Shown here piece by piece: positions 1-64,000 of a stretch of DNA of 64,000 bases. The notes under the pieces are model-generated. The model saw only the letters and a program-made list of their open reading frames with translations. It ran no database searches and was not told where the DNA came from. The DNA is from a virus (lineage: Duplodnaviria; Heunggongvirae; Uroviricota; Caudoviricetes), in the IMG/VR virus record IMGVR_UViG_3300042154_003418, positions 40,218 through 104,217 of that record; one strand, given 5' to 3'. The position numbers were made by a program, and so were the translations under genes. Each line of letters starts with the position of its first letter. Positions within the stretch are counted from its first letter, which is position 1.

Positions 1-74
1 ACCTAGCCCGTTGGCACCTAGCACAAACAAAGTTACGTCCTGAAGTCTATACTCTTAACGTAGATTTTGAGTAC

Positions 75-1253
75 TTGGTGTGTAACCGCGGAGACCTAGT
101 GCGTGTAGCTCATGATGTACCTCTTTGGGGTACTGGCACAGGACGTATTGTAAGTGTTAGTGGAAGCACTATAACACTAAGTGAGCCAGTTTATCTAACT
201 ACCGGCACACAGTATCAGATACGTATTCGTACTAATTCACCGTCAACTCTGCCTAATTCAGAAAATAGTGAAACATATTTTCTAAATCCAATCAGTGCTT
301 CCGGAACATACACTACTCTTACAGCTAGCCAGGCTTTTGGTGATGCTGTGGAATCGGATAACCTGTATATGTTAGGTGAAATAGGAAAAGAATCTCAAGA
401 ACTTGTGGTAATATCCATAGAGCCCAGCGATAATACCAGCGCACGTTTAACACTAACAGACTACAGCCCAGAAATTTATACCATAAACATGAATTCGGAC
501 GACGATCTTCCAAGCTTTGATCCTAACATTAGTGGTGGCAGCAATCAATCTGTGCTGAATACTATCACACAGGCACCCGTTATTGTTGGAGCCAGCAGCG
601 GCAGTAGCCTAGCCGAAGAAATTGCCACTGGAACGTTTCAAAACGTATTGTTAATAAGTTTTGGTAATGTACCAGCATTAAGCGAAGCAGCGCAAAAAAT
701 TCAAGTTCAAGTTGTACTTGGCGATAGCGACTTTAGTTCTGGAAGCTTATTTGGTGTTTATGAAATAGACAAGTCTGCTGGTAGTTTGAGCTTAACAGGA
801 TTAAAGACTCTTACTATTTACAAAATTCGTGCACGTTATATAAATGCAACAGGCTCTATAAGTGGACCTTGGAGTCCTATCTTCTACACTACTTCCACAG
901 GTAAGGTAGACAACGACTATATTGTGGACTCGCTAATAGTCGAGCTAGAAGATATATTTGTTACTGCAATACCTGCTACCACACTGGATAAACCAGCAGA
1001 CTTTAAAACTTTTGAGTACAGGTTGTACAAAGACACTGGTAACGAAGACTTCTGGGAACTGGATCCAGCTACTAATGGAATCCTTGTAGTACAAACAACC
1101 GATGTTGCAAGATTTAACTTGTTAAACGTACCACAACCAAGAATTTCTACTGCGGGTATAACATATCGAGTAGCATGCAGAGCCTTGGATAACAACAACA
1201 ACTATAGCGCACAAAGTGCTTTGGGTACAATAGTTATTGCAACTATTAAATGA
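75..1253 (+). CDS. tail-associated structural protein, possibly 5'-truncated by the window edge (TTG start in ORF track)
   Basis: 392-aa ORF directly upstream of the tail-fibre genes. Ser/Thr-rich with beta-rich composition. No enzymatic motif found. Confidence 0.4.
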   Translation: MVCNRGDLVRVAHDVPLWGTGTGRIVSVSGSTITLSEPVYLTTGTQYQIRIRTNSPSTLPNSENSETYFLNPISASGTYTTLTASQAFGDAVESDNLYMLGEIGKESQELVVISIEPSDNTSARLTLTDYSPEIYTINMNSDDDLPSFDPNISGGSNQSVLNTITQAPVIVGASSGSSLAEEIATGTFQNVLLISFGNVPALSEAAQKIQVQVVLGDSDFSSGSLFGVYEIDKSAGSLSLTGLKTLTIYKIRARYINATGSISGPWSPIFYTTSTGKVDNDYIVDSLIVELEDIFVTAIPATTLDKPADFKTFEYRLYKDTGNEDFWELDPATNGILVVQTTDVARFNLLNVPQPRISTAGITYRVACRALDNNNNYSAQSALGTIVIATIK

Positions 1254-1263
1254 AAGAGATAAT

Positions 1264-4200
1264 ATGACAACATCAGCGGTGCTATCGCCAGGGATTAAAT
1301 CCCTGCACCTTAGCTTAGATACTCCTGTTGACCTCGTTACCGGAAAGGTCCGTCGTGACCTTTCTGGTATTCGTGTTTGGTATTCTACACAAAGCGGATT
1401 CAATCCCAATAATAGTGAAGGAACACAAGCTTTCAATGGTCTTAGTTCAGATATCACCATTAGCAACCTGCTAGAAAGTACTCAGTACTTTGTTAGATAT
1501 GCCTTTATTAGTGCTATAGACCCTACTGTTTATACAATCTCACCACAGCTATCAGCACTAACTTACGACGAAAACGTCAGCGTTTACGGAAACCTAACTA
1601 ATCCAAGTAGTATAATTCAAACAAATAATGCTGGAACTAATGGTGATTATACTGTAGCAGGCGGCGTATTTAAAGTATACAAGTACAGTACTGAAGTTAC
1701 CGGTATGGGGGTTGAGTATGCGCTAGAAAGTGGTACTATAGTAGGTGGCCTGGCAGTAAGCATTAATCCAAATACTGGAGCATACGCTGTAACTGGCCTA
1801 ACTGATGACTATGGTTCAGTTATCTTGTCTGCTACATATGACGGCGTTACTATTCAAACCACACTGTCAGTAATTAAAGCTCGTGCTGGTGTGGATGGTA
1901 CTAATGCGCAGCTATTAACAATTAATGCTGAAGGCACGGCCTTTGTGTTTAAAGATGCAGCAGCTAGCACCAGCGACACTGCCAAGCTAACGCTAATTGC
2001 TAACCTTAAAAATGTAACAGGCACAGTAACTTGGACAGCAACCGCTTTTAATGTTAATAATGTAAGTTTAGGTCCTATTACTTTTACCCAAACAGGTAAC
2101 GCAATTGATATTAGTGCCGCACAATTTAATCCACCCGCTTATGCTAACACAGTTGCTTATGTTACGGTAACTGCTAGTCGTGTACTGCTATCAGACACAG
2201 TTACACTATATCGTATTAACAACGGCACAGATCAGATAATTCTTGAGCTTACCAACGAGTCGCATACTATTCCTGCTTATTATGACGGAACTACCGTACC
2301 TGCTAGCTATATTGGTAGTGGTACAGAAATACGTGTAAAACAGGGCAATCAATATTTAACGGTTGATAACACAGTACCATACGCGCCAGGAACTTGGACA
2401 GTTACTGCTGCCAACGGTGTAAATATTACACCAGACACAACACCTGGTATTTTTAGCAGCTACATTAACTATGACACTCATAGTAACATGACAGCTGATC
2501 GTGCATACATTGACTATACTGTAACAGGTACCAGCTTAACTGGTGCGCCGTTTTCAATCTCACGTCGTCAAAGCTTTGCAAAGTCAGTGGCAGGTGAGCC
2601 AGGTGCAACAGCTACATTGGTTAGATTAACTACTACTGAGCTGGTATTTATTAAGTTCAAAGATGGTACCTACAGCAGCAATAGTGTTACCATATATGCC
2701 AATACACAAAATATTCCGACACCAGTGTTTGTGTGGAATGATGGTATTAATCCACCAGTTACAAAAGACAGTACTACAGATCCGGCAGCAAGTCAGTTTG
2801 TATTTAACCGTCCAGCGGAGCTGGGTGTTTACACAATCACAGTAAGCGTAACGGACAAAACTAACACCGCACTTGGTACAGCTGTGGATTCTATGTCTAT
2901 TGCTTTTATTGAAGAAGGCAGCGACGCTTACACATTTCTTTTCAAAGATCCTGTGGCTCAACTAAGTGCCAATAGTCTTGGAATCGTCGAAGGTGGAGTT
3001 ACCAGTGTTGTAAACCACATTATTGGTGCACAAGGTATTGCATTGTTAGTGCCTGGTGTGGACATTATATACACCGTGGATAGCACAGAAAATTGTACTG
3101 CTACATTGGGTAGTGTAACTGGAACGTGGAATCAGGAATTTACTGTTAGTGGGGCATTTTTTACTAATGCCAGCATTACTTCAGCTAGCGTAACCATCAA
3201 GTGTCAAGTTCCTGGTGGAATTTACTACTTGATGAAAACTTCGTACTCAAAAGTACGCAAAGGCGACACAGGTGCTGCCGGAGCTAATGCGGTTTTTGCA
3301 GACTTGGTTAGTGAAGCTGATGTGGTTACTGCACTAACGGATGGTACAGGATATACACTACCAACAGGCAACGCACTGCAGCTATACAGTGGTGGTAATA
3401 TTGTAACTGCTGGAGTTACCTATGGCGGCACTACAACAAAAAATGGTTTAACTTTAACCATCAACACTGCGGGTACAATTACGCTAAGCGGTGCGGCTTG
3501 GACCAGCAATCAAGAAACTTTTAACGTAACTGCAACACTTGGTGGTGTAGCATATACTGCTGCCTACACAATTGCAAAGTCACGTGCAGGTAGTGATGCT
3601 GTGTTTGTTGACCTGTTAAGCGAAGCCGAGGTAGTTAACAGCGCCGCAGACGGTACTGGGTATACTCTACCAACTGGCAACAGCATGCGCTTATTCAAAG
3701 GCGGGGTGCAGGTAACTACTGGGGTTGTATACAGCGGCGGTACTGTAAAAAATGGGTTAACACTGTCTATTGCGGGTAGCACTGGAGCAATCACACTAAG
3801 TGGTGCGGCTTGGACAAGCGACAGGGAAACTTTTACACTAACAGCTACTTTTGATAGCGTAGCGTATACCTATACCTACAAGATTACCAAGGCCAAGCAA
3901 GGTGTGCAAGGTGTAGCAGGTTCTACAGGTGCGGCAACAGCAACCGTAGCATTATATGCCAAGAATACTAGCAGCAGTACGCCACCAGCAGCATTTTCGG
4001 GGACTTTTACTTATACATTTAGTACTAGTCTGCTAAGTGGTGGCACATTAAACGGATGGGCTCAAACAGCTCCTGGTGTAGCAAACGGCGAGTATTTGTG
4101 GGTTCGTTATGCGGTAGCTAGCAGTGCAACTGCCACAGATACTATTGCCAGCACAGAGTTTAGCGGTGCTGTTGTAAGCTCAGTTGGCGGAGTTAATGGA

Positions 4201-5937
4201 GTTGCTGGAACTAACACTGCTACCATAGAACTGTTTGCTAAAAACACAAGCGCCAGCACAGCTCCCGCAGCATTCAGTGGAACTTTTACTTATACATTTA
4301 GTAACGCAACACTAACTGGCGGTACACTAAACGGCTGGAGTCGAACTGCTCCGGCTATTACCAATGGCGAATATTTATGGGCTCGTTACGCGGTTGCTGC
4401 TAGTAATACAGCAACTGACGCTGTTGACGCCAGTGAGTTTAGTGCAGCTGTTGTTCGAAGTATTGGGGGTACAAATGGTGCGCCTGGTACAAACGGTACA
4501 AACGGTACAAATGGTACTAATGGTGTAAACGCAGTAAAGTCCACAAGCGGGTATATTTATTATGCATTTGCTGGCGGAAGTCCAGGCACTCCAAGCGCCA
4601 GCAGCTTTAACTTTAGTACTGGTGCATTTACTGGTTTAAGCGGTGGTTGGGGTACTACAGTAAATATGACCGGTAATGGATCGTATTGGGCAGCACGTTA
4701 TATTGTAACAGAATCAGCTTTTGGCAGCAATACTGGAACCCCTAGTTTTAGCGCAGCGTTTAATCACCAAAACTTTGAAGGACTGGTGACTTTTACTAAC
4801 TTAAATGGTTATGCTACTCAAACATATGCCGGTCAAGTAGCAAATACTGCAGTAGCTAATGCTGCAGGTAATTACGCAACAAATAACCTATCCAACGTCA
4901 CAACAATTGATGGCGGAAAAATTAGTACAGGCACACTAAGCGTTGGATCAATACAAAGCAGTACTACTAATTCATCATACGGCGTAAATTGGGGTATTAA
5001 TACCTTTGCATTTGGAACCGGATCAGTTTTAGCAGGTATATCAACTGTAGGTTATTTTAAAACAACTGACTCAGGCACACTTGGCTTAGGGGTGCTATCT
5101 TCAAATAACGTTGCTTTTGCGGCATCAACTGTATGGTCAAGTTGGGCAGGTGGTTTTGGCAATCGTTGGGGCGTTGGTATAGATGACATTGCCGCAGGCA
5201 ATAACCGTACACTGGCAGAATTCTGTTCTAATACTGTAGCTGGTCGGTTCTTTCACCGAGATACAAACCATACCACAACCGTAGCTTCTAGTACTCATGC
5301 AATTAATGCAAGCGGACCAGTAAATATAAATGGTTCGCTAACAGTTAATGGTGTTGCTATTAATACTAATGGTGGCACTGGTTACGGCCCAGGATCTAGC
5401 CCTGTATTTGATGCTATTAGTGCTAGCACTATCACCACTAGCAGCAGCATAACTTCTAGTGGTAGGATATTTAGTCAAAGTATTAACGTTGGTGGTGCCA
5501 GTGGTTATACAGGAGATATTTATACTGGAGATATTGCTTGTGGCGGTAATTTTAGAGCCTTGGGCGGTGCGCTGCTCAATGGCAATGTTTATGCTAATTT
5601 CTTTTATAGTCAGGGAACTTACATTGGAAGTTCACGACGTCTTAAAGATAGTATCTTGCCGATTGATATCGGACTAGACTTTATTTTATCGCTAGAACCT
5701 GTTAAATATACGCTAAAATCTACTCAAGACCCTAAGGTGGGGTTTATTGCTGAAGATTTTCCAGACACAAGGTTTGTGCACCAAGGATTCATTGATCCAG
5801 CAGATGAATCCAAAGGCAAACAGATTAATGCTATTGATTACTCGTCTATGGTAGCGCCACTGGTAAAAGCAGTACAAGAATTAAACGCAAAAATCACTCA
5901 ACTAACACTCGAATTAAACGCGCTAAAAAATACTTAA
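1264..5937 (+). CDS. large L-shaped tail-fibre-like protein with C-terminal S74 intramolecular-chaperone autoproteolysis domain
   Basis: The ORF track gives 1237..5937. ATG at 1264 is preceded by aaagag, so 1264 is the likelier start. Protein is about 1560 aa and Thr/Gly/Ala/Ser-rich. Collagen-like GTNGTNGTNGTNGVN segment. Internal tandem domain duplications. C-terminus GSSRRLKDSILPIDIGLDFILSLEPVKY...LVKAVQELNAKITQL matches the endosialidase / T5 pb1-type chaperone-of-endosialidase module (SxxRxK cleavage motif). Confidence 0.8.
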   Translation: MTTSAVLSPGIKSLHLSLDTPVDLVTGKVRRDLSGIRVWYSTQSGFNPNNSEGTQAFNGLSSDITISNLLESTQYFVRYAFISAIDPTVYTISPQLSALTYDENVSVYGNLTNPSSIIQTNNAGTNGDYTVAGGVFKVYKYSTEVTGMGVEYALESGTIVGGLAVSINPNTGAYAVTGLTDDYGSVILSATYDGVTIQTTLSVIKARAGVDGTNAQLLTINAEGTAFVFKDAAASTSDTAKLTLIANLKNVTGTVTWTATAFNVNNVSLGPITFTQTGNAIDISAAQFNPPAYANTVAYVTVTASRVLLSDTVTLYRINNGTDQIILELTNESHTIPAYYDGTTVPASYIGSGTEIRVKQGNQYLTVDNTVPYAPGTWTVTAANGVNITPDTTPGIFSSYINYDTHSNMTADRAYIDYTVTGTSLTGAPFSISRRQSFAKSVAGEPGATATLVRLTTTELVFIKFKDGTYSSNSVTIYANTQNIPTPVFVWNDGINPPVTKDSTTDPAASQFVFNRPAELGVYTITVSVTDKTNTALGTAVDSMSIAFIEEGSDAYTFLFKDPVAQLSANSLGIVEGGVTSVVNHIIGAQGIALLVPGVDIIYTVDSTENCTATLGSVTGTWNQEFTVSGAFFTNASITSASVTIKCQVPGGIYYLMKTSYSKVRKGDTGAAGANAVFADLVSEADVVTALTDGTGYTLPTGNALQLYSGGNIVTAGVTYGGTTTKNGLTLTINTAGTITLSGAAWTSNQETFNVTATLGGVAYTAAYTIAKSRAGSDAVFVDLLSEAEVVNSAADGTGYTLPTGNSMRLFKGGVQVTTGVVYSGGTVKNGLTLSIAGSTGAITLSGAAWTSDRETFTLTATFDSVAYTYTYKITKAKQGVQGVAGSTGAATATVALYAKNTSSSTPPAAFSGTFTYTFSTSLLSGGTLNGWAQTAPGVANGEYLWVRYAVASSATATDTIASTEFSGAVVSSVGGVNGVAGTNTATIELFAKNTSASTAPAAFSGTFTYTFSNATLTGGTLNGWSRTAPAITNGEYLWARYAVAASNTATDAVDASEFSAAVVRSIGGTNGAPGTNGTNGTNGTNGVNAVKSTSGYIYYAFAGGSPGTPSASSFNFSTGAFTGLSGGWGTTVNMTGNGSYWAARYIVTESAFGSNTGTPSFSAAFNHQNFEGLVTFTNLNGYATQTYAGQVANTAVANAAGNYATNNLSNVTTIDGGKISTGTLSVGSIQSSTTNSSYGVNWGINTFAFGTGSVLAGISTVGYFKTTDSGTLGLGVLSSNNVAFAASTVWSSWAGGFGNRWGVGIDDIAAGNNRTLAEFCSNTVAGRFFHRDTNHTTTVASSTHAINASGPVNINGSLTVNGVAINTNGGTGYGPGSSPVFDAISASTITTSSSITSSGRIFSQSINVGGASGYTGDIYTGDIACGGNFRALGGALLNGNVYANFFYSQGTYIGSSRRLKDSILPIDIGLDFILSLEPVKYTLKSTQDPKVGFIAEDFPDTRFVHQGFIDPADESKGKQINAIDYSSMVAPLVKAVQELNAKITQLTLELNALKNT

Positions 5938-5945
5938 AAGTAAAA

Positions 5946-5973
5946 TACCTGTCCAATGGGCAGGTATTTTTTT
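5946..5973 (+). terminator. Rho-independent terminator after the tail-fibre gene
   Basis: Hairpin tacctgtcc-aatg-ggcaggta followed by a T7 run. Confidence 0.6.
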
Positions 5974-5976
5974 GTG

Positions 5977-6005
5977 TTGACAGTTATATGCCTCTGTGCT
6001 ATAAT
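5977..6005 (+). promoter_or_regulatory. consensus sigma70-type promoter (TTGACA-17-TATAAT)
   Basis: ttgaca at 5977-5982, a 17-nt spacer, tataat at 6000-6005, then a further atata extension. It lies upstream of the 6128 ORF. Confidence 0.6.
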
Positions 6006-6127
6006 ATACCAAAATGTCCACGAGCTCCCAATTTTTAGGTTAAATCAGAGTTACGTTGAACTTGATCAGTTAAATATACTAAGTGGCGGTAAGTATTACA
6101 GCCAGTAATAATAGGGAGTACTAACTT

Positions 6128-6490
6128 ATGTTGGAGTCTAATTTTGAGCAAACCTTACAAGCCGTCAGCCTGGTAGCATTAGCAGTAATCGGGGTTTTAT
6201 TAGGTGTGCAAAAAATCTTAAAGAATTGGCGAACTACTGAAGCAGAGACTTCGCTTATAACACTTATGCACACAGAGCTAGAGCGCATTAACGAGCAGAA
6301 CACTAAGCTTAGCGTAGAACTAGGCAGGTTGCATATAGAAATAATTGCTTTAAATAAAGAGTTGCAGAAACTAACAGTTGAAAATCAACACCTACGAAAC
6401 GAGGTTTGCGCCCTTACTCAAGAAGTAAGCAACTTCAAACAATTGTCGGTGGCACAGAAAGGCAAAATATATGCAGCCAGCAAAACTTAA
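6128..6490 (+). CDS. membrane-anchored coiled-coil protein
   Basis: N-terminal hydrophobic helix (VSLVALAVIGVLLGV) followed by a heptad-rich coiled coil. SD-like agggag lies upstream. Confidence 0.35.
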   Translation: MLESNFEQTLQAVSLVALAVIGVLLGVQKILKNWRTTEAETSLITLMHTELERINEQNTKLSVELGRLHIEIIALNKELQKLTVENQHLRNEVCALTQEVSNFKQLSVAQKGKIYAASKT

Positions 6491-7067
6491 TTATAAAATT
6501 TACCAAGGCAGCACCTTTGAAGAAATGTATCGCTGGGAATCTGAAACAAAAGTTTATGTACCCATAGAATCAGTTTCAAAAAGCGCACCTTGTGTAATAA
6601 CTACCGCGCAACCACATGCACTACCACAAGGTTGGAGGTTTCGTGTGATAGGTGCAGGCGGTATAAAAGAACTTAATAGTATTGGGGACAGTTTTTACTT
6701 AGCCACAAGTGTAACCGCAAGCACCGTTACCATTAATCAAACAAACAGCCTACAGTACACAGCTTATACAAGCGGCGGTGTCATAGAATACAATCAACCT
6801 GTTCCACTAGGCAGCTATAGTGCACGTATGCAAATTCGTGAAACAGTAGACAGCCCCACAGTAATATACTCTGGCACCAGCGGCACGGGCGGACACATTA
6901 GCTTAGACTTGGTTTCAAATACAATTAATATTCGTATACCTGCTGCAGTAACTCAAAATTTTGATTTTACCACAGCAGTATACAGTGTTGAGCTGTATGA
7001 GGCAGGTGGGTTAGTGATTCCGTTTTTAGCTGGTAACCTAACACTAGTGCCGGAGGTTACAAGATGA
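6471..7067 (+). CDS. hypothetical structural protein
   Basis: 198-aa ORF in the structural block, beta-rich, translationally coupled to its neighbours. Confidence 0.4.
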   Translation: MQPAKLNYKIYQGSTFEEMYRWESETKVYVPIESVSKSAPCVITTAQPHALPQGWRFRVIGAGGIKELNSIGDSFYLATSVTASTVTINQTNSLQYTAYTSGGVIEYNQPVPLGSYSARMQIRETVDSPTVIYSGTSGTGGHISLDLVSNTINIRIPAAVTQNFDFTTAVYSVELYEAGGLVIPFLAGNLTLVPEVTR

Positions 7068-7300
7068 ATCGAATTGTTGTAGTAGACGAAAACCAAACAG
7101 TAGTCGTACAAGCAAACGTACCTAAAACTATTGTAACAGGTATGATGGGACCCAGAGGTGCTGCTAGTTTTGCAGAGTTGCAAGACATTGATTTAGCACA
7201 ACTAGGGCCAGGATCATTACTAGTATATAATAACCAAACGCAGAGATGGACTGCAACCACACTCCTAGACCAGCAAACGGTTGAGTCTGGACAATTTTAA
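7064..7300 (+). CDS. hypothetical small protein
   Basis: 78-aa ORF with an ATGA start overlap to the upstream gene. Confidence 0.3.
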   Translation: MNRIVVVDENQTVVVQANVPKTIVTGMMGPRGAASFAELQDIDLAQLGPGSLLVYNNQTQRWTATTLLDQQTVESGQF

Positions 7301-7312
7301 AGGAAAAAGAAC

Positions 7313-8635
7313 ATGGCTTCTATTTTAAGAATAAAACGCAGTGAGGTTAGTGGCAACCCAGCTGTATTAGGTGCAGGTGAACTTGCATACTCAGCACTAG
7401 CTGATAACGGCTCCAATGGGGGTGATCGCTTATACATTGGTATGGGCACCGAAACCGCAGGAAACGCCGTTAATCGTATAGTAATTGGCGGTAAATATTT
7501 TACTGACTTAGTTACTGCTGCAACCCCACTAAACACTGCTTCAACTATTGTTCGTCGTGATGCTACCGGCAGCATTGTGGTTAACGTAACAGGTGCTCTA
7601 ACAGGCAACGCAAGCACTGCCACTGCGTGGCAGAATCCGCGATCAATTAGCTTAACTGGCGACGCAACTGCCAGCTTTGCGAGTGTTGATGGTACACAAA
7701 ATTTGTCAACAGGCATTACACTGGCCACTGTTAACGCAGATGTTGGTACCTATGGTGGAGCAACCTCGATTCCAGTATTTACTGTTAATGCAAAAGGTTT
7801 AATTACTGAGGTAACCACAGCAGCTGTAGCAAGTAGCTTAAGCATCTCAGGTGGAACTGGCAGCGATACTGTTGCACTATTAACAGACACATTAGTGTTT
7901 GAAGGTGGAACTGGCGTAGCCACAACAGTAACCAACAATAAAGTAAGTTTTGCAATTGGTCAACCAGTTGCAACAACAGACAACGTTACATTCAACAACT
8001 TAACAGTTAACGGTGTTTTCTCAAGCAACGACATTACTGCCACAAACGTTACCATTGACGGTAATGCGATTATTGTAGGTAACTTAACTGTTCAAGGTAC
8101 AACAACCACAGTTAACTCAACAACTGTGGCAATTGGCGACGCTAATATTACCTTAGCCAAAGACGCTACCACAAGTGCACAAGCAGATGGTGCTGGTTTA
8201 ACTGTTGGCGGTAGTGGTGCTACACTAACTTACTCCAGTGTTAACGATCGCTGGAACCTGAACCGTGACTTGGTTGTAGCCAATGTGTATGGTGCACTGC
8301 AAGGCAATGCTACAACTGCTACTGCGCTGCAAACAGCACGCACAATTGCAATCACTGGCGATATCAGTTACAACAGCGGCAATTTTGATGGTAGCGCAAA
8401 CGTAACTGCAGCTGCTACGCTAGCCACAGTTAATGCAAACGTGGGTAGCTTTGGTGATGCGGTAACAGTACCCAACTTTACAGTCAACGCCAAAGGCTTG
8501 ATTACTGCCGCTGGCAGCACAGTTATTCCCACAGCCACTGCACTAATCAATGGTTTAGCTAGTTTTAGCAGCACTAACTTTAGTGTTACAGGCGGATTGG
8601 TAGCCATCGCACAAGTGGACGGCGGAACGTATTAA
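7313..8635 (+). CDS. tail-fibre protein (beta-helix repeats)
   Basis: N-terminus MASILRIKRSEVSGNPAVLGAGELAYS resembles the N-termini of the other fibre genes. Repetitive NxT/TVN beta-strand repeats (TVNGVFSSNDITATNVTIDGNAIIVGNLTVQGTTTTVN). Two internal near-repeats (TATALQTARTIAITGD / TATAWQNPRSISLTGD). Confidence 0.6.
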   Translation: MASILRIKRSEVSGNPAVLGAGELAYSALADNGSNGGDRLYIGMGTETAGNAVNRIVIGGKYFTDLVTAATPLNTASTIVRRDATGSIVVNVTGALTGNASTATAWQNPRSISLTGDATASFASVDGTQNLSTGITLATVNADVGTYGGATSIPVFTVNAKGLITEVTTAAVASSLSISGGTGSDTVALLTDTLVFEGGTGVATTVTNNKVSFAIGQPVATTDNVTFNNLTVNGVFSSNDITATNVTIDGNAIIVGNLTVQGTTTTVNSTTVAIGDANITLAKDATTSAQADGAGLTVGGSGATLTYSSVNDRWNLNRDLVVANVYGALQGNATTATALQTARTIAITGDISYNSGNFDGSANVTAAATLATVNANVGSFGDAVTVPNFTVNAKGLITAAGSTVIPTATALINGLASFSSTNFSVTGGLVAIAQVDGGTY

Positions 8636-8679
8636 TATTGGAGGCTCTATAGTCTCTGCAATCCTTTTTAGGGCCAAAA

Positions 8680-11600
8680 ATGTCGAAAATTATACTTAAA
8701 AAATCTTCGGTAGTGGACAAGATTCCACTACCAGCTGACTTAGCTTATGGCGAACTAGCGCTTAACTACGCAGACAGCAAGCTGTTTTTCAAGAAACCAG
8801 ATAATACTATCGGTACTTTTAGTGCTGGTAGTGCTCTGCAAAATCGTTATAGCTATACTGCAACAGCAGCACAAACTACATTTTCGGCAAGCTACACACC
8901 ACCTTATGTTGATGTGTACCTAAACGGGCTACGCCTAAGTTCAGGAGTAGATTATACTGCTACCAGTGGTAGTTCAATTGTGTTAACTCCTGGAGCCTCT
9001 GTTAATGACTTGGTAGAAATTGTTGCACAAGTAGTTAGTACTACTGTGCTAGTAGATGCTACTAAATTAGCATTAGCTGGCGGCACAATGACTGGTGTGA
9101 TTGGTTTTGCAGCAGGCCAAACATTTCCAGGCACACAAACCGCATTGGTAAGTGGCACAAGCATTAAAACCATTAATGGTACTAGTGTGTTGGGTAGTGG
9201 CAACATAGAAATTGATGTTGGCGTTACCAGTTTTAACACTCGCACAGGTGCTGTTACACTATCTAGCAGTGATGTTACAACTGCACTGGGATTTACGCCT
9301 GTTACGCAAACAGCTGTAGATAGCAGCATAAGCGCACTTGTTGATAGTTCACCCGCTACACTAAACACGCTCAACGAACTGGCTGCTGCACTAGGCGACG
9401 ACCCTAATTTTGCAACAACTGTAACTAGTAATATCGCCAGTAAGCTTTCACTGTCCGGCGGTACCTTAACTGGTGCTTCAACCGTTAGTGTTGCATCTTG
9501 GGCGAAGTGGACTCTTGAAACAACCGGTACAACGGCCAAGGCTCGCCAAGGTTCTGACGCCAACGGACTAAACTTTACATCAAACGCACTTTGGAACGGC
9601 AGCTGGACCGAAGATGACTCTACCAAAAAGAAGTTTGCTTATATTCAGCATCTTGGTAATGGTCGTCACGAGTTCAGAACCGCCGCTAGCGGTGCTGGCA
9701 TTTCTTGGGTAACCGGCCTTACGGTTGATGAAGCTGCAGTCAACTCACTTGTTGCACTTCAGCAGGGCGGCAATCAAGTATTGCACGCAGGCAATTATAA
9801 CAGTTACGCATTACCATTAAGTGGTGGTAGCTTAACCGGCTCTTTAACACTAACAGCCAACTCTACTTCTATTCGTCAGAACAGCACTGCATCATGGTCT
9901 GGGGACGCTCCTAACGGCGTAGGTAAACTTGAATATCACAGCAACCGTTGGTATATTAACGCTGGAGCTGACTCCACAGAAATAGCAAACTTCCGTCGTG
10001 GCGCTACAAGCGTTGCAACTATCAGTAACACAGGTGTTTACAGTGGTAGTATTGCAGGTAATGCGGCTACGGCCACAACGCTTCAGACAGCTCGCACAAT
10101 CAACGGCACCAGTTTTAATGGTTCGGTCAATATCGACACAACGGAGTGGGTTCACTCTGATCGAGACTTTCCAAATGGAACCTTAATTACCACCAACATT
10201 AACTACGCTGTAAGTAGTGGCGATCCGTTTGTTCTGGAAATTCGAGGTAATACCTATGGAAACGTCGTGCCGTTAGATTTGCTCTACCAGGGCTACATCT
10301 ACGCCGACACGATTATCAACCACGGTGGCGTATCTAATGGATTAAATATTTCTGGTCTTGTTGCAATCAACAATGGTGGCAACCTATGCTTTTGGTTTCC
10401 AAGCCAAGGATACTGGAACGGTTACAATGTCAAAGTTTATACCGCATTAGCAACTCGCGCCACAAACCGCGTCACATCAATCACTGGCGTTGCAAAACCA
10501 ACCACAGCTAAAGAAGTAGCGCTTTCCGCCAACATCCGTCAGTCATTACATAGTGGAAACTACACCAGCTACGCCCCATCCCTAACTGGCTCTGGGGCAA
10601 GCGGCACTTGGGGTATTAGCGTTACTGGAGCATCTGCTAGAATAAGCGTACCAGATACCAGAGCAGTTAATGATCAGCCACAAAATAAAACGGGCTATGC
10701 AATAACAGCCGATTTTAAAGAAAATTCAGCGGTTAATAATCCTCCTGTTACTTCCAGTGGTCTATACTCCCACGTTATAACAGTTGCTGGATGGGATACA
10801 GCTGGAGGCAGCGGCGGTTGGCCTTCTCAATTAAGTATAGGCGATGGAATTGCTGTACGACAAGCTACAAATGCTACTACTTGGGGTGCTTGGAGAAATG
10901 TCCTACACAGTAATAACTACGGAAACTACTCAACTTTCAACCAAGTTGTGGTGGCCAGTCAAGCAGGCTTTCAAAGTGCAACATACTCCGCCGGACGAAA
11001 CAGGATTTGGAGTTTTGCAAACGCTGACGCATATGGCATCAGTTACTTTCAAGGCGGTACGGACACCATAGGCTTCCACTTTGGTACAGCCAGTCTTGCA
11101 GGCTCGGTAGGGCGAGTAACTGCCACTGGGCTTGCTTCATTTGCGACGCTTGGGCTAAATAACGGATTTGAAATTCAACAGGGTGGAAGTAATTACGGAC
11201 AGTTCAACACTTGGGTACATCTAAACGGAAGTTATGGGTTTTACGCAGCCACTAACGGTGCACATTTTTATCCCAATAACGGTAGTTACGGCTCGTGGAG
11301 GATTGATGGTAGTCGAAACGGCTGGGCAGGTATCGAGTTTGGTACAGGTACTAGCCTAATGATGAATGATGACTCTTACGGATTTCACAGAAATACTAGC
11401 GGCCAATGGAAATTTTATGTTTCTGGCGGTAATGGATATTTCCCTGGCAATGTAACAGCATACTGGTCAGATGCCAGACTAAAAGAAAATTTACGTGAAA
11501 TTAAACACGAGTCCTTAGATATCCTTAGCACGTTTACTGCATATAGGTTTAATTGGAATAGTAAAGTTGCAGAAATAGGTGACACTATACCTGTTGGCAA

Positions 11601-11838
11601 AGAAGAAATCGGACTAATTGCACAGCAAGTGCAAGCCACCCTACCTGATGCAGTTGTAGTTAATAAGGCTGGGGCAAAAGTTGGTGACAGTGATTTCGAC
11701 TATTTAACTATCAATTATGATCGTATTACTCCGCTGCTGGTAGAGGGTGTTAATATACACACGCAAGAAATATCAGAGCTAAGATCACAGGTCAGCGAAC
11801 TTAAAAATCTAGTGCAACAACTCATGAAAGCACAGTAA
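8680..11838 (+). CDS. tail-fibre/spike protein with C-terminal S74 intramolecular-chaperone domain
   Basis: 1052 aa. N-terminal fibre motif (ADLAYGELALNYADSKLFFKK). C-terminus AYWSDARLKENLREIKHESLDILSTFTAYRFNW...LVEGVNIHTQEISELRSQVSELKNL carries the SDxRxK autoproteolysis motif plus a coiled coil. Confidence 0.75.
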   Translation: MSKIILKKSSVVDKIPLPADLAYGELALNYADSKLFFKKPDNTIGTFSAGSALQNRYSYTATAAQTTFSASYTPPYVDVYLNGLRLSSGVDYTATSGSSIVLTPGASVNDLVEIVAQVVSTTVLVDATKLALAGGTMTGVIGFAAGQTFPGTQTALVSGTSIKTINGTSVLGSGNIEIDVGVTSFNTRTGAVTLSSSDVTTALGFTPVTQTAVDSSISALVDSSPATLNTLNELAAALGDDPNFATTVTSNIASKLSLSGGTLTGASTVSVASWAKWTLETTGTTAKARQGSDANGLNFTSNALWNGSWTEDDSTKKKFAYIQHLGNGRHEFRTAASGAGISWVTGLTVDEAAVNSLVALQQGGNQVLHAGNYNSYALPLSGGSLTGSLTLTANSTSIRQNSTASWSGDAPNGVGKLEYHSNRWYINAGADSTEIANFRRGATSVATISNTGVYSGSIAGNAATATTLQTARTINGTSFNGSVNIDTTEWVHSDRDFPNGTLITTNINYAVSSGDPFVLEIRGNTYGNVVPLDLLYQGYIYADTIINHGGVSNGLNISGLVAINNGGNLCFWFPSQGYWNGYNVKVYTALATRATNRVTSITGVAKPTTAKEVALSANIRQSLHSGNYTSYAPSLTGSGASGTWGISVTGASARISVPDTRAVNDQPQNKTGYAITADFKENSAVNNPPVTSSGLYSHVITVAGWDTAGGSGGWPSQLSIGDGIAVRQATNATTWGAWRNVLHSNNYGNYSTFNQVVVASQAGFQSATYSAGRNRIWSFANADAYGISYFQGGTDTIGFHFGTASLAGSVGRVTATGLASFATLGLNNGFEIQQGGSNYGQFNTWVHLNGSYGFYAATNGAHFYPNNGSYGSWRIDGSRNGWAGIEFGTGTSLMMNDDSYGFHRNTSGQWKFYVSGGNGYFPGNVTAYWSDARLKENLREIKHESLDILSTFTAYRFNWNSKVAEIGDTIPVGKEEIGLIAQQVQATLPDAVVVNKAGAKVGDSDFDYLTINYDRITPLLVEGVNIHTQEISELRSQVSELKNLVQQLMKAQ

Positions 11839-12011
11839 TGAATGAACAATTAAAAACACAAGTACTGGAAGCCAAAGAAGCCTTTAATCAGGCAGTAGCA
11901 GCCGCAAGGGCCGCAGGTGTAGCAGTAAATTTATGGGTTACTGGTACAGGACCCACAGCAATTGAACCAAGCCAGGTCGATCTAGATTTTGGAATTTCTC
12001 AAGGATAATCT

Positions 12012-12398
12012 ATGACAGAACCTACACAAACAATATCTCAACCACAAAATTTTACTGCTGACTTTGCTATCCGTATCACAGGACTACGAACCCAAACCGT
12101 AGCGGGCGTACCCAACGTAGTAAAGCAGGTAGCCTGGACAATCACGGGCACAGAAGCTGGCCAAACATTTGAGCTGCCACAAACTACCACAGTGCCAGAC
12201 CCTGACGCCGCAGACTTTGTTCCACTGGAACAGTTGACCGAACCACAAGTTGTGGCTTGGATTGAAGCACAGGATATTCGACTACCAAGTATCAAGCAGC
12301 ACATTCAGCTTGTGCTAGATCGTCAAGTTGAACAGGCAGTGCTGCAGTCGACACCAATGCCTTGGGCACCCGCCGAGCCTAATCCAACGGAGGTCTAA
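12012..12398 (+). CDS. hypothetical protein
   Basis: 128-aa ORF with an SD-like aaggataatc upstream, coupled to the next gene. Confidence 0.4.
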   Translation: MTEPTQTISQPQNFTADFAIRITGLRTQTVAGVPNVVKQVAWTITGTEAGQTFELPQTTTVPDPDAADFVPLEQLTEPQVVAWIEAQDIRLPSIKQHIQLVLDRQVEQAVLQSTPMPWAPAEPNPTEV

Positions 12399-13775
12399 AT
12401 GCCATTACCAAGTAGCGGGGCGATTTCGCTAAATCAAGTTAACGTAGAACTAGGTAAGTTGGCCACCTCCGTTATTAGTTTAAATGATACAGCAGTACGA
12501 GGTCTAGCAGGTGTGGCAAGTGGCACAATCAGCATGAGTAATTTACTTGGTAAAAGTGCAGGGCTATTTGCTACTATTAGCAGCTTAACGTTTTCGTCTG
12601 GTGGAGGGTTCTATTCACGTGAATACACTGAAGGCGGCATAGCAGTTGACTCTAGTGGAAATATTCATGTTGTTGGCACAACTGGAGCCAACATGTACGT
12701 TGCAAAAATATCTAACACAGGCACAATTTTATGGCAAAAAAGTTGTTCAATCCCTTTTAGATCCTTATATGGAACGTCATGTGATTTAGATTCTTCAGGA
12801 AATTTATACGTGGGTGGTAGAGATGGTAATTCTTCTTGGATATTACTTAAATTTAATTCGTCCGGAACACTACTTTTTAATAAAATAGGAAGCACCGTTT
12901 ACACAGGCGGAGTTGCTGATGTTGCAGTTGTAGGCCCACTGAATTTTGTAATGTGGGCCGGTACCGTGGGTTCAGAATCGTATGGCGGTAATGACGCCCA
13001 GATATATAACTCTCCTTTTGACGGGTCAACATTTTATGGTAATAACGGAGGAGCCGGAGGAATTGAGGCAGAAGAGTCTAGAAAAATTACTTTCAATTCA
13101 GCTACTCCTACAAGAGCACAACATTTATTTTGTGATCCCTATTATAATACAGGAAGTACTTGGAACACCTTAAGTTTCTATGCTAGTGGCAGCCAGACAT
13201 ATCTTAGTCAGGTAATCACAAAACGATATCAGGATGTTTATTTAACAGGAATAGATGGGGATGCAAGTTTTACGTATGTGTGTGGCTTAACACGACCCTC
13301 AGGTAATGCTTTTATAGCCAAACACGGTAGCACCGATAGTAACGGCGGAATAACCTGGCAAAAAGAATTTGCTGGCGCAGGTTTTAAAACACTAGTATTA
13401 AGTGGCGGTCACTTATATGCTGCAGGAGAATCTTCTGGGCGTGGTTTTTTAGTAAAAATGGACTTAAGTGGTAATTTGGTATGGCAAAGATTTGTTGGTA
13501 GTGCTTCGTCATCAAACATAGCAAACATTCGTGTAATTGGCGATAAAATATACGGTGTAGGCATGGCAGCAGGCTTGGGACTAGTATTTATTATGTCAAC
13601 AGATGCTCCACTGGCTACCAAAGGCAGCTATTCAATCAGTGACGGCAATTTGACCCTAAGCAACAGCACACAAGGAATTTCTGCACGTAGATCTGGTGGT
13701 GTTATTATAGGTATGGGTATCACAGATTACAGTACCACAGTGGGTACAGGCTCTTTAAGCACAGTACTGAGTTGA
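12399..13775 (+). CDS. beta-propeller repeat protein, likely tail or adhesin associated
   Basis: Repeated SSGN(I/L)YVVG / GxxxxxKxxxxGxxLW motifs typical of SBBP/PQQ-like propeller blades. Sits within the fibre cluster. Confidence 0.5.
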   Translation: MPLPSSGAISLNQVNVELGKLATSVISLNDTAVRGLAGVASGTISMSNLLGKSAGLFATISSLTFSSGGGFYSREYTEGGIAVDSSGNIHVVGTTGANMYVAKISNTGTILWQKSCSIPFRSLYGTSCDLDSSGNLYVGGRDGNSSWILLKFNSSGTLLFNKIGSTVYTGGVADVAVVGPLNFVMWAGTVGSESYGGNDAQIYNSPFDGSTFYGNNGGAGGIEAEESRKITFNSATPTRAQHLFCDPYYNTGSTWNTLSFYASGSQTYLSQVITKRYQDVYLTGIDGDASFTYVCGLTRPSGNAFIAKHGSTDSNGGITWQKEFAGAGFKTLVLSGGHLYAAGESSGRGFLVKMDLSGNLVWQRFVGSASSSNIANIRVIGDKIYGVGMAAGLGLVFIMSTDAPLATKGSYSISDGNLTLSNSTQGISARRSGGVIIGMGITDYSTTVGTGSLSTVLS

Positions 13776-13836
13776 ATGATACAATGCCTAAAACAACTCA
13801 GCAATTGGCTACACTTTAAAAACTCAAAGGACACTT

Positions 13837-14097
13837 ATGTCAAAATCAAGAATATTAAGCGGCTTAGTGTCCGATGGTGGTGCGCTGGCCGATGGGCAAC
13901 TAAATGCCCAAGATATTGGTGCACAGCCTGCGTTGGTGTCGGGCACCACGATCAAAACAGTAAATGGAGCTTCACTGCTGGGCTCAGGCAATATTACAGT
14001 TGAAGGCGGAGGAGGCGGTGGTGGTGGTGGCAGCGCACTGGATTTTGGTACTTTTACCGCACCACCAAGATTTACGCTTGACATGGGAGCCTTTTAA
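13837..14097 (+). CDS. small Gly-rich fibre-fragment-like protein
   Basis: Contains ALVSGTTIKTVNGASLLGSGNITVEGGGGGGGGGSALDFG, paralogous to a segment of the 8680 protein. Confidence 0.3.
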   Translation: MSKSRILSGLVSDGGALADGQLNAQDIGAQPALVSGTTIKTVNGASLLGSGNITVEGGGGGGGGGSALDFGTFTAPPRFTLDMGAF

Positions 14098-14114
14098 AGG
14101 TTTAGGAGAACACA

Positions 14115-14330
14115 ATGACATTACAAATTAGAAGAGGTCTACAAATAGACCTGCCCTCAGACCCAGCAGAAGGTGAATTGCTGTATACCACCAACACTAA
14201 AAAACTATTTATTGGCATTGGCGGAGCACCCCAAGAACTCTCAGGAGTTAACAGTGCTCCAAACATAGACGGAGGTTTTCCAGACAGTAGCTACGCCGGC
14301 ATATCGCCCATAGACGGAGGTAGTGCTTAA
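14115..14330 (+). CDS. small protein carrying only the conserved fibre N-terminal motif
   Basis: MTLQIRRGLQIDLPSDPAEGELLYTTNTKKLFIGIGG matches the N-termini of the three following genes. Confidence 0.35.
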   Translation: MTLQIRRGLQIDLPSDPAEGELLYTTNTKKLFIGIGGAPQELSGVNSAPNIDGGFPDSSYAGISPIDGGSA

Positions 14331-15253
14331 TGTCCACAGTAATACAATTTAGAAGAGGTTCAATCTCACAGTGGAAGCAAGCTAACCCTGTGTTGCTTAA
14401 CGGCGAACCCGGCATTGAGTTAGACACAGGTAGATTTAAGCTGGGTACAGGTACCTCTAACTGGAAAAACTTACCGTATGCTGGAGATCAGGGCCCCACC
14501 GGCACAGCTTCTACTGTTCCAGAAACCACTGGTGCAATAACTTATGCACCAACAGCCACAGCTCCTGCTGGATGGTTGTCTTGTAACGGAAGTTTCGTAT
14601 CAGCAGCAACATTTCCCGCACTACAGCCAGTGTTGCCTCCCAAACCTGGATTTAGTGGAGGCGTAGGGGCACAATATGGCCCGGGTACCTTGCAAGGTAT
14701 CGTGGTTTCTGCAAGCAGTGTAATCAGCACAGATAGTTGGGCTAGTGTAACAAACGTTGACGATGGTTTATCTGTGGGCACTACTTATCCCCGTAATGGT
14801 TGGCGAAGCCAGTACAACCCGTTTAACAATGATGGGCACTGGTTAAAGTTCGCTTTTCCAATACCAACAGTTATCAATACTTACTGGTTAGCAGATAATT
14901 CAGACGGTGACTGGAGCCCTACCGTTTGGACATTTCAAGGGTCTAATGATAACACCAATTGGACGGTATTGCACACAGTTGATAATGGTACTACAAGAAC
15001 TATAAACAACACAATTTATGGTGGAGCTATAACTACCAGCGGTATGGCTAACTATTCTTTTACCAATACTACCACATACCTGTACTATAGATGGGTTTTT
15101 ACTCAATCTAATTACGGTTATGAAAGTGTTGAATTAACGGAAGCAGCCATGGGCGGTACCGTTATTGGCCCAGATAATACACTGCTAGTTTTGCCTGCTT
15201 TAAGTCCAATTAGTTCCAATAATACAACGTTTTACCCATATATAAAGAGCTAA
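14330..15253 (+). CDS. receptor-binding / tail-fibre paralog 1
   Basis: N-terminus VIQFRRGSISQWKQANPVLLNGEPGIELDTGRFKLGTGTSNWKNLPY (Mtd_N-like fibre N-terminal motif). C-terminus ends ...FYPYIKS. Confidence 0.6.
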   Translation: MSTVIQFRRGSISQWKQANPVLLNGEPGIELDTGRFKLGTGTSNWKNLPYAGDQGPTGTASTVPETTGAITYAPTATAPAGWLSCNGSFVSAATFPALQPVLPPKPGFSGGVGAQYGPGTLQGIVVSASSVISTDSWASVTNVDDGLSVGTTYPRNGWRSQYNPFNNDGHWLKFAFPIPTVINTYWLADNSDGDWSPTVWTFQGSNDNTNWTVLHTVDNGTTRTINNTIYGGAITTSGMANYSFTNTTTYLYYRWVFTQSNYGYESVELTEAAMGGTVIGPDNTLLVLPALSPISSNNTTFYPYIKS

Positions 15254-15256
15254 ATT

Positions 15257-16123
15257 ATGCCAATCAATATACAACTAAGACGAGACACTGCCAGCGGCTG
15301 GACTGCAGAAAATCCTGTGTTAAAATCCAGTGAACTAGCAGCAGAAACAAACACTCGTAGAATAAAAATTGGTGATGGTAGTACTCCATGGAACTTACTA
15401 CCCTACTCAGGCACTATTGGACCTGCAGGACGTAATGGTGCGCCTAATAGTATTGCAGGAACACTGGCATATTTTCCAACAGCCACAGCCCCCGCCGGAT
15501 GGTTACGCACAGATGGTAGCACTATTTCTTCTACAGCATACCCAGAATTGTCCGCTCTACTTGCAAGTAGTAGCAACTTATTAGTAGCTCCTACAAGTAT
15601 AAATACAGAGGGTGCTTATGGGTTTAGCTGGGCACCCGGCCTTACACTATTCGATCCGTATGTGGATAGCGACGTATTTGGAACAGGAGAGTATTTAAGT
15701 AATCAGACTATGTCCGGAGAGCAAATTACCGCATTTAATTTTAGTTTTGCTCAACCTGTTGTACTGTCAGACTTAACAATATTGAACTTAGGTTACGGGA
15801 TTGCACCAACTTATTGGAAGCTAGTGAGCGGCACGGATATAATTGCAGAAACTGCACCAAATAGCTTGTTTTTGGCAGTGGGCGGAGTAACTACGTATAG
15901 CGGCAATGCTTTTATCCCTAACTGGTATAGTTTAAATAATACACTGGCAAGACAAACTTACACATTAATTGTTGCACACACACAAGGTTATCCTGTAGAC
16001 ATTGGTATCACACGAATACTTTTTAAACAAACTGTAACTGCTCCTGTGGGGTCCAAGATACTACCCACACTTCCTACACAGCCCGCTGGCTTAACCAGCC
16101 TATACCCATACATAAAGACTTAA
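15257..16123 (+). CDS. receptor-binding / tail-fibre paralog 2
   Basis: Same N-terminal motif (IQLRRDTASGWTAENPVLKSSELAAETNTRRIKIGDGSTPWNLLPY). Shares GWL..DGS in the middle. C-terminus ...LYPYIKT. Confidence 0.6.
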   Translation: MPINIQLRRDTASGWTAENPVLKSSELAAETNTRRIKIGDGSTPWNLLPYSGTIGPAGRNGAPNSIAGTLAYFPTATAPAGWLRTDGSTISSTAYPELSALLASSSNLLVAPTSINTEGAYGFSWAPGLTLFDPYVDSDVFGTGEYLSNQTMSGEQITAFNFSFAQPVVLSDLTILNLGYGIAPTYWKLVSGTDIIAETAPNSLFLAVGGVTTYSGNAFIPNWYSLNNTLARQTYTLIVAHTQGYPVDIGITRILFKQTVTAPVGSKILPTLPTQPAGLTSLYPYIKT

Positions 16124-16124
16124 A

Positions 16125-17027
16125 ATGGCTACATCTGTATACTTAAAAAGAGGTACGACTACACAGTGGGCAGCTCAAAATCCTGTGCTAGCGTCTGGAG
16201 AAATTGCCTATGATACTACCACACGAAATCTAAAATTAGGCCACCAAGGTTTGCCTTGGTCTGAATTATCTTCAGCATTTGTTGGTATAAAAGGACTTCC
16301 TGGAAGCTCACTGGGCTTAGCTAACAGAGTACAGTGGCTAGTTCAACCAACTGCACCCGATGGTTGGGTGGCATGTAATGGAAACATTTTATCAACAGAA
16401 CAGTATCCTGAGTTACAAAACTTACCTGAATTTCCTGGATTTGCTGGCGGTATTGGAAATTTTTCAATTATGCAAGGTGGTGGAACAAATTATGGATATG
16501 GTCCGGGACAATCTTTTGCTTCCACTGATGTTACTGGATTATTCCCTAATACTATAAACTCAGTGTTCTATCCCGCAGGTAGTGGTTTGCTACTAGATGG
16601 TCCTAGTTATTACTGGCAGGGTGCACAAAATTATGCAACATCTATTTGGGGGTACAAGTTTCACAGACCTGTTGTAATTAACAAGTTTGCAGTATCTTCT
16701 CAAAATTCGTCGTATGATTTTGGTAATATTCAGTTTCAAGGCTCCAATGATGGTCTTGCCTATGCAACTATTTGGAACCGTCCTGAAACTACATTTTTGC
16801 CACAACAAGGTACAGCAACCCCTATTACTGTTACTAATACAACAGCATACTTATATTACAGGTTTATTGTTGGATTTAATACGTTTTATTTTAATGGTAC
16901 CGTAGCTGCGGCAAAAATAGCTTTAGAAGGCGTACCTATTTTAACAGACCCGGAATTACGGCAAGTCCCTAATTTAGTGCCTATTGCTGCTGGTGCCAGC
17001 ACATTTTATCCATACCTCAAACTCTAA
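16125..17027 (+). CDS. receptor-binding / tail-fibre paralog 3
   Basis: Same N-terminal motif (VYLKRGTTTQWAAQNPVLASGEIAYDTTTRNLKLGHQGLPWSEL). C-terminus ...FYPYLKL. Confidence 0.6.
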   Translation: MATSVYLKRGTTTQWAAQNPVLASGEIAYDTTTRNLKLGHQGLPWSELSSAFVGIKGLPGSSLGLANRVQWLVQPTAPDGWVACNGNILSTEQYPELQNLPEFPGFAGGIGNFSIMQGGGTNYGYGPGQSFASTDVTGLFPNTINSVFYPAGSGLLLDGPSYYWQGAQNYATSIWGYKFHRPVVINKFAVSSQNSSYDFGNIQFQGSNDGLAYATIWNRPETTFLPQQGTATPITVTNTTAYLYYRFIVGFNTFYFNGTVAAAKIALEGVPILTDPELRQVPNLVPIAAGASTFYPYLKL

Positions 17028-17036
17028 GGAATTCCT

Positions 17037-17288
17037 ATGCAAATCACAAAACCAGAACAAGCAGAAATACGTAAGGTCCTAGAAATGGGGCAAGCTACTA
17101 CACTATCTCTTGCAGATATGTTAAAGATTGTTAGAAACTATAGATTAAAAGAATCTGACTGGACACAGCTACCTGACGTAAACTTACCTAACTTACAAGA
17201 GTGGGTTACTTATCGACAAGCACTGCGTGATATAACCAAGCAGTCAACTTTTCCACAAACAGTGGTGTGGCCCGTGCAACCACAATAA
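17037..17288 (+). CDS. hypothetical protein
   Basis: 83-aa ORF, SD aagga upstream. No transmembrane segment, so not an obvious holin. Confidence 0.35.
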   Translation: MQITKPEQAEIRKVLEMGQATTLSLADMLKIVRNYRLKESDWTQLPDVNLPNLQEWVTYRQALRDITKQSTFPQTVVWPVQPQ

Positions 17289-17299
17289 TTTAAAAACAC

Positions 17300-17719
17300 A
17301 TGTTTTGGATACTAGAAATTTTTCCAAATTGGATCTGGTGGGTGTTATTAACAGCTGGTTTATTCAGCTATTTTTTATCACACTTAATTCCACTAAAAAC
17401 TTACCAATTGCCAATTAAAATTGCAGGCGGTACGACGGTAGCTGTAGTAATTTTTATACTAGGACTCTTATACGCCAATGGCGTATGGCAGCAGGCGGCT
17501 CAAGAATTACAAGCCAAAGTTGCCATAGCCGAAGCAAAGTCGCAGGTGGTAAATGAAGTTATAAAAGAACGCGTAGTTACCAAAACTCAAGTTGTCAAGC
17601 AACGAGGCGAAGCCACTGTGGAATACATCACACGCGAAGTCGTCAAACACAACGCCGGTTGCACAATACCACCAGAATTTATTAATGCACACAATCGTGC
17701 AGCAGAAACACCGCCATGA
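17300..17719 (+). CDS. i-spanin-like membrane protein
   Basis: Two N-terminal hydrophobic segments, then a coiled coil (QAAQELQAKVAIAEAKSQ). Directly upstream of a lipoprotein gene and the endolysin. Confidence 0.45.
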   Translation: MFWILEIFPNWIWWVLLTAGLFSYFLSHLIPLKTYQLPIKIAGGTTVAVVIFILGLLYANGVWQQAAQELQAKVAIAEAKSQVVNEVIKERVVTKTQVVKQRGEATVEYITREVVKHNAGCTIPPEFINAHNRAAETPP

Positions 17720-17982
17720 AATTAGGTTTACTACTAACTACCATATTACTAGCAGGGTGTACAACTGTGGTGCCTGTTACACAATCATGGCCAGAACCAC
17801 CAGGTGTGTTAGCACAACAACCTTGCCCGCTGCTGGAAAAATTACAGCCTGATGCCAAGCTGTCTGATGTTGCCAACACTGTGGTAAAAAATTACACAGA
17901 GTACTATACGTGTGCTATTAAACTAGAAGCTTGGCAGCGTTGGTACACCGAGCAGCAAGTTATACACAAAGGATTGAAATGA
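17716..17982 (+). CDS. o-spanin-like outer-membrane lipoprotein
   Basis: Signal plus lipobox LLAGC in MKLGLLLTTILLAGCTT. ATGA overlap with the upstream gene. Pro-rich. Confidence 0.5.
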   Translation: MKLGLLLTTILLAGCTTVVPVTQSWPEPPGVLAQQPCPLLEKLQPDAKLSDVANTVVKNYTEYYTCAIKLEAWQRWYTEQQVIHKGLK

Positions 17983-18605
17983 CTGAACTAACGCTACAGC
18001 AACTGCAGCAACTTATTCCACGTAATCCGTATGTCAAACAATGGCACGGTGCCCTTGCACAGCTACTACCAGACTACGAGATCAATACGCCACAACGTAT
18101 TGCTGCTTTTGTTGCACAGTGTGCACACGAGTCCGGGAACTTTACCGCACTGCGCGAAAATTTAAACTATCGTTGGCAAACACTGCGTAAGATTTTCCCC
18201 AAGTATTTTCCCACAGATGAACTAGCACAGCAGTATGCCGCAATGCCCAACAAGCAGCAGGCAATTGCTAACCTGGTATATGCAAACCGCATGGGCAATG
18301 GACCACCAGAATCTGGTGACGGATATCGCTTTGCAGGCAAGGGCTTAATTCAGCTAACCGGCAAAGACAACTACACTTGGTTTGCAGCATCGCTGGAAAT
18401 TAGTGTAGAGGAAGCGGCCGAGTACTTGGAAACATTTGAAGGTGCTGCGCAAAGTGCTTGCTGGTTTTGGGAAACAAACAAACTCAATCAGTGGGCCGAC
18501 AAAGGCGATATCCTTACACTAACCAAGCGTATCAACGGCGGCACTATTGGCCTAGACGACCGCATCAAACACTATAACCATGCACTACATGTGCTAGGAG
18601 CCTAA
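17979..18605 (+). CDS. endolysin, glycoside hydrolase family 19 (chitinase-like lysozyme)
   Basis: ATG at 17979 is coupled to the o-spanin stop, while the ORF track's first Met is at 17931. Motifs CAHESGNFTALRENLNY and GKGLIQLTGKDNY match GH19 catalytic signatures. Confidence 0.7.
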   Translation: MTELTLQQLQQLIPRNPYVKQWHGALAQLLPDYEINTPQRIAAFVAQCAHESGNFTALRENLNYRWQTLRKIFPKYFPTDELAQQYAAMPNKQQAIANLVYANRMGNGPPESGDGYRFAGKGLIQLTGKDNYTWFAASLEISVEEAAEYLETFEGAAQSACWFWETNKLNQWADKGDILTLTKRINGGTIGLDDRIKHYNHALHVLGA

Positions 18606-18606
18606 G

Positions 18607-19179
18607 TTGCAGCTTTCTAAATATTTGTTACCACTTGTGCTCGCATTACAAGTTGGTTTAACTAATGCACAGCAGTTGGTAACACAACCAACTACTGAAA
18701 CCAATAATCAACTAGTTACTAATAGTTTAGTAACTACTAAATCTGATGCTACCACAACAGTTAAGTCACCACCAGCGTCGGCAATATCACCTACAATAAA
18801 TACCTCTAACACGGACTTGTGTACAGTGGGCGTTGCTGGTGCTGTACAAACTCAGATCCTGGGTATTAGTGCTGGCAGTACTGTTCGTGACATGAACTGT
18901 GAACGACTAAAGCTATCCAAAACACTATACGACATGGGTATGAAAGTAGCTGCTGTTAGCGCACTGTGTCAAGATCGACGTGTGTTTGATGCCATGATGC
19001 AAGCCGGCACACCTTGTCCATATGACGGAACAATCGGTGCCGAGGCTAAGGCGGCTTGGAAAGCCAATGAGTCGGAACAACCTGATCGTACCAAAAAATC
19101 CAAGGAACTAAGCAGTGAAACTAAAACACTTTTTGGCGGCGGTGCTATTCTTAGTTTGCTGCTCTTACTCTTACTCTGA
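18607..19179 (+). CDS. secreted Thr-rich protein with hydrophobic C-terminal tail
   Basis: TTG start. Signal-like MQLSKYLLPLVLALQVGLTNAQQ. Ends GGGAILSLLLLLLL. Overlaps the next ORF by 65 nt in another frame. Confidence 0.4.
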   Translation: MQLSKYLLPLVLALQVGLTNAQQLVTQPTTETNNQLVTNSLVTTKSDATTTVKSPPASAISPTINTSNTDLCTVGVAGAVQTQILGISAGSTVRDMNCERLKLSKTLYDMGMKVAAVSALCQDRRVFDAMMQAGTPCPYDGTIGAEAKAAWKANESEQPDRTKKSKELSSETKTLFGGGAILSLLLLLLL

Positions 19180-19966
19180 AGTAGTACGAGGCCAAACCCC
19201 AAATGCTGCAGCCAGTGGGCTGGCCTGGACCATGAACAACATACTTCCAAAGTACACAGGCCTGTCCGTTAATGCAGTTAACTATCAGTATACTGCACAA
19301 AAACAAACCCAAGACAGTTTTGTGGTAGGTGTGCAAAACTTGTCTGCAACCGGCACTGGCTATGTTTTCAGAAGTCAAGATGATTGGACAGGCTTGCCAG
19401 GCAATACTATAACAAAAACTGTGCCGGTAGCTAACATACCTGGAAAACAGTGGGGTCCTGGTGAGATTGCCACCAGTGGAACAGGCAGGGTTGTTGACTA
19501 CAGCGTATTCTACAGCTATACTTACGATACTTGCAGTGCTCAAGTTGTCACAGACCCAGCTTGTCCCAACTACAAGTCACCTAGCACATTTGGCTACAGT
19601 GAAGACGAGTTTGTTGTGCAAGGCTACCAAACCAAACAGTATGTACCAGATCCACAACAACAAGAAAACTCAGAAAAGTTTATGTTGGCCAATGCCAACA
19701 CAGGCTTAACTGCAAAATCAACCAACACAGCTCGTAATGCGCTGTTAACAGCACAAGCTACAGGATTGGCTCAGTCCTTGTTAGCTTTAAATAACATACC
19801 AGGTATTAGGGCGTATAGCCAGCAAATACCTGGAGGCGTGTACAAAGACGTACTCGAGTACGCAGATAAAAAGTTACCAGATAGCAGTAATAGTCGTAGA
19901 CTTAACCTGAGCCAACAACGTCTGCACAATCAACTAGTTGATTTGCAGTATATGATTAAAAAGTAA
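19115..19966 (+). CDS. secreted protein
   Basis: GTG start within the upstream ORF. N-terminus MKLKHFLAAVLFLVCCSYS is hydrophobic. 283 aa. Confidence 0.4.
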   Translation: MKLKHFLAAVLFLVCCSYSYSEVVRGQTPNAAASGLAWTMNNILPKYTGLSVNAVNYQYTAQKQTQDSFVVGVQNLSATGTGYVFRSQDDWTGLPGNTITKTVPVANIPGKQWGPGEIATSGTGRVVDYSVFYSYTYDTCSAQVVTDPACPNYKSPSTFGYSEDEFVVQGYQTKQYVPDPQQQENSEKFMLANANTGLTAKSTNTARNALLTAQATGLAQSLLALNNIPGIRAYSQQIPGGVYKDVLEYADKKLPDSSNSRRLNLSQQRLHNQLVDLQYMIKK

Positions 19967-19975
19967 GGAATTAAC

Positions 19976-20476
19976 ATGATTAAAAAACTTATCCTGGCAG
20001 CTGCACTAACACTGGGTTTTACTGCTGGTGCAACTGAAGTACCTATTCGTGGAGTGGTTACCTCAAAATGTATTATTAACGTAGATACTCCAGGTATTTA
20101 CGGTAACCCAACACCAGAAGTACTTAGTACATTTGCCGCTGACGGCGGCCGACCTGCTGTTGTACGTTATGACGTAATTCAAGCAGGCTACTACAAAGCA
20201 GTTATTACTACACCAGATAACTTTACTACTTCTCCTACGTTAGCAGACTCAGTAACCTGGTCTAGCAATGTTGATGTAAGTAAAGTTACAAATGCTGCTA
20301 TGTCTGCTTATACAACATCCAAACGTGTGTACAACGGTAACATGACTGAGATTAACTTAACAGTACAAGGCACTGTTTGGTTTTCTGCTACTTCAAAAGC
20401 TGAATATGGTTTTGGCAAATCATTTCCAATGGGCGAATACAAATCAGTTGTGTTAGCACAATGTATTGCACTATAA
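19976..20476 (+). CDS. secreted pilin-like protein (SCPU/Csu-type subunit-like fold guess)
   Basis: Signal peptide MIKKLILAAALTLGFTAGATE. About 145-aa mature beta-rich protein with Cys near the N- and C-termini (CIINV...AQCIAL). SD aaggaattaac upstream. Confidence 0.4.
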   Translation: MIKKLILAAALTLGFTAGATEVPIRGVVTSKCIINVDTPGIYGNPTPEVLSTFAADGGRPAVVRYDVIQAGYYKAVITTPDNFTTSPTLADSVTWSSNVDVSKVTNAAMSAYTTSKRVYNGNMTEINLTVQGTVWFSATSKAEYGFGKSFPMGEYKSVVLAQCIAL

Positions 20477-20479
20477 CCT

Positions 20480-20863
20480 ATGCACAAACTAGTAAAGAGC
20501 CTAGTATTTAGCCTATGCTTGCTTGGTGTGCCTGTTATGGCACACCAATTTACACCTACCTACCCTAAGTTTGGTGTTTCTTTTGTAGACGGAGTACTTA
20601 GTACTCGAATGGAACTTTTTAACAAACGCCAAGACGTTGAGTACTATGAACTAGATGTTTATGACGCAGATTGGAAACCATTGCCTTTTGCTACTGAAAA
20701 CAAGTTGATAGGCATCCGGTATCTTGAAACAAAACCTGTGAACGTGTACATTAAAGCCCAAGATTTATCTCGCATAGTCTATATCTGCACTGAGTCTAGA
20801 ATGCGTAAACAAGACGCAAAGGACACAGTGATTTCATCAAAAATATGTTCTAAGGTTAAATAA
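20480..20863 (+). CDS. small secreted protein
   Basis: Signal peptide MHKLVKSLVFSLCLLGVPVMAHQ. Confidence 0.4.
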   Translation: MHKLVKSLVFSLCLLGVPVMAHQFTPTYPKFGVSFVDGVLSTRMELFNKRQDVEYYELDVYDADWKPLPFATENKLIGIRYLETKPVNVYIKAQDLSRIVYICTESRMRKQDAKDTVISSKICSKVK

Positions 20864-21279
20864 TGCTTAGATTAGTATGTTGTGCACTACTCTTTGGTTT
20901 GTGGGTGCCTGCGTTTGCTCAAAACAACTCACTTAACCTAGCACTACCAGGTGCAACAGGCAGCTATCAATCCGATAGTTTTCGTGCTGACGGCCTGGAC
21001 TGTTCTATGGCAATAGGCAGTGCCACAAACTTGGAATTTGGTGTAATAGGTGTTATTAACCGAGCGCCTACAACAGTAACAACCGATTTAAATATGCAAC
21101 AACGTGATGTTGGTGTATATGGTAGAATTACAATACCAATAGGTGCACCCAAAACTCGCCTAGACTGTAACGAACTATATCAGTTAGAGTTAAAAAAGAA
21201 GCGTATGGAAGTTCAAAAGTTAGAACGCGAGTTGCAAAACTTGCGAGCACTAAAGTTTGAGAACGTGGTTAACAAATAA
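20863..21279 (+). CDS. secreted protein with C-terminal coiled coil
   Basis: Signal peptide MLRLVCCALLFGLWVPAFAQ. C-terminus KKKRMEVQKLERELQNLRALKFE. Confidence 0.4.
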   Translation: MLRLVCCALLFGLWVPAFAQNNSLNLALPGATGSYQSDSFRADGLDCSMAIGSATNLEFGVIGVINRAPTTVTTDLNMQQRDVGVYGRITIPIGAPKTRLDCNELYQLELKKKRMEVQKLERELQNLRALKFENVVNK

Positions 21280-21287
21280 AGGATATT

Positions 21288-21866
21288 ATGTCCACAGATA
21301 TAAACAAAAAAGTAGATGAGCTAGAATCTGCTACCAAAAAATACGCCAGCAAAGACACTGTTATTAGTATTGGTGGCTATGAGTTTACACCAGCTAAACT
21401 AATGGTAGCCTTTACACTGGTAAGCTCGCTGCTGGGCGGTCTTTATGGAGCTTTTGAAGTCTACAAAGACTACCAAGGCATGAAAAAGAAAATAGCCGAA
21501 TATGTTAGTCCTGACTTGTCACAGTTTGACAAGCGCCTGGCTGTTATTGAAGAAAACTCCTCAAAAACAACAGACTATACTCGTGATATAAAAACTGACC
21601 TAAAACAAGATATTCGCCGCAATGAGTCAGTAACTGAACAAGTTGAGCGCAGTGTAAAGCAAGCACAGCGTGAAACCGAGTCCGAAATGCGTCAAGCACG
21701 CAAAGATGTTCGCGAAGACTTGGACAAGGCAAAAAGTGAAGTTGATGCAATTCGTCGTGAAATGGCAACTGCTCGCCGTGAAATTTCACGTGAAGTTGAA
21801 ACACTGAAAAAAGAAGTGGACAGCAAAATACAAAAAGCCATTGATAACCCGCTAGCAGGAAAATAA
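21288..21866 (+). CDS. membrane-anchored coiled-coil protein
   Basis: Transmembrane segment LMVAFTLVSSLLGGLYGAF, then a long charged coiled coil. Confidence 0.4.
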   Translation: MSTDINKKVDELESATKKYASKDTVISIGGYEFTPAKLMVAFTLVSSLLGGLYGAFEVYKDYQGMKKKIAEYVSPDLSQFDKRLAVIEENSSKTTDYTRDIKTDLKQDIRRNESVTEQVERSVKQAQRETESEMRQARKDVREDLDKAKSEVDAIRREMATARREISREVETLKKEVDSKIQKAIDNPLAGK

Positions 21867-21867
21867 A

Positions 21868-22137
21868 ATGAACACAGACCTTAAATTATTTAAGTGGCTG
21901 GGAATACTTGTACTACTACCAGTTACACTGGCATTTTTTGGTGGCGATCGTTTTCGTTATCCTTGCCAGAATCCTGCAAATTGGGAAACAGCTCAATGCA
22001 AGCGACCACTCTGTGATGTAACACGTACTTGTCCAGACCATGTATTTAAAGGCCAGCGCGATCCGCGCATTGACCCACAAGCCACTGGTACGCCCGCAGC
22101 ACCAACCCCAACCTCAGGAGCCACTTGTGCAAAGTAA
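21868..22137 (+). CDS. small secreted Cys-containing protein
   Basis: Signal-like LGILVLLPVTLAFFGG with 4 Cys. Confidence 0.3.
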   Translation: MNTDLKLFKWLGILVLLPVTLAFFGGDRFRYPCQNPANWETAQCKRPLCDVTRTCPDHVFKGQRDPRIDPQATGTPAAPTPTSGATCAK

Positions 22138-22165
22138 TCAATTTTTATACAGTGACGAGCAGCTA

Positions 22166-22579
22166 ATGGCTCGTTTAAAATTCTTTATTGGGGTATGTCT
22201 AGCACTTACCCTAACAGGAATTGTGTTTGTTGTGTTATACAGCTTAATCTTTGTAACACAGCCACTAAATGCTATCAGCCCAATTGATCAGAAGTTTTTT
22301 GAACTAATTGTGCCAATTGCTACGTTTTTAACTGGTACACTAAGTGGTATTATGCTAGCAGGTGGATCAAAAGAAGAAGTAGATGCCAGTTTAGCACTAA
22401 TGAAGCAAGCGCAAGAAAACGCAGCTGCAGCAGCCAAAACCAGTTACGTACCAAAACAAGAACCAACATTTAGTCCAGGTTTAAGTACCACGCAAGGATT
22501 CAACGGCACAGCCACAGCCGAGATCAGATTTATAAACGGCAAGCCAGCTCCACAGCTTGCACCTCAACCGGAGATTTAA
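22166..22579 (+). CDS. membrane protein
   Basis: ATG at 22166 follows the upstream stop, while the ORF track's first Met is at 22040. Two transmembrane helices. Confidence 0.4.
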   Translation: MARLKFFIGVCLALTLTGIVFVVLYSLIFVTQPLNAISPIDQKFFELIVPIATFLTGTLSGIMLAGGSKEEVDASLALMKQAQENAAAAAKTSYVPKQEPTFSPGLSTTQGFNGTATAEIRFINGKPAPQLAPQPEI

Positions 22580-22777
22580 ATGAAACAACCACTGATTACA
22601 CTTGCATTAGTTTTAAGCTTATTGGCGCCAGCAGCAGTTTTTGCCACCGCTGAAACCAAGCGGGTATGTGTTGAGCAGGTCGATGCCAAAACCAAAAAGC
22701 CCAAAGAAGTGTGCAAAGAAGTAAAAGTTCATAAAAAGCTAGAAGGTACAAAAGTGCCAGAAAAGCAGGGTAAATAA
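22580..22777 (+). CDS. small secreted Lys-rich protein
   Basis: Signal MKQPLITLALVLSLLAPAAVFA. Confidence 0.35.
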   Translation: MKQPLITLALVLSLLAPAAVFATAETKRVCVEQVDAKTKKPKEVCKEVKVHKKLEGTKVPEKQGK

Positions 22778-22785
22778 TTTTTTAA

Positions 22786-22814
22786 TTGACACAGTACAAA
22801 TCCTGTGGTAAAAT
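22786..22814 (+). promoter_or_regulatory. sigma70-type promoter for phoH
   Basis: ttgaca at 22786-22791, a 17-nt spacer, taaaat at 22809-22814. SD aagga before the ATG at 22856. Confidence 0.55.
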
Positions 22815-22855
22815 AATGCGTTACCCAGGATTTTTATCAACCAACAAGGAAGTAC

Positions 22856-23614
22856 ATGGCAAGAAATAGTGGTAAATCCCATCGCACCTTTCCAGCAAAA
22901 AAGTCTAGTGAGCGCCCCACACAGGCAGAAAAGTCTAGACTGCGTCAAAGTAAGCACGAAGGCTTTGAAGAGCCTCAGCCTCAACGCAACTACACCTTTA
23001 AAGAAGTTCAACCACTAAACTTTGTACAAGGTGAATACTTAGATGCAATTGAGAACAATGACGTTATATTTGGAATAGGTAGTGCAGGCACTGGTAAAAC
23101 TTTTATTGCAGCCAACTATGCTGCTAGAGAGTTGTACTATAAACGCGTAGACAAGGTTATCTTAACCCGTCCAAATATTGAAACCGGCAGGGGCCTAGGC
23201 TTCCTACCCGGTACACTAGAAGAAAAATACGCACCATACTTGCTGCCTTTTGACGCAATCTTTACTCGTGCCCTAGGCAAAGGCTTTTATGAGTATTGTT
23301 TAAAGGCCAAAAACATTGACCCTACTCCACTAGGATTCTTACGCGGCACTACATTTGACAACTGCATTGTGCTTGTAGATGAGGCACAAAATTGCACTCG
23401 TGAAGAAATGAAAATGTTGCTTTCACGCATTGGCAAGAACTGCAAAATGATCTTTTCAGGCGACGAATGTCAAAGCGACATAGGCGACGCTTCTGGTTTA
23501 ATTGATGCCGTAGAGCGCCTAGATGGTATTGAAGGTATCGAAGTGGTAGAATTTCTTGACGAAGACATTGTTCGTTCAAAGATGTGTAAACAAATTATTA
23601 TGGCTTATAGATAA
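22856..23614 (+). CDS. phoH: PhoH-like ATPase
   Basis: Walker A GSAGTGKTF, Walker B VLVDEAQN, and the overall 252-aa PhoH architecture. Confidence 0.85.
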   Translation: MARNSGKSHRTFPAKKSSERPTQAEKSRLRQSKHEGFEEPQPQRNYTFKEVQPLNFVQGEYLDAIENNDVIFGIGSAGTGKTFIAANYAARELYYKRVDKVILTRPNIETGRGLGFLPGTLEEKYAPYLLPFDAIFTRALGKGFYEYCLKAKNIDPTPLGFLRGTTFDNCIVLVDEAQNCTREEMKMLLSRIGKNCKMIFSGDECQSDIGDASGLIDAVERLDGIEGIEVVEFLDEDIVRSKMCKQIIMAYR

Positions 23615-23616
23615 AT

Positions 23617-24252
23617 ATGGCAAAAACATACAAACCAACAACCGGCATGGCAACTGCCGCTAAACGTGCCTTAAAGTGGAAAGCAGACGGCGAGCCTGGC
23701 GGTACGCTAGTTGGTTTGGCCAGAGCTAATCAACTCAAAGATCGTGAACCACTTTCGGAAAGTGTTGTCTTACGCATGTACAGCTTTTTTAGCCGTCATG
23801 AACCTGATAAAAAAGCAACAGGATTTCGCAGTGGTGAAGAAGGTTTTCCAAGCAAAGGTCGAGTAGCCTGGGACTTGTGGGGTGGTGATGGTGGATACTC
23901 GTGGAGTACTAGCAAGCGTAATCAAATTATGCGTGCACGTGAAGCCAAAGCATTGCGCTTGGTAACAGTTACAAAATCGCAGATTCCACACATGATGCTA
24001 ATGGCAGCAGCACAAACCATAGAAAACTACGCTAACGAAAATATTTCCGAAAGCTTAGATGCTTTCGGTCAGTTTATGTATCATGCACAACTGCTACGCA
24101 ACAATCACTTAGACACTTACTTGTTAGACTTACATTTGGTCGAACAACCTTATCGTGATATATTAGTACTGGTATTTAGTGAGCTAGCACCTGAAGGTAT
24201 AATTGACTATGATGACGTTGACGACGAAGATAGTCTAGAGGACACACAATAA
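23617..24252 (+). CDS. hypothetical protein with acidic C-terminus
   Basis: 211-aa ORF coupled to phoH. Ends DYDDVDDEDSLEDTQ. Confidence 0.45.
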   Translation: MAKTYKPTTGMATAAKRALKWKADGEPGGTLVGLARANQLKDREPLSESVVLRMYSFFSRHEPDKKATGFRSGEEGFPSKGRVAWDLWGGDGGYSWSTSKRNQIMRAREAKALRLVTVTKSQIPHMMLMAAAQTIENYANENISESLDAFGQFMYHAQLLRNNHLDTYLLDLHLVEQPYRDILVLVFSELAPEGIIDYDDVDDEDSLEDTQ

Positions 24253-24290
24253 AAAAGCCCGCAACTAGCAATAGTTGCGGGCTTTTGTTT
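24251..24290. terminator. bidirectional Rho-independent terminator between convergent genes
   Basis: agcccgcaacta-gcaa-tagttgcgggct, flanked by A6 and T4GT3. Confidence 0.7.
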
Positions 24291-24747
24291 AAACAGCCAT
24301 GCTTGAGTAAAGCATCCAGCCATGTTTGCGATGTGCATCAATACGCTCACTTAAAAAAGCACTTAATCCATGCTCACCATACTGCTCAGCTAGCGCATAA
24401 GCCTTTATGAGTTCTTCGTGTACTTTTCCGTTGTCAACGTATAGCGTGCGCAACATTTCATTTTTTGGTAGCACTTCCAAAGTGTCAGCAATCGTTGAGT
24501 GTTCTGCAAGTTGTGAAAAGCTAGCAGGCACCCAGCAGCGCAAAGCGCGAACACGCTCAGCAAAATCGTCAAGCTCATCATCTACCTCATCATAAATTTT
24601 TCCAAACAGTTCATGATACTGCAAAAAGTCGGGGCCTGTTACGTTCCAGTGAAAGTTTTCAGCTTTGACTAAGAACGCATAAGTTGTTGCAAAAGCACTT
24701 TTAAGTGCCAGTTTTAGGTCTTCCATATTATTCCTTATATTGTCCAC
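24289..24747 (-). CDS. Dps-like ferritin-fold protein
   Basis: [35 protein letters not shown] matches the Dps ferroxidase-centre motif (HW..G..F..H..). 152 aa. Confidence 0.6.
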
Positions 24748-25334
24748 CAGTTGTTGTTGTTGTAAATTACATTAAGTGACTCATAAGGAGTCGTCATTGT
24801 AATTGCGGTAACACCATTTATTAGTGCTGGTGCTTCTGGCTGTACCGTTAATTTTCGATTACCAACAGGTGCTCCAAATTCTAATTTGATTGTGTGTTTG
24901 GTACCTGGAGGTACTGAGTTGAGCAGTGTAACCGTTGCTTTATCTTTTAGCTGTGCACCAATATAGCAATCGGTTTCACTAGCACAATAGTCTTCGGTAA
25001 TAGTCACAGTATTGCACACACAGCCTTTGCCAGGTCCAGGTGGTCCAGGTGGTCCAGGTGGTCCAGGTGGTCCAGGTGGCCCTATTACAGGGCCTGCATT
25101 CACTATTGTACCATCAGTTAGCAGTAATAGTAAGTCCCCTGGATTATCAGTTACTTCTGCTCCGGCAACTCCTACACCTGCCGGCCCTGGCGGACCTGCG
25201 GGCCCTTCTGGTCCAGGCGTACCTGGGCCGCCGTTTACCACACTGTTTATAAACAAGTCACGGTCATCAATTGTTGGAGGAAGCGGCAAGTACGGTGGCA
25301 TACTCCAGCCAAATGGCATTGTTTGATATTGCAT
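24735..25334 (-). CDS. collagen-like repeat protein
   Basis: [20 protein letters not shown] ... [18 protein letters not shown] Gly-X-Y tracts. Nucleotide repeat ggtccaggtggtccagg at 25023-25080. Confidence 0.6.
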
Positions 25335-25346
25335 GTTAGTTCCTTA

Positions 25347-25382
25347 ACAAAAAAGCCCCCACGGCTTGTGGCTGCGGGGGCT
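25347..25382 (-). terminator. Rho-independent terminator downstream of the 25390 gene
   Basis: agccccc...gggggct hairpin with an A-run on + (T-run on -). Confidence 0.5.
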
Positions 25383-25389
25383 AGCAATA

Positions 25390-26304
25390 TTAACGAATGT
25401 TAGTATTTGTGTTGCTTGGGTTAGCAGTTTGTGTTCCGCTTCCAACGTTGATTGCAGCATTTTCGCTGCGAATGCTCTGACCTAAGCTCCAGATCAAGTT
25501 GGCCAATTGGCCATACTGAGCTTGAGTTTGTTGCTGTTGTTGCATCTGGTTGATGTTGTTGGTTGTTGTAACCTCAACACCACGTGCAGCAGCGCCACTA
25601 AACTCACGGCTACGTAGCTCAATAATAGCTGCATTAGCATCAGCTAGTTGACGCTGTAGGTTTAATTCGTATTGCTGAGTAATCAGTGCACGAGTCTTTT
25701 CACCATCAGCACTAATATCCTTGCTTAGTTCATAACGGTTTTCCATTACGTTCTGGTTAATAGCTGCCTGACCTTGCATTAGTGCAACTGCGTTTGTGTT
25801 AACTACGTCTTTTACGTTGTCAATACGTAGAGACAATCCTTGAGTAACTGCATTTAGTGCTGCATTAATACCAATAGTTTGGTTAGCTTGTGAGGCTTCC
25901 ATTGCTGCTGTTGATACAGCTACTGCTTTGTCAACAGCGCCAATGCTTTGCATTAGGCTCATGTTAGCTTGGTTTTGTTCTGGTGGGTTACGTAGTGTGG
26001 CACCTAGTGCTGCTCCACCGCCTTCTCCACCTAGTAAGTTACCGTTGTTGCGTAGTAGGCTTCCTAGGATAAGACCGCCGATTAAACCGCCTCCGCCGAA
26101 ACCACCATCATTGCTACCGCCCATACCCATAATCATACCGGGTGTCATTACTTCTGCCATTTTAGGCTCCTTTAAAGTTTCTTTTGCTTGAGATACTAGT
26201 TGCTTGTAATATTGGTCAGCAAAACTAGCTTGTTTTTTAAGCGCTTCCATAACTTCCTCGGTTGCAGCCGGGGAAACAGGTACGCCAGTTGTGTTATCAT
26301 CCAT
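25390..26304 (-). CDS. hypothetical Gly/Gln-rich protein
   Basis: 304-aa ORF with GGSNDGGFGGGGLIGGLILG and QQQQQTQAQ segments. Confidence 0.45.
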   Translation of the reverse strand: MDDNTTGVPVSPAATEEVMEALKKQASFADQYYKQLVSQAKETLKEPKMAEVMTPGMIMGMGGSNDGGFGGGGLIGGLILGSLLRNNGNLLGGEGGGAALGATLRNPPEQNQANMSLMQSIGAVDKAVAVSTAAMEASQANQTIGINAALNAVTQGLSLRIDNVKDVVNTNAVALMQGQAAINQNVMENRYELSKDISADGEKTRALITQQYELNLQRQLADANAAIIELRSREFSGAAARGVEVTTTNNINQMQQQQQTQAQYGQLANLIWSLGQSIRSENAAINVGSGTQTANPSNTNTNIR

Positions 26305-26513
26305 ATAAATAAATTTCTGTGTTGTGGATAGATATGATACTGCGTATCACTGCGCAGTTCCTAAAATTTAAGAACTGATATAATTATACAACAAAATGGT
26401 ATGTAGTGCAACACAACTTTTAGGGTTCCAGGAGCAAAAATGCACGGTAATAAGAAATTATGCAGGATATTTTTGGGCAAGTGCACTGGCGCACCCTACA
26501 AAAATTTGACGAC

Positions 26514-26551
26514 AAAAAAGCCCCCGAATCTTCTGATGCGGGGGCTTTTTC
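26514..26551. terminator. Rho-independent terminator (bidirectional hairpin) downstream of the RNR gene
   Basis: aaaaaa-gcccccg-aatcttctgat-gcgggggc-ttttt. Confidence 0.6.
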
Positions 26552-26748
26552 TTTGCCTATTTATTCGGCTGCTGGCTGTGGTGCTGGTTGTGGCAACTGG
26601 GCTTCTGCTTGTGCGCGAACTTTTTGAGATAGCGGATTGCAGATTTTAGCAGGCAGTTCTTGCAGTCCGGCTAGGATAGCATTAACTTCGTCAACAGACA
26701 GGTCTGAAAGGTTGATTTTAATATCGTTCATGTTTATGGTTGGTTAGT

Positions 26749-28716
26749 TTATTTAATTGGGCAAGCACCAGTTGCGCACTCGGCATCGGTGATTTCGTCA
26801 AAACTGTTGGTGTTGTTTAAGTCAACTTCACCAACTGTGGCAACATACTCACGGTATGTTTGTTCGTCTACAACTTCTTGTGGAAGATATAAGTATCCAA
26901 GGTCTTTGGCAGTTTTAGTAGGGTCTGTGCGATAGATAAAACTCACGCCCACATAACAATCCCAGTTGTCTAGCAGCCAGTCAATGATTGCAGGAATTTC
27001 ACTAGGATCATAACTAATAGTTACCGATGTGTTTTGTTGATTCCAGCTAGTCTGTAACAGCTTATAACGCTCCAACTGTACCACAGCTGATTCGATATTA
27101 ACTTCTTTACCCTCAACTTTATCAAATGGAACTCCGTCCCACATTACTGGGAACGTAACAAGAACTCCAGAATCATCAACAGGATGATTAATAACACGGT
27201 AACCCGCTTGACGTAGCTTTTCAACCACCGGGTCATGTTTGCTAAACTGAACATTGTTGAAAATGTACTTTCCTAGTGGTTTGTGTACACCCTCAGTTGT
27301 ATCCATGATCTTGCTGAGAGTGCCTGAAGGCTTGATACAAGTTACGTTCTTGGGAGCAGGTAAACCCAGTTCCAAGCTCATACCCACAGCAGCCGATGTG
27401 GCAGTACGCTTTAAGTATTCATAGTCATAGCTGCCCATGTCAGGACGCATTGCAATACCAGTTAGGCCTACACCGCAAAGTCGTAAGAAATAGTTGTTAA
27501 GGTGCCAAGACTCTTGAAGAATGCCGTCCTGAAGGTTAACACACGTTTGTCGGTAGTTGGCACGAGCTGCCAGTCGTATAGCGTTGTGCAAACCGGCAGT
27601 GTCGCCTTTGAACTTGGCAATGTCAGTTTCGGTAAGGTTACAGAAAGCCTTGTTACCGAGTAAGATTTCAACGCATGGATTGGCTCCCTTAAACCACGGA
27701 GCGCGTCTGAGTGCTTCAACTTCATTGATAAATCCTGGTTCACTACCACCGGCTTCAGTCATCATCCCAAAGATGCGTTCTAAGTCGGCTTTTAGTGGTT
27801 TCTTTTTAAATACTAAACTGTTGTTTGATTGTGTGCGGTGCTGGTTATTATGCAACCACCAGTCTTTTTTGGCTACTGCGAATTCTTCCCATTCTGGCTG
27901 GTCATAGTCAAATAAAGCGATCTCGGCACTACGACGACTAGATAGAATAGTACCCAGGTGGTTAACAATATCGAGGATATCCATCCGAGTAAGTAAACTA
28001 TCAGCACGGCCGTTGAGGATATTTGCAATAGCCACGTATGCAGTGGATATAGCACTGTCGCCACTTGAAATCCATCCATAGCCTTTTAATCTTTCACCTG
28101 CTGGTCGTAGTTGCGAAAAGTCCAAGACGAGCGTATCAGCGGAATATTTTCCAGCCAGTAGTTTGCCAATTGACTTTGCCCAGGCTTCTGCACTGTCTCC
28201 GATTTGAATTGTCCAGGTTTTGGTGTCTGGTTCCCAGTACTCAACGTTGTGCTCATTGCCACCTTTGGCAGTGCGTGTGCTTCTAACCATCCGAATGTTC
28301 TTGATTGGCTTTGAAAATCCATTTAGCGTTCCTACAATTGGTTTAAATCCAACGCCGCAACCTTGTAGCAACAACCATAAGACGTCTACTACGTCATAGA
28401 TTGTTTCAACGTGTGTAAAGCTGCAATTGAACTGAGATGCTTCACGTGTTTTGGCTACGTTAGTGCCGCCAAGCCACAGTGTGCGACCACTCATTAGCAC
28501 TTTGCGATCTAGCATTAGTTGCTCAAGATCATAAAGTTCCGAGTATTCTAGGTCGTTTAAGTCACGACCAACTGCCCGCTCCCACAACCACTGTTGGTGG
28601 TCAATAACACGTGCAACTGTTTCTGCCCATGTTTCAAATTGTTTTCCGTCGTCTGAGGTAGGGCGGTTGTATGTACGACGTGTAATTACTTGTGCTCGTG
28701 TTGATGGTAGGTTCAT
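26749..28716 (-). CDS. ribonucleotide reductase large subunit, single-subunit type (class II-like guess)
   Basis: Active-site motif NPCVEILLGNKAFCNLTE (NxC.E). 655 aa. No NrdB-like gene nearby. C-terminal Cys pair CATGAC. Confidence 0.6.
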   Translation of the reverse strand: MNLPSTRAQVITRRTYNRPTSDDGKQFETWAETVARVIDHQQWLWERAVGRDLNDLEYSELYDLEQLMLDRKVLMSGRTLWLGGTNVAKTREASQFNCSFTHVETIYDVVDVLWLLLQGCGVGFKPIVGTLNGFSKPIKNIRMVRSTRTAKGGNEHNVEYWEPDTKTWTIQIGDSAEAWAKSIGKLLAGKYSADTLVLDFSQLRPAGERLKGYGWISSGDSAISTAYVAIANILNGRADSLLTRMDILDIVNHLGTILSSRRSAEIALFDYDQPEWEEFAVAKKDWWLHNNQHRTQSNNSLVFKKKPLKADLERIFGMMTEAGGSEPGFINEVEALRRAPWFKGANPCVEILLGNKAFCNLTETDIAKFKGDTAGLHNAIRLAARANYRQTCVNLQDGILQESWHLNNYFLRLCGVGLTGIAMRPDMGSYDYEYLKRTATSAAVGMSLELGLPAPKNVTCIKPSGTLSKIMDTTEGVHKPLGKYIFNNVQFSKHDPVVEKLRQAGYRVINHPVDDSGVLVTFPVMWDGVPFDKVEGKEVNIESAVVQLERYKLLQTSWNQQNTSVTISYDPSEIPAIIDWLLDNWDCYVGVSFIYRTDPTKTAKDLGYLYLPQEVVDEQTYREYVATVGEVDLNNTNSFDEITDAECATGACPIK

Positions 28717-28729
28717 TTATTTCCTTGAT

Positions 28730-29119
28730 TTATTGAGTACAGGGACCTGCTACGAATCCACTCGCATCTGGCTTGCAGGTAGAATCTAGTTTTACACAAG
28801 GTCCAACTACAAAACCGTCTGTGCAGTAGTTAATTGTGGGTTGGATAACTGGACTAGGCCCAATTACCACCGTAGGTGTTAGTGTAACCTGTGGGCCTTT
28901 TACCGGACCAATTACAAAAGGCAGTTGAGCTGCTGGACCTGGACCTACTACAGGGATTTCAGGCACTGCAACAGTTCCTGATGGGCCTAACACAAAAGGT
29001 GCGGGCAACTCAGCAACGGCTTTGTCAGACAGTGTTACTGCTTTGGGCAATTCTGGGGTGTTGCCACCGCCACAAGCTGTTAGTGTGGCCACTAACAGCA
29101 TTAATACAAAATGTTTCAT
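28730..29119 (-). CDS. lipoprotein
   Basis: MKHFVLMLLVATLTACGG lipobox. Pro/Gly-rich with 4 Cys. Confidence 0.5.
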   Translation of the reverse strand: MKHFVLMLLVATLTACGGGNTPELPKAVTLSDKAVAELPAPFVLGPSGTVAVPEIPVVGPGPAAQLPFVIGPVKGPQVTLTPTVVIGPSPVIQPTINYCTDGFVVGPCVKLDSTCKPDASGFVAGPCTQ

Positions 29120-29132
29120 AATATTTTCTCAG

Positions 29133-29594
29133 TTATTGTCCGGTACTACCAAAACCGCCAGTACCGCGTTGTGTGTCATTCCATGCATCACGGAATGTGG
29201 GAAGTTCTACTCGCTGCACTACCAGTTGTGCAATCCTGTCACCTGGCTCGATTGTATAAGGGTCTTCCGAAATATTTTTCAGCAAAACTTTTAAATTTCC
29301 ACGATAGTCAGCATCTATTACGCCAACACTGTGAGGGATTGTAATCCCACGTTTCCCTTGCGAGCTCCTGTTATAAATAAAGCCTGCGAACCCTCGTGGA
29401 ATTTTGACCGCTACTCCTGTATCCACAAGTTTTTGTTCGCCGGGATAAATTTCATGTGCTTCAAGTGCAAACAAATCTGCACCAGCGTCATTGGGATGTG
29501 CACGTTGTGGTAGTTTTGCGCCTGGCTGTAGTTGACAGTCAATTGTGGGTTCTGTGATGCAGCTGCCGCTGTTAATAAAATATTGGTTACTCAT
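29133..29594 (-). CDS. dut: dUTP diphosphatase
   Basis: Motifs GxIDxDYRG (GVIDADYRGNL) and C-terminal RGTGGFGSTG. Confidence 0.9.
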   Translation of the reverse strand: MSNQYFINSGSCITEPTIDCQLQPGAKLPQRAHPNDAGADLFALEAHEIYPGEQKLVDTGVAVKIPRGFAGFIYNRSSQGKRGITIPHSVGVIDADYRGNLKVLLKNISEDPYTIEPGDRIAQLVVQRVELPTFRDAWNDTQRGTGGFGSTGQ

Positions 29595-30436
29595 TGTAGG
29601 TAAAGTTCTAGGGTTTGGTCAATTGATTTGAGATTATCGTCACCAATGGCTTCACGGCAGTGTGTTACCAAGTCCATTAGTTGATAGTTTAGCATTAGTG
29701 TGTCTTTGCACTTGTTTAGCTCTTGAATATACTTGTACTTGCCTGGTAATGGAATACTTGCGATAATGTCGTAAGTGCTGCCATACTCAGCCACAAGTGA
29801 AACTGCTCGTTTAGGCCCAATACCAGGGACACCAGCAACATTGTCGCCAGTATCACCTGTAAGGCACTTAATACTAATGTAATCTTCAGGATTGAATTCA
29901 TAGTGGTCATTCCAGTTGTCAAGGGTAACTTCTTTGCGCGTAACGTAACTGAATCGACTGACGCCAGGTTGTACTAGCAAATCCCAGTCACGGTCTGAAC
30001 TGATAAGCCAGATATCGTCTGTGCTGAGTTTAGACTTTTGTGATACAATATAAGCAGCAATGTCGTCGGCTTCTACGCCTTGAAACTTTAGCACTGGATA
30101 GCTGGTTGTGGTTTCAATTGTGGCAATAGTTGCTAAAAAGTCTTCAAAGAACAATTCAAATGCTGCACGTTCTGCATCTGTTTGCTGTTCTTGTTTGTCT
30201 TTGCGGTTTTGCTTGTACTCAGGGCTAAGTGCCTTGCGATAGCTAGAGCTGCCTTGGTCGCAAGCAATAATAACATGCGATGCTTTATAGGACTTTTTTA
30301 AGCTGTCTACTGTGCGAATGTAATCAGTGGCAAAATCTGTGGCTCCACTATGCTTGTAGCGAAATGCCAAGTTTAAGGCATCAACAACCAGCAGCGTGTT
30401 GTTTGATTCTGTGGCTTTTTTAAATGTAATACTCAT
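29591..30436 (-). CDS. 5'-3' flap endonuclease (T5 D15 exonuclease-like)
   Basis: N-terminus LLVVDALNLAFRYKH. Acidic clusters and helical arch. 281 aa. Position next to dut. Confidence 0.8.
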   Translation of the reverse strand: MSITFKKATESNNTLLVVDALNLAFRYKHSGATDFATDYIRTVDSLKKSYKASHVIIACDQGSSSYRKALSPEYKQNRKDKQEQQTDAERAAFELFFEDFLATIATIETTTSYPVLKFQGVEADDIAAYIVSQKSKLSTDDIWLISSDRDWDLLVQPGVSRFSYVTRKEVTLDNWNDHYEFNPEDYISIKCLTGDTGDNVAGVPGIGPKRAVSLVAEYGSTYDIIASIPLPGKYKYIQELNKCKDTLMLNYQLMDLVTHCREAIGDDNLKSIDQTLELYLQ

Positions 30437-30462
30437 GGTGTATTCTTTGTGGTTAAGTGTAT

Positions 30463-30491
30463 ATTATACACTAAAAACCAAAGTATTTCAA
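30463..30491 (-). promoter_or_regulatory. T5-type early promoter (TTGAAA-17-TATAATATA) for the FEN/dut operon
   Basis: On the - strand: ttgaaa-N17-tataatatac. Confidence 0.5.
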
Positions 30492-30946
30492 GTTACAAAT
30501 TCTGGATGCTCATGCTGCAACCAATCTTCTAGGAGTGCTATATAGAACTCATGGCTTTCATGATTGTAGTAAATGCAGCGATAAGCATCGCTGTTTGGCA
30601 TATCTTCAAAAGCCACAAAAATCTTTGAGCGATTAAACTTAAATATTAACAGTGGCTTTTTACTAACTTGCTGGCCTTGACGTATGGTTTGCTGCCAAAA
30701 TTCCACTAGTTGCGGAGTTTTTGAGGTAAGCAGCTGTGAAGTAAGATGGTCTTCGGCATAGCCTTTTACTTCCACGCACCATAAGTTAGTGCGTCCTGGA
30801 ACGTATAAGTCGCCTTTTAGCAAATGCTTGGGGTCTAGGGCACCACTTCCAGGTATTCGCTCCCACCCTAAACCGGTGTGTTTACGCAAGAGGTCACGCG
30901 CCACAGTTTCTGTGCGCGCACCTTTTGCTCGTGCGTCAACGACCAT
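30488..30946 (-). CDS. putative nuclease / resolvase (D14-position protein)
   Basis: 152 aa. Its position between the SbcC-like gene and the FEN mirrors T5 D14. Acidic/Lys residues are compatible with a PD-(D/E)xK fold, but this is uncertain. Confidence 0.35.
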   Translation of the reverse strand: MVVDARAKGARTETVARDLLRKHTGLGWERIPGSGALDPKHLLKGDLYVPGRTNLWCVEVKGYAEDHLTSQLLTSKTPQLVEFWQQTIRQGQQVSKKPLLIFKFNRSKIFVAFEDMPNSDAYRCIYYNHESHEFYIALLEDWLQHEHPEFVT

Positions 30947-31287
30947 TACGCTTGCGTCGCACTGGCAGTTTTACGTGCAGGTTGTACGATGGGCTTGGCA
31001 ACCTTGGCCCCAGCCACAGGCTCAGCGGCGGGGGCGGTGTCAACCACTGGCTCAGGGGCGGGGACTGATCGAAAGTCAACAGTCTTAACCTCCAGTTCGT
31101 CTACACTGTAGGTAATCGTGCCACTTTCAGCAGTTAAGCTGGCTAGTTCCTCTGCGGTAACCGTCATGTTTAATGTTACTGGTTGGCGCACACCATTTCG
31201 CATAATGGTTGGTTTAACCGCAGTGCTTCGTTCAATTTTAATCATATTATACCTCGATTTGTGATATGTTGTTGTGTTTGACAACAT
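30946..31287 (-). CDS. hypothetical protein
   Basis: 113-aa ORF. Confidence 0.35.
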   Translation of the reverse strand: MLSNTTTYHKSRYNMIKIERSTAVKPTIMRNGVRQPVTLNMTVTAEELASLTAESGTITYSVDELEVKTVDFRSVPAPEPVVDTAPAAEPVAGAKVAKPIVQPARKTASATQA

Positions 31288-33085
31288 TTACCTTTTCCAG
31301 CAGTGGGTGAGTAAATCCATGTGATACTAAAAAGGTGTTTAAGTGTTCTTCGCCTAGTAGAACTTCTACTAGTCGCTCCTTGCCGTCCACATCCAATGCC
31401 TCAACTGTTTCGTCCAAGATCAACAAGTTAATTCTGCTTGAACTTAGGGTCTGCATTAGTTTGCGAATAGCTAACAATGTGGCTACGTTAACTCGGGCAC
31501 GTTCACCACCGCTTAGTGCCAGTATTTCAATATCACGACCATTGTCTGTGATAACCACATTTAGTTTATCACTAGCCGAAATTTTAAAACCAATTTGAAA
31601 ACGACCATCTGACAAGTCAACCAAGTAGCTGTTTGTGATTTCTTCTAGGTCTTTGACCAAGCACTCAATTTTGTAAGCTACTAGGCCAGTGGTTGAAAAC
31701 GTTTTTGTTAACACGTTAACAGTACTCATGCGCTCTGATAGCTCGTGTAAGTTTGTGCTGTAGGTTTCCAACTCACTATTCATTTCAGTGATCTGAGTGC
31801 TCAATGACTCCACACGCGCATTGTGTGCACTAGCAGCCAAGTTGTGCTTTTCGGCTTGTGCAATTGCTGTTTTTAAACCCGCTATTGCTTTTTGCAATGC
31901 TTGAAACTTTGAATCCAGTTCGTTTTTGTCTAATAGGTCTTCTGATAATTCTGTGTTAATAAGTGCATGGTACTTTTCCCATTCTTCACGGGATTTGCTC
32001 GCACTTTCCCAGGTTTGAGTACGTTTGACGATATCACTACGTAAGAGATCTAGCTGACTAATACGTGCTGTTAGTGCCATATTGCTGGTTTGTGCAAAGT
32101 CTTGAATTTTTTCTTGCTCAGCTACTAGTTCAGCAATCTTGGCTTCATCAATCTCTTGTAAACAAGTCGGGCACGTTCCGTGCAGTGCAGCAATCTTTTT
32201 AACAAATGCTTGCGAATCACGAATTGTTTTTGAATGCTCAACTACTTGTTTGTCTAGCTGAGTGCTCTCGGTAACCAATGGACGCACATCTTCACTGGGC
32301 TTTTCAGGAATTGGAAACAGCTTGATTTTTGACTGTAGCTGGCGATAAGTGTTGTTTTGCGTGATACGTTTATTAATAGCTTCTAAGCTACCAATTTGCG
32401 TTTCAAGCTCAGCACTGCCAGTTACCAGTTCATCTGGAACTGTGGGAACTGCTTGCAGCGGTTTAGGTAACAGGTTTGTGTTGGCATACTTGGTTAACCA
32501 AGCATTAACAGTGTCTACTTGAGCCTGCACTTTGGCAATATCACGGCTTAGCTCTTGAGCAGTTTCCTTAAAAACTTCTTGTGCTTGAGTATACTTGCCC
32601 AAGTTCAAGATTTCAATTAAGAATTTTTTACGTGCTGTGTCAGGTGCAGTTAAAAACTCTAGACTACCAGCATTTGACTGATACACAATCTGACTAAAGC
32701 TCTTGTGATCAAATCCCAAGATTTCTTCAATGGCTTTGTAAGTTTGTGTGCTTGTGTGTGCACTAATGTCTGTGCTACCACGAAACAGCTTAACGGTTTG
32801 AGTACTGCCACGACGTGTGTTGATTGTGTACTCTGTGCCGTCTTTTTCAAACACCAGTGAGATTTCGTAGTGTTTGCTGTCAACATAGCGATTGATAATA
32901 TCGGCTTTTTTAATTGACTTTGAATTCTTGTTGAACAGGACTTCTTCTAAGATAAGTGCAATAGAACTTTTACCGTGGCCGTTTTTGCCTACCAGCTGCG
33001 TTAGCTGTGCATTGGAAAAATCAATAGAATTGTCCGCGCCGTAACTGAAAGCATTAGACCATGCTAGTGTTTTTATTGTTATCAT
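31247..33085 (-). CDS. SbcC/Rad50-like recombination ATPase (T5 D13-like)
   Basis: Walker A GKNGHGKSS, long coiled coil, Walker B LLILDE. 612 aa. Confidence 0.8.
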   Translation of the reverse strand: MITIKTLAWSNAFSYGADNSIDFSNAQLTQLVGKNGHGKSSIALILEEVLFNKNSKSIKKADIINRYVDSKHYEISLVFEKDGTEYTINTRRGSTQTVKLFRGSTDISAHTSTQTYKAIEEILGFDHKSFSQIVYQSNAGSLEFLTAPDTARKKFLIEILNLGKYTQAQEVFKETAQELSRDIAKVQAQVDTVNAWLTKYANTNLLPKPLQAVPTVPDELVTGSAELETQIGSLEAINKRITQNNTYRQLQSKIKLFPIPEKPSEDVRPLVTESTQLDKQVVEHSKTIRDSQAFVKKIAALHGTCPTCLQEIDEAKIAELVAEQEKIQDFAQTSNMALTARISQLDLLRSDIVKRTQTWESASKSREEWEKYHALINTELSEDLLDKNELDSKFQALQKAIAGLKTAIAQAEKHNLAASAHNARVESLSTQITEMNSELETYSTNLHELSERMSTVNVLTKTFSTTGLVAYKIECLVKDLEEITNSYLVDLSDGRFQIGFKISASDKLNVVITDNGRDIEILALSGGERARVNVATLLAIRKLMQTLSSSRINLLILDETVEALDVDGKERLVEVLLGEEHLNTFLVSHGFTHPLLEKVNVVKHNNISQIEV

Positions 33086-33356
33086 GTGCGAGTTTTCGTT
33101 TTAGTTCTTGTAAGCCACCCACATACACACCATCTACAAAAATCTGTGGAACACTGCGTGCTTGTGGAACTAGCTCAATTAAGTCTTTTTTAGTGTAGCC
33201 GTTAATACCCAACATACGTTCTTCGATTGCAATACCATGCAAGTCCAGCAGTCGCTTGGCTTCGGTGCAGGCAGGGCAGTTTGTTTGTGACCATACTTGC
33301 GCTGATTTAGGTGAGTTTTTCTGCATGATTTTGCATCTCCTTGAGAACCTTGTCAA
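33054..33356 (-). CDS. glutaredoxin/NrdH-like redoxin
   Basis: CPAC active site. About 100 aa with a thioredoxin-fold layout. Confidence 0.7.
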   Translation of the reverse strand: MTRFSRRCKIMQKNSPKSAQVWSQTNCPACTEAKRLLDLHGIAIEERMLGINGYTKKDLIELVPQARSVPQIFVDGVYVGGLQELKRKLAHDNNKNTSMV

Positions 33357-34263
33357 TTGTGGGTTCTGGTAATTCTAAGATATAAGTTAAGTATTCGCGA
33401 ACTTCTGCATCCAGCGACATTTCAGGGTCTAGGATTAGTGCACTATCAGTATCACGTTTGAGAACTTTTGAAGAAATAAGCTCACTATCGGCTAATTCTC
33501 CAAGCTCTTGCATGTCGCCTTGGACTTCGTACATGGTATGATCAAAGTCTGTGGGAACGGGCGTTTCGTCTGCGGCAATTGTTCGCTTAATGAGTTGCGG
33601 CAAGTTGAATTTAAGCCACTGATGTTCCAAGCTACTAGCATCAAGCAGAATAGCACCGGTATCAACCCTGGAACGATGAAAGCTAGTAGTATAAGGGCTA
33701 CCAGGGTAAAGAATATTTCTTTGAGAGTTTTCATAACTGTGTAGGTCACCGGCTAAGACAACCTGCCAGCTGGCAAATATGTCCAAGTCTACTTCTGGTT
33801 TAACGTGTGGTGGAATCTCGCCACGAACGTGTGTGCAAAGAATACGGCCCACAAAAGCTCTGCCATTCTTTTCGTAATCTTTTAGCTTGTTGTAGGGAAT
33901 AATGTCAATGTCAAAGCCGCAATTTTGGTAGTAATCGTCAATTACACTTACCAGTGGGTTTAAGCGATGTGTGGACCTTTTTAGGTTTGTTAAAAATGTT
34001 GTGTCTTTTTTCAACATTTCGTGGTTGCCTGGATAGATCAGTGTGGGCTTTGTAAATGACTCCACAAAGTCAAAGTAGAGTTCTACTTCGTCCATGGTTG
34101 GTAGTCTGTCAAACACGTCACCGCCTATGATTACCAAGTCTGCTGATTCTTGCATTTCTGCAAACTGCTCAACAAACATTTTGAAGCGATTTTTAGCCCA
34201 AGCAACTGGAACATTCTTTTGACCTAGCTTGATGTGTACGTCTGCTGTAAAGAGTATTTTCAT
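33307..34263 (-). CDS. SbcD/Mre11-like nuclease (T5 D12-like)
   Basis: MKILFTADVHI, GDVFD and GNHE calcineurin-like phosphoesterase motifs. Confidence 0.85.
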   Translation of the reverse strand: MKILFTADVHIKLGQKNVPVAWAKNRFKMFVEQFAEMQESADLVIIGGDVFDRLPTMDEVELYFDFVESFTKPTLIYPGNHEMLKKDTTFLTNLKRSTHRLNPLVSVIDDYYQNCGFDIDIIPYNKLKDYEKNGRAFVGRILCTHVRGEIPPHVKPEVDLDIFASWQVVLAGDLHSYENSQRNILYPGSPYTTSFHRSRVDTGAILLDASSLEHQWLKFNLPQLIKRTIAADETPVPTDFDHTMYEVQGDMQELGELADSELISSKVLKRDTDSALILDPEMSLDAEVREYLTYILELPEPTIDKVLKEMQNHAEKLT

Positions 34264-34275
34264 ATTATACGAGAC

Positions 34276-34312
34276 AAAATAGCCCGCTAAGCTTTTAAGT
34301 TTAGCGGGCTAT
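34276..34312 (-). terminator. Rho-independent terminator
   Basis: tagcccgctaa-gcttttaagt-ttagcgggcta hairpin with flanking A and T runs. Confidence 0.55.
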
Positions 34313-34319
34313 GTGTTGT

Positions 34320-34961
34320 TTAACCTAGTTCTTTAACAGCTTCTTGTGCAGCGTCATCGCCTGCGTCGCCGTCATCAGTGTTTGTGGTAATTTTTACCAG
34401 GGTTGCTAGTACTTCGGCTTCGGTTGGACGTGGGTACTTTTCGTCAATTGACTTGGCTTCGTCAGCCGCAGCACGTTCAGCATCAGTTAGCTTGCGTGGC
34501 TTGCAACGTAACACACTCAGATCATAGCTGATGTTAAAAGCCAGTGGACCTGTTTTGGTACGCTTGAACACAACATCCCAGCCTGTGTCTGGATCGGTTG
34601 GGTCGCCCAAGTCTTCGGCTGCACTTACAATTTGCTCAAACAGTTTCTTTTTCAAGTTAAGTGCTTTGACTTTGCCGTCTTTGGGGTCAATACAGTTAAC
34701 TGTGTACGACCATGAGCACTTCAAGTCTGGAAAGTAGGTAGGAACGTGATCGACTTCCACATTGTCGAATTTTTCTTTGTCACGGCTAAAAGCCAAGCAT
34801 TCAACTGGAATGTCTTTGTTGTTTGCACCCTTCAACCAGTAAATATAACGGGGCAGTACGCCGCCAATCAATCTGACTGTGTTTTCGCCGTCTTTGTACT
34901 CAAAAGCCTCAACTTTGTTGGAAATTGCTTTGCCTTTGGTGTTTTTAAATGAAATTGCCAT
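34320..34961 (-). CDS. D11-position protein, possible ssDNA-binding protein
   Basis: 213 aa with an acidic C-terminal tail (DDGDAGDDAAQEAVKELG) reminiscent of phage SSBs. The assignment is tentative. Confidence 0.35.
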   Translation of the reverse strand: MAISFKNTKGKAISNKVEAFEYKDGENTVRLIGGVLPRYIYWLKGANNKDIPVECLAFSRDKEKFDNVEVDHVPTYFPDLKCSWSYTVNCIDPKDGKVKALNLKKKLFEQIVSAAEDLGDPTDPDTGWDVVFKRTKTGPLAFNISYDLSVLRCKPRKLTDAERAAADEAKSIDEKYPRPTEAEVLATLVKITTNTDDGDAGDDAAQEAVKELG

Positions 34962-34964
34962 TGT

Positions 34965-35339
34965 TTAATTCTCGTATTTGAAATATATTTTGTTTTGTGT
35001 TATTTTGAGCAGGGGATTGTGTGCAAGTGTATCTAAGTCTAGGTCTTTGAAATAACTCAAGTCTAAATGGGTAACTTTGTACAATTTGTACAAACTATAA
35101 TCGCGTCTTCCTGCTAGTCGAATATATTGTGCTTTAAAAGCTATATCCGTGGTGTCATCAAAAAGTGAAGCGGCGTCTAGTAAAAAACTGTGTCCGACAA
35201 GGTTGCGGTAATTATTTGTGTCGCGATGGTTTTTCGGTATTAGTTTTTTGCCAGAATGCCGTTCCAACATTTGTAGCATTAATTTAGGGTCACAGTTGGT
35301 TTCAGACTCCAGTAGTTCTAAGTTGAAGAATAAGGCCAT
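34965..35339 (-). CDS. hypothetical protein
   Basis: 124-aa ORF. Confidence 0.4.
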   Translation of the reverse strand: MALFFNLELLESETNCDPKLMLQMLERHSGKKLIPKNHRDTNNYRNLVGHSFLLDAASLFDDTTDIAFKAQYIRLAGRRDYSLYKLYKVTHLDLSYFKDLDLDTLAHNPLLKITQNKIYFKYEN

Positions 35340-35358
35340 AATGTGTTGCTAAGACTAT

Positions 35359-35387
35359 ATTATACTACATTGACCAACGTTTGACAA
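35359..35387 (-). promoter_or_regulatory. T5-type early promoter (TTGTCA-17-TATAATATAG)
   Basis: On the - strand: cttgtcaaacgttggtcaatgtagtataatatag. The same motif recurs at 44402-44430. Confidence 0.5.
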
Positions 35388-35398
35388 GTGTAAATTTA

Positions 35399-36718
35399 TC
35401 ATACCGTTATTACCTGCCAGCCTTTACGTAAGTAAAGCGCAAGTCTGTCATTGTTTTGTTTTTTATCTGCATATCCAGCAAAGTTAATGTCCACTACTAG
35501 TGGGTCTAATTTGCCGTCATGCATACGTTGTACACGACCCACAATTTGTTCAAGCAGTGAGTCGTTGCTCATTGGAGCAGCTAGGATAACACAGGACAAG
35601 CTGTTAATAGATATGCCTTCTGAGAAGATTTGCCGGCTTCCACATATGGCACGCTTTTCTCCACTAAGCACTTGCTGCTTAACAAGTTGTCGTTCTTCGT
35701 ATTCGGTATCGCCTGTAACAACCGCGCAATCTTCACCAATGTATTCCTTTACTTTGTGTAGAAATTCTACTCTGTCTGCAATAACCAACACACTGTGGCC
35801 TTCTTGAATATGCATAAGGGCTAGTGCAGCTATAAACTCACGATACTTTTCTGACTCCAACAGTTCCGATACTTTCTCCACCCAGGTTACTCCTGGCTTG
35901 AGTGTAATGCCACTTTTAACAATGTGTACGGTGGGTGTTAGTGTATGTGACTGTGGTGGTTTATAGACTAGTGGTCCAAAGTAATCGCCGAATAAAATGT
36001 GCTTGCCGTCTTTGCGAATCATTGTGCCACTTAGGGCGATTCTGTAACGTGCATGGAAAGCGTCCACTGTTTGTGCAAATGTAGTGGCAGGACAGTGGTG
36101 GGCTTCGTCAAGGATAATAGTACCGAACTCCTTAGCCAAGTCACCAGTGTGTTTGCTGAGCGTCTGTATATTGGCCACTGTGATAAAGTGGTCGGTGTGG
36201 TCAACTCGTCCACCACCAATAACTCCGCACTGCGTCCCGAATAACACTTCGACTTCTTCACACCACTGGTCTCGGAGTGCGGCAGTGTGGGTAATAACAA
36301 GAGTTTTTTGTCCGAACTTGTGTGCAAGGTGTAAGGCTGTAAAAGTCTTTCCCCATCCCACAAGGGCATTGATAAAACAGGTGTCGTCGATTGGGTCATA
36401 AACCACTTGCTGCTCGGGTCGTAAACCAAATTTAGGCGTTGGGAAAGGTACATTCTCAAGCACTCGTTTATCAATGATTTCATAATCTTCGGGCACTAAG
36501 TCTAAGCGGCCTTGTGGGATTGACAAGATACCTTTGGGCAGAACTTTGTAGTTTTTGATAGTTTCAATCGGACTAAACTTTTTAGCGCCAGTGTCTTTTT
36601 TGATTTTGTAGGTAAGTGCGCTGATAACTTTTTTGGTATGTTCTACACCAGGGTTATCCATGTAAATACGGTTTGATATTACTGCTTTGGCCATGCTATC
36701 CTTACACCAAACCACCAA
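35399..36718 (-). CDS. SF2 DEAH-box DNA helicase (T5 D10-like)
   Basis: Walker A GWGKTF, DEAH in ILDEAHH, and helicase C-terminal motifs. Confidence 0.75.
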   Translation of the reverse strand: MVVWCKDSMAKAVISNRIYMDNPGVEHTKKVISALTYKIKKDTGAKKFSPIETIKNYKVLPKGILSIPQGRLDLVPEDYEIIDKRVLENVPFPTPKFGLRPEQQVVYDPIDDTCFINALVGWGKTFTALHLAHKFGQKTLVITHTAALRDQWCEEVEVLFGTQCGVIGGGRVDHTDHFITVANIQTLSKHTGDLAKEFGTIILDEAHHCPATTFAQTVDAFHARYRIALSGTMIRKDGKHILFGDYFGPLVYKPPQSHTLTPTVHIVKSGITLKPGVTWVEKVSELLESEKYREFIAALALMHIQEGHSVLVIADRVEFLHKVKEYIGEDCAVVTGDTEYEERQLVKQQVLSGEKRAICGSRQIFSEGISINSLSCVILAAPMSNDSLLEQIVGRVQRMHDGKLDPLVVDINFAGYADKKQNNDRLALYLRKGWQVITV

Positions 36719-36809
36719 AAATCAACTCTAGCGAACCACGTATTCTCATTTTTACCAAAGCCTAATCTAAACATACGATTAGCTTTGTCTAACTCAATTT
36801 TTGTTAGTT

Positions 36810-37079
36810 TCATACCATTCCAAATGACTCTTTTATATCATCCCGAATTTCTTTTAGTGCAGCATACGTCCACTCACAGGCCAGCTCGCCGCTAGCACTA
36901 TTACCAACCGGAATACGGTAAGCTTCAATCTTGTCAATGCAGTGCTGCACAATAAATTCAGCAAATTTTTGTTCATCCAAGTAGTTGGTAAGATACCGGC
37001 CTTCATCGATACTCCAATGGTCTTTAATTCTAGCCTGTTCGGCAAGTCTTTTAATTTGTTCGTTCATACCATTCTCCAA
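36810..37079 (-). CDS. hypothetical protein
   Basis: 89-aa ORF. Confidence 0.35.
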   Translation of the reverse strand: MENGMNEQIKRLAEQARIKDHWSIDEGRYLTNYLDEQKFAEFIVQHCIDKIEAYRIPVGNSASGELACEWTYAALKEIRDDIKESFGMV

Positions 37080-37672
37080 CTATCAGGCTCTGATTTTTCA
37101 CAAAAGCCATAAAAAATAAATCCCATGCCGTGTTGTAAGACTCTGGCATAACTTTCAAACTCACTTGGGTGTCTCATACATTTAAAACGGCTGCTAATGC
37201 CCACAAGTTCAACCACACACCCTAGACCACTAGCAGGTAAAACTTGTTTGATCCGCTTTGTGGTCAGTTTGGCGCGTATAGTTTTGCGATACTGAAATAC
37301 ATGACCACTACTATCCACAAACCAAGTCTTTGATTTTGCAAGTTTAACCAAGTCTGCTAAAAAGTAAACCGCAGTGCGAATTGCAAACAGCTTTTCGCCT
37401 TGCGATTTTAGGTGTAGTCTGCGCAAGCCCAGTGTGCTACCAGGCACGGTTTTATCGTCTATGACTTTAAAGCTTACAGCAGCTTGATTTTGTTCATCAA
37501 CATAGTTGACCATGTAGTATATAACACCATCACGCTGCTGTGGCTCACGCTCACCTAGCCGGAACACGGGCCAGGTTATTTCCTGTAAATTCATAGAACT
37601 TTTCCCAGTCTCCAAAGCTATAGTCATCACCCACGTCTTGGTCAACACCAATGGGTGCTCCAGGGATTTCAC
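37064..37672 (-). CDS. hypothetical protein (start probably internal)
   Basis: 202-aa ORF overlapping the polymerase 3' end by about 120 nt in another frame. Internal Mets could trim the overlap. Confidence 0.3.
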   Translation of the reverse strand: MKSLEHPLVLTKTWVMTIALETGKSSMNLQEITWPVFRLGEREPQQRDGVIYYMVNYVDEQNQAAVSFKVIDDKTVPGSTLGLRRLHLKSQGEKLFAIRTAVYFLADLVKLAKSKTWFVDSSGHVFQYRKTIRAKLTTKRIKQVLPASGLGCVVELVGISSRFKCMRHPSEFESYARVLQHGMGFIFYGFCEKSEPDSWRMV

Positions 37673-39848
37673 AACCCCAACTGTGCTGAGTGTTACGCTT
37701 TAGGATCTCGCAGTATTCCACCACATCTTCGTCTTTTACAAGCGCAACAATCGAGTCATGAACCAACATAAAGATTTTAGCGTCTAAGCCCTTTGCCGAA
37801 ATCTCATTTGCTGTTCGCATAGCTCCAAGTAAGTTAACATCACTGGCAAGACTTTGTACTTCGGCATTAATGCCGCTACGGACTTCGTGAGCGGCAATGC
37901 CTTTATCTGAGCTAAACACATTAGGTAGTCTGCGTTTGCGTCCGAAGAATGAGTAAGTGTAACCGTTTTGCTCAATGAATCGTTTTCTGTCATTTAACCA
38001 CTGTTTTAGTTTGCTGAACTTTGTAAAGTATTGTTTGATATCGTCACGGGCTTGTTCTACTGGATAGCTTTCGCCTTCTGGTAAACCCTTGGTAACGGTT
38101 TCAGCAACTTTGTTAGCACCCGAACCGTACAAGATACCAAAGCTAATAGCTTTAGCACTTTGACGCATACTTCCATACAGCTTTTTAACATCTTCAACTG
38201 GACAAGGCAGCGAGAACACCATTTTGGCAATTGTTGAGTGAAAGTCGCCGCCACTAGAGAACACTTGTTGCAAGTTCTTGTCGCCCGACAACACAGCAGC
38301 ATAATACATTTCAGCTGTTGTCAAGTCTTGCGATACAATCTTATATCCTGCTGGAGCCTGTAAACAACCTTTGATAATAGGGTTGTCCCGAGGAATTTGC
38401 TGAGCGTTGAACTTCCCACTACTACTAAGACGACCACTAGTAGTAAAGATAAGATTAAAATTCGTGCGGATACGACCATCACGGTCAATCTCCGGTAGAA
38501 TCTTGGAAATGTAGGTATTTTGAATTTTACCAAGTTGACGTACCTTTAAAATCGCCGCTGGCAATGCATGCTCTTCGGACAGCTCACCGAGCACTTCTGC
38601 ATCGGTGGAGACGGCTCCGGTAGCAGTCTTTTTACCAGTAGGATTGAGTCCCAAATAATCAAATAACACAACACGAAGCTGCATAACTGAGTTGGGGTTA
38701 AATATCTTGCCGGAATCTTTTTCATACTGTTTTACCGCATCAAAGCTATAAACTAGTTTTTTAGCTTCTTCAATCTCATAGTCCAAGTACTTTTCTGCAG
38801 CAGCCATGCGTTCACGGCTAACAGGAATTCCTACTTCTTCCATGTCCATAAGGAACAGTGTGCCCGGAATCAAGATTTCACTATAAACCTTGAGTAGCTT
38901 GGGGTTCGCTTGAACAATAGGCCAGAATTTATGGAACAAGTCAAATGTAACCGCAGTGTCAATACTAGCGTATTGAGCAATTGTTTCAAACGGAATAAGG
39001 TCATAGGTAAAATCTTCTTGCAGCATACCGTGTTGGGCACAGTAGGACTTTTTGAACTCGTCTAGTGGCGTGTCGTAGTCACCGTAATCGGTGTACTTTA
39101 GGGCCAGTGGCTTTAAACCATGACTATCAGTTTCGTCAAGCACATAGTGCATAACCATTGTGTCGTGTACACGGTCACGTGGAAAGTCGATTGCAAGGTG
39201 ATATTTAATCATCTTGAAGTCGAACTTCATGTTGTGAAACACTGGATGGAATGTATTGGCAATTTTTTGTAAGAGTGCAATACAAAGTTCGTCTAGGCAG
39301 TCGGTTTCAATGTAACGACCCTGATGTGTGGCGTAGGTAAGCGATAGCCCTAGCACATAACCGTCACGGGGGTAAAGTGCAGTTGTTTCTGTGTCCCAGG
39401 CAACATAGCCTTGGGCTTTGTCCAAGATTTCACGCAAGTACCGCTTGGCTTCGGCAGTATCTTGAATACCTGCATAATCGCCAACTACTTTGCTGGCACG
39501 TAGTTCGCCACGAACATACTTGTGAATTTTGTCACAAGCACGTTGAAAGTCTGGTTTGCCTTCTGGCTTAAAAGCAAGCATAGCCGGATTACTAATGGCA
39601 ATAAACTTATCGTCCACTAGCTGACCGGCCATGTTTGTTACTGACGTAATCTTGGCGTATTCTTTGGCGGCTTCTGCACCTACCAGGATAACGAAATCAT
39701 AGGGCTCTAGGTCAACCACCAAGTCCACGTCTTTTTTAAGCAGTTTGGTAATTGGCACCGAACTCATGTGGTAGTGATCAAACTCAAAGTCAAAATAGTC
39801 GGTATACCGTGTACGGTTAGGTGCTTTGTCAATCAACGCAATTTTCAT
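37551..39848 (-). CDS. family A DNA polymerase with 3'-5' exonuclease domain
   Basis: Exonuclease motifs (VAWDTETT, YASID). Pol A motifs (RRLPN...K..NFGILYG; HDSIV as the C-motif). 765 aa. Confidence 0.9.
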   Translation of the reverse strand: MKIALIDKAPNRTRYTDYFDFEFDHYHMSSVPITKLLKKDVDLVVDLEPYDFVILVGAEAAKEYAKITSVTNMAGQLVDDKFIAISNPAMLAFKPEGKPDFQRACDKIHKYVRGELRASKVVGDYAGIQDTAEAKRYLREILDKAQGYVAWDTETTALYPRDGYVLGLSLTYATHQGRYIETDCLDELCIALLQKIANTFHPVFHNMKFDFKMIKYHLAIDFPRDRVHDTMVMHYVLDETDSHGLKPLALKYTDYGDYDTPLDEFKKSYCAQHGMLQEDFTYDLIPFETIAQYASIDTAVTFDLFHKFWPIVQANPKLLKVYSEILIPGTLFLMDMEEVGIPVSRERMAAAEKYLDYEIEEAKKLVYSFDAVKQYEKDSGKIFNPNSVMQLRVVLFDYLGLNPTGKKTATGAVSTDAEVLGELSEEHALPAAILKVRQLGKIQNTYISKILPEIDRDGRIRTNFNLIFTTSGRLSSSGKFNAQQIPRDNPIIKGCLQAPAGYKIVSQDLTTAEMYYAAVLSGDKNLQQVFSSGGDFHSTIAKMVFSLPCPVEDVKKLYGSMRQSAKAISFGILYGSGANKVAETVTKGLPEGESYPVEQARDDIKQYFTKFSKLKQWLNDRKRFIEQNGYTYSFFGRKRRLPNVFSSDKGIAAHEVRSGINAEVQSLASDVNLLGAMRTANEISAKGLDAKIFMLVHDSIVALVKDEDVVEYCEILKRNTQHSWGCEIPGAPIGVDQDVGDDYSFGDWEKFYEFTGNNLARVPAR

Positions 39849-40059
39849 GTAATAATCCTTGTGATACTTTATTATAGCGTATCTGGGCTAATAGTTCAAG
39901 TTTGTTTATGCTCTCGGGCACGGATAATTGTGTCCAGCAATTTGTATTCTGTTTCAGCTATCCAGTAGTGTGGGCGCAGTAGCCATATGTCTTTCCACTG
40001 GTCTCGCAGTATTTTAAGACGATAGGTTGGCAGGCTATCTAGGTATTCTTCTTTTTGCA

Positions 40060-40983
40060 TTATTTGTTTACATACTCTGCAATCGACCTAACATTTTCAC
40101 GATCTAAATCGCCAGGGTCTGTGCCGTCTGGTAAGTCGATGATTTCAACAACAAAGCCCTCGGCTTCAAGCACTGGCTTAAGAGCTTTTGCTGCACTGTT
40201 ACCTGCCTCGTCCCCGTCAAAAAGCAAGTAGATGTGCGTGATGCCTTGGGCTCGGAATGGTAACAGTTTTTGTTTTGTGTCATTTTGAAGAGTTTTAGTA
40301 CCAAAAGCGCATACTGCGTTTTCGCAGCCGTTGTCGTATAAGTTAAGCATATCAAATATGCCTTCCACCAATACCATGCTAGAATAACCACTGGGTAGGT
40401 GTGCTGGAAACAGCGGCATTGTTACACCTTGCGGGTAGTTAACATATCTGGGATTGCCAGCACTCATTGTGTGACGGCCAACAAATACCACTGTTTTTTG
40501 CGTAATATCACGAATGGGAAATACAATACGATCTTGTAGCTTTTCTACTTGATGGGTATAAAAAGCGCCAAAGTGCTTGAGTGTTGCTGGGCTAATGCCA
40601 CGAAACATTTTAGTCCAAGGCGTGTAACCTTGTGGCAACTCTAGCTCACGTCCAAATGATTTTAGTGTGGCCAGTTTTTCTTTGAGTGCTGCAATCTTTA
40701 CTGGAACCGGATTGGTAAAAACTCCGTAAAACTTGAAAAGGTTGGTTTTAAACCCACAAGCAAAACAGTGCGCAACTCCACTAACACGATCAACGCGAAA
40801 GCTAGGGTTTGAGTCAGGATGTTCTGGGTTCAAGCACTTGATCAAGTAGTCGCGGCCGCTGGCTTGATAGCCTAGGCCATTCTTTTGAATTAGTTCTAGT
40901 ACTGGGTCGCTCATATTAGTCTTGTATTTTGTAGAAGTCTTTGCAAGCCAACCAACCATTCTGAAAAGCCAGTAATTGTGCAT
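40060..40983 (-). CDS. DNA primase (CHC2 zinc finger + TOPRIM)
   Basis: CLNPEHPDSNPSFRVDRVSGVAHCFACG zinc finger. TOPRIM-like VLVEGIFD...DGDEAG. Confidence 0.8.
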   Translation of the reverse strand: MHNYWLFRMVGWLAKTSTKYKTNMSDPVLELIQKNGLGYQASGRDYLIKCLNPEHPDSNPSFRVDRVSGVAHCFACGFKTNLFKFYGVFTNPVPVKIAALKEKLATLKSFGRELELPQGYTPWTKMFRGISPATLKHFGAFYTHQVEKLQDRIVFPIRDITQKTVVFVGRHTMSAGNPRYVNYPQGVTMPLFPAHLPSGYSSMVLVEGIFDMLNLYDNGCENAVCAFGTKTLQNDTKQKLLPFRAQGITHIYLLFDGDEAGNSAAKALKPVLEAEGFVVEIIDLPDGTDPGDLDRENVRSIAEYVNK

Positions 40984-41119
40984 GTGCTGCTGTTGGTTGT
41001 GGTTTGTCAGGCACTATACGGTTATGGTACTTAACCCAAAAGTCCGCACTGATCATAGCCACAACTTCTTCGCCTAGTACTTCTAATATTTCGTCTGGTG
41101 TGTACATTATGCATTCCAA
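40916..41119 (-). CDS. small hypothetical protein
   Basis: 67-aa ORF bridging the primase and the helicase. Confidence 0.3.
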   Translation of the reverse strand: MECIMYTPDEILEVLGEEVVAMISADFWVKYHNRIVPDKPQPTAAHAQLLAFQNGWLACKDFYKIQD

Positions 41120-42495
41120 GGTAAATCTGCGCCACTATCATTAACTGCAACTGTTTCTTCTTGCGACTTTTTCACTCGCTTAACCGCTTCTTTAGCAGCA
41201 GGCTTGTCCACACTCTGTGGCGAGATGCGTAGTGTGTCCCAGTCAATTGGGCATGTGAAAGCCATCTCCTTGCCACCACGAATCTTAGTTGTTTCGAAAG
41301 AAACCGCATTCGTTTCTTTATCATGCGCTTCCATTGTAAGCGCGATATCCGCTGCGTCCAAGATGCCTTTGGCAAATCTCGCCTCGCCGTCTTTGTCAAT
41401 TTGATAAGGAGATACCATGACAATTTCGTATTTCCGGGCCAGGTTTTTGAGCTTCTTTGAGACTTCAATCTGTGGCTTCCAATCATACTGGTCGTTTCCT
41501 TCTAAGACAATTTGGTTCAAGTAGTCAACCACAGCAACCTTTAACTTATCACCAAACTTTGCCTTGGCTTTGCCAATATGCAAGTCGATGCTGCTTAGGG
41601 TCAGGTCACGGTCATCAACAATAATCATTTGATTATCTGCTTTTAACTGAAAGTTTCGTACTAGTGTTTCTTCAAACTTGAATCTGTCACGATGACGTAG
41701 GAACTCACTGATAGTTTCGTCAGCGCCTTCAAACATACCAGCACGAGCTTTTACAACTGCCAGAACTTCAGTGTCAGTTAACTTGTGTTGCTTGAGATTT
41801 TGAAGATTAACATTGGCTAGAATAGCCAAGTTACGCTCCATAGTCTCTTTGGCAGTCATTTCAATACTGAAATAAATGCAACTGTTACCAGACTCATATT
41901 GATTAATAAAAAGATTGCTACAACTAATAGATTTGCCGGAGCCTCGTTTACCCCCAATGAGAATGAGTTCTTGGCGAGCAACGCCACCAAGCACACTGTC
42001 AAAACTGTTATTAAGGCCAAGATAAACACGTTCGCGCTCCAAGTCTTCGGGGTGGCTAAACATCATCATGTCAGCCATTGTAAACACCTTTTCAGATGTA
42101 TGGGTTTTTTCTTCGATTGTTAGCGCAATTGTGGCTAAGTTTTCTTTTATTTCGTTTGTGTCGTAGAGTGGCAGTTTATCTACGAACTTATCTAGTAATT
42201 TTACCGTTTCACTCTGAGTGTACTGGTCGATTAGTGCGTCCAGTGCAACTTCGGCTGAAACGTCTGGTATCTCGGTTAACCGGAGAGTCGCCAGTGTTTT
42301 TGACGCCGGACCCTCCCTTAAGGTTAGTTCGAGTTCATCGAACGACGGAATAGCGCTGTACTTTTCATAGTACTTGTTAACCACGCTATACAAGGAAGAA
42401 TACGCAGGATCTAAAAACACTAACTTGAGCTTGGCCCAGATATCTAGGTTACGTTCTGTTAATAATTTGTTTAAGACTACTGCTGATGTATCCAA
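41107..42495 (-). CDS. DnaB-like replicative helicase
   Basis: Walker A GGKRGSGKS, Walker B IVDDRD. RecA-fold C-terminal domain. Confidence 0.8.
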   Translation of the reverse strand: MDTSAVVLNKLLTERNLDIWAKLKLVFLDPAYSSLYSVVNKYYEKYSAIPSFDELELTLREGPASKTLATLRLTEIPDVSAEVALDALIDQYTQSETVKLLDKFVDKLPLYDTNEIKENLATIALTIEEKTHTSEKVFTMADMMMFSHPEDLERERVYLGLNNSFDSVLGGVARQELILIGGKRGSGKSISCSNLFINQYESGNSCIYFSIEMTAKETMERNLAILANVNLQNLKQHKLTDTEVLAVVKARAGMFEGADETISEFLRHRDRFKFEETLVRNFQLKADNQMIIVDDRDLTLSSIDLHIGKAKAKFGDKLKVAVVDYLNQIVLEGNDQYDWKPQIEVSKKLKNLARKYEIVMVSPYQIDKDGEARFAKGILDAADIALTMEAHDKETNAVSFETTKIRGGKEMAFTCPIDWDTLRISPQSVDKPAAKEAVKRVKKSQEETVAVNDSGADLPWNA

Positions 42496-42496
42496 G

Positions 42497-42796
42497 TTAC
42501 CCTACTTTCGCTTCATTGTCAATAATAACTTGATCTACGATTTCGGTAACTTTGTACATTATCTGATCTCGTAATTTTTTAATATCTTGCTGATACGTTG
42601 CACCACTGTCATACAACAAACTCAATTGCTCGTGAGTTAGTAGCTGTTGTAGCCCAAAATAAATGTGGTCATAAGCCATTGTAGATTCTGGAGTGATTTC
42701 TATCTGAGCAGCTTTACCGTAATTTTTAACTGCAAAAGAAACTACTTCCTCTACTGTTAAAGATTCATTGTCGTGGTATGTGATTGTAACACGCAT
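42497..42796 (-). CDS. hypothetical protein
   Basis: 99-aa ORF. Confidence 0.4.
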   Translation of the reverse strand: MRVTITYHDNESLTVEEVVSFAVKNYGKAAQIEITPESTMAYDHIYFGLQQLLTHEQLSLLYDSGATYQQDIKKLRDQIMYKVTEIVDQVIIDNEAKVG

Positions 42797-42814
42797 ACTT
42801 TGACCTCCTAAAAC

Positions 42815-42852
42815 AGAAAAAGCCCGGGAGCTTTATGGGACTCCCGGGCTAT
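42815..42852 (-). terminator. Rho-independent terminator
   Basis: agcccgggag-ctttatggga-ctcccgggct with an A5 run on + (T-run on -). Confidence 0.6.
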
Positions 42853-42866
42853 TGGTTTAAACCAGA

Positions 42867-43616
42867 TTAAGCTGCTGCTTTAGCTTCGGCTTTGGCTTTT
42901 TTAGCTGCACCATCATAGTCAGCAACTTTGATACCACGGCGAGTCAGCAATGTACGCAGACCACGTTCTGTTTTGTCAACAGCAGCTGCAATTTCTGCAA
43001 CTGTCATGGTGTGAATACGATCACCAAGGGCAACCACCGGATCAACGGATTCTTTGGCATGAGATTCGCGCTGTGCTGGAATCTTGCTAATCTGACCTTT
43101 GCGTGTCAAGCTCAGGGCTTTACCACGAACACTGGCAACAGTCTTGTTGAGCTTGGCAGCGATATCTTCAATAAAGTTACCGGCATCAGCCATTTTCACA
43201 AAAGTGGCTTCTTCGGCTTCGGTATAAGTACGAGCCACTTCCACTTTTTCAGCTGGCTTTACACTGCCAGTTAGTTCCAGGGCCAGCAATTTGCCTTGGA
43301 TTTGTTTTGCAGTGAACTTGCCGTCAGCAAAGTTTTCAGCAATTTCTTTGTAAGTCAAGTTACCTGCATTAGCACTCACGAAATCGGCAAGATCAGCGCC
43401 TTCGTCGGGTGTAAATGCACTGGTTTTTTCTTTTGCAAGACTAGCAACTTCACGGTCAAGTTGACGCAGTTTAGATGCAATACTGCGAGTAGTTTTACCC
43501 AGTTGTTCAGCAGCACGCTCAACGCTATCAACGCTAACGGGGCTTTCGCTTCCAACGATTTGCATCAGTTGGTCAACAGCTTCGTCAGACCAGTTTTTAG
43601 TAGCTTTTTCAGTCAT
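42867..43616 (-). CDS. repeat-containing putative DNA-binding protein
   Basis: 249 aa with three about 60-aa internal repeats (..KLRQL.., ..QGKLLALEL.., ..RGKALSLTRKG.., ..LRTLLTRRG..) and an Ala/Lys tail. Confidence 0.4.
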   Translation of the reverse strand: MTEKATKNWSDEAVDQLMQIVGSESPVSVDSVERAAEQLGKTTRSIASKLRQLDREVASLAKEKTSAFTPDEGADLADFVSANAGNLTYKEIAENFADGKFTAKQIQGKLLALELTGSVKPAEKVEVARTYTEAEEATFVKMADAGNFIEDIAAKLNKTVASVRGKALSLTRKGQISKIPAQRESHAKESVDPVVALGDRIHTMTVAEIAAAVDKTERGLRTLLTRRGIKVADYDGAAKKAKAEAKAAA

Positions 43617-44376
43617 TTGTATTTTCTTTCAAGAAAGTATTTAGGTTTGTTATAATTGGGATGCCAAGTGATTCGGCTTTTTTGCGTTTTGTACTAGCCT
43701 TATCTTCTTCATCAACCAAATAGTCAGTGGTTTTAGTCACAGACTCTACTGCTCTGTATCCGGCAGCTTCCAGTGCTTGATAAGCATCTGCTTTGGTTTT
43801 GTAAGAAGATAGTTTTCCAGTGATACAAACAGTTTTAGAATTGTTGTTACTGATTGTATTGGAATTTCTATTAGACTTAAAAGAGAACGGCAAAAACTCT
43901 CGTAAGTCAGGGAAATCTGTTTGTAACCAACCAACTAGGTTTTCGGTTACTTTGTCGCCTAAACCGGCTTGTTTGCAGGTTTCGTATGTGATTTGATCAA
44001 TATGCTCAACCACTTCACAAATCTTTTTTGATGCTGTGCTGCCAACTAGGGTAATCGAGAAACTTGCTAATACTGTGGCTAAGTCAACAGCTTTGGCACG
44101 TTCAATTTCATCAAGTAGTTTTGCGGCAGTTTTTTCACTGCCCAAGGCTTCTGTTACAGCGTCTAGATCAAGATAGAACAGCTCAGTTAAATCTTGTAAG
44201 TCAAGCTTTTCTACTGTCTTTGGGCCCATGCCTTTGATGCCAAGGGTCTTACAAAAGTGCTCTAGTTTTTTACCCAGCTGTGCACCGCAAGCTGTGTTGC
44301 GGCAAAAGAGTTGGTCATTGACCAATTCAAGTGTGTAGCTACAGCAGGGGCAAACGGTTGGGATTTCGATCTTCAT
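43609..44376 (-). CDS. NAD-dependent DNA ligase C-terminal fragment (Zn finger - HhH - BRCT)
   Basis: CPCCSYTLELVNDQLFCRNTAC zinc finger. HhH GIKGMGPKTVEKL. BRCT-like VCITGKL...LGIPIIT. Confidence 0.7.
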   Translation of the reverse strand: MKIEIPTVCPCCSYTLELVNDQLFCRNTACGAQLGKKLEHFCKTLGIKGMGPKTVEKLDLQDLTELFYLDLDAVTEALGSEKTAAKLLDEIERAKAVDLATVLASFSITLVGSTASKKICEVVEHIDQITYETCKQAGLGDKVTENLVGWLQTDFPDLREFLPFSFKSNRNSNTISNNNSKTVCITGKLSSYKTKADAYQALEAAGYRAVESVTKTTDYLVDEEDKASTKRKKAESLGIPIITNLNTFLKENTND

Positions 44377-44401
44377 AGTGGTTTATTGCTTTGTAGACTA
44401 T

Positions 44402-44430
44402 ATTATAACTGATTGGGACGGCTTTGACAA
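44402..44430 (-). promoter_or_regulatory. T5-type early promoter in front of the ligase C-fragment
   Basis: On the - strand: cttgtcaaagccgtcccaatcagttataatatag. Confidence 0.5.
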
Positions 44431-44447
44431 GTGTAAATTTTTAGTGC

Positions 44448-45128
44448 TTAAGCTAATGTCCAGCCTTTGTGATGGTTTCTAGTACCTTTTAAAACTTCCG
44501 TGAGTTTTGGTTGTAGTAGTCCGTGTTCTTTGGCAAAATTTGTAACGTGAGTAACTTCATAGACTTTGCCTTCTGGTGATTTTATGGAAGGGTATTGCTT
44601 GCCGTAATAGTAAGGTAACTCTTGTTTTATTCGTATCAGCTCTGCATATTCGTTAGGACATACTTCTGATAGCCAGCAGTGGCTTTCTAAGGCAGCTATG
44701 TGCCTTATTGTATATATAGATATACCTGTTATTTCCTCTATTTCACGCTTACTTAATGTAGGAGCTTTCTGTATTAATAATCGTAATACTGAAATATACT
44801 GCTCATTAGTATACTTTGCAGTACCTGATCTTTCTCCAAACATAATGGGATTACCAGACTCACTAAGAGTATTAAATCCGTTATTTACGGAGTCAAATAT
44901 TTCTATAGCTTCTTTTTCAGTACTATTTAGAGCAGCTATGTTAGCTTCTACCAATAGCTCTAGATTAGGCATTCCGTAGGTATTAAATGCTTGCTGTAAT
45001 TTAGGTGCAGCTGCATTTCTATTAAAAGCACTTTTGTGCTTAATAAATCTATCCTCTATATCCAAGGACTGACCTATATAAACCTTATTTGTATAATTAA
45101 ATCTTAACACATAAATTCCAGTAGTCAT
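44448..45128 (-). CDS. GIY-YIG homing endonuclease
   Basis: N-terminus TGIYVLRFNYTNKVYIGQSLDIEDRFIKH carries the GIY...YIG motif with the conserved R and E. C-terminal DNA-binding region. AT-rich codon usage distinct from its neighbours. Confidence 0.8.
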   Translation of the reverse strand: MTTGIYVLRFNYTNKVYIGQSLDIEDRFIKHKSAFNRNAAAPKLQQAFNTYGMPNLELLVEANIAALNSTEKEAIEIFDSVNNGFNTLSESGNPIMFGERSGTAKYTNEQYISVLRLLIQKAPTLSKREIEEITGISIYTIRHIAALESHCWLSEVCPNEYAELIRIKQELPYYYGKQYPSIKSPEGKVYEVTHVTNFAKEHGLLQPKLTEVLKGTRNHHKGWTLA

Positions 45129-45187
45129 ATTTACCTCACTTGCTTATATTATAGCACATGAGGTATAATTTGTCCAACCAAAATTTT

Positions 45188-46138
45188 TTATGCATCAACT
45201 TTATGTAAAATACACGGAATAATCATGCCTGCGCGAATAACGGCCACGGTGTCGCCAATACGCAAGTCTAGCATTTGAATAAAACCAGGATTATTAAGAG
45301 TAGCACGACTGACGAGAGCATCGCCAATAAGCACAGGTTCAAGAATTGCCACTGGGCTAACTTTGCCACTCTTGCCGACTTGCCACTCAACTGCAACAAG
45401 TTTGGTTTCAACGTGGGCTGCTCGTTCTTTTTTAGCATACGCACCGCGCGGATGCTTGGCCGTATACCCCATCTCGTAGAACTGACTATTGTTATTGACT
45501 CGGAAGACAACACCATCGCACGGGAATATTTTGTCGAGATCTGGTTCATTGATTACTCCAAAACCTGCCAGTTGCAGTGCTGCCAAGTCTGCGTTAAATG
45601 TTTCGTGTAGGCTAGGCTGAACGCCATAGGCAAAGAAACTCAGTGCTCGTGATTGAAATTCCGACACATCTTTTAAGTTAAGTGCGCCTGCTGCATAGTT
45701 GCGAGCATTTTCAATATTGAGTGGAGCCACAATCTCGCCAGTGATCTGGTAAACGCCTGGCCACGGCACAGTTTGTGGCACAATAGGATTGCCCAAGAAC
45801 TTGTCAGTTACAATCTGACCTTCTACACCATCCCCACGGGTAAGAACTCGAACAAGATTACCGTCAACATAAAGTAAGCTAAGAGCTGCCCCATCAAGCT
45901 TAATGCTTGTAGCAACCGATCTAATACCTTGGAGTGGTTGGGTACCTTCATCTTCGTAATACTTTTGCAGTGAATACATTTGATACAAGTGACGCTCAGT
46001 TTTTGAGTTCTGCTTAGCGCCCACAGCATTATAGCCTACTGACGCAGCAAGCGCATCAAACTGTGCGTCAGTGATAAATGGGCTACCTGCGTAATACGCG
46101 GCTGAAGCTGAGTCGAGATATTGTGTGATTTTGTTCAT
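45188..46138 (-). CDS. NAD-dependent DNA ligase N-terminal fragment (adenylation + OB domains)
   Basis: AAYYAGSPFITDAQFDAL N-terminal motif. KLDG adenylation lysine motif. OB-fold segment VEWQVGKSGKVSPVAILEPVLIGDALVSRATLNN...IGDTV. Confidence 0.75.
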   Translation of the reverse strand: MNKITQYLDSASAAYYAGSPFITDAQFDALAASVGYNAVGAKQNSKTERHLYQMYSLQKYYEDEGTQPLQGIRSVATSIKLDGAALSLLYVDGNLVRVLTRGDGVEGQIVTDKFLGNPIVPQTVPWPGVYQITGEIVAPLNIENARNYAAGALNLKDVSEFQSRALSFFAYGVQPSLHETFNADLAALQLAGFGVINEPDLDKIFPCDGVVFRVNNNSQFYEMGYTAKHPRGAYAKKERAAHVETKLVAVEWQVGKSGKVSPVAILEPVLIGDALVSRATLNNPGFIQMLDLRIGDTVAVIRAGMIIPCILHKVDA

Positions 46139-46318
46139 AGCAACTATTATAGCAGTTTAGGGTCGCGGCTTCAAGTGTATTTTTAAAAGTGCTTGCCAAA
46201 TGCACAGTAAATAGCAAACCACTTATTAGTGGGATTGCCTTCGTGTGCAGGGTTATAGTGCCAAGCAATATAAGGCATATTTCTACTAATTTGAAAATGC
46301 CTACAACCAAAACGTATA

Positions 46319-46618
46319 TTAAAGAGTAGGTTGCTCATGCTTTTCCTTGATTTTGTTGTAGTAGTGCGTGATAATTTCTTCACCTTCGGCACGGGCACAG
46401 ATATCCAACATACCATCAATAATGCCGCGCATGTTTTCCAGCGAGGCTGGAATGCTTACACCTTCACGGCTAGGAACCCACTCACCTTCATACGACAAAA
46501 AGTACTTGCGTAGTTGGATGTAAGTGGTTTCGCGAAAGTCGTTTACCACTAGTCGAACCTGAAAACCTTTGTCCATGTTTTCTTCGATTAGTTTTTCGTA
46601 TTGTATATTAGCGTCCAT
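46319..46618 (-). CDS. hypothetical protein
   Basis: 99-aa ORF. Confidence 0.35.
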   Translation of the reverse strand: MDANIQYEKLIEENMDKGFQVRLVVNDFRETTYIQLRKYFLSYEGEWVPSREGVSIPASLENMRGIIDGMLDICARAEGEEIITHYYNKIKEKHEQPTL

Positions 46619-46620
46619 AA

Positions 46621-46866
46621 TTATTCCGGTTTTGGCGCCTGTATAATTTTCTGCAGGCTTTCGCTATCTGCTGGCCAAGCCCAGTGCACAGCTGTCCAAT
46701 CAGTAATACAATTATTTTCTGAGATTTGCGACTCCCGACCTACTGCACGCATGGTACTAGACCAATAGTCCCAGTAGGTATCGAGTATTGCACGATCTGA
46801 GTAAATCTGGTATACTGCTTCGCTGGAAGTTTCTGATGCGGGTTCGCAATAAATCCAGTATCTCAT
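46621..46866 (-). CDS. hypothetical protein
   Basis: 81-aa ORF. Confidence 0.35.
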   Translation of the reverse strand: MRYWIYCEPASETSSEAVYQIYSDRAILDTYWDYWSSTMRAVGRESQISENNCITDWTAVHWAWPADSESLQKIIQAPKPE

Positions 46867-47252
46867 TTCTTGGCCTTTTCTACAGCTTTTTCAATGCCTT
46901 CGTCAATATAGCCGTCTAGTTTTTGATTAATAATGGTAAGTACTTTGGAACCCATTTGCTCCACCTTAGGGTCTTGAGCAATTTTTTGTGCAGCATAAGC
47001 ACCTACCATAGTGTATGCTGTCTTCTGACTGGGAAGAATCACTACTAAGAATACTGCCGCTAGACCAATACCAAACCACATTTTGACTCGTTTCCAAGCC
47101 CAGAGCTTGTTCTTATTATCGTCGCCATACTGATCGCCCATATAGAGGAATAAGCCTAATACAATCAGTGCAGATAGTCCAACTAAGGCACCAAGAATGC
47201 CACGGATACCTGATAATGTATTAATTGCGTAAACAAGTAGTGCTAAATCCAT
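46863..47252 (-). CDS. small integral membrane protein, possible NfeD-like partner of the SPFH protein
   Basis: 2-3 transmembrane helices. Coupled downstream of the SPFH gene. Confidence 0.4.
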   Translation of the reverse strand: MDLALLVYAINTLSGIRGILGALVGLSALIVLGLFLYMGDQYGDDNKNKLWAWKRVKMWFGIGLAAVFLVVILPSQKTAYTMVGAYAAQKIAQDPKVEQMGSKVLTIINQKLDGYIDEGIEKAVEKAKK

Positions 47253-47253
47253 A

Positions 47254-48051
47254 TTACTTGTTCATCATGAGTGCTGTGAAGTTGCTGGGCACAACAATAG
47301 TCTGTACTTTGCCGTTCTTGATACCTTCTGAGATATTCAACATGGCTTGTGCTTCCATAAACTTGATAGAACTACCACTGTTGTTGGCCAGTGCTGCCAT
47401 ACGGCGGCTTTCAGCTTCAGCAGTTTTAACTTCAACTTCTTTTTGCTTCAATTCGTTCTTGCTTCGAACCAGAGCATTAGCACTTTCAACAACTGTGTCA
47501 CTTGGAACCACGTTACGAATCATAACTTGACTAATCATGATTGCGCCGTCCAACTTTTCTTCGGCAAGGTTGCGAACGATTTCTTCTTGGATGAATCGTT
47601 CCATTTCATTACGCTTGTCTGCCATATCCAGTGCTTCGTACTTGCGAGCTGCCTTGTAGATAGCGTTACGAGCATTTTGAACAATGTAGTTATACATCAC
47701 ATAAGTATCACCTTTGAACTCAGCGTGGAAGCTTTTGTTCTTGGTTGAGTACAGTTCAGAAACTTGTTGTGGATTGATGTTGTAGACAACCACAGCATCC
47801 AAGTCTTTCATGGTAGAATTGTCAGCAGCCACTGGAGTCATGTTATCCATAGTAACATTAACATCTTTGATGGGAAAGGTCAATACCGTGCCAACAAGAG
47901 TTTGGTTGAAACTGCCGGGCAACAGTTCACCACTTTGCACCTGTTTGTCAAAACCAACGCGCACGCCGACTTCGCCGGTTTCGATACGAGTACAGCCAGT
48001 AGCAGCAACAATAACAGCGGAAAGAGCAAGAAGTTTAAAAGTATTTTTCAT
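47254..48051 (-). CDS. SPFH/band-7 (stomatin/HflC-like) lipoprotein
   Basis: Lipobox AATGC. IETGEVGVRVGFDK... SPFH-domain pattern and a C-terminal coiled coil. Confidence 0.6.
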   Translation of the reverse strand: MKNTFKLLALSAVIVAATGCTRIETGEVGVRVGFDKQVQSGELLPGSFNQTLVGTVLTFPIKDVNVTMDNMTPVAADNSTMKDLDAVVVYNINPQQVSELYSTKNKSFHAEFKGDTYVMYNYIVQNARNAIYKAARKYEALDMADKRNEMERFIQEEIVRNLAEEKLDGAIMISQVMIRNVVPSDTVVESANALVRSKNELKQKEVEVKTAEAESRRMAALANNSGSSIKFMEAQAMLNISEGIKNGKVQTIVVPSNFTALMMNK

Positions 48052-48212
48052 TTAGAATAGTTGTGTGATAACAAAAAGAATTATTAGAGAAGCTGTAGCA
48101 AATGCTCCAACCTTAAACGCAAGTTTATACTCGCGTAGTGTAAATTTGCTAACAGCGTTATAAACAAAAGCTACTAGTAGAGTTACTAGTACAAATGCTA
48201 TGAATATTTGAA

Positions 48213-48839
48213 TCAAATTCGTACTCCTAGTTCACGAAGATGTTGAAGGCTGGCAAGCTCGTAAGCTTCTTGGTTTGCAGATTGCAGCCACTTATCAGCT
48301 AGCAGCCACACACGGTAGATATAACCGTATTTTTCGGTTTTGGTTTCAGTGTCAATACGAGCCAAGCTGTCGTAACGGGCACTGTAAACAATCTCGCCTA
48401 CTTGGAATCGGTCACGCACTGCACCGTCTGGAATAAGTTCTGGGCTAAAGTAAGTATGGCCGGGCACACGAATTGGCACTGCGTGTGTTTCAAGAATGTT
48501 CTTGATAAAGGTTGGACTTCGATAAGTCATTTTTGAAATAGCATCCACTGTTTCACCGTTCAAGTACTCCGAAATAATGTACACAATGTCTTCGCGACTG
48601 GCAGGTTTGCCGCGCAGCTCAGCACGCCGCTGTGCGTTGCGTGCTTGAGTCTTTTTGAACTCGTCAATGATCGTACCAAGACGTGTGGTGTTGTATGCCA
48701 TGCCTAGAATCTGGCAGGCATCTTTTTTAGTAATAGGTTTTACACCCTGTTCGGTGGGCTCAAGCAATCGAATAACTCTGCTAATGTTAGCATCAGTCAT
48801 CAATTCTGCTTCCAAGTCGCTTCGTTTTTTCGTTGCCAT
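48213..48839 (-). CDS. hypothetical protein
   Basis: 208-aa ORF. Confidence 0.4.
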   Translation of the reverse strand: MATKKRSDLEAELMTDANISRVIRLLEPTEQGVKPITKKDACQILGMAYNTTRLGTIIDEFKKTQARNAQRRAELRGKPASREDIVYIISEYLNGETVDAISKMTYRSPTFIKNILETHAVPIRVPGHTYFSPELIPDGAVRDRFQVGEIVYSARYDSLARIDTETKTEKYGYIYRVWLLADKWLQSANQEAYELASLQHLRELGVRI

Positions 48840-49018
48840 TATTTTACCTTTATAATAGATTTACATATAGGGCACACAATACCTTGCACTACGTCAAAAT
48901 CACCTAAGTAATCATGATTTATTCTGTGCTCTTGTATTTCCTCGTAGCTGTAGGCTAGCTCAGAATTACATTTCGGGCAAGTACAAGTAAAATTATTGCG
49001 CCGTACTAGGTGTACCAT
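48839..49018 (-). CDS. zinc-ribbon micro-protein (59 aa), not in the ORF track
   Basis: Manual translation gives MVHLVRRNNFTCTCPKCNSELAYSYEEIQEHRINHDYLGDFDVVQGIVCPICKSIIKVK, with CxxC...CxxC. Its stop overlaps the start of the 48213..48839 gene. Confidence 0.4.
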   Translation of the reverse strand: MVHLVRRNNFTCTCPKCNSELAYSYEEIQEHRINHDYLGDFDVVQGIVCPICKSIIKVK

Positions 49019-49019
49019 A

Positions 49020-49232
49020 TTAATACATGCCTTTGGTTTTAATGCCGTACTTCTCTAGATGTTTTGACTTTTGTTTTGCATCATAGACTGCGATAGCTGT
49101 GCGTACTTCTTGCAGCAGCGCTTCGTCATCCCACACTAGCTCTGTACTACCATCTTGGTGTGTGGTAACTGTTAAGTGGCTGCCACGTACTACACGGGGC
49201 CACTTTTCTTTGGATTTTTTAAGTGTTGCCAT
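49020..49232 (-). CDS. hypothetical small protein
   Basis: 70-aa ORF. Confidence 0.35.
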   Translation of the reverse strand: MATLKKSKEKWPRVVRGSHLTVTTHQDGSTELVWDDEALLQEVRTAIAVYDAKQKSKHLEKYGIKTKGMY

Positions 49233-49258
49233 AATAACAAAGGCGGCACGGAGCCGCC
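49232..49258 (-). terminator. Rho-independent terminator
   Basis: ggcggc-acgga-gccgcc with an A-rich run on + (T-rich on -). Confidence 0.45.
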
Positions 49259-49263
49259 TGAGA

Positions 49264-49629
49264 TTAGCCTTTGATAACGCCCAAGAAGTAAACAGCGGCT
49301 TTGCCAGTCAATTTACTCAAGATATCAGCATCAACTGTTTTGCCTGCATCTTCGATAGCAGCAGTTAGGTCAGCAATAGCCGACTCTTTTGAAACGCGAG
49401 CAGGCTTGTCGCCAGTGCCAGCAGTTTTGGTTTTGCCTGGAGCAGCACCAGGGTCTTTTTTCACATACACGCCAGCTTGCACCAGCACCATACGCACGCC
49501 GTTAGCAGACATTTCGATTTCTTCGGCAATGTCTTTGATAATTTCGGTTGAGTTTTCAGGAGTTGGGCCAGCACCTTCGTACTTGGCAATAACTTCCGCT
49601 TTCAATTCATCAGTCCATGTAGCAGCCAT
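49264..49629 (-). CDS. hypothetical protein
   Basis: 121-aa ORF. Confidence 0.4.
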   Translation of the reverse strand: MAATWTDELKAEVIAKYEGAGPTPENSTEIIKDIAEEIEMSANGVRMVLVQAGVYVKKDPGAAPGKTKTAGTGDKPARVSKESAIADLTAAIEDAGKTVDADILSKLTGKAAVYFLGVIKG

Positions 49630-49650
49630 TTTGTTTTCTTTCAGTTTTGT

Positions 49651-49944
49651 TTAAATGTGGTTTGTAGTTACGTCGGTCATTTTTTCTGGAAGGAATCGAC
49701 GATAGTTATGCTTTAAGTCATACTTTTGCATAATACTAATTTTAGCATTATACTGCTGGGCAAGCAAGTCACGATATTCGCTGGTGAATTCGGCAAACAC
49801 TTCTTCTGGCATATCAGAAACGTCAATGCCTTCAAAGTGCTTGCAAGGTTGCAGGACTTCGATTACTGCACGATCACTGGTTGTGCCATCTGCTTTTGTG
49901 TATTTGAATTCTACGAGTTTCATGTGGTTTGCCTTTTGTATCAA
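49651..49944 (-). CDS. hypothetical protein
   Basis: 97-aa ORF. TATAATATA -10 motif upstream at 49956. Confidence 0.4.
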   Translation of the reverse strand: MIQKANHMKLVEFKYTKADGTTSDRAVIEVLQPCKHFEGIDVSDMPEEVFAEFTSEYRDLLAQQYNAKISIMQKYDLKHNYRRFLPEKMTDVTTNHI

Positions 49945-49995
49945 TCTAAGTATATATTATACAGCGATTGACATTGTGACTCAAGATAGAAATTC

Positions 49996-50256
49996 TTAAT
50001 CTTGTTTGAATATTTCACGATGCAGCCCAGCTTGAAATCGCTGGGCCATAGTCTCGCTGAGCATGGGCGGTAGCAGCAGTGGAGCAACCACAGCACTAAC
50101 CAAGATGTACACTATGGTACTAATCTTGGGATATTGTGTAAAACTGTTTTGGATGCCAGCAGTTTTAGCCTGTTGCACCATTGGCCAAAACCACAAATAA
50201 CACGCGGCAATTGCAATACTAAGTGCAAAAAGCAAATAGTACCCAATCAATTCCAT
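49996..50256 (-). CDS. small membrane protein
   Basis: Two hydrophobic helices. Confidence 0.35.
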   Translation of the reverse strand: MELIGYYLLFALSIAIAACYLWFWPMVQQAKTAGIQNSFTQYPKISTIVYILVSAVVAPLLLPPMLSETMAQRFQAGLHREIFKQD

Positions 50257-50633
50257 GTGCTGGCCTTACGCATAAAAGCACGAGCGCCTAGTGAGAAGTC
50301 AACTTTGCCTTGTGGCAGGTTGACAAACTGTTTGGTACCTGGCGTGCTTAGTGCCGCTTGCTGCACCTTAGGGTTGCTTGAGAACAGCTCTTTGGGAGCA
50401 CAGCCACGAAACAGTTTAAACAGCTTGGCCAGGCGAATAGCGGTATGTGACCACTGTGGGTTGTTGGGCTTCTTACGCACCTGGCCAGACTCCAACACAG
50501 CATTTTGCAACTGCTTGTTATTAGGCTGAGACTTCAGCAAACGGGTAAGTCTACGCTTGCGATTGGCTTGAGTACGCAGTACTGCCTGAGAAGGGCCAGT
50601 GCTTGCTGCGGCTTTTTGAGGTTTTGTTGCCAT
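50247..50633 (-). CDS. basic (Lys/Arg-rich) hypothetical protein
   Basis: 128-aa ORF. Confidence 0.35.
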   Translation of the reverse strand: MATKPQKAAASTGPSQAVLRTQANRKRRLTRLLKSQPNNKQLQNAVLESGQVRKKPNNPQWSHTAIRLAKLFKLFRGCAPKELFSSNPKVQQAALSTPGTKQFVNLPQGKVDFSLGARAFMRKASTWN

Positions 50634-50634
50634 T

Positions 50635-50886
50635 TTATAACTTTCGGATTTTGAATTGAGTTTTGTTGCTGTCTAGTGGCATAAGCTCTACTGCACCAGC
50701 GTTGGCTAAGAATTGCAGTGTTAAAAAGGCTTCGCCATAAGTTTGTATGGTTTCACCAGGCTCGTTTACTATACGGGTTACACCGTCTAACATTTGCAGT
50801 GTAACCGGCTGGAATTCACCAGTAACAAGCTCGCTGAGCAACTTCTTGAACGGATTTGGGGTCGTGTCGGACTTGGTCATTTTCCA
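50635..50886 (-). CDS. hypothetical protein (trimmed to an internal Met to avoid overlap)
   Basis: The ORF track gives 50635..50979, which overlaps 50816..51181 in another frame. An internal Met is used here. Confidence 0.3.
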   Translation of the reverse strand, partial: WKMTKSDTTPNPFKKLLSELVTGEFQPVTLQMLDGVTRIVNEPGETIQTYGEAFLTLQFLANAGAVELMPLDSNKTQFKIRKL

Positions 50887-51181
50887 CATAGGCTTCTGAG
50901 GTACTTTCTGCATACATTTCAAGTTGTCGGGCAAGGGTAAGGGTATCGCTGATACGTGCAACTTCTGTGAGTGCAGCAATCAGGTCTGGAATGTTGTTAA
51001 CCGCAATAGGCATATAGCGACCACAACCGTCTGTGATAGCTACTTCATCAGTGCCGCCTGGATTGGTACCAAACTCAACATAGTTGTAGTAAAAGTTGCC
51101 GGATTTATCGGGGCCAAAAAGGTTGTCATCACCAAAGGTGTCAACGTCTTGGGCTGGAACTTGTGCGAAATTAATTTTCAT
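50816..51181 (-). CDS. hypothetical protein
   Basis: 121-aa ORF. Confidence 0.35.
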   Translation of the reverse strand: MKINFAQVPAQDVDTFGDDNLFGPDKSGNFYYNYVEFGTNPGGTDEVAITDGCGRYMPIAVNNIPDLIAALTEVARISDTLTLARQLEMYAESTSEAYVENDQVRHDPKSVQEVAQRACYW

Positions 51182-51261
51182 GTGATTTTCTAGTAGAGTT
51201 GCGTTGTTAAAGAATAATTATATCAAAAAGTAACACACACTTCAAGTGAATATTTCTGCAA

Positions 51262-51289
51262 ACAAAAAACCCACCTGGATGGTGGGTTT
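51262..51289 (-). terminator. Rho-independent terminator closing the tRNA transcription unit
   Basis: aaacccacc-tggat-ggtgggttt hairpin, with a T-run on the - strand. Confidence 0.55.
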
Positions 51290-51299
51290 GGTGTGGTTG

Positions 51300-51376
51300 T
51301 GGTACGCCGAACAGGACTTGAACCTGTGACCAACGGCTTATGAGGCCGCTGCTCTAACCAACTGAGCTATCAGCGC
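51300..51376 (-). tRNA. tRNA-Met (anticodon CAT), CCA encoded
   Basis: Cloverleaf. Acceptor gcgctga / tcggcgt. Anticodon loop CUCAUAA. T-loop TTCAAGT. Confidence 0.8.
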
Positions 51377-51894
51377 ACTTGTTTTTTAACTTCTTCTAGT
51401 GAAACGGGTGTATAATTGATTCGTTCCATACAAACGCTAAAATAGCGTTTATCAGGTATTTGTGATAGTGGCAAGCGCACTACATTGTGGTGTAAATGCC
51501 CGTGTACATTTAATCCCCAGCGAGCTAGTGACTCACTATGAATGGGGATGTGTGTCATGATCAAGCCTTCAAACTGGTGGCTACCACGAATGTCTTTGAA
51601 GTACTTGAGGTAGTCGGATGCTTTGCACTGATCGTGATTGCCCTTGACCAGTATCTTTTCACCATTCATGCGTGCAAGAATCTCTAGCCCACGACCTTTG
51701 CGATCCATGCAAACATCACCTAGAAAATAAACCTTGTCACCTGGTTTAACCACACTGTTGTGCGAATTAACCATGTGTTCATTCATGTGACTTACACTTT
51801 CAAACTCACGCAGTGCTGTACCATCGTCACGCTTAAACGTCAAGATGTTAGCATGATCAAAGTGGTGGTCTGATGCAAAAAAGATATTAGCCAT
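51370..51894 (-). CDS. Ser/Thr protein phosphatase (calcineurin-like metallophosphoesterase)
   Basis: DHHFDH, GDV...D and GNHD motifs. Confidence 0.75.
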   Translation of the reverse strand: MANIFFASDHHFDHANILTFKRDDGTALREFESVSHMNEHMVNSHNSVVKPGDKVYFLGDVCMDRKGRGLEILARMNGEKILVKGNHDQCKASDYLKYFKDIRGSHQFEGLIMTHIPIHSESLARWGLNVHGHLHHNVVRLPLSQIPDKRYFSVCMERINYTPVSLEEVKKQVR

Positions 51895-52190
51895 TAGTAC
51901 TGCTGCCAGCTAGTATCGCCACCAACACGATAACCATCGTGCTTGTCTGGGTTGTAGTCCTGGAAACTACCTTCGATGTTGTCGCTGTACTGTTCATCGT
52001 CCTCATCAAAGTCGGGTTCTTCGGCATATTCTGAATATGGGTAGATACCGTATGCCTCTGCATTTTCTTTGGCACGCTCCCAGCACAGTTCGTTGAGTTC
52101 GTCATCAGTTGCAGTCTCGGATACTTCCCAGAACTCGTGTGAGTCCATGCCGCAATAGCCAGTATGTAAAAACAATACAATTTTACGCAT
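51894..52190 (-). CDS. acidic hypothetical protein
   Basis: 98-aa ORF. Confidence 0.35.
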   Translation of the reverse strand: MRKIVLFLHTGYCGMDSHEFWEVSETATDDELNELCWERAKENAEAYGIYPYSEYAEEPDFDEDDEQYSDNIEGSFQDYNPDKHDGYRVGGDTSWQQY

Positions 52191-52198
52191 ATGATTCC

Positions 52199-52486
52199 TT
52201 AGATACTAATAGTTTGTGGTTGCGCAACGGTCATTTCAGCACCTTCCAAGCACACAAACAAATATGTTTTGCCTGGGTTTAGTTTTGCTAGACGACGGCA
52301 CTCAGTACGAGCGTCTGCACGGTAATTGTGTAACACAGGGATTGCACTAAAACTAAGGCCTACACCTGGTTGGTAACTGCCAACAATATAACGCTTGTTG
52401 CGTACGGCTTCGTGTGCAGAGTTTTGGTTGTCAATTTTTTGTGGTGTCATAGCATGAGTTAATTCGTTTATCTGTTCTGGATTCAT
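52199..52486 (-). CDS. hypothetical protein
   Basis: 95-aa ORF. A TATAATATA motif sits upstream inside a hairpin at 52489-52533. Confidence 0.4.
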   Translation of the reverse strand: MNPEQINELTHAMTPQKIDNQNSAHEAVRNKRYIVGSYQPGVGLSFSAIPVLHNYRADARTECRRLAKLNPGKTYLFVCLEGAEMTVAQPQTISI

Positions 52487-52561
52487 AATGCAAAATCCCC
52501 TAAAGAAGTATATATTATACTCAGTTTAGGGGATTTGTTCAAGTTTAAAATTCTTGTTGTT

Positions 52562-52636
52562 TGGTACACGATGACGGGATTGAACCGCCGACCCGCTCCG
52601 TGTAAAAGAGCCGCTCTACCGCTGAGCTAATCGTGC
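52562..52636 (-). tRNA. tRNA-Val (anticodon TAC)
   Basis: Acceptor gcacgat / atcgtgt. D-arm gctcagcggtagagc. Anticodon stem gctct/ggagc, loop TTTACAC. Confidence 0.7.
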
Positions 52637-52643
52637 ATTATTT

Positions 52644-52717
52644 TGGAGCGGCCAGGGGGAGTCGAACCCCACTCAGCGCAGCTTGGAAGGCTGGCGTCGC
52701 ACCTTGCGCTTGGCCGC
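52644..52717 (-). tRNA. tRNA-Gly (anticodon TCC)
   Basis: Acceptor gcggcca / tggccgc. Loop CTTCCAA. T-loop TTCGACT. Confidence 0.65.
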
Positions 52718-52721
52718 AAGA

Positions 52722-52928
52722 TTAATTTAACATTTGGGGCACATAACTTGTGCCTGGGCCGCTAACGCCGGGCTTGCCTACCATGTGCTGGTAGTCACTG
52801 ACCATGGTAACAAACTCAAAGCCATGGTTACGATAGTACTCACACTCTCCGATAGCACATTCAATACTGACTACGTCTTTGGCTTTAGCTTGCCCCGACT
52901 CAGGGTCTGTGAAATAAATTCGATACAT
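52722..52928 (-). CDS. hypothetical small protein
   Basis: 68-aa ORF between tRNAs. Confidence 0.3.
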   Translation of the reverse strand: MYRIYFTDPESGQAKAKDVVSIECAIGECEYYRNHGFEFVTMVSDYQHMVGKPGVSGPGTSYVPQMLN

Positions 52929-52961
52929 TGTAATTTTGGCACTTTGGCGCCGGGGTAAATG

Positions 52962-53037
52962 TGGTGCGGGCTACAGGGTTCGAACCTGCGACATCCTCGT
53001 TGGCAACGAGGTGCTCTACCAGCTGAGCTAAGCACGC
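52962..53037 (-). tRNA. tRNA-Gly (anticodon GCC)
   Basis: Anticodon stem cctcg/cgagg, loop TTGCCAA. T-loop TTCGAAC. CCA encoded. Confidence 0.8.
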
Positions 53038-53038
53038 A

Positions 53039-53362
53039 TTAAAATGGGATATCGTCATCAAAACTGGTATCATAGTCTTGACGACTGGCAATTTCTGCTA
53101 GATATTGGTATTTGTTGCCGTCCATGTAAGGAGCAACTTCTTCGATTTCATTGATCTGCCAGCGAGCAAAACTAGCTTGCTCTTGGATAAGTTCAATTGT
53201 CTCAGGCTGAAACTTAACATAACCTTGCTTTTCAGCCCAGATCAAGTATTCATAGTGATCTTGTGCAACATCACAAATACGGCAACCCTTTAGTTTGCCA
53301 AATGTCAGGGTGTCGGTTAGCCCCAGCTTGGGATTTTTTAGTTTTGAGAATCCAATAGCCAT
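53039..53362 (-). CDS. hypothetical protein
   Basis: 107-aa ORF. Confidence 0.4.
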   Translation of the reverse strand: MAIGFSKLKNPKLGLTDTLTFGKLKGCRICDVAQDHYEYLIWAEKQGYVKFQPETIELIQEQASFARWQINEIEEVAPYMDGNKYQYLAEIASRQDYDTSFDDDIPF

Positions 53363-53530
53363 TACCAGTGCTTTATAACGCCTGCTATAATAAAGCAGTT
53401 AGTAGTCATGTAACTTAGTACAATTATGGTTCTGATAAATGCCACAGCGTCTGCTTCACAATCGTTTTTTCCGGCTTTGTGGCCGAGGGCATTTGCCCAA
53501 AGTGTCCATAATTTTTTTTGCCATACATAT

Positions 53531-53606
53531 ACCCACAAAGGACTCGAACCTCATATGCGGGCGGCCTACCCGTAGTTCCAAACTATCATAGCGACTGACT
53601 GTGGGC
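53531..53606 (-). ncRNA. tRNA-like element with a good acceptor and T-arm but a non-canonical D/anticodon region. It is flanked by an 11-bp perfect inverted repeat that extends the acceptor helix.
   Basis: Acceptor gcccaca / tgtgggt. T-loop TTCGAGT. Inverted repeat gccatacatat (53520-53530) / atatgtatggc (53607-53617). Confidence 0.35.
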
Positions 53607-53617
53607 ATATGTATGGC

Positions 53618-53704
53618 GGGTGGCAGAGGAGTCGAACCCCATCCCGGTTAAGAGAACCTGGTTTTCAAGGCCAGTCGCAGGACCAACCCCGCTGCATTAC
53701 CACC
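53618..53704 (-). tRNA. tRNA-Ser (anticodon TGA), type II with long variable arm
   Basis: Acceptor ggtggta / tgccacc. Loop CTTGAAA. Long variable arm. T-loop TTCGACT. Confidence 0.7.
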
Positions 53705-53783
53705 CAAACCCGCTTACGATTATGCGGAGTATGTATTGATGCCCTATAGTTACCAAGGTAACTTTGGCTCATACCGATTAAAA

Positions 53784-54377
53784 TTATTCTTTTGTTTCTG
53801 CGGCTTCTTGTGCACGAGCTGCCTGCAACTTTTCCAGTCGCTGCGCAACTTCGTCGCTAGTCATCCAAATGTCTTTGTTGTGCAACATGCTGGAAATTTC
53901 TTCACTGGTCAAGAAGTCTTTGTATACCGCACTCATAAAGTTTTCCGACCAACGACGTTCAAAGTGCAGTTGATCGTACATTTCACCGCCTTTGCCAAAT
54001 GTTCCAGCACTATAGTTGTGAAACATAAAAAGACTGTGCGGTGTGATCTCGTGTGCATGACCGTGTAAGAAGATCATGGTTGCTGCACTCATGCAAGCGC
54101 CTTCAACACTGGTAACAATAGTTGCTTCTGTGTCGGACATTACTCGCAAGAATTGTAGTGTGGTATACAGGTCACCACCAGGCGAGTTGATATAAATACG
54201 AACGGTATCTACTTCGGATGCATTGCGAATGCAATCAAACCACTCAATGTATTCTTCAGCATCTAGCACAGGGCCGCTTAGGTAAAACTCATGAAGCTGT
54301 GCAACTGGCTTTGAAAAGCTATTTGTGTACTTTTCAGGTTGAAACAATTTAGGGTCGAGATAATTGTCTTTGTTCAT
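53784..54377 (-). CDS. ClpP-family serine peptidase
   Basis: INSPGGDLYT, the GACMSAA Ser region and MFHNY His region align with the ClpP catalytic triad layout. Confidence 0.6.
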   Translation of the reverse strand: MNKDNYLDPKLFQPEKYTNSFSKPVAQLHEFYLSGPVLDAEEYIEWFDCIRNASEVDTVRIYINSPGGDLYTTLQFLRVMSDTEATIVTSVEGACMSAATMIFLHGHAHEITPHSLFMFHNYSAGTFGKGGEMYDQLHFERRWSENFMSAVYKDFLTSEEISSMLHNKDIWMTSDEVAQRLEKLQAARAQEAAETKE

Positions 54378-54387
54378 GCGTTCCTTT

Positions 54388-54471
54388 AATATAATTAAGC
54401 ACTCTAGCTAGCCGTGGAGCCCTTGCTGTTATGCGCGGTGGGGTTTTAACCCAAAAGTGCTTAATTATATT
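54388..54471. repeat. 15-bp perfect inverted repeat enclosing 54 nt, just upstream of the ClpP-like gene
   Basis: aatataattaagcac ... gtgcttaattatatt. Confidence 0.6.
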
Positions 54472-54852
54472 TGCCAGCTTATTCTGTTACGAGGGAAGCC
54501 GAGCGAGAAACCCTAAGCAGTTTTTAAGCTGCTAGTGCGTACGTTTGATCGTTTGCGTTTATTTTTGTTTTGTGTCTGCGGCCAGGTAGAGCGTCTTTTT
54601 GTGCTATATGCACAACGACTACACTTTGCCCCCAACCCTACGGCTTCTACATTGCCGAGTTGTCTACTTTGCTACTCTTAGCCCGGTCGATCCTGTGTCA
54701 GGCCCATCAAAAGCATACTACTAGCATATAAGCTAAAAGAGCCGATCCTTCCAACCGCTGTCGGCCACCCTTTGGGTAGGGTAATATACTTATGGTGGAC
54801 CTGGCGGGCACTGCCCCCGCGTGTCGAACTCTTTTGGGTCTGCTTCATACAA

Positions 54853-54940
54853 CCATATTTTAGCACACTAACGGACATGCGTCGTAACCACTTTCTAAGC
54901 CTGTGCACAGGCAGCGGGCTTCTAGTATGCTAAAATATGG
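54853..54940. repeat. 13-bp perfect inverted repeat enclosing 62 nt, abutting the 3' end of the 54938 tRNA
   Basis: ccatattttagca ... tgctaaaatatgg. Confidence 0.6.
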
Positions 54941-55013
54941 TGCCGGTTGCATGAATCGAACACGCGACCTTCTCGTTACAAGGGAGTTGCTCTACCAACT
55001 GAGCTAAACCGGC
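54938..55013 (-). tRNA. type-I tRNA with GTA anticodon and a weak anticodon stem (possible pseudo or atypical tRNA)
   Basis: Good acceptor gccggtt / aaccggc, D-arm and T-arm. Anticodon arm actcc-CTTGTAA-cgaga has only 3 Watson-Crick pairs. Confidence 0.5.
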
Positions 55014-55058
55014 ATTAATTGACTATTTATTCCGCCGCCCGTCAATTAAGGGAACTAC

Positions 55059-55135
55059 TGGAGTCGGTGACAGGATTCGAACCTGCATAATACGGATTTG
55101 CAATCCGTGGCCTAGCCGTTCAGCTACACACCGAC
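55059..55135 (-). tRNA. tRNA-Cys (anticodon GCA)
   Basis: Anticodon stem acgga/tccgt, loop TTGCAAA. T-loop TTCGAAT. CCA encoded. Confidence 0.85.
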
Positions 55136-55136
55136 A

Positions 55137-55340
55137 TTAAATTTGTTGAGTACTTATACAAGTCTCAAAACCGTTCCACAGTCGCTCAAACTTCATTTGA
55201 TACATTTGCTTGAGTCCGATCAAGTAATTCATACGTTGATCTTCGTCCATGTTGTCATACATATCTAGATACAACTGAATGTCGTCAGTTACATTCCAGC
55301 ATTGCATGATATTTTGTTCTAGGTCAAAGCGATCAGTCAT
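55137..55340 (-). CDS. hypothetical small protein
   Basis: 67-aa ORF. Confidence 0.35.
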   Translation of the reverse strand: MTDRFDLEQNIMQCWNVTDDIQLYLDMYDNMDEDQRMNYLIGLKQMYQMKFERLWNGFETCISTQQI

Positions 55341-55341
55341 T

Positions 55342-55869
55342 TTAAGCCAATATAAATTTTAAACGGTCAGCAGCATAGCTTGCTGCAAAAGCATTTGGTT
55401 TTACTTGAGCATCTACATTACAAGTGCCCTTGATATAACCAATAGCCTGCTGCACAACACAGCTAGAGCCGTACAGTAGGTTTGGATTAATATCCAGGTG
55501 AACTTCAACGTGACGATCTTGTAGTACATCACTTAGTTCATGAAATAGGTCTGAAACCTTGTAAACTTCTTGCATTAACCTGAGTGCAGGTTTAGATACA
55601 CGTTGATCAAAGTCGCGTTCACGACTAATGCTACCAAAAATTTTGCAACCGTGATTGCCGTCAATGTGTACTACAACTGCTAAGGTATAGTCAGCGTGCC
55701 ATACACCATTAACTTTAACACGTTCGCTATCCGCACCAAGATAAACCTTTGTTTCTGCGCTCTGTGCTTGAATGAAGTCTTTGACTTCTTGTAAGTTAAA
55801 TTCGTGCATAGTTGTGGTTGTGTAAAGTATATTATGGTAGGCCCTGAGAGAATCAAACTCCCACTTCAA
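55342..55869 (-). CDS. hypothetical protein
   Basis: 175-aa ORF. The likely start is the internal MHEFNL. Has two Cys/His clusters. Confidence 0.4.
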   Translation of the reverse strand: MKWEFDSLRAYHNILYTTTTMHEFNLQEVKDFIQAQSAETKVYLGADSERVKVNGVWHADYTLAVVVHIDGNHGCKIFGSISRERDFDQRVSKPALRLMQEVYKVSDLFHELSDVLQDRHVEVHLDINPNLLYGSSCVVQQAIGYIKGTCNVDAQVKPNAFAASYAADRLKFILA

Positions 55870-55891
55870 CGTTCGTAGCGTTGTGTAATAT

Positions 55892-56485
55892 TCATTTTAC
55901 TAAAGGCCTATTGTCTAGTTCTACGGCAATATCTAAAAATATCTTATCACTATTTATTCTGTGAATGTACGCATGGTGTGTAGGACATAAATATACTAAG
56001 TTAGATAGGTCATTATTATACCTATTCTCATCTATATGATGTACGTCTAGTATTAGGTTTTCTTCACATGAACAGCATTTAATTTTAAGATCGTTGTCTT
56101 TATAAAATCTATTTAAATACTCTACGTAGCTATAGCTTCCGTCTTTCCTGTTTTTTGCCCCTTGAGTATGAGCAAAAAACTTATTACCACAGTTATAAGA
56201 GCATGTAGTCGGCTCTTTACCAGAAGATAAAAACTCAAATTCATTGTTACACTGTGGGCAAACTTTACTAATTAATTTAGCAGGCTCTTTGCCGTTAGCT
56301 GTAAAGTGAGAAGTACTAATATTGTGTAAAAGACAATAGTCTTTTATCATCTTACCGTACCTGTAGTTTTTGGAATAACCTAATGCTTGTGCAACTATTA
56401 CGGCAGCGTGAGCGTTAGATATTAGTTCTAGTAGTTCTCCAGATTTATGGCTATCTTCTAAAACTTTTAAAAATGTTGTTGACAT
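55892..56485 (-). CDS. HNH homing endonuclease
   Basis: C-terminal NLVYLCPTHHAYIHR HNH motif and Cys-rich zinc-binding segments. Low-GC codon usage. Confidence 0.75.
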   Translation of the reverse strand: MSTTFLKVLEDSHKSGELLELISNAHAAVIVAQALGYSKNYRYGKMIKDYCLLHNISTSHFTANGKEPAKLISKVCPQCNNEFEFLSSGKEPTTCSYNCGNKFFAHTQGAKNRKDGSYSYVEYLNRFYKDNDLKIKCCSCEENLILDVHHIDENRYNNDLSNLVYLCPTHHAYIHRINSDKIFLDIAVELDNRPLVK

Positions 56486-56508
56486 AAACTTTCCTATGTA
56501 TAAGCTAT

Positions 56509-56537
56509 ATTATACAATAAAAGCATTTAAAAGTCAA
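56509..56537 (-). promoter_or_regulatory. T5-type early promoter (TTGACT-17-TATAATATA) for the HNH gene
   Basis: On the - strand: ttgact-N17-tataatatagc. Confidence 0.5.
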
Positions 56538-56563
56538 TCGAAAATTTTTTGAACTACCAAAAT

Positions 56564-56637
56564 TGGCAGAGGATAGAAGAATCGAACTTCTGACAACGGA
56601 ATCAAAATCCGTGGTTATACCATTTAACTAATCCCCA
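56564..56637 (-). tRNA. tRNA-Gln (anticodon TTG)
   Basis: Anticodon stem acgga/tccgt, loop TTTTGAT. D-arm gtta..taac. T-loop TTCGATT. Confidence 0.7.
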
Positions 56638-56644
56638 ACAAAAC

Positions 56645-56719
56645 TGGCTCCACAGGCAGGGATCGAACCTACGACCAATTGATTAACAGTCAACTGCACT
56701 ACCGCTGTGCTACTGTGGA
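56645..56719 (-). tRNA. tRNA-Asn (anticodon GTT)
   Basis: Acceptor tccacag / ctgtgga. Loop CTGTTAA. T-loop TTCGATC. Confidence 0.8.
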
Positions 56720-56723
56720 ATAC

Positions 56724-56817
56724 TTAATACTAGCGCCCGGTACGCCATCCCCGAGTGAGCTTCAGTGGCAGAGAAGGATGCCACTTACACACTATAGCGC
56801 ATTCTCGCTAGTATTAA
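56724..56817. repeat. 12-bp perfect inverted repeat enclosing 70 nt
   Basis: ttaatactagcg ... cgctagtattaa. Confidence 0.6.
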
Positions 56818-56991
56818 ATATGCTGCTTACGATATACAGCGTGACATTGTCGTAGTCACCGATTGGATTACGGACGCTCTAACCGGAACGGCACGGACCT
56901 AAGGCAGGTTTTGGCGGTCTAGAGGGGTAACGATCCCCTTCTACAGCAGTGACAGTGCTGTGTGCGTCCATGAACACTTCTAAACCATATT

Positions 56992-57076
56992 TGGTACCCC
57001 CACCCGGACTCGAACCGGGAAGCCGAAGCGAGGCATTTTAAGTGCCTTGTGTTTACCAGGATTTCACCATAGGGGC
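56992..57076 (-). tRNA. tRNA-Leu (anticodon TAA), type II
   Basis: Anticodon stem aggca/tgcct, loop CTTAAAA. Long variable arm. T-arm cccgg-TTCGAGT-ccggg. Confidence 0.75.
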
Positions 57077-57081
57077 ATATT

Positions 57082-57167
57082 TGGTGGAGAAGGAGGGGAT
57101 CGAACCCACTTGCCTCTTGAGGCCACGGATTTACAATCCGCTGTCCTACCATTAGAACATCTTCTCC
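57082..57167 (-). tRNA. tRNA-Tyr (anticodon GTA), type II
   Basis: Acceptor ggagaag / cttctcc. Loop TTGTAAA. Long variable arm. T-loop TTCGATC. Confidence 0.8.
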
Positions 57168-57218
57168 GTTTAAAGAATAATTATACCGCAAATAGCAAAT
57201 CACGGCAAATCTAAATTT

Positions 57219-57293
57219 TGGCACCCCTCCAGGGACTCGAACCCTGACCAACGGTTTTGGAGACCGCGATGCTGCCAATTACACCAAAGAGAT
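57219..57293 (-). tRNA. tRNA-Trp (anticodon CCA)
   Basis: Anticodon stem gcggt/accgt, loop CTCCAAA. T-arm caggg-TTCGAGT-ccctg. The acceptor is G-U-rich, which is unusual. Confidence 0.6.
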
Positions 57294-57299
57294 AAAATG

Positions 57300-57660
57300 C
57301 TTGGAATTATGCGTTACAGAGTTTTGTCGGGCTTTCACACCCGGTGCCATACCACTTGGCGAATTTCCCAATGGGAGATAAAAGAATCGAACTTTTGATG
57401 AAACTGTAACTATCGCCAAAGCAATAATAATAAAAAACCTTAGAACAACTATTGCAGCGATTTGGTTAGATTAGAAGTCTAGAAGTAACTGCAAAAAACA
57501 CTAAAGGCTTAGAATAAGACTAGAAAAAGCAACGCGGGTATTTGTTTTTCAAACCATATTGAGAAGTAACCGCATCTAGCACTAAGTCCTATTCTAAGCC
57601 TTCGCTTAGAGCCCCACCTTTCTTACACCTGACTGGCTACAGGCTTGGGTCGTGGGTTAG
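57300..57660 (-). ncRNA. non-coding region 3' of the rsr-like gene: a T-arm/acceptor remnant (57366-57390), a 5' half-tRNA-like segment (57300-57365), and a long imperfect hairpin (57504-57602). This is the 3'-side candidate Y-RNA-like transcript.
   Basis: aaaagttcgattcttttatctccca (T-arm + 3' acceptor) is followed by gggaaattcgccaagtggtatggcacc. The aaggcttagaataagactag ... ctagcactaagtcctattctaagcctt helix is about 20 bp. No ORF longer than 60 aa. Confidence 0.35.
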
Positions 57661-57665
57661 TATTA

Positions 57666-59042
57666 TTAAAGCACTTCTGCTTCGAGGGCTTGAATGTAAT
57701 CAATCACAGCTTCGGAGAAACCAGTAATGGTTTCCCACTCAGCACTGTTGATGCCATTCTGATAAGAACCAACGTTCAGGATGTAGTTTTTGTCACGGGA
57801 CAAACGCTTGGCTTTGTGAGGTTCGAAACCTCGGCCACCTGTGTCTTGTTCATCTGTAAACACGATTACTCGGTCTACAAAATTATCATGTTCTTGGCTG
57901 GCGATATAGTCCATAGCTTGCACTAAGAAGATACCGCCACCGCCGATTTTTCGGCCGACCTCTGCACTGCGGATGTAGTCGCTGAGTGCAAAACCACGTC
58001 GATTTGGAATCAACATAGTTGCATGTTTGCGAGTACCATCATTACCGGCTGTTGCGTAGATAACTACTTCTTCGCAGATTTCTCGTGCCAAGATAGCCAG
58101 TGAACAAGCAGCATCAAGACGAGAAATCTCGCTTTTAGCGCTTATTGTTTGCCCCATAGAGCCGCTAGTGTCAACCACCAAAACTGTACGTCCTGGTAGT
58201 TTAGCTTGTGTTGACAAGCTTGCTAGCATCATGCGCTCAAGCATACCCTCAAATTGAGGGACTTGACGGGCCGCAGAAATGTACCGGAAAGGCAACACTT
58301 TTGAAGCGTCAATGGTTTTTGAGTAAGCCTCAATCTCGGACTGAGAAATACCTGCTTGAGTCATGTTACGCAAGTTACGTAAGAATGCTAGTGCACCCAA
58401 TTTGTTTTCACGCATAAGACGTGAGAATGTTTCACGCTTATCAGCGCCCGCACTTAGTTGAGTTTCCCAGGTATCTGGAGTTTCCAACTTGTCTTCAGCA
58501 ATTCGTTTGAATAGCTCGGCTTGCACAGCCGTTTGCGGTTTAGGGTGGCTCAGGAACATAACATCACGCAAGCGAATCGCTGCTGAGTTTTTGTCCCACT
58601 TGGCCAGCTGATACTCGCTGAACTTGTTAAAACAAGCAGCAAGACCACGTTTAACCTGATTGCTCAGGGCTGACTTGCCGTCTTTCCAGTAAATGCTCAG
58701 GAATTCAGACATTTCGTCTGGACGCTGAATAACACTGGTAAGGGCATTTGCTTGTAGTTTACCGTGACGTGCGAGTTCACGAACAAGCAGCAGAGGAACG
58801 TGACGAAGTTTGAACTTAGTACGAGCCTCTAGTGCTAGTGCGGCAACCCGATCAGGGTTCACACTAGCTACCACGCTTTTAATCAGTTCAGCATGGCTTT
58901 TTCCATCAACATAAAACTGGTCTTCCCACAGCATTGCTGCCAGGGTCAAGCGACGCAGTTGTCGTTCTGGATTAATAGTGCGTACTGGAGTACCAACACT
59001 GTTAACAGTCATTGAAGCGGATTTGCGATTAATCGCGGACAT
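57666..59042 (-). CDS. rsr: Ro60/Rsr-like protein (TROVE-like N-terminal region + C-terminal von Willebrand A domain)
   Basis: C-terminal vWA MIDAS motif VLVVDTSGSMG with downstream T and D residues. N-terminal LRRLTLAAMLWEDQFYVDGKS parallels the Ro60 RFLCFGSEGGTYY region. About 460 aa. Embedded among tRNA and tRNA-like genes. Confidence 0.6.
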   Translation of the reverse strand: MSAINRKSASMTVNSVGTPVRTINPERQLRRLTLAAMLWEDQFYVDGKSHAELIKSVVASVNPDRVAALALEARTKFKLRHVPLLLVRELARHGKLQANALTSVIQRPDEMSEFLSIYWKDGKSALSNQVKRGLAACFNKFSEYQLAKWDKNSAAIRLRDVMFLSHPKPQTAVQAELFKRIAEDKLETPDTWETQLSAGADKRETFSRLMRENKLGALAFLRNLRNMTQAGISQSEIEAYSKTIDASKVLPFRYISAARQVPQFEGMLERMMLASLSTQAKLPGRTVLVVDTSGSMGQTISAKSEISRLDAACSLAILAREICEEVVIYATAGNDGTRKHATMLIPNRRGFALSDYIRSAEVGRKIGGGGIFLVQAMDYIASQEHDNFVDRVIVFTDEQDTGGRGFEPHKAKRLSRDKNYILNVGSYQNGINSAEWETITGFSEAVIDYIQALEAEVL

Positions 59043-59073
59043 GGATTTTTCCTTGTAAATAAGTAAGAACTAG

Positions 59074-59120
59074 GCGAAACAGAGATTTTAGCGCTCTACC
59101 AACTGAGCTACTCGACACAC
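59074..59120 (-). ncRNA. tRNA 5'-half fragment (acceptor + intact D-arm) lacking anticodon and T arms
   Basis: The - strand reads gtgtgtcgag-ta-gctcagttggtagagcg, then diverges. Confidence 0.4.
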
Positions 59121-59125
59121 TAAAG

Positions 59126-59213
59126 TGCCAGAGGATGGACTCGAACCACCGACCTCTCGTTTAACAGACGAAGTAACTGTTTCTTTCACTATACCTAAAT
59201 TAAACACACTGGC
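59126..59213 (-). ncRNA. 88-nt tRNA-like RNA: acceptor + T-arm + GTT anticodon-like arm, with a 14-nt expansion in the D region. This is the 5'-side candidate Y-RNA-like (YrlA-type) element.
   Basis: Acceptor gccagtg / ctctggc (1 mismatch). T-arm ggtgg-TTCGAGT-ccatc. Arm ttcgt-CTGTTAA-acgag. Its 5' part is duplicated at 59330-59375. Confidence 0.4.
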
Positions 59214-59429
59214 TAAGAATCTGCGAAAGCAGTTCTTGGAATTGTTTAGCGTCTACATCGCCTAAGACGTTTGCACGGTTTAAAGTGTGTGGCTACCACA
59301 ATTTGTGTGCCACAAGGGCAGACAGCTTTAGTTATGAAGTAACTGACTTCTATCACTATAGCCAAAGTGTTTAATTTAAGTATAAATTATATCAAATATA
59401 ACTTACACTGGCAAGTTTGTATTTTTAGT

Positions 59430-59503
59430 GGTGGACATAGCAGGATTCGAACCGGCGACCTAGGCCGTATGAAGACCGTGCACTACCACTGTGCTATATG
59501 TCC
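59430..59503 (-). tRNA. tRNA-Met/Ile2 (anticodon CAT), second CAT tRNA
   Basis: Acceptor ggacata / tatgtcc. D-arm gcac..gtgc. Loop TTCATAC. T-loop TTCGAAT. CCA encoded. Confidence 0.7.
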
Positions 59504-59889
59504 AGGTGCCGGTTACATTCTCCGGCGGCACATTTCGTTGTGTCTGAAGACATTGACGCTGTTTAAAGTCCACGAGGGGGCATAGTCTGTAGCCATTAGG
59601 TAAACAGATACCTTTACTTGTGTGTTATTTTTGTGTCAGGAAACATCAAACCCCGTGAGAGCAGCCCATCTTGTTTTCGCTTCAGCGGACGCAGGGTGGT
59701 CAATATACTTACCACTGATTACAAGCCTGCAAATGACAATGTAGCGTGGTGCTTATATCCACACATAGACGGGATACACCGGCGAGTTTCCTCAGATAAG
59801 CAATCGTATCTATTGTCAAAAATATGGTGGCGAGCCAATGCCAGGTTTACCAGCTCACTATGCGGCTGCAGAAGTGCTGGAGGGCTAAT

Positions 59890-59960
59890 TTGGTTGCGGG
59901 GGAAGGACTCGAACCTTCTAAGCGGAGCTTATGAGACTTGCTTCTACCCTGACTCCCCGC
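59890..59960 (-). ncRNA. 71-nt degenerate tRNA-like gene: good acceptor, T-arm, CCA and a CUCAUAA loop, but no proper anticodon stem and a shortened D-arm
   Basis: T-arm gaagg-TTCGAGT-ccttc. Acceptor cgcgggg / cccgcaa. The loop ctcataa is flanked by non-pairing caagt/gctcc. Confidence 0.4.
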
Positions 59961-60111
59961 GATATTTTAGTAGTAGCCGTGGAATTCGTTTTTGTAACGA
60001 AACCAGGTACGCTCTAGCTCTTTTAACTGTGACCAAGTTTGTGGATTGTTGTCGGTGACAAAATCTTCAAAGCTATAAGGTTGCAGAGCTTTTTGTAGCT
60101 GAGCCAGTAAA

Positions 60112-60387
60112 TCACTTAGCATTCACAAACTCATAGAATTGCTTTGATTTGGCCAGTACTTCTCCAAAGTCAAAAGGCTTGGGCATAAACTTGGCAATCA
60201 TTTCGGAAGTGTTTTGACCTTTGCTGGCCAGACTTTCTTGCATTTCGGTAATGAACTCCATGTTGGAGGCGTACTCAGCTTGCATTAGCTCTGCGGTCAT
60301 TTTCAAGATTTCAAGACGAATCTCAAAAGGTGATTTATTACTCATTGTAGTTCCTGTGTTGTGATGTGTAAGGTGTAGGCTTTTCAC
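60112..60387 (-). CDS. hypothetical protein
   Basis: 91-aa ORF. Confidence 0.35.
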   Translation of the reverse strand: MKSLHLTHHNTGTTMSNKSPFEIRLEILKMTAELMQAEYASNMEFITEMQESLASKGQNTSEMIAKFMPKPFDFGEVLAKSKQFYEFVNAK

Positions 60388-60438
60388 CTACTTGGAGCGT
60401 TATTTCAGCTCATGTTTGGTACTGAGGGAGGAAGTGTT

Positions 60439-60512
60439 TGGTACCCAGTAGAGGTATCGATCCTCTGATTAACGCTTATCAAGCGTTTGTTATACCATTT
60501 AACTAACCGGGC
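60439..60512 (-). tRNA. tRNA-Ile (anticodon GAT)
   Basis: Anticodon stem aacgc/gcgtt, loop TTGATAA. D-arm gtta..aaca. CCA encoded. Confidence 0.8.
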
Positions 60513-60517
60513 GTATT

Positions 60518-60592
60518 TGGTACTCCGAACGGGTTTCGATCCCGCTTCTCCAACTTGAAAGGCTGGCGTCCTAGCCACTAGACGACCGGAGT
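60518..60592 (-). tRNA. tRNA-Glu (anticodon TTC)
   Basis: Acceptor actccgg / ccggagt. Loop CTTTCAA. T-arm cggg-ATCGAAA-cccg. Confidence 0.8.
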
Positions 60593-60773
60593 GTTTGCGT
60601 AAAGATTAATTATACAGAGATTAGGCTGCGTGTTCAAGACAATATTTATAAGTTTAACCCTAACCACGGGCGAGTATGAGTCGAGACGTGGGCCTATAGC
60701 AACTACTAGGTGGATTAGTCCGTTCGTAAAGGATTGGTAATCACTCCAACTTAGGGTCAAACTTATAAATACT

Positions 60774-60849
60774 TGGTGCAACCTACAGGAATCGAACCTG
60801 TTTCCATCGCTCTTCAGGCGACCGCTATGACCACATCAGCTAAAGTTGC
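60774..60849 (-). tRNA. tRNA-Phe (anticodon GAA)
   Basis: Acceptor gcaactt / aggttgc. Anticodon stem gtcgc/gcgat, loop CTGAAGA. T-loop TTCGATT. CCA encoded. Confidence 0.75.
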
Positions 60850-61068
60850 TTAAAATACTGGATTTTGTGCTTGCCATGTTTCTGCTTCATGACCATCACA
60901 GTCAATACGCCAAGGGCAAGTACTGAGAATTTGTGTTGAGCAATCGTCGTTACCCCAGCATACTGGAGGTTGAGTACCACGCAAGACTTTAATCTGCTTG
61001 TGCACTAAGTCACGACGATTTGCTAGATTGGCTTCTTTGTCTAGCAATACTTGAATTTCAGTCATATA
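60850..61068 (-). CDS. small Cys-rich protein (trimmed to avoid the tRNA overlap)
   Basis: The ORF track gives 60850..61236, which runs through tRNA-His and tRNA-Ser. The internal Met product MTEIQVLLDKEANLANRRDLVHKQIKVLRGTQPPVCWGNDDCSTQILSTCPWRIDCDGHEAETWQAQNPVF is more plausible. Confidence 0.35.
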   Translation of the reverse strand, partial: YMTEIQVLLDKEANLANRRDLVHKQIKVLRGTQPPVCWGNDDCSTQILSTCPWRIDCDGHEAETWQAQNPVF

Positions 61069-61074
61069 AACCTT

Positions 61075-61150
61075 TGGGCAGTCGTTACGGATTCGATCCG
61101 TTCCTACGAGTTTCACAGACTCGGGTGCTTCCACTACACTAAACGCTGCA
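61075..61150 (-). tRNA. tRNA-His (anticodon GTG), acceptor with a one-nucleotide bulge
   Basis: Anticodon stem cgagt/actcg, loop CTGTGAA. T region acggATCGAATccgt. 3' strand acgActgc pairs with gcagcgt. Confidence 0.65.
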
Positions 61151-61154
61151 TATT

Positions 61155-61241
61155 TGGCGGGAGATACAGGAATCGAACCTGTCAGCCTATTTCTAAACGA
61201 AGGCTTAGCAAGCCTCTGTTGCACCTTGCAACACATCTCCC
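61155..61241 (-). tRNA. tRNA-Ser (anticodon GCT), type II
   Basis: Acceptor gggagat / atctccc. Loop TTGCTAA. Long variable arm. T-loop TTCGATT. CCA encoded. Confidence 0.8.
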
Positions 61242-61355
61242 AGTACCATATTTGAGCATACTAACATCCACTTTTCGAACTTGTACTTTGTTCGCGAATA
61301 CGTGTAGTCTTGCAAAACCAGTGGTTGAACGCCAACTGTTAATATGCTCAAATAT

Positions 61356-61427
61356 GGTAGGACTGAAGGGTAACGATCCCTTTTCTACTGGTTAAAAGCC
61401 AGTTGCTTCACCTTAAAGCTTCAATCC
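61356..61427 (-). tRNA. tRNA-Lys (anticodon TTT), compact (about 68 nt before the 3' tail)
   Basis: Acceptor ggattga / tcagtcc. D-arm gctt-taaggtg-aagc. Anticodon stem actgg/ccagt, loop CTTTTAA. T-arm aaggg-ATCGTTA-ccctt. Confidence 0.65.
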
Positions 61428-61569
61428 CATTAACCGCCCCAACCTTCTCGGTTAAGTTTTCCGCGCAATTGCTTGTGCGATTTTTTATGAGAACCAGCAC
61501 CGTTGCGCTTTAACAACGCTAAATGCACATGGTTCCGAGGTTTTCGTGTTTTCATTATATTCCTAAAAT

Positions 61570-61647
61570 TGGTGGAGAATATCGGATTCGAACCGATCTG
61601 TGTCCTGCTTGCAAAGCAGGTGTCCACCCCAAGCAGACCCATTCCCC
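61570..61647 (-). tRNA. tRNA-Ala (anticodon TGC)
   Basis: Anticodon stem cctgc/gcagg, loop TTTGCAA. T-arm atcgg-TTCGAAT-ccgat. CCA encoded. Confidence 0.85.
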
Positions 61648-61653
61648 AAATTG

Positions 61654-61738
61654 TGGTGCGTCGAGAGAGACTCGAACTCTCAATCCTTTCGGCACTGGCT
61701 TCTAAGACCAGCGTGTATACCATTTCCACCACCAACGC
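61654..61738 (-). tRNA. tRNA-Leu (anticodon TAG), type II
   Basis: Acceptor gcgttgg / tcgacgc. Loop CTTAGAA. Long variable arm. T-arm gagag-TTCGAGT-ctctc. Confidence 0.75.
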
Positions 61739-61739
61739 A

Positions 61740-61934
61740 TTATACTTTAATGTCTACGTTTACGCCTTTAGTACTATCAACTGGTCTGTAGTAGACCGTT
61801 TGCTGTACAAACTGAGCACCATTGTTATCAACTTTGGTTGCGTAGACTATCTCACGTATTTTATCAAAATACGGAGTAAATGTTCTTGAAACGCTTTTTG
61901 TTTCCATATTGTTGTACCTACTGTTTGCTACCAC
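61740..61934 (-). CDS. hypothetical small protein
   Basis: 64-aa ORF between tRNAs. Confidence 0.3.
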   Translation of the reverse strand: MVANSRYNNMETKSVSRTFTPYFDKIREIVYATKVDNNGAQFVQQTVYYRPVDSTKGVNVDIKV

Positions 61935-62088
61935 ACCCGCTAAGGCATCGGCTTAGTTTTGCAAAGATTAATTACTTCTCGCTATATACTAGGCTCAAGG
62001 TATAGACAGTACTTATCTAGAAAGTAAAGTCACTTCTGCTTGTAAGGCTCCGAAACTAAATCAGAGACGCGCAATAGATACAACAATA

Positions 62089-62162
62089 TGGTCTCGATGG
62101 TAAGAATCGAACTTACGCTTCATGGTCCCAAACCACGGGTGATGCCATTTCACTACACCGAG
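62089..62162 (-). tRNA. tRNA-Pro (anticodon TGG)
   Basis: Anticodon stem cgtgg/ccatg, loop TTTGGGA with G37. T-arm gtaag-TTCGATT-cttac. CCA encoded. Confidence 0.8.
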
Positions 62163-62265
62163 ATAACCTTTTTGATAACTCAGAGCTGGTAATCTGAGAC
62201 ACTTTTTAGAACTGTGTGAAATCTACTGGAATACGCAAAACTGTCCAGTGCAACAAAGAATAATA

Positions 62266-62294
62266 ATTATACTTGAAAAAGCATTTAACCACAA
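62266..62294 (-). promoter_or_regulatory. T5-type early promoter (TTGTGG-17-TATAATTAT) driving the tRNA-Pro unit
   Basis: On the - strand: acttgtggttaaatgctttttcaagtataattat. Confidence 0.45.
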
Positions 62295-62378
62295 GTGTAA
62301 ATTTTTAAAGCCATAAGTTAACACACTAAACTAGTTAGGCTGCAATAGGAGCCATTGTTCATAGAGTGTGTTAAATTA

Positions 62379-62552
62379 TGGTGGATCGGGCAGGACTCGA
62401 ACCTGCGTCTCTATAATTCTATAACCCGTGGCCATGTATTCGAACTCAGGCTGAACTGTAGCTGATTACGCCGTTGCAGGGCCAGGGTCAACTATCTACG
62501 TTCAAAGGGTTATAGTCCGGATTTGCGCTTTCGCCACCTAAGCTACCGATCC
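62379..62552 (-). ncRNA. split/interrupted tRNA-like gene. Acceptor + D-arm at the 5' end and T-arm + acceptor + CCA at the 3' end are separated by about 120 nt instead of an anticodon arm.
   Basis: 5' ggatcgg-ta-gctt-aggtggcga-aagc. 3' gcagg-TTCGAGT-cctgc-ccgatcc-a-cca. The internal 9-bp helix ctataaccc / gggttatag encloses about 80 nt, which includes a second TTCGAAT box. Confidence 0.4.
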
Positions 62553-62636
62553 ATATAAAAGCACATTTAAACAGTCCTTCAACGCTAGTCGCTATCTCCC
62601 TTACTAGAGGGCGGAACAGTATGTGCTTTTATATGG
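62551..62636. repeat. 16-bp perfect inverted repeat enclosing 54 nt, immediately 5' (on the - strand) of the split tRNA-like gene
   Basis: ccatataaaagcacat ... atgtgcttttatatgg. Confidence 0.65.
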
Positions 62637-62643
62637 ATTCTAA

Positions 62644-62764
62644 CCATATATTAGCATAATCAATATTACCATGTTGACGCATGGCTTTTCGCAGTTCGTC
62701 AAAACCACCGAATAACGCACCGCGCCTTGCGATGCCATTACCCGTCAATTACGCTAATATATGG
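62644..62764. repeat. 12-bp perfect inverted repeat enclosing 97 nt, followed by a small hairpin (62765-62781)
   Basis: ccatatattagc ... gctaatatatgg, then tctccc-ttgc-gggagc. Confidence 0.6.
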
Positions 62765-62825
62765 TCTCCCTTGCGGGAGCCATAATCTATCATTTAAAGA
62801 ACAAATTATACAGGATTAACTACGA

Positions 62826-63026
62826 TCAGTCAACTGTATTTTTATAGACTCGAAGTGCTTCAGCATCTAAGCTGGCATAACTACGAAAGCTATCGCGACC
62901 TACTCGATCATAAAGATCATTTGCCATTTGTTCTAGCCGTACCAGTTGCTCGATGGTAATTTTCGTGCAATGAATATAACGGCTTAAGAAAGCATCTATA
63001 AGAAAGTCACGTGAATAGCCTGACAT
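62826..63026 (-). CDS. hypothetical small protein
   Basis: 66-aa ORF with the T5-type promoter ttgacg-17-tataatata at 63048-63076. Confidence 0.35.
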   Translation of the reverse strand: MSGYSRDFLIDAFLSRYIHCTKITIEQLVRLEQMANDLYDRVGRDSFRSYASLDAEALRVYKNTVD

Positions 63027-63038
63027 AAGTTCTCCAAA

Positions 63039-63383
63039 TCAGTCTATATTATAAAGCATTTCAGCTACTTCGTCAAGTGTCAAAACACGAATCTTAGTAT
63101 CACCACGCTCATTGGCCTGTTTTAGCCAATTTGCTAACACACTGTGCATTAGGCCACTCAAGTGGTAGTTGTTGTTATGGCAGCGGTATGTGCTACCACT
63201 ATACCCGTCGAATTCAAACCAGTCTTCAACTTTACGTGTAACAGTAATTCCTGAATTTAGTTTCCAGCTATTCGACCCAGTGTATCCGCCGTACCAGCCA
63301 GCAAATACTTTGCGTGTTGGGGTTTCCAGTTCAGGTGCGTCAAATTCTAACACAACCCAAACGTCTGGTGTGTATTCATTCAT
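63039..63383 (-). CDS. hypothetical protein
   Basis: 114-aa ORF. Promoter motif at 63407-63435 lies inside the hairpin aaatcaga...tctgattt. Confidence 0.4.
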   Translation of the reverse strand: MNEYTPDVWVVLEFDAPELETPTRKVFAGWYGGYTGSNSWKLNSGITVTRKVEDWFEFDGYSGSTYRCHNNNYHLSGLMHSVLANWLKQANERGDTKIRVLTLDEVAEMLYNID

Positions 63384-63447
63384 ATTATTTCTCCAAATCA
63401 GACTATATTATAATCTGATTTAAGCAAACAATCAAGTCTAAATTTCT

Positions 63448-63522
63448 TGGCCCGGCTAGCAGGAATCGAACCCACATTAAGGGCTTAGAAGACCCCTGTA
63501 TTATCCGTTATACGATAGCCAG
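63448..63522 (-). tRNA. tRNA-Arg (anticodon TCT)
   Basis: Acceptor ctggcta / tagccgg. D-arm gtat..atac. Anticodon stem ggggt/gccct, loop CTTCTAA. T-loop TTCGATT. CCA encoded. Confidence 0.75.
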
Positions 63523-63527
63523 ATTTG

Positions 63528-63980
63528 TTACATTGTTACTGGGCTATAAGGCACAAACAGCTCGTCATGCAACATTTGCTGCAGTTCAGGGTCCATGTAC
63601 TCAAAGTTGTCTGGAATGTTTAGCACAATTTGCTTTTGTTCAATTTGTGTTAGCAGCTCGTTGTGTCCCAAGAAGTTATCCTCAAGCTGCCACAAGTTTT
63701 CACGATTAACAAACACAATCTTTTCAGCCCAGCTAATCAAGTTGGCACTACAAGGCACTAGTGCGTAGTTGAAGTTTGAGCCGCAACTGCGAGCGTTAAT
63801 ACCACGCTGAACGGCCATAGCAGCACCAGTAGGACTGCGAAGCAATCCAGCACTGCAAACAAACAACCAGCGCGGAGCTTGGCCTTGATAAGGATTGCTG
63901 TAAGGTGCCGATGTTTTAAAGATTGTGTCATTTTTAGTTCCGGCTGCAAATTCGCGTAAGTTTGGATTAGTTGGATTCAT
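63528..63980 (-). CDS. low-molecular-weight phosphatase-like protein (CX5R P-loop)
   Basis: WLFVCSAGLLRSP fits the C-X5-R(S/T) P-loop of LMW protein-tyrosine phosphatases and ArsC. 150 aa. Confidence 0.45.
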   Translation of the reverse strand: MNPTNPNLREFAAGTKNDTIFKTSAPYSNPYQGQAPRWLFVCSAGLLRSPTGAAMAVQRGINARSCGSNFNYALVPCSANLISWAEKIVFVNRENLWQLEDNFLGHNELLTQIEQKQIVLNIPDNFEYMDPELQQMLHDELFVPYSPVTM

Positions 63981-64000
63981 GGTATTATGTTAGTTGTTTG

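What the first reader, a model, noticed from the sequence alone, without database searches (positions are those of the whole stretch)
59074..59375. tRNA-derived fragments and partial duplications upstream of the rsr-like gene
A clean tRNA 5' half with a perfect D-arm (gctcagttggtagagc) runs into unrelated sequence. An adjacent 88-nt element has a good acceptor, a T-arm and a GTT anticodon-like arm, but carries 14 extra nt between the acceptor and the anticodon arm. Its 5' portion (agtaactg..ttcactata..ttaaacac) is repeated about 160 nt away at 59330-59375. This looks like tRNA gene decay or remodelling into tRNA-like ncRNAs rather than functional decoders.
Basis: seen in the sequence. Interest (0 to 1): 0.55.

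Follow-up and report, generated by a model that had tools for sequence, protein, structure and literature searches.

The report
Phage Y RNAs beside Ro60 gene
The apparent "tRNA fragments" are two halves of one conserved tRNA-mimicking Y RNA, plus a sister RNA with the same stem, encoded by a T5-like phage just upstream of its Ro60 (Rsr) gene; this RNA-protein pairing is already known, and here it appears in a new phage lineage.

Summary
The "tRNA 5' half" (D arm) and the T arm plus "GTT anticodon arm" are one 132-nt RNA (M2, 59194-59063), ending 20 nt before the rsr start codon. Its order is a two-helix closing stem, UUAC, a V hairpin, the T arm, a closed acceptor-like hairpin and the D arm. 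That is the YrlA-type bacterial Y RNA architecture (Chen 2014).

A covariance model built from eight relatives, without the window, scores M2 at 105.8 bits. Across 31 members, including Caulobacter phage CcrColossus and Xylella phage Usme, 95% of cells pair and 30 of 33 pairs show compensatory changes.

The "repeat" at 59330-59375 is the 5' strand of the same stem in a paralogous RNA (M1), which starts just after a near-consensus promoter. Three more units follow rsr.

Rfam's YrlA model scores M2 at only 27 bits (threshold 69), and it also misses the CcrColossus copies.

Verdict: a new member of a known kind, of modest interest. Rsr binding and expression are inferred, not shown.

The parts
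59386..59414 (-). Sigma-70-type promoter with extended -10: TTGCCA, 17-nt spacer, TGnTATAAT. It lies just upstream of M1.
   Evidence: 11 of 12 consensus matches with TG before the -10 box. TATAAT is invariant in 12 related loci, at a fixed distance from the start of the M1 stem. Use as a promoter is inferred.
59190..59384 (-). M1, the upstream Y-like RNA. It has a long closing stem and the same stem design as M2. Its roughly 100-nt interior is not tRNA-like.
   Evidence: Inverted repeat 59384-59359 with 59215-59190: 26 nt, 88% complementary. The MFE fold shows this stem. In the alignment of joined stem segments from 12 loci, 90.3% of cells pair against 27-50% when partners are slid, and 9 pairs show changes on both sides.
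59350..59363 (-). M1 5' strand of the conserved bulged helix: GGCTA, bulged T (59358), then AGTGATAG.
   Evidence: Read directly from the sequence. It is homologous to 59181-59194 of M2 (repeat D3, 84%).
59336..59342 (-). M1 TTACTTC motif, corresponding to the YUAY element of YrlA.
   Evidence: Motif scan. The motif is enriched on the rsr strand next to rsr in most loci.
59233..59335 (-). M1 interior domain of unknown type.
   Evidence: 94-96% identical in L003, L005 and L006, and partly conserved in L001 and L014. No Rfam match.
59063..59194 (-). M2, the YrlA-type Y RNA.
   Evidence: Model R1 scores it 105.8 bits, E 2e-33, full length; the window was not in the training set. Rfam YrlA scores 27.2 bits, E 7.5e-4 locally. 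The single-sequence fold reproduces the helices.
59189..59194 (-). M2 P1 5' strand, GTA[T]AG, with bulged T at 59191. It pairs with CTTAC at 59067-59063.
   Evidence: P1 is 99-100% paired, with 4-5 of 5 pairs showing changes on both sides. The bulged T is invariant in A2 and A4.
59177..59183 (-). M2 P2 5' strand, GAAACAG. It pairs with CTGTTTC at 59082-59076.
   Evidence: There are 10 distinct 5' strands among 20 sequences, each matched by its own 3' strand at 6-7 of 7 positions. 7 of 7 pairs show changes on both sides.
59156..59176 (-). TTACTTC motif plus the V hairpin: stem TTCGT/ACGAG and 7-nt loop CTGTTAA.
   Evidence: The helix is 82-86% paired. The same CUGUUAA loop occurs in CcrColossus and Xylella phage Usme.
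59134..59155 (-). AGGTC (variable-loop equivalent) followed by the T arm GGTGG-TTCGAGT-CCATC.
   Evidence: The T stem is 97-99% paired, with covariation.
59111..59133 (-). AS, the acceptor-like stem closed by a loop: CTCTGGCAC-TTTA-GTGTGTCGAG.
   Evidence: It folds as a hairpin in all 20 relatives despite unrelated sequences. 6-7 of 7 pairs show changes on both sides.
59093..59110 (-). TA plus the D arm GCTC-AGTTGGTA-GAGC.
59063..59092 (-). Linker GCTAAAATCT, P2 3' strand CTGTTTC, conserved 3' loop GCCTAGTT, and P1 3' strand CTTAC.
57666..59042 (-). rsr, the Ro60 ortholog, 458 aa.
   Evidence: Pfam TROVE E 1.9e-13 with a weak vWA match. The only solved relatives are the Thermus phage phiLo Ro60 structures 9KOP and 9L5Y, E 3e-19. 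98 phage records carry homologs.
57504..57602 (-). M3, a short Y-like RNA downstream of rsr (core 57590-57516, with an extended 18-bp stem).
   Evidence: Stem-only model R2 scores it 42.1 bits, E 5e-10; it was not in the training set. Inverted repeat I2 is 94% complementary.
57436..57509 (-). M4, a short Y-like RNA: the stem plus a hairpin with a CTTCTAA loop.
   Evidence: R2 scores it 47.6 bits, E 1e-11. M3 and M4 are the only two significant R2 hits in the 64-kb window.
57300..57421 (-). M5, a probable divergent tRNA-like Y RNA: P1 with a bulged T, P2, a T-arm-like hairpin and three further hairpins.
   Evidence: R1 scores it 29.9 bits, E 5e-7, over the full model. Homologs lie at the same position after rsr in L003, L005, L007, L009 and L016. 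This is the weakest of the five.

Best explanation
The region encodes non-coding Y RNAs, the RNA partners of the phage's Ro60/Rsr protein.

Layout:
- A sigma-70-type promoter at 59414-59386 (minus strand) probably drives one transcript that carries M1, M2 and rsr. No minus-strand terminator is predicted in 57200-59700, so it may continue into M3, M4, M5 and the following tRNAs.
- Each RNA is closed by the same two-helix stem. P1 has an invariant bulged U. Then comes an internal loop with a conserved 5' strand RGYGWAG and a conserved 3' strand CG(C/U)UUGUU. Then comes the 7-bp helix P2, followed by UUAC.
- This stem is the likely Rsr docking site. Its 5' strand corresponds to the GNCGAAN0-1G motif of known YrlA RNAs and the GGUCCGA of animal Y RNAs.

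M2:
- M2 carries a tRNA mimic: a V hairpin, a 5-nt variable loop, a T arm, a loop-closed acceptor stem and a D arm.
- All the usual tRNA core contacts are possible from the sequence (U8-A14, G15-C48, G18/G19 with U55/C56, G26-A44).
- By analogy with characterised YrlA and phiLo Yrl RNAs, the stem would bind the outer face of the Rsr ring. The tRNA-like or other distal module would then stabilise the RNA, or tether Rsr to a partner such as host PNPase or a tRNA-binding enzyme. The result would be to adapt RNA surveillance or decay during infection.

M1, M3 and M4 would be alternative adaptors with different distal modules.

Shown here: the gene anatomy, conservation, covariation, linkage to rsr and its strand, and the family link to CcrColossus.

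Inferred, not shown: transcription, processing into discrete RNAs, Rsr binding and the downstream effect.
For: 1. Position. M2 ends 20 nt upstream of the start codon of a TROVE/vWA protein, on the same strand. That protein's only solved relatives are the phage phiLo Ro60 structures.

2. Architecture. The Rfam YrlA model aligns the T arm, closed hairpin and D arm of M2 over its full length (27.2 bits, E 7.5e-4 locally). Chen 2014 (PMC4201824) defines YrlA by T, AS and D stem-loops, an optional V, a 5' GNCGAAN0-1G motif, a YUAY before V, and a location within 4 kb of Ro60 on the same strand. M2 has each of these in recognisable form.

3. Conservation. Many of the 38 related viral loci carry the T-then-D order next to rsr.

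4. Covariation on an unfitted MAFFT alignment of 8 loci, window excluded: 93.9% of cells paired against 40-48% when slid; 21 of 33 pairs changed on both sides; 0 of 500 shuffles reach these values.

5. Blind test. Model R1, built from those 8 loci, scores the window's M2 at 105.8 bits. Tandem tRNA pairs in the same window reach at most 34 bits and match only part of the model.

6. Wider set. With 31 members, 95.2% of cells pair and 30 of 33 pairs are compensatory.

7. Link to published cases. R1 gives at least 5 hits upstream of the Rsr of CcrColossus (up to 91.8 bits) and 3 full-length hits in Xylella phage Usme (up to 106.6 bits). CcrColossus is named as a phage with Y RNA-like ncRNAs in PMC12135203, citing Chen 2014.

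8. Shared stem. Model R2, built from 15 short units (P1 97.5% paired with 8 of 8 pairs compensatory; P2 88% paired), finds only M3 and M4 in the 64-kb window. It finds 71 hits in 36 related loci plus the window, all on the rsr strand.

9. M1 has the same 5' strand (repeat D3) and a long covarying closing stem. It follows a near-consensus promoter that is conserved in relatives.

10. Precedent. Two Y-like RNAs upstream of a phage Ro60 bind that protein and host PNPase in Thermus phage phiLo (PMC12135203).
Against: - M2 scores far below Rfam's YrlA gathering score (27.2 against 69). The model's central helix is not aligned. None of 16 related loci reach the threshold either.
- The window's version of the Ro-contact motif is degenerate: AGUGAAAG in M2 and AGUGAUAG in M1, against GNCGAAN0-1G.
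- M2's folding energy is no better than shuffled sequence (z = -0.13, 87 of 200 shuffles fold as well). All structural support is comparative.
- The 31-sequence alignment is fitted to the model, which favours the structure.
- The M1 stem sequences are closely related, so their covariation signal is modest: 14 of 500 shuffles reach the observed number of pairs with double changes.
- There are no expression, processing or binding data. With no terminator between M2 and rsr, M2 could act in cis as part of the rsr leader.
- Some relatives lack the tRNA-like unit altogether (L003, L005, L008) or keep only its stem (L012, L014). It is therefore dispensable in some lineages.
Confidence: 0.85

Rival explanations
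1. One reading: these are decaying or rearranged tRNA genes. One would be the 3' two-thirds of a tRNA-Asn-like gene, abutting the 5' third of another tRNA. They would have no function of their own.
For: - The pieces look exactly like tRNA parts, including an anticodon-type loop CUGUUAA and a 5-nt variable loop AGGUC.
- The best match among the phage's own tRNAs is tRNA-Asn.
- The region sits in a dense tRNA array.
- Chen 2014 warns that tandem tRNAs mimic YrlA.
Against: - No tRNA is called here.
- The helices that are not part of any tRNA (P1, P2 and the loop-closed acceptor hairpin) are conserved and covary across phages with 40-90% Rsr identity.
- Real tandem tRNAs match only positions 22-97 of the model, at 34 bits or less, against 105.8 bits over the full length for M2.
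- Similarity to the resident tRNA-Asn is only generic: a local score of 19 out of a possible 46.
- The unit keeps a fixed relation to rsr, not to the tRNA genes.
Confidence: 0.03
2. M2, and possibly M1, act in cis as a structured leader of the rsr mRNA. They would serve as an autoregulatory Rsr-binding site, or as a tRNA-like processing or stability signal that releases or protects the rsr message from the polycistronic tRNA transcript. They would not be stable trans-acting Y RNAs.
For: - M2 ends 20 nt before the rsr ATG. The ribosome-binding site follows the P1 3' strand directly.
- No minus-strand terminator is predicted in 57200-59700.
- In M. smegmatis, the Y RNAs are processed from a precursor upstream of rsr.
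Against: - Full-length homologs lie downstream of rsr in L018, L019, L020, L022 and L027. CcrColossus and Usme carry them in tandem arrays of three or more. That does not fit a leader role.
- Short units with the same stem also lie after rsr in the window.
- L003, L005 and L008 keep rsr and its ribosome-binding region but lack M2.
- The two roles are not mutually exclusive.
Confidence: 0.1
3. M2 is a circularly permuted tRNA gene. After processing and ligation it would yield a functional decoder, such as tRNA-Asn.
For: - All four tRNA arms are present in permuted order, and the tertiary-contact nucleotides are correct.
- M. smegmatis YrlA is cleaved by RNase P and receives CCA.
Against: - The "anticodon" varies freely among orthologs: GTT, TCT, GCT, TTT, TAT and others.
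- In many members the acceptor stem is closed by a 4-nt loop, with no discriminator base or CCA.
- A 7-bp helix plus the Ro-type stem interrupts the junction between positions 26 and 27. No bacterial pathway is known that would excise it.
- The phage already has a canonical tRNA-Asn at 56645-56719.
Confidence: 0.02

Closest known systems
YrlA (Rfam RF02553; Chen et al. 2014, PMC4201824), the tRNA-mimicking bacterial and phage Y RNA bound by Rsr
   Same: - Encoded next to rsr on the same strand.
- The 5' and 3' ends pair into a long stem.
- A purine-rich 5' motif related to GNCGAAN0-1G.
- A YUAY element (here UUAC) before a V hairpin.
- The same order of T arm, loop-closed acceptor-like stem (AS) and near-invariant D arm GCUCAGUUGGUAGAGC.
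- tRNA tertiary-contact nucleotides are retained.
- CcrColossus, a phage already reported to carry YrlA-like RNAs, has copies that match my model of this clade at up to 91.8 bits.
   Different: - It scores 27 bits against a gathering score of 69.
- The Rfam consensus has a short inner helix between the D arm and the strand before the variable loop. This clade lacks it. The V hairpin sits directly in the junction instead, and looks like an anticodon arm (5 bp plus a 7-nt CUNNUAA loop) followed by a 5-nt variable loop.
- Both strands of the putative Ro-binding helix are conserved: 5' RGYGWAG and 3' CG(C/U)UUGUUCY, with an invariant bulged U. Chen et al. state that only the 5' strand is recognisable in the Salmonella and M. 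smegmatis RNAs.
Yrl1 and Yrl2 of Thermus phage phiLo (PMC12135203)
   Same: - Phage-encoded, with more than one Y-like RNA directly upstream of the phage Ro60 gene.
- Stem, internal loop, stem design with a CGAA-type motif.
- The phiLo Ro60 is the closest solved relative of the window's Rsr.
- It supplies the mechanistic precedent: binding to the phage Ro60 and to host PNPase.
   Different: - In the passages I read, the phiLo RNAs are described as stem-bulge-stem Y RNAs. I found no mention of a tRNA-like domain, though I did not read the whole paper.
- No sequence similarity to them was tested here.
- The window has five units on both sides of rsr, inside a tRNA array.
YrlB (S. Typhimurium, M. 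smegmatis) and D. radiodurans Yrn2 and other secondary Y RNAs
   Same: Additional Rsr-linked RNAs encoded beside YrlA. They share the Ro-contact motif but lack a full tRNA-like domain. This is the best analogy for M1, M3 and M4.
   Different: - No sequence homology was established.
- Many of the phage short units carry an anticodon-loop-like hairpin (CUNNUAA): 36 of 77 distinct units have a 7-nt loop with this consensus. I did not find this described for YrlB.
Tandem tRNA genes and tRNA pseudogenes
   Same: A T arm plus acceptor 3' strand, followed by an acceptor 5' strand plus D arm, is what a tRNA-tRNA junction looks like. Such junctions give partial hits to the model.
   Different: - In this family the two acceptor strands form one short loop-closed hairpin that covaries.
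- The whole unit is enclosed by two covarying helices that are absent from tRNA pairs.

Membership tests
YrlA-type Y RNA (Chen et al. 2014; Rfam RF02553) | Encoded within 4 kb of a Ro60/TROVE gene, on the same strand | tested here: met
   M2 ends 20 nt upstream of rsr on the same strand. The protein has a TROVE domain, and its only solved relatives are the phage Ro60 structures 9KOP and 9L5Y.
YrlA-type Y RNA (Chen et al. 2014; Rfam RF02553) | Near-invariant T and D stem-loops, with T placed 5' of D | tested here: met
   T arm at 59150-59134 and D arm at 59108-59093. Both are aligned by the Rfam model. Both helices are 97-100% paired in relatives.
YrlA-type Y RNA (Chen et al. 2014; Rfam RF02553) | AS: a stem-loop between T and D that is not conserved in sequence and stands in for the acceptor stem | tested here: met
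   Located at 59133-59111. It forms a hairpin in all 20 sequences. 6-7 of 7 pairs show changes on both sides.
YrlA-type Y RNA (Chen et al. 2014; Rfam RF02553) | The 5' and 3' ends pair into a long stem | tested here: met
   P1 and P2 are 97-100% paired, and 11 of 12 (A2) to 12 of 12 (A6) of their pairs are compensatory. The actual RNA ends are unknown.
YrlA-type Y RNA (Chen et al. 2014; Rfam RF02553) | GNCGAAN0-1G motif near the 5' end (presumed Ro contact) | tested here: inconclusive
   The window has AGUGAAAG (M2) and AGUGAUAG (M1), which differ from the motif by two transitions. Relatives have GGCGAAUG (an exact match, L025 1721), GGCGUAG and GGUGAAG. The first two positions covary with the 3' strand (AG/CU against GG/CC). 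This is a recognisable but degenerate form.
YrlA-type Y RNA (Chen et al. 2014; Rfam RF02553) | Conserved YUAY at the start of the V region, with an optional V stem-loop | tested here: met
   UUAC of the TTACTTC motif at 59176-59170, followed by the V hairpin at 59172-59156. The motif is almost invariant across the family.
YrlA-type Y RNA (Chen et al. 2014; Rfam RF02553) | Reaches the Rfam RF02553 gathering score (69 bits) | tested here: not met
   The window scores 27.2 bits. There were no YrlA hits at threshold in 16 related loci. The CcrColossus and Usme copies also score only 30-50 bits, so this threshold excludes phage copies matched by R1 in CcrColossus, a phage already reported to carry such RNAs. 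I treat it as a sensitivity limit of the model, not as evidence against membership.
YrlA-type Y RNA (Chen et al. 2014; Rfam RF02553) | Binds Rsr, and carries tRNA-type modifications (pseudouridine 55 by TruB, dihydrouridine by DusA) | not testable with these tools
   This needs EMSA or RIP and modification mapping. The target nucleotides (U55 at 59144; U16, U17 and U20 in the D loop) are present.
Functional tRNA gene | Called by tRNA finders, with 7-bp acceptor pairing between the 5' and 3' ends | tested here: not met
ARAGORN finds nothing in 59044-59428. Rfam tRNA scores 23.5 bits against 29.
tRNA pseudogene or decaying tRNA fragments | No selective constraint beyond residual tRNA similarity, and no conserved non-tRNA structure | tested here: not met
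   Non-tRNA helices are conserved and covary. The window's unit matches a model built from distant phages at 105.8 bits.

The most novel reading that the evidence does not exclude
The phage Rsr and its set of five Y-like RNAs, embedded in the tRNA array, could form a counter-defence module aimed at host tRNA-targeting immunity. About half of the units across this family display an anticodon-stem-loop look-alike (C32-U33-N-N-U36-A37-A38) on a Ro-binding stem, including the 70-nt mini versions. These could serve as baits, decoys or sensors for anticodon nucleases or anticodon-loop-modifying enzymes. Alternatively, they could direct Rsr/PNPase to cleaved tRNA. The CUGUUAA loop is shared by the window, CcrColossus and Xylella phage Usme. 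It also contains the U33-G34-U35 element which, from my own knowledge and not tested here, is what tRNA-guanine transglycosylase recognises.
Probability: 0.08. Interest if true: 0.7.

Novelty: new member of a known kind. Interest (0 to 1): 0.3.

Why it matters
- It replaces "tRNA debris" in a phage tRNA block with five intact, conserved RNA genes and their likely promoter. It also shows how a YrlA-type RNA can be misread as two tRNA fragments.
- Rfam's YrlA model, at its curated threshold, misses this whole phage clade and also the CcrColossus copies. Such RNAs are therefore likely to be under-annotated in phage genomes. The two models built here would recover them.
- The locus extends Ro60/Y RNA modules to uncultivated T5-like phages that carry large tRNA sets and a tmRNA. 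That raises a testable idea: these phages may bring their own RNA surveillance adaptors into the infected cell.
- None of this changes what is known about the kind of system involved.

Tried and rejected
- Megablast of 58000-60000 against the phage collection gave no match.
- An exact 26-nt pattern from M2 scanned against viral contigs gave no match. Relatives had to be reached through the Rsr protein.
- RNAalifold on the plain MAFFT alignment recovered only the T and D arms, because the variable hairpin and outer stems were out of register. This was solved with a subset in register (A2) and covariance-model realignment.
- The ungapped 7-on-7 test of the closed hairpin is crude. It scores low where the stem has an internal loop, and one locus was mis-parsed. 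The hairpin folds and the pair counts are the valid tests.
- The stem-only model R2 cannot span the large interiors of M1 and M2. M1 was therefore tested by joining its 5' and 3' stem segments.
- One search was a malformed input.
- Thermodynamic support was sought and not found for M2 (z = -0.13) or M5 (z = -0.98).
- Supplementary tables of Chen 2014, which list the 22 phages, are not held. The statement that CcrColossus was reported rests on PMC12135203.
- Rfam at E up to 10 gave nothing meaningful for M1 or for the units downstream of rsr, and no metazoan Y_RNA hit.
- None of the 10 ORFs scanned against Pfam matched an RNA repair family such as RtcB or an RNA ligase. Only a sample of the window's ORFs was scanned.
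- A permuted functional tRNA and plain tandem tRNAs were considered and rejected (see the rival explanations).
- From memory, human Y1 and Y3 contain CAGUUAC and UUGUUC(C/U), and animal Y RNAs have a 3' strand CUUGAC(C/U). These resemble the phage motifs CAGUUAC and CGCUUGUUCC. This was not tested and may be chance.
Full report
**Setting**

The finding lies in a minus-strand block of at least 22 tRNA genes and a permuted tmRNA. The window carries a family A DNA polymerase, an NAD-dependent ligase, a DnaB-type helicase, SbcC, RNR and ClpP. The polymerase is closest, at about 50% identity, to T5-like Vibrio phages. No close DNA relative is present in the annotated phage collection.

Directly downstream of the finding, on the minus strand, is a 458-aa ORF (59042-57666). 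It has a TROVE domain and a weak vWA match. Its only solved relatives are the Ro60 structures of Thermus phage phiLo, 9KOP and 9L5Y (E 3e-19). This is an rsr (Ro60) gene. Homologs occur in 98 phage records.

**The observation**

- TA plus the D arm GCTCAGTTGGTAGAGC at 59110-59093.
- The T arm at 59150-59134.
- A 5-bp stem with loop CTGTTAA at 59172-59156.
- A 6-of-7 pairing of GCCAGTG (59213-59207) with CTCTGGC (59133-59127).
- A repeat of the 5' portion about 165 nt upstream: 59181-59199 matches 59348-59366 at 84%, and the 10-mer CAGTTACTTC occurs twice.

ARAGORN calls no tRNA here. Rfam tRNA reaches only 23.5 bits against a threshold of 29.

**What it is: M2**

Rfam gives a full-length but sub-threshold match to YrlA, the bacterial Y RNA, at 59183-59073 (27.2 bits, gathering score 69). 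That model's layout is an outer stem, T arm, a loop-closed hairpin, D arm, then the stem's return strand.

Chen et al. 2014 (PMC4201824) define YrlA by these features:
- T, AS and D stem-loops, with an optional V stem-loop upstream of T.
- A 5' GNCGAAN0-1G motif thought to contact Ro60.
- A conserved YUAY at the start of V.
- A position within 4 kb of Ro60, on the same strand.

They also warn that tandem tRNAs can imitate the pattern. The test is therefore whether the non-tRNA helices are real.

**Comparative evidence**

The Rsr protein retrieved 38 viral loci with 25-90% identity. Many carry a T loop followed about 33 nt later by the D arm, next to rsr.

The common anatomy is, in order:
- P1, 5 bp with an invariant bulged T.
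- An internal loop with 5' strand YGWAG and 3' strand CG(C/U)YTWGTT.
- P2, 7 bp.
- TTACTTC.
- The V hairpin.
- AGGTC.
- The T arm.
- The AS hairpin.
- TA plus the D arm.
- An A-rich linker.
- The P2 and P1 return strands.

The tests gave these results:
- Among 20 sequences there are 10 different P2 5' strands. Each is matched by its own 3' strand at 6-7 of 7 positions. The AS segment folds into a hairpin in all 20 despite unrelated sequences.
- On a plain MAFFT alignment of 8 loci, without the window, my structure is 93.9% paired, against 40-48% when partners are slid. 21 of 33 pairs change on both sides, and 0 of 500 shuffles reach this.
- The covariance model R1 built from those 8 loci scores the window's unit at 105.8 bits (E about 2e-33) over 59194-59063. 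Real tandem tRNA junctions in the window match only part of the model, at 34 bits or less.
- With 31 full-length members, 95.2% of cells pair and 30 of 33 pairs are compensatory. That alignment is model-fitted.
- The tRNA-like halves resemble the phage's own tRNAs only generically.
- M2's single-sequence fold reproduces the helices, but its energy is no better than shuffles (z = -0.13). The case for the structure rests on covariation alone.

**Link to published Y RNAs**

None of the window or 16 related loci reach Rfam's YrlA threshold. R1, however, finds at least 5 units upstream of the Rsr of Caulobacter phage CcrColossus (91.8, 72.7, 66.3, 48.5 and 41.1 bits). It also finds 3 full-length units in Xylella phage Usme (106.6, 82.1 and 69.3 bits).

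CcrColossus is named among the phages with Y RNA-like ncRNAs in PMC12135203, citing Chen 2014. Rfam scores those copies at only 30-50 bits. The window's RNA therefore belongs to the published phage YrlA group, and the Rfam threshold is simply too strict for it.

The feature mapping is as follows:
- UUAC corresponds to YUAY.
- RGYGWAG corresponds to GNCGAAN0-1G. The match is exact as GGCGAAUG in L025. In the window it is degenerate: AGUGAAAG in M2 and AGUGAUAG in M1.

Read directly from the sequence, M2 keeps the nucleotides for the standard tRNA core contacts: U8-A14, G15-C48, G18/G19 with U55/C56, U54-A58 and G26-A44. This rests on established tRNA knowledge.

**The "repeat": M1 and the other units**

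The repeated segment is the 5' strand of the same stem in a second RNA, M1. Its parts are:
- P1: GGCTA[T]AG with CTTAGCC.
- P2: GAAGTCAG with CTGCTTTC.
- TTACTTC at 59342-59336.
- An interior of about 100 nt that is not tRNA-like.

M1's P1 extends into a 26-nt, 88% complementary stem (59384-59359 with 59215-59190). In joined stem segments from 12 loci, this stem is 90.3% paired against 27-50% when slid. It shows compensatory changes such as CG to GC and CG to AU. These sequences are close relatives, so the signal is modest.

Just upstream lies a near-consensus extended -10 promoter: TTGCCA, 17-nt spacer, TGnTATAAT, at 59414-59386, with 11 of 12 matches. Its TATAAT is invariant in 12 relatives. 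No minus-strand terminator is predicted in 57200-59700.

A stem-only model, R2, was built from 15 short units of relatives. In that alignment P1 is 97.5% paired with 8 of 8 pairs compensatory, and P2 is 88% paired. R2 finds exactly two significant hits in the whole window. Both lie just after rsr: M4 (57509-57436, 47.6 bits) and M3 (57590-57516, 42.1 bits). It finds 71 hits in 36 related loci plus the window, all on the rsr strand.

A fifth, weaker unit, M5 (57421-57300), matches R1 at 29.9 bits. It has positional homologs in five loci.

**Mechanism**

The best-supported reading is a promoter-driven operon encoding rsr and a set of Y RNAs. Each RNA docks on Rsr through the conserved bulged stem. 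Each presents a different distal module: a full tRNA mimic in M2, an unknown domain in M1, and short hairpins in M3 and M4.

By analogy, the RNAs would gate or tether Rsr to partners such as host PNPase. The analogies are D. radiodurans and Salmonella and the phiLo phage Ro60-Yrl-PNPase complex. Transcription, processing, binding and effect are all inferred.

A cis-acting leader role for M2 is possible. It fits poorly with copies that lie downstream of rsr or in tandem arrays.

**A detail worth recording**

In 36 of 77 distinct units, the hairpin after UUAC has a 7-nt loop with the anticodon-loop signature C-U-N-N-U-A-A. This includes the mini units. CUGUUAA recurs in the window, L004, L029, CcrColossus and Usme.

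Combined with the 5-nt AGGUC before the T arm, M2 reads as a complete cloverleaf. The acceptor is closed by a loop, and the Y stem is inserted between positions 26 and 27. This may only reflect descent from tRNA. A decoy or sensor role against tRNA-targeting defence is not excluded, but nothing here supports it directly.

**Verdict**

It is wrong on decay and on the parsing into two elements.

This is a new member, and a divergent clade, of a known kind of system. Interest is modest, at 0.3. The practical value is for annotation, because Rfam's threshold misses these RNAs.

Noticed in passing
window 59890-59968 (minus strand): An unannotated tRNA-like element. It has a good T arm (GAAGG-TTCGAGT-CCTTC), a 6-bp acceptor (GCGGGG/CCCCGC) and an ...AACCA end, but no recognisable D or anticodon arm. 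Neither ARAGORN nor Rfam (E up to 10) calls it. It is 92-96% identical in 12 related loci whose Rsr is only about 63% identical, so it is probably functional.
   Followed up: partly
window 60636-60776 (minus strand): A 141-nt RNA-like element between tRNA-Phe and tRNA-Glu, with a closing stem of about 28 bp. Its folding z-score is -4.96 and it is 80-96% identical in 8 related loci. It has no Rfam family.
   Followed up: partly
window 61242-61354 (minus strand): A 113-nt element between tRNA-Lys and tRNA-Ser, with a closing stem of about 18 bp and an internal GTTCGAA hairpin. Its z-score is -3.54, and it is conserved in 3 loci.
   Followed up: partly
window 59504-59889 (minus strand): A 386-nt stretch with no minus-strand ORF. 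It is 87% identical over 380 nt in L007, much more conserved than the neighbouring Rsr. It has no Rfam hit and no thermodynamic signal (z = +0.66). It remains unexplained.
   Followed up: partly
window 54524-54854 (minus strand) and 53784-54377: A phage-encoded permuted (two-piece) tmRNA (RF04321, 91.3 bits) close to a ClpP-like protease ORF. Relatives L001, L007, L009 and L013 also carry permuted tmRNAs. Two of them also match the betaproteobacterial tmRNA model, which hints at the host range.
   Followed up: no
window 61079-61147 (minus strand): An Rfam tRNA hit (37 bits, above threshold) that ARAGORN does not call. The tRNA count of the block is therefore at least 23.
   Followed up: no
L020 1093-1368: A bacterial RNase P class A RNA (126.8 bits, threshold 100; only 276 nt long against a 367-position model), on a viral contig, within its tRNA array.
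   Followed up: no
L039 (Caulobacter phage CcrColossus NC_019406.1) 1673-1740: The record annotates a tRNA-Gln at a position where the Y RNA model R1 gives a full-length 72.7-bit hit (1672-1830). The record annotates no Y RNAs, although at least 5 model hits lie upstream of its Rsr.
   Followed up: no
window 59190-59194 and 57504-57509: Neighbouring units overlap by about 5-6 nt. The 3' arm of M1's long stem overlaps the P1 5' strand of M2, and M3's extended stem overlaps the start of M4. Adjacent RNAs therefore cannot both be fully folded in one precursor. This may bear on processing order.
   Followed up: no
window 55892-56485 (minus strand): A 197-aa ORF with a weak HNH endonuclease match (21.9 bits, below the Pfam cut-off of 24.8), sitting inside the tRNA block. 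It is possibly a homing endonuclease.
   Followed up: no

What the first reader, a model, noticed from the sequence alone, without database searches (positions are those of the whole stretch)
62379..62636. tRNA gene split by an about 120-nt internal insertion, preceded by a 16-bp perfect-stem hairpin
The 5' acceptor strand plus a textbook D-arm (ggatcgg-ta-gctt-aggtggcga-aagc) sit at 62552-62527. The matching T-arm, 3' acceptor strand and CCA (gcagg-TTCGAGT-cctgc-ccgatcc-a-cca) sit at 62410-62379. About 120 nt lie between them where a 17-nt anticodon arm should be. The insert forms its own 9-bp helix (ctataaccc/gggttatag) and contains a second TTCGAAT box. It is too short for a group I intron. 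It could be a novel small intron, a tRNA-embedded ncRNA, or a tRNA-like scaffold such as a Y-RNA-like or processing substrate. Immediately 5' on the - strand is the strongest hairpin in the island, a 16-bp perfect stem at 62551-62636.
Basis: seen in the sequence. Interest (0 to 1): 0.65.

Follow-up and report, generated by a model that had tools for sequence, protein, structure and literature searches.

The report
Self-pairing tRNA-shaped RNA in phage
This is a gene for a 174-base RNA with a tRNA body whose anticodon loop is replaced by a conserved branched domain carrying two self-complementary loops; it belongs to a family from uncultured T5-like phages that matched no Rfam family or paper searched here, and resembles the 'tRNA-like stable RNAs' of phage T5, whose function is still unknown.

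Summary
On the minus strand, 62552-62379 holds a 7-bp acceptor stem, D arm, T arm, A73 and an encoded CCA, with about 120 nt where the anticodon arm should be.

It is not an accident or a pseudogene. I found 29 distinct homologues in phage and metagenome contigs. Across them 97.9% of predicted pairs hold, and 23 of 32 pairs show compensatory changes.

It is not a split decoding tRNA. Relatives carry tRNAs for all 20 amino acids. The would-be anticodon loop lacks U33 and varies as a palindrome.

It is not a tmRNA: there is no G3:U70 and no conserved tag frame. It is unlikely to be the partner of the phage Ro60 protein, because a YrlA-like RNA sits beside that gene.

The main new finding is a 6-10 nt self-complementary sequence after the anticodon-stem remnant. 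It takes seven forms (UCCGGA, GCCGGC, GUCGAC, GUGCAC and others).

I infer a tRNA mimic matured by tRNA enzymes that pairs with copies of itself. Its function is unknown. The upstream hairpin is one of about ten spacer hairpins in the island.

The parts
62379..62552 (-). The whole element: a 174-nt tRNA-shaped RNA gene running from G1 (62552) to CCA (62381-62379).
   Evidence: Read. It is the only full match in the window to covariance model R1 (179.8 bits, E 1e-52). 29 homologues align.
62546..62552 (-). 5' strand of the acceptor stem, GGATCGG. It pairs with CCGATCC at 62383-62389.
   Evidence: 7 pairs, 100% paired in 29 sequences, with compensatory changes at 5 of the 7 pairs (1:72 GC/AU, 3:70 GC/AU, 4:69 UA/AU/CG, 5:68, 6:67).
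62527..62543 (-). D arm, GCTT-AGGTGGCGA-AAGC. It has A14, G15 and G18G19, and is preceded by U8 A9.
   Evidence: 4 pairs, two of them covarying (CG/AU, UA/CG). G18G19 and U8 are invariant. G15 matches C48 at 62407, and the 15:48 pair switches to A:U in L019, L021 and L032 (read).
62516..62521 (-). Site 1: the self-complementary hexamer TCCGGA. It sits in the internal loop that takes the place of the 5' half of the anticodon loop.
   Evidence: every one of 23 aligned homologues has a palindrome of at least 6 nt here, in 7 distinct forms; the symmetry holds, with outer pair GC 13 / UA 13, middle CG 23 / UA 3 / GC 1, and inner CG 27 / GC 1. Self-duplex energies are -7 to -12 kcal/mol.
62507..62515 (-). 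P2 helix, 5' strand CTATAACCC. It pairs with GGGTTATAG at 62419-62427.
   Evidence: helix 3: all 8 scored pairs show changes on both sides, and 93.8% of cells are paired.
62452..62504 (-). P3, the variable arm. Its base helix is TGAAC/GTTCA, and its apical hairpin GCC-CTGCAAC-GGC (62482-62470) carries a GCAA-type loop.
   Evidence: helix 4: all 5 pairs covary (UGAAC/GUUCA, CACU/AGUG, CAGA/UCUG). About five sequence types of P3 are exchanged between otherwise different backbones. Most types end in a YGCAA loop, but the L032/L111 type does not.
62431..62451 (-). Hairpin GCC-[TGAGTTCGAATACAT]-GGC, which holds site 2.
   Evidence: helix 5: the stem covaries (CG 21 / GC 8); the central dinucleotide is CG in 26 sequences and GC in 3 (TTGCAA in L044, L055 and L058). 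A viral-contig scan with the centre left free found no other variant inside true elements.
62407..62418 (-). 3' strand of the A/U-rich remnant of the anticodon stem (AATTATAG), followed by the 4-nt variable loop AGAC.
   Evidence: In L046 the Rfam tRNA model aligns CAAA...UUUU as the anticodon stem, with a 97-nt insertion. The pair C27:G43 is conserved.
62390..62406 (-). T arm, GCAGG-TTCGAGT-CCTGC.
   Evidence: helix 6: 100% paired. One homologue (L055) has GUUGG/CCAAC.
62379..62389 (-). 3' acceptor strand CCGATCC, discriminator A, and the encoded CCA.
   Evidence: CCA is encoded in 27 of 29 homologues, as it is in all 22 tRNAs of the island.
62549..62638 (-). Upstream spacer hairpin with an 18-bp perfect stem and a 54-nt loop. 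Its 3' arm overlaps G1-U4 of the element.
   Evidence: I4. The same loop module lies at a fixed offset of 59 nt upstream of the element in 12 loci carrying different element subtypes. Other loci have other hairpins at this place, with compensatory stem changes.
62311..62381 (-). Downstream spacer hairpin. Its 5' arm begins with the element's CCA.
   Evidence: (I9): 17-nt arms, 94% complementary.
62805..62833 (-). Sigma-70-like promoter, TTGACT-17-TATAAT preceded by TG. It overlaps the stop codon of the 66-aa ORF. The element is the first full RNA gene downstream of it.
   Evidence: 11 of 12 matches. The motif TTGACTGATCG...CTGTATAAT recurs 153-459 nt upstream of the element in at least 9 related loci.

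Best explanation
The region 62552-62379 (minus strand) encodes a stable, non-decoding, tRNA-shaped RNA. It belongs to a conserved family carried in the tRNA islands of uncultured T5-like phages.

Shown here:
- It has a complete tRNA body: a 7-bp acceptor stem, D arm, T arm, U8, G18G19, a covarying 15:48 pair, A73 and an encoded CCA.
- The anticodon loop is replaced by a three-way junction of about 115 nt. This comprises helix P2, a variable arm P3 that in most types ends in a GCAA-type loop, and a short hairpin.
- All helices are supported by compensatory changes.
- Two unpaired segments are self-complementary, and they change between phages in ways that keep them self-complementary.

Inferred:
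1. The RNA is transcribed from the conserved promoter at 62833-62805 as the first gene of a tRNA operon.
2. It is cut out like a tRNA, by RNase P at G1 and by 3' trimming to the encoded CCA. The flanking long hairpins may be cut first, possibly by RNase III.
3. It folds into a tRNA-like L shape.
4. It then pairs with a second copy of itself through site 1, and perhaps site 2, to give a symmetric dimer or a larger assembly.
5. It acts as a tRNA mimic, either a decoy or a scaffold for a tRNA-binding host or phage factor. It does not act in decoding.

The identity of its partner and its benefit to the phage remain unknown.
For: Sequence and family:
- The sequence features are read.
- 29 distinct sequences are aligned in A4.

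Structure:
- 97.9% of cells are paired.
- 23 of 32 pairs change on both sides.
- No shuffle out of 500 reaches the observed values.
- The slid controls give 29-47% pairing.

tRNA character:
- The Rfam tRNA model spans the whole homologue in L046 at 37.9 bits, with a 97-nt insertion in the anticodon arm.
- Model R1 also scores ordinary tRNAs at 16-56 bits.

Self-complementarity:
- Site 1 takes seven different palindromes at the same structural position.
- 98.8% of cells in the two sites are symmetric, with compensatory changes.
- Palindromic pairing and kissing loops are described dimerisation motifs of natural RNAs (PMC12990946).

Context:
- The promoter is conserved.
- CCA is encoded, as in all the island's tRNAs.
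- No ORF of 40 aa or more overlaps the region on either strand.
- The gene order is conserved: tRNA-Arg(tct), 150-aa ORF, 114-aa ORF, 66-aa ORF, element, tRNA-Pro.
- The nearest cultured relatives by DNA polymerase are T5-like phages at 50% identity.
- The T5 record annotates 'tRNA-like stable RNA with unknown functions' (RNA1, RNA2) in its tRNA cluster. RNA2 lies upstream of tRNA-Pro and folds as a tRNA with a long anticodon arm containing a second UUCGA hairpin.
Against: - There is no expression or processing data. Maturation, stability and self-association are all inferred.
- Site 2 has only one compensatory event (CG to GC, in three related sequences). UUCGAA is also the ordinary T-loop sequence, so its palindromic character could be inherited from a duplicated T arm.
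- The predicted accessibility of the two sites is only modestly above average (0.54 and 0.62, against 0.44 overall).
- Site 1 lies in an internal loop, not a hairpin loop. That is a less common setting for a kissing contact.
- Nothing identifies a binding partner.
- The family was found only in one sub-clade. Most of the more distant phages that share the neighbouring 66-aa ORF lack it within the 1.5 kb fetched.
- The alignment used for the statistics was fitted to a model derived from the same family.
Confidence: 0.6

Rival explanations
1. Y RNA: the RNA is a partner of the phage-encoded Ro60/TROVE protein. It would tether that protein to an effector, as bacterial YrlA RNAs are thought to do.
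For: - A TROVE plus vWA protein is encoded at 57666-59042. It lies 3.3 kb downstream on the same strand, which meets the 'within 4 kb, same strand' rule used by Chen et al. 2014 (PMC4201824).
- At least 11 element-bearing contigs also carry TROVE.
- YrlA RNAs mimic tRNA, and bacteria often have two Y RNAs.
- The remnant of the anticodon stem is irregular, recalling the kinked stem reported for YrlA (my reading of the abstract of 10.1101/312249 listed).
Against: - YrlA has the permuted order T arm, closed acceptor-like stem-loop, D arm, with its 5' and 3' ends forming the Ro-binding stem and no free CCA. This RNA has the normal tRNA order with an open acceptor stem and CCA.
- The GNCGAAN0-1G motif is absent. 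The candidate positions vary as palindromes, which a fixed protein-recognition motif would not do.
- Rfam YrlA does not hit the element. It does hit 59073-59183, immediately upstream of TROVE, and the same position in six relatives (27-41 bits, all below the 69-bit gathering score).
- L004, L005 and L007 hold the whole tRNA island with the element but without TROVE.
Confidence: 0.12
2. Processing or regulatory element: the tRNA-like fold acts in cis as an entry point or a timing device for maturation of the downstream tRNA operon, for example by recruiting RNase P. It would not be a free-standing RNA.
For: - It is the first structured RNA after a conserved promoter and precedes tRNA-Pro in nearly all loci.
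- It is embedded between spacer hairpins that pair with its own G1-U4 and CCA.
Against: - An encoded CCA, a covarying 7-bp acceptor stem and a full set of tertiary tRNA positions point to a released, tRNA-like product.
- The distance to the promoter varies from 153 to 459 nt, and the intervening modules differ.
- T5 RNA1 and RNA2 are annotated as stable RNAs.
Confidence: 0.1
3. Intron-containing tRNA: the insertion of about 100-120 nt is removed from the anticodon loop to give a decoding tRNA.
For: - The insertion sits where tRNA introns sit, in the anticodon loop around positions 36-38 (my reading).
- ARAGORN calls no tRNA-His or tRNA-Thr in the window.
Against: - Removing P2 and everything inside it leaves a loop such as CCGGAAA or CCGGCAA. 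This has C33, and a 'triplet' that differs between near-identical bodies (GGA, GGC, GAC), which is incompatible with one amino-acid identity.
- The residual stem is mismatched.
- The insert is half the size of the smallest group I introns (my knowledge), and no intron or ribozyme family matches it.
- Relatives encode tRNAs for all 20 amino acids.
- tRNA-His is present at 61079-61147.
- The insert itself is under strong structural selection, including loops that have no role in any known splicing mechanism.
Confidence: 0.04
4. tmRNA-like rescue RNA: a tRNA-like domain plus a short internal tag-coding region.
For: - In a small search, the Rfam tmRNA model weakly matches the T arm and 3' acceptor strand (16.6 bits, E 2e-4; 18 bits in L053).
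- The general plan is that of a tRNA-like domain with a large insertion.
- Some homologues have short frames that start at the GCA of the conserved GCAA loop (my reading).
Against: - Pair 3:70 is A:U or G:C in 29 of 29 sequences, never G:U.
- The frames starting at GCA are inconsistent in length and in their ends, and several have no stop before the T arm (my reading).
- A true D stem is present.
- The score is far below the 47-bit gathering threshold.
- The phage already carries a permuted tmRNA at 54524-54854 (91.3 bits), and relatives have one with tags such as ANDQVYALAA.
Confidence: 0.03
5. Decayed tRNA gene: a pseudogene disrupted by an insertion of junk or mobile DNA.
For: - tRNA finders skip it.
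- Single-sequence folding is not significant.
- The P3 segment is swapped between phages like a module.
Against: - Compensatory changes occur in every helix, including those inside the insert.
- The unpaired motifs are nearly invariant.
- The element is conserved across 29 distinct sequences.
Confidence: 0.02

Closest known systems
Phage T5 'tRNA-like stable RNAs with unknown functions' (RNA2, 125 nt; RNA1, 144 nt), as annotated in NC_005859
   Same: - They are encoded inside the tRNA cluster of a T5-type phage. The window's DNA polymerase is 50% identical to those of T5-like Vibrio phages.
- T5 RNA2 has an acceptor stem, a D arm and a T arm (GCAGG-UUCGAAU-CCUGU, nearly the same as here).
- Its anticodon arm is replaced by a long structured arm that contains a second UUCGA-loop hairpin.
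- It lies upstream of tRNA-Pro.
- Its function is likewise unknown.
   Different: - Outside the tRNA body there is no alignable similarity. Model R1 scores RNA2 at 14.2 bits, below most true tRNAs.
- In the predicted fold, RNA2's extension is a single long hairpin, not a three-way junction.
- I saw no counterpart in it of the covarying site 1 palindrome.
- It does not encode CCA.
- Homology is possible but not shown.
Phage T4 species 1 RNA (rnaC, 139 nt)
   Same: It is a small stable RNA at the end of the T4 tRNA cluster, with a tRNA-type T arm near its 3' end. Its function is not given in the record, which calls it only a small, stable RNA.
   Different: Only the T-arm region resembles the element (15.5 bits). 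I saw no clear D arm, junction domain or palindromic loops when reading the sequence.
YrlA / bacterial Y RNAs (Rfam RF02553)
   Same: They are non-decoding tRNA mimics with D and T arms and tRNA tertiary pairs, encoded near a Ro60/TROVE gene. Mycobacterium smegmatis YrlA is even cut by RNase P and receives CCA (PMC4201824).
   Different: YrlA has a permuted topology, a closed acceptor-like stem and a Ro-binding 5'/3' stem carrying GNCGAA. None of these is present here. A separate YrlA-like RNA occupies the position next to TROVE.
tmRNA
   Same: It combines a tRNA-like domain with an encoded or added CCA and a large insertion where the anticodon arm would be. Its 5' end is made by RNase P.
   Different: The element has no G3:U70, no tag reading frame and no pseudoknot series, and it has a real D stem. 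The phage has its own permuted tmRNA.
Self-associating natural RNAs: the HIV-1 dimerisation initiation site, HYER1/HYER5, and the ROOL, GOLLD and OLE assemblies
   Same: They associate through short self-complementary sequences in loops. GUGCAC, one of the site 1 variants, is also an HIV-1 DIS palindrome (my knowledge). Palindromic pairing and kissing loops are recognised dimerisation motifs, and GOLLD lies near tRNA clusters and is linked to phages (PMC12990946).
   Different: Those RNAs are not tRNA-shaped, and their assembly has been shown experimentally. Here self-association is inferred from covariation alone.

Membership tests
Canonical (decoding) tRNA, with or without an intron | A 7-bp acceptor stem, a discriminator base and a 3' CCA | tested here: met
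   7 pairs, 100% paired. A73 plus CCA is encoded in 27 of 29 homologues.
Canonical (decoding) tRNA, with or without an intron | D arm and T arm with the conserved tertiary positions (U8, A14, G18G19, the 15:48 pair, and a UUCRA T loop closed by G53:C61) | tested here: met
   The 15:48 pair is G:C in the window, L033 and L043, and A:U in L019, L021 and L032. In several other homologues it is A:A or U:A.
Canonical (decoding) tRNA, with or without an intron | A 5-bp anticodon stem and a 7-nt loop with U33 and an anticodon that is stable within the family | tested here: not met
   only an irregular A/U helix remains. The loop remnant has C33, and its central triplet varies as half of a palindrome.
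Canonical (decoding) tRNA, with or without an intron | Recognised by tRNA gene finders | tested here: inconclusive
   ARAGORN does not call it in the window or in the relatives. Rfam tRNA does not call the window copy but does call the L046 homologue at 37.9 bits with a 97-nt insertion.
Canonical (decoding) tRNA, with or without an intron | The insert belongs to a known self-splicing or enzyme-spliced intron class | tested here: not met
   No intron or ribozyme family of Rfam matches, even at E <= 10. Actual splicing cannot be tested with these tools.
tmRNA | A G3:U70 alanine identity pair in the acceptor stem | tested here: not met
   pair 3:70 is G:C in 18 sequences and A:U in 11, never G:U.
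tmRNA | A conserved tag reading frame with a resume codon and a stop | tested here: not met
   Reading the frames from the conserved GCA, the lengths and ends are inconsistent and several homologues have no stop.
tmRNA | A match to the family covariance model | tested here: not met
   16.6-18 bits against a gathering score of 47, covering only the T arm and 3' acceptor strand.
YrlA / Y RNA | Encoded within about 4 kb of a Ro60/TROVE gene on the same strand | tested here: inconclusive
   Met in the window (3.3 kb) and in at least 11 contigs. Not met in L004, L005 and L007, where the whole island is held without TROVE.
YrlA / Y RNA | A stem formed by the 5' and 3' ends that carries the Ro-binding motif (GNCGAAN0-1G or GGUCCGA) | tested here: not met
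   The ends form a tRNA acceptor stem. No conserved GNCGAA is present.
YrlA / Y RNA | A permuted tRNA-like module (T arm, closed acceptor-like stem-loop, D arm) with no free CCA | tested here: not met
   The order here is the normal D ... T with an open acceptor stem and CCA. The RNA at 59073-59183 does have the permuted order.
YrlA / Y RNA | Binding to Ro60/Rsr | not testable with these tools
   This needs co-immunoprecipitation or a gel-shift assay.
T5-type tRNA-like stable RNAs (RNA1, RNA2) | A stable, non-decoding RNA of 120-180 nt in a phage tRNA cluster, with tRNA acceptor, D and T arms and an expanded anticodon arm | tested here: met
   The architecture is met. Stability in vivo cannot be tested here. 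This is a descriptive class, not a curated family.
T5-type tRNA-like stable RNAs (RNA1, RNA2) | Sequence or structure homology to T5 RNA2 beyond the generic tRNA body | tested here: not met
   R1 scores T5 RNA2 at 14.2 bits. The inserts have different topologies.
Self-associating RNAs with palindromic or kissing-loop contacts | An unpaired self-complementary segment maintained by compensatory change | tested here: met
   Site 1: seven palindromes at one position, with 97.6% of cells symmetric and all three pairs changing on both sides. Site 2: CG or GC centre only, from a single event.
Self-associating RNAs with palindromic or kissing-loop contacts | Demonstrated dimer or oligomer formation | not testable with these tools
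   This needs native gels, SEC-MALS or cryo-EM. The calculated self-duplex energies are -7 to -12 kcal/mol for site 1 and -4 to -6 for site 2.

The most novel reading that the evidence does not exclude
The RNA is a tRNA-shaped building block that assembles with copies of itself through two self-complementary loops. A GCAA-type loop on the exchangeable P3 arm may add a further contact. The product would be a symmetric dimer or a closed multimer that displays several tRNA bodies with CCA ends. That would make it the first tRNA mimic with an RNA-only quaternary structure. It would be a small relative in principle of the ROOL and GOLLD assemblies that also sit beside phage tRNA clusters. It would also offer a first mechanistic handle on the tRNA-like stable RNAs that the T5 and T4 records still list without a function.
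Probability: 0.35. Interest if true: 0.8.

Novelty: new variant of a known kind. Interest (0 to 1): 0.62.

Why it matters
Phages T4 and T5 have been known for decades to make small stable tRNA-like RNAs from their tRNA clusters (my knowledge), and their genome records still give no function for them.

This family gives that old puzzle a covariation-backed structure. It also gives a specific, cheap test: does the RNA dimerise through the palindromic loops, and does breaking and then restoring the palindrome break and restore the dimer?

If the RNA does self-assemble, tRNA mimicry and RNA quaternary structure would meet in one small molecule. That would suggest how phages could present several tRNA-like surfaces at once, for example to tRNA-processing enzymes or to tRNA-targeting defence nucleases.

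It is also a practical warning for annotation. tRNA finders skip these genes, or one model calls them tRNAs with huge insertions.

Tried and rejected
- **Split tRNA for a missing amino acid.** Rejected: relatives encode tRNAs for all 20 amino acids, and tRNA-His is present in the window.
- **Hidden tag peptide.** I read frames from the conserved GCA in 12 homologues. They are inconsistent.
- **Pairing between the two palindromic sites, or between site 2 and the element's own T loop or D loop.** Rejected: the sites vary independently (UCCGGA occurs with both UUCGAA and UUGCAA), and the T and D loops do not change with them.
- **An alternative hairpin CAAAG/CUUUG that would place site 1 in a hairpin loop.** It is present only in P3 type A and is not conserved.
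- **Origin from one of the phage's own tRNAs.** No close match: the best has 29 of 41 positions identical.
- **Obligatory partnership with the adjacent 66-aa ORF.** Rejected: most of the more distant homologues of the ORF have no element within 1.5 kb. The ORF has no family match and no match in cultured phages.
- **DNA similarity to cultured phages.** None found.
- **Further site 2 variants.** A scan of viral contigs with the centre of the palindrome left free found none.
- **Cofolding as a test of dimerisation.** Not attempted, because loop-loop contacts are pseudoknots for that algorithm. I computed only accessibility and duplex energies, which are weakly supportive.
- **Literature searches.** Four searches found no description of this RNA.
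Full report
**What is there**

Read on the minus strand, 62552-62379 is laid out as follows.

| Segment | Sequence |
|---|---|
| Acceptor stem, 5' strand | GGAUCGG |
| Positions 8-9 | UA |
| D arm | GCUU-AGGUGGCGA-AAGC |
| Position 26 | G |
| Remnant of the anticodon stem | CAAA |
| Site 1 | UCCGGA |
| P2, 5' strand | CUAUAACCC |
| P3, about 55 nt | UGAAC ... GUUCA |
| Site 2 hairpin | GCC-UGAGUUCGAAUACAU-GGC |
| Junction | CAC |
| P2, 3' strand | GGGUUAUAG |
| 3' strand of the stem remnant | AAUUAUAG |
| Variable loop | AGAC |
| T arm | GCAGG-UUCGAGU-CCUGC |
| Acceptor stem, 3' strand | CCGAUCC |
| Discriminator and 3' end | A-CCA |

The upstream hairpin is real and slightly longer than stated: 18/18 bp, with arms at 62638-62621 and 62566-62549.

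ARAGORN and the Rfam gathering search do not call the element. A permissive Rfam search gives only a weak tmRNA match to the T arm and 3' end (16.6 bits). Folding energy alone is unremarkable, at z = -1.54. No ORF of 40 aa or more overlaps the region.

**Setting**

The window is a phage.
- It encodes a ribonucleotide reductase, a family A DNA polymerase, a DnaB-like helicase and an SbcC-like protein.
- Its polymerase is 50% identical to those of T5-like Vibrio phages.
- There is no DNA match to cultured phages.

Positions 51.3-63.5 kb form a minus-strand RNA island containing:
- 22 ARAGORN tRNAs;
- a tRNA-His that only Rfam finds, at 61079-61147;
- a permuted tmRNA at 54524-54854 (91 bits);
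- a Ro60-type TROVE plus vWA gene at 57666-59042.

**The family**

Exact-pattern scans of viral and metagenome contigs, and a probe built from the neighbouring 66-aa ORF, recovered homologues in roughly 35-40 contigs. A covariance model built from 11 of them (R1) finds exactly one full copy in the window (179.8 bits). Otherwise it finds only ordinary tRNAs, at 8-40 bits. It aligns 29 distinct sequences (A4).

On that alignment:
- 97.9% of cells form standard pairs;
- 23 of 32 pairs show changes on both sides;
- none of 500 shuffles reaches the observed values;
- sliding the 3' partners by 1-3 columns drops pairing to 29-47%.

Every helix covaries:
- the acceptor stem, at 5 of 7 pairs;
- the D stem;
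- P2, at all 8 scored pairs;
- the base of P3, at all 5 pairs;
- the short hairpin stem;
- the T stem, in one homologue (GUUGG/CCAAC).

U8 and G18G19 are invariant. The 15:48 pair switches between G:C and A:U in several lineages.

This is therefore a real, selected tRNA-shaped RNA. A decayed gene is excluded.

**Why it is not a decoding or intron-split tRNA**

- Related phages whose whole island is held (L004, L005, L007) encode tRNAs for all 20 amino acids in addition to this element.
- The remnant of the anticodon stem is a mismatched A/U helix.
- In one homologue the Rfam tRNA model spans the whole element at 37.9 bits. It aligns CAAA/UUUU as the stem, with a 97-nt insertion.
- Removing P2 and its contents leaves a loop with C rather than U at position 33.
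- The central triplet of that loop differs between phages with almost identical bodies.
- No intron or ribozyme family matches.

**Why it is not a tmRNA**

- Pair 3:70 is never G:U.
- Frames read from the conserved GCA are inconsistent.
- The phage has its own tmRNA.

**Why it is probably not the Ro60 partner**

The TROVE gene made this a serious candidate. The element lies within 4 kb of it on the same strand, which is the criterion of Chen et al. 2014 (PMC4201824). Four observations argue against it.
- YrlA RNAs have a permuted order (T arm, closed acceptor-like stem, D arm). Their Ro-binding stem is made by the two ends and carries GNCGAA. They have no free CCA. None of that applies here.
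- An RNA with exactly that permuted layout sits at 59073-59183, immediately upstream of the TROVE gene: GAAACAG ... T arm ... stem-loop ... GCUC-AGUUGGUA-GAGC ... CUGUUUC.
- That RNA gives sub-threshold YrlA scores in the window and at the same place in six relatives (27-41 bits, against a gathering score of 69).
- The element occurs with TROVE in at least 11 contigs and without it in at least 8. These include the three with complete islands.

**The new observation: two self-complementary segments**

Site 1 lies just after the remnant of the anticodon stem, in an otherwise unpaired internal loop. Every homologue carries a self-complementary sequence there, and it differs between phages:
- UCCGGA (the window)
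- GCCGGC
- GUCGAC
- GUGCAC
- AUCGCGAU
- CGCACGUGCG
- AAUCCGGAUU

That is seven forms. Treated as pseudo-pairs on A4, the two sites together are symmetric in 98.8% of cells. At site 1 the counts are:

| Site 1 pseudo-pair | Counts |
|---|---|
| Outer | G:C 13, U:A 13 |
| Middle | C:G 23, U:A 3, G:C 1 |
| Inner | C:G 27, G:C 1 |

A hexamer with no spacer cannot fold back on itself. The simplest reading is therefore pairing between two copies of the RNA.

It sits in the loop of a 3-4 bp hairpin and is also a palindrome. It reads UUCGAA in 26 sequences and UUGCAA in 3. The variant keeps the symmetry but puts a pyrimidine at the purine position of the T-loop consensus (my knowledge). A scan with the centre left free found no other variant.

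This second case rests on a single evolutionary event. UUCGAA is also the ordinary T-loop sequence. I therefore regard it as suggestive only.

Calculated self-duplex energies are -7 to -12 kcal/mol for site 1 and -4 to -6 for site 2. Predicted accessibility is modestly above average. Palindromic pairing and kissing loops are recognised dimerisation motifs of natural RNAs (PMC12990946).

**The variable arm**

P3 comes in about five sequence types. Each type is well conserved, and the types are exchanged between different backbones. For example, the window shares its P3 with L004 and L037, but shares its backbone style with L033. Most types end in a YGCAA loop; the L032/L111 type does not. P3 therefore looks like a swappable specificity module.

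**Expression signals (inferred)**

A sigma-70-like promoter with an extended -10 (TTGACT-17-TATAAT, 62833-62805) overlaps the stop codon of the 66-aa ORF. It is conserved 153-459 nt upstream of the element in at least nine loci.

Between the promoter and the element lie:
- a small hairpin followed by ACCA (62779-62762);
- one or more spacer hairpins.

**The hairpin**

The 18-bp stem is one of about ten long inverted repeats between the RNA genes of the island. Many of them start at the CCA of the upstream RNA and end at UGG, where GG can be the first bases of the next RNA.

One flanks each side of the element: 62638-62549 on the 5' side and 62381-62311 on the 3' side.

The loop module of the upstream hairpin recurs at a fixed offset of 59 nt upstream of elements of different subtypes in 12 loci. 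Other loci carry other hairpins at that position, with compensatory stem changes.

The hairpin is therefore a generic spacer or processing module, not part of this RNA. Its 3' arm competes with the acceptor stem for G1-U4. Cleavage by RNase III is a plausible role, but I did not test it.

**Closest known relatives**

The annotated T5 genome lists 'tRNA-like stable RNA with unknown functions' in its tRNA cluster: RNA1 (144 nt) and RNA2 (125 nt). It also lists several other stable RNAs.

T5 RNA2 has these properties:
- it lies upstream of tRNA-Pro;
- it has an almost identical T arm;
- it folds as a tRNA whose anticodon arm is a long hairpin capped by a second UUCGA loop.

R1 scores it at only 14.2 bits. 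It is therefore an analogue and, at most, a distant relative. T4 species 1 RNA (rnaC) is a further analogue.

I found no Rfam family and no paper describing the present family.

**Verdict**

This is a well-supported new family within a known but unexplained kind, the phage tRNA-like stable RNAs. It comes with a specific, testable prediction of self-association.

My confidence in each part of the conclusion is:

| Claim | Confidence |
|---|---|
| The structure is real and conserved | about 0.9 |
| The RNA self-associates | about 0.5 |
| It acts as a decoy or scaffold | about 0.3 |

Noticed in passing
window 59073-59183 (-), next to 57666-59042 (-): A phage Ro60-type protein (TROVE plus vWA, 458 aa) is preceded by an RNA with the permuted YrlA layout: a 5'/3' stem GAAACAG/CUGUUUC, a T arm, a stem-loop and a D arm. 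Its Rfam YrlA score is only 27 bits against a gathering score of 69, but the same arrangement recurs in six related phages at 28-41 bits. This looks like a divergent phage YrlA subfamily that the curated model under-detects.
   Followed up: partly
window 54524-54854 (-): A permuted (two-piece type) tmRNA sits inside the phage tRNA island (Rfam 91.3 bits). ARAGORN missed it in the window but calls permuted tmRNAs with tags such as ANDQVYALAA and ANDNTYALAA in relatives.
   Followed up: partly
window 51000-64000, e.g. 61244-61359, 54852-54941, 62643-62765, 62311-62381: About ten long spacer hairpins (16-23 bp stems, 37-87 nt loops) lie between the RNA genes. Many begin at the CCA of the upstream RNA and end in UGG at or near the 5' end of the next RNA. 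Their loop modules are shared between phages in different combinations. They may be RNase III sites, or boundaries at which gene modules are shuffled.
   Followed up: partly
window 62762-62779 (-) and 62634-62645 (-): A minihelix CUCCC-GCAA-GGGAG followed by ACCA opens the leader after the promoter. Relatives have a different hairpin followed by CCA at the same place. Between the two upstream hairpins lies GGTTAGAATCCA, which looks like the remnant of a T loop plus CCA.
   Followed up: no
window 61079-61147 (-): A tRNA-His (anticodon GTG) is found by Rfam at 37 bits but not by ARAGORN. It sits just after tRNA-Ser, where relatives have tRNA-His.
   Followed up: partly
window 54938-55013 (-): A 76-nt tRNA called Tyr(gta) by ARAGORN lies between tRNA-Cys and the tmRNA, where relatives have tRNA-Thr(tgt). 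Its loop CUUGUAA can also be read as UGU, and its anticodon stem pairs poorly in either register. The window also has a normal 86-nt tRNA-Tyr. This may be a miscalled or unusual tRNA-Thr.
   Followed up: partly
window 59891-59961 (-): A 71-nt tRNA-like sequence (GCGGGGA ... CUCAUAA ... AAGG-UUCGAGU-CCUU-CCCCCGC-A-ACCA) has no obvious D arm. It is hit only weakly by model R1 (18.4 bits) and is missed by ARAGORN and Rfam. Similar 3' ends (GAAGGTTCGAGTCCTTCCGCCGCAACCA) occur in L063, L071 and L077.
   Followed up: no
window 63528-63980 (-), 63039-63383 (-), 62826-63026 (-): Three small ORFs (150, 114 and 66 aa) are conserved in this order upstream of the element. The 150-aa protein has a C-X5-R-S motif (VCSAGLLRS), like low-molecular-weight phosphatases or ArsC, but no profile matches it. 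The other two have no match in Pfam, NCBIfam or PHROGs, and the 66-aa ORF has no match in cultured phages.
   Followed up: partly
L044-L061 compared with the window (element homologues): The phages closest to the window by TROVE identity (L058 and L059, 90%) carry an element of a different subtype (P3 type C, site 2 UUGCAA). The window's P3 matches that of more distant phages (L004, L037). The element therefore appears to be mosaic, with arms exchanged by recombination.
   Followed up: partly
L241 (phage T5, NC_005859 record positions 30284-33083 and 40848-41566): The T5 record annotates eight stable RNAs of unknown function in and around its tRNA cluster (RNAI, RNAIII, RNAIV, RNA1, RNA2, RNA2H, RNA3, RNAX). 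As far as these searches show, none has an Rfam family. A comparative study of them across the many sequenced T5-like phages looks feasible.
   Followed up: no
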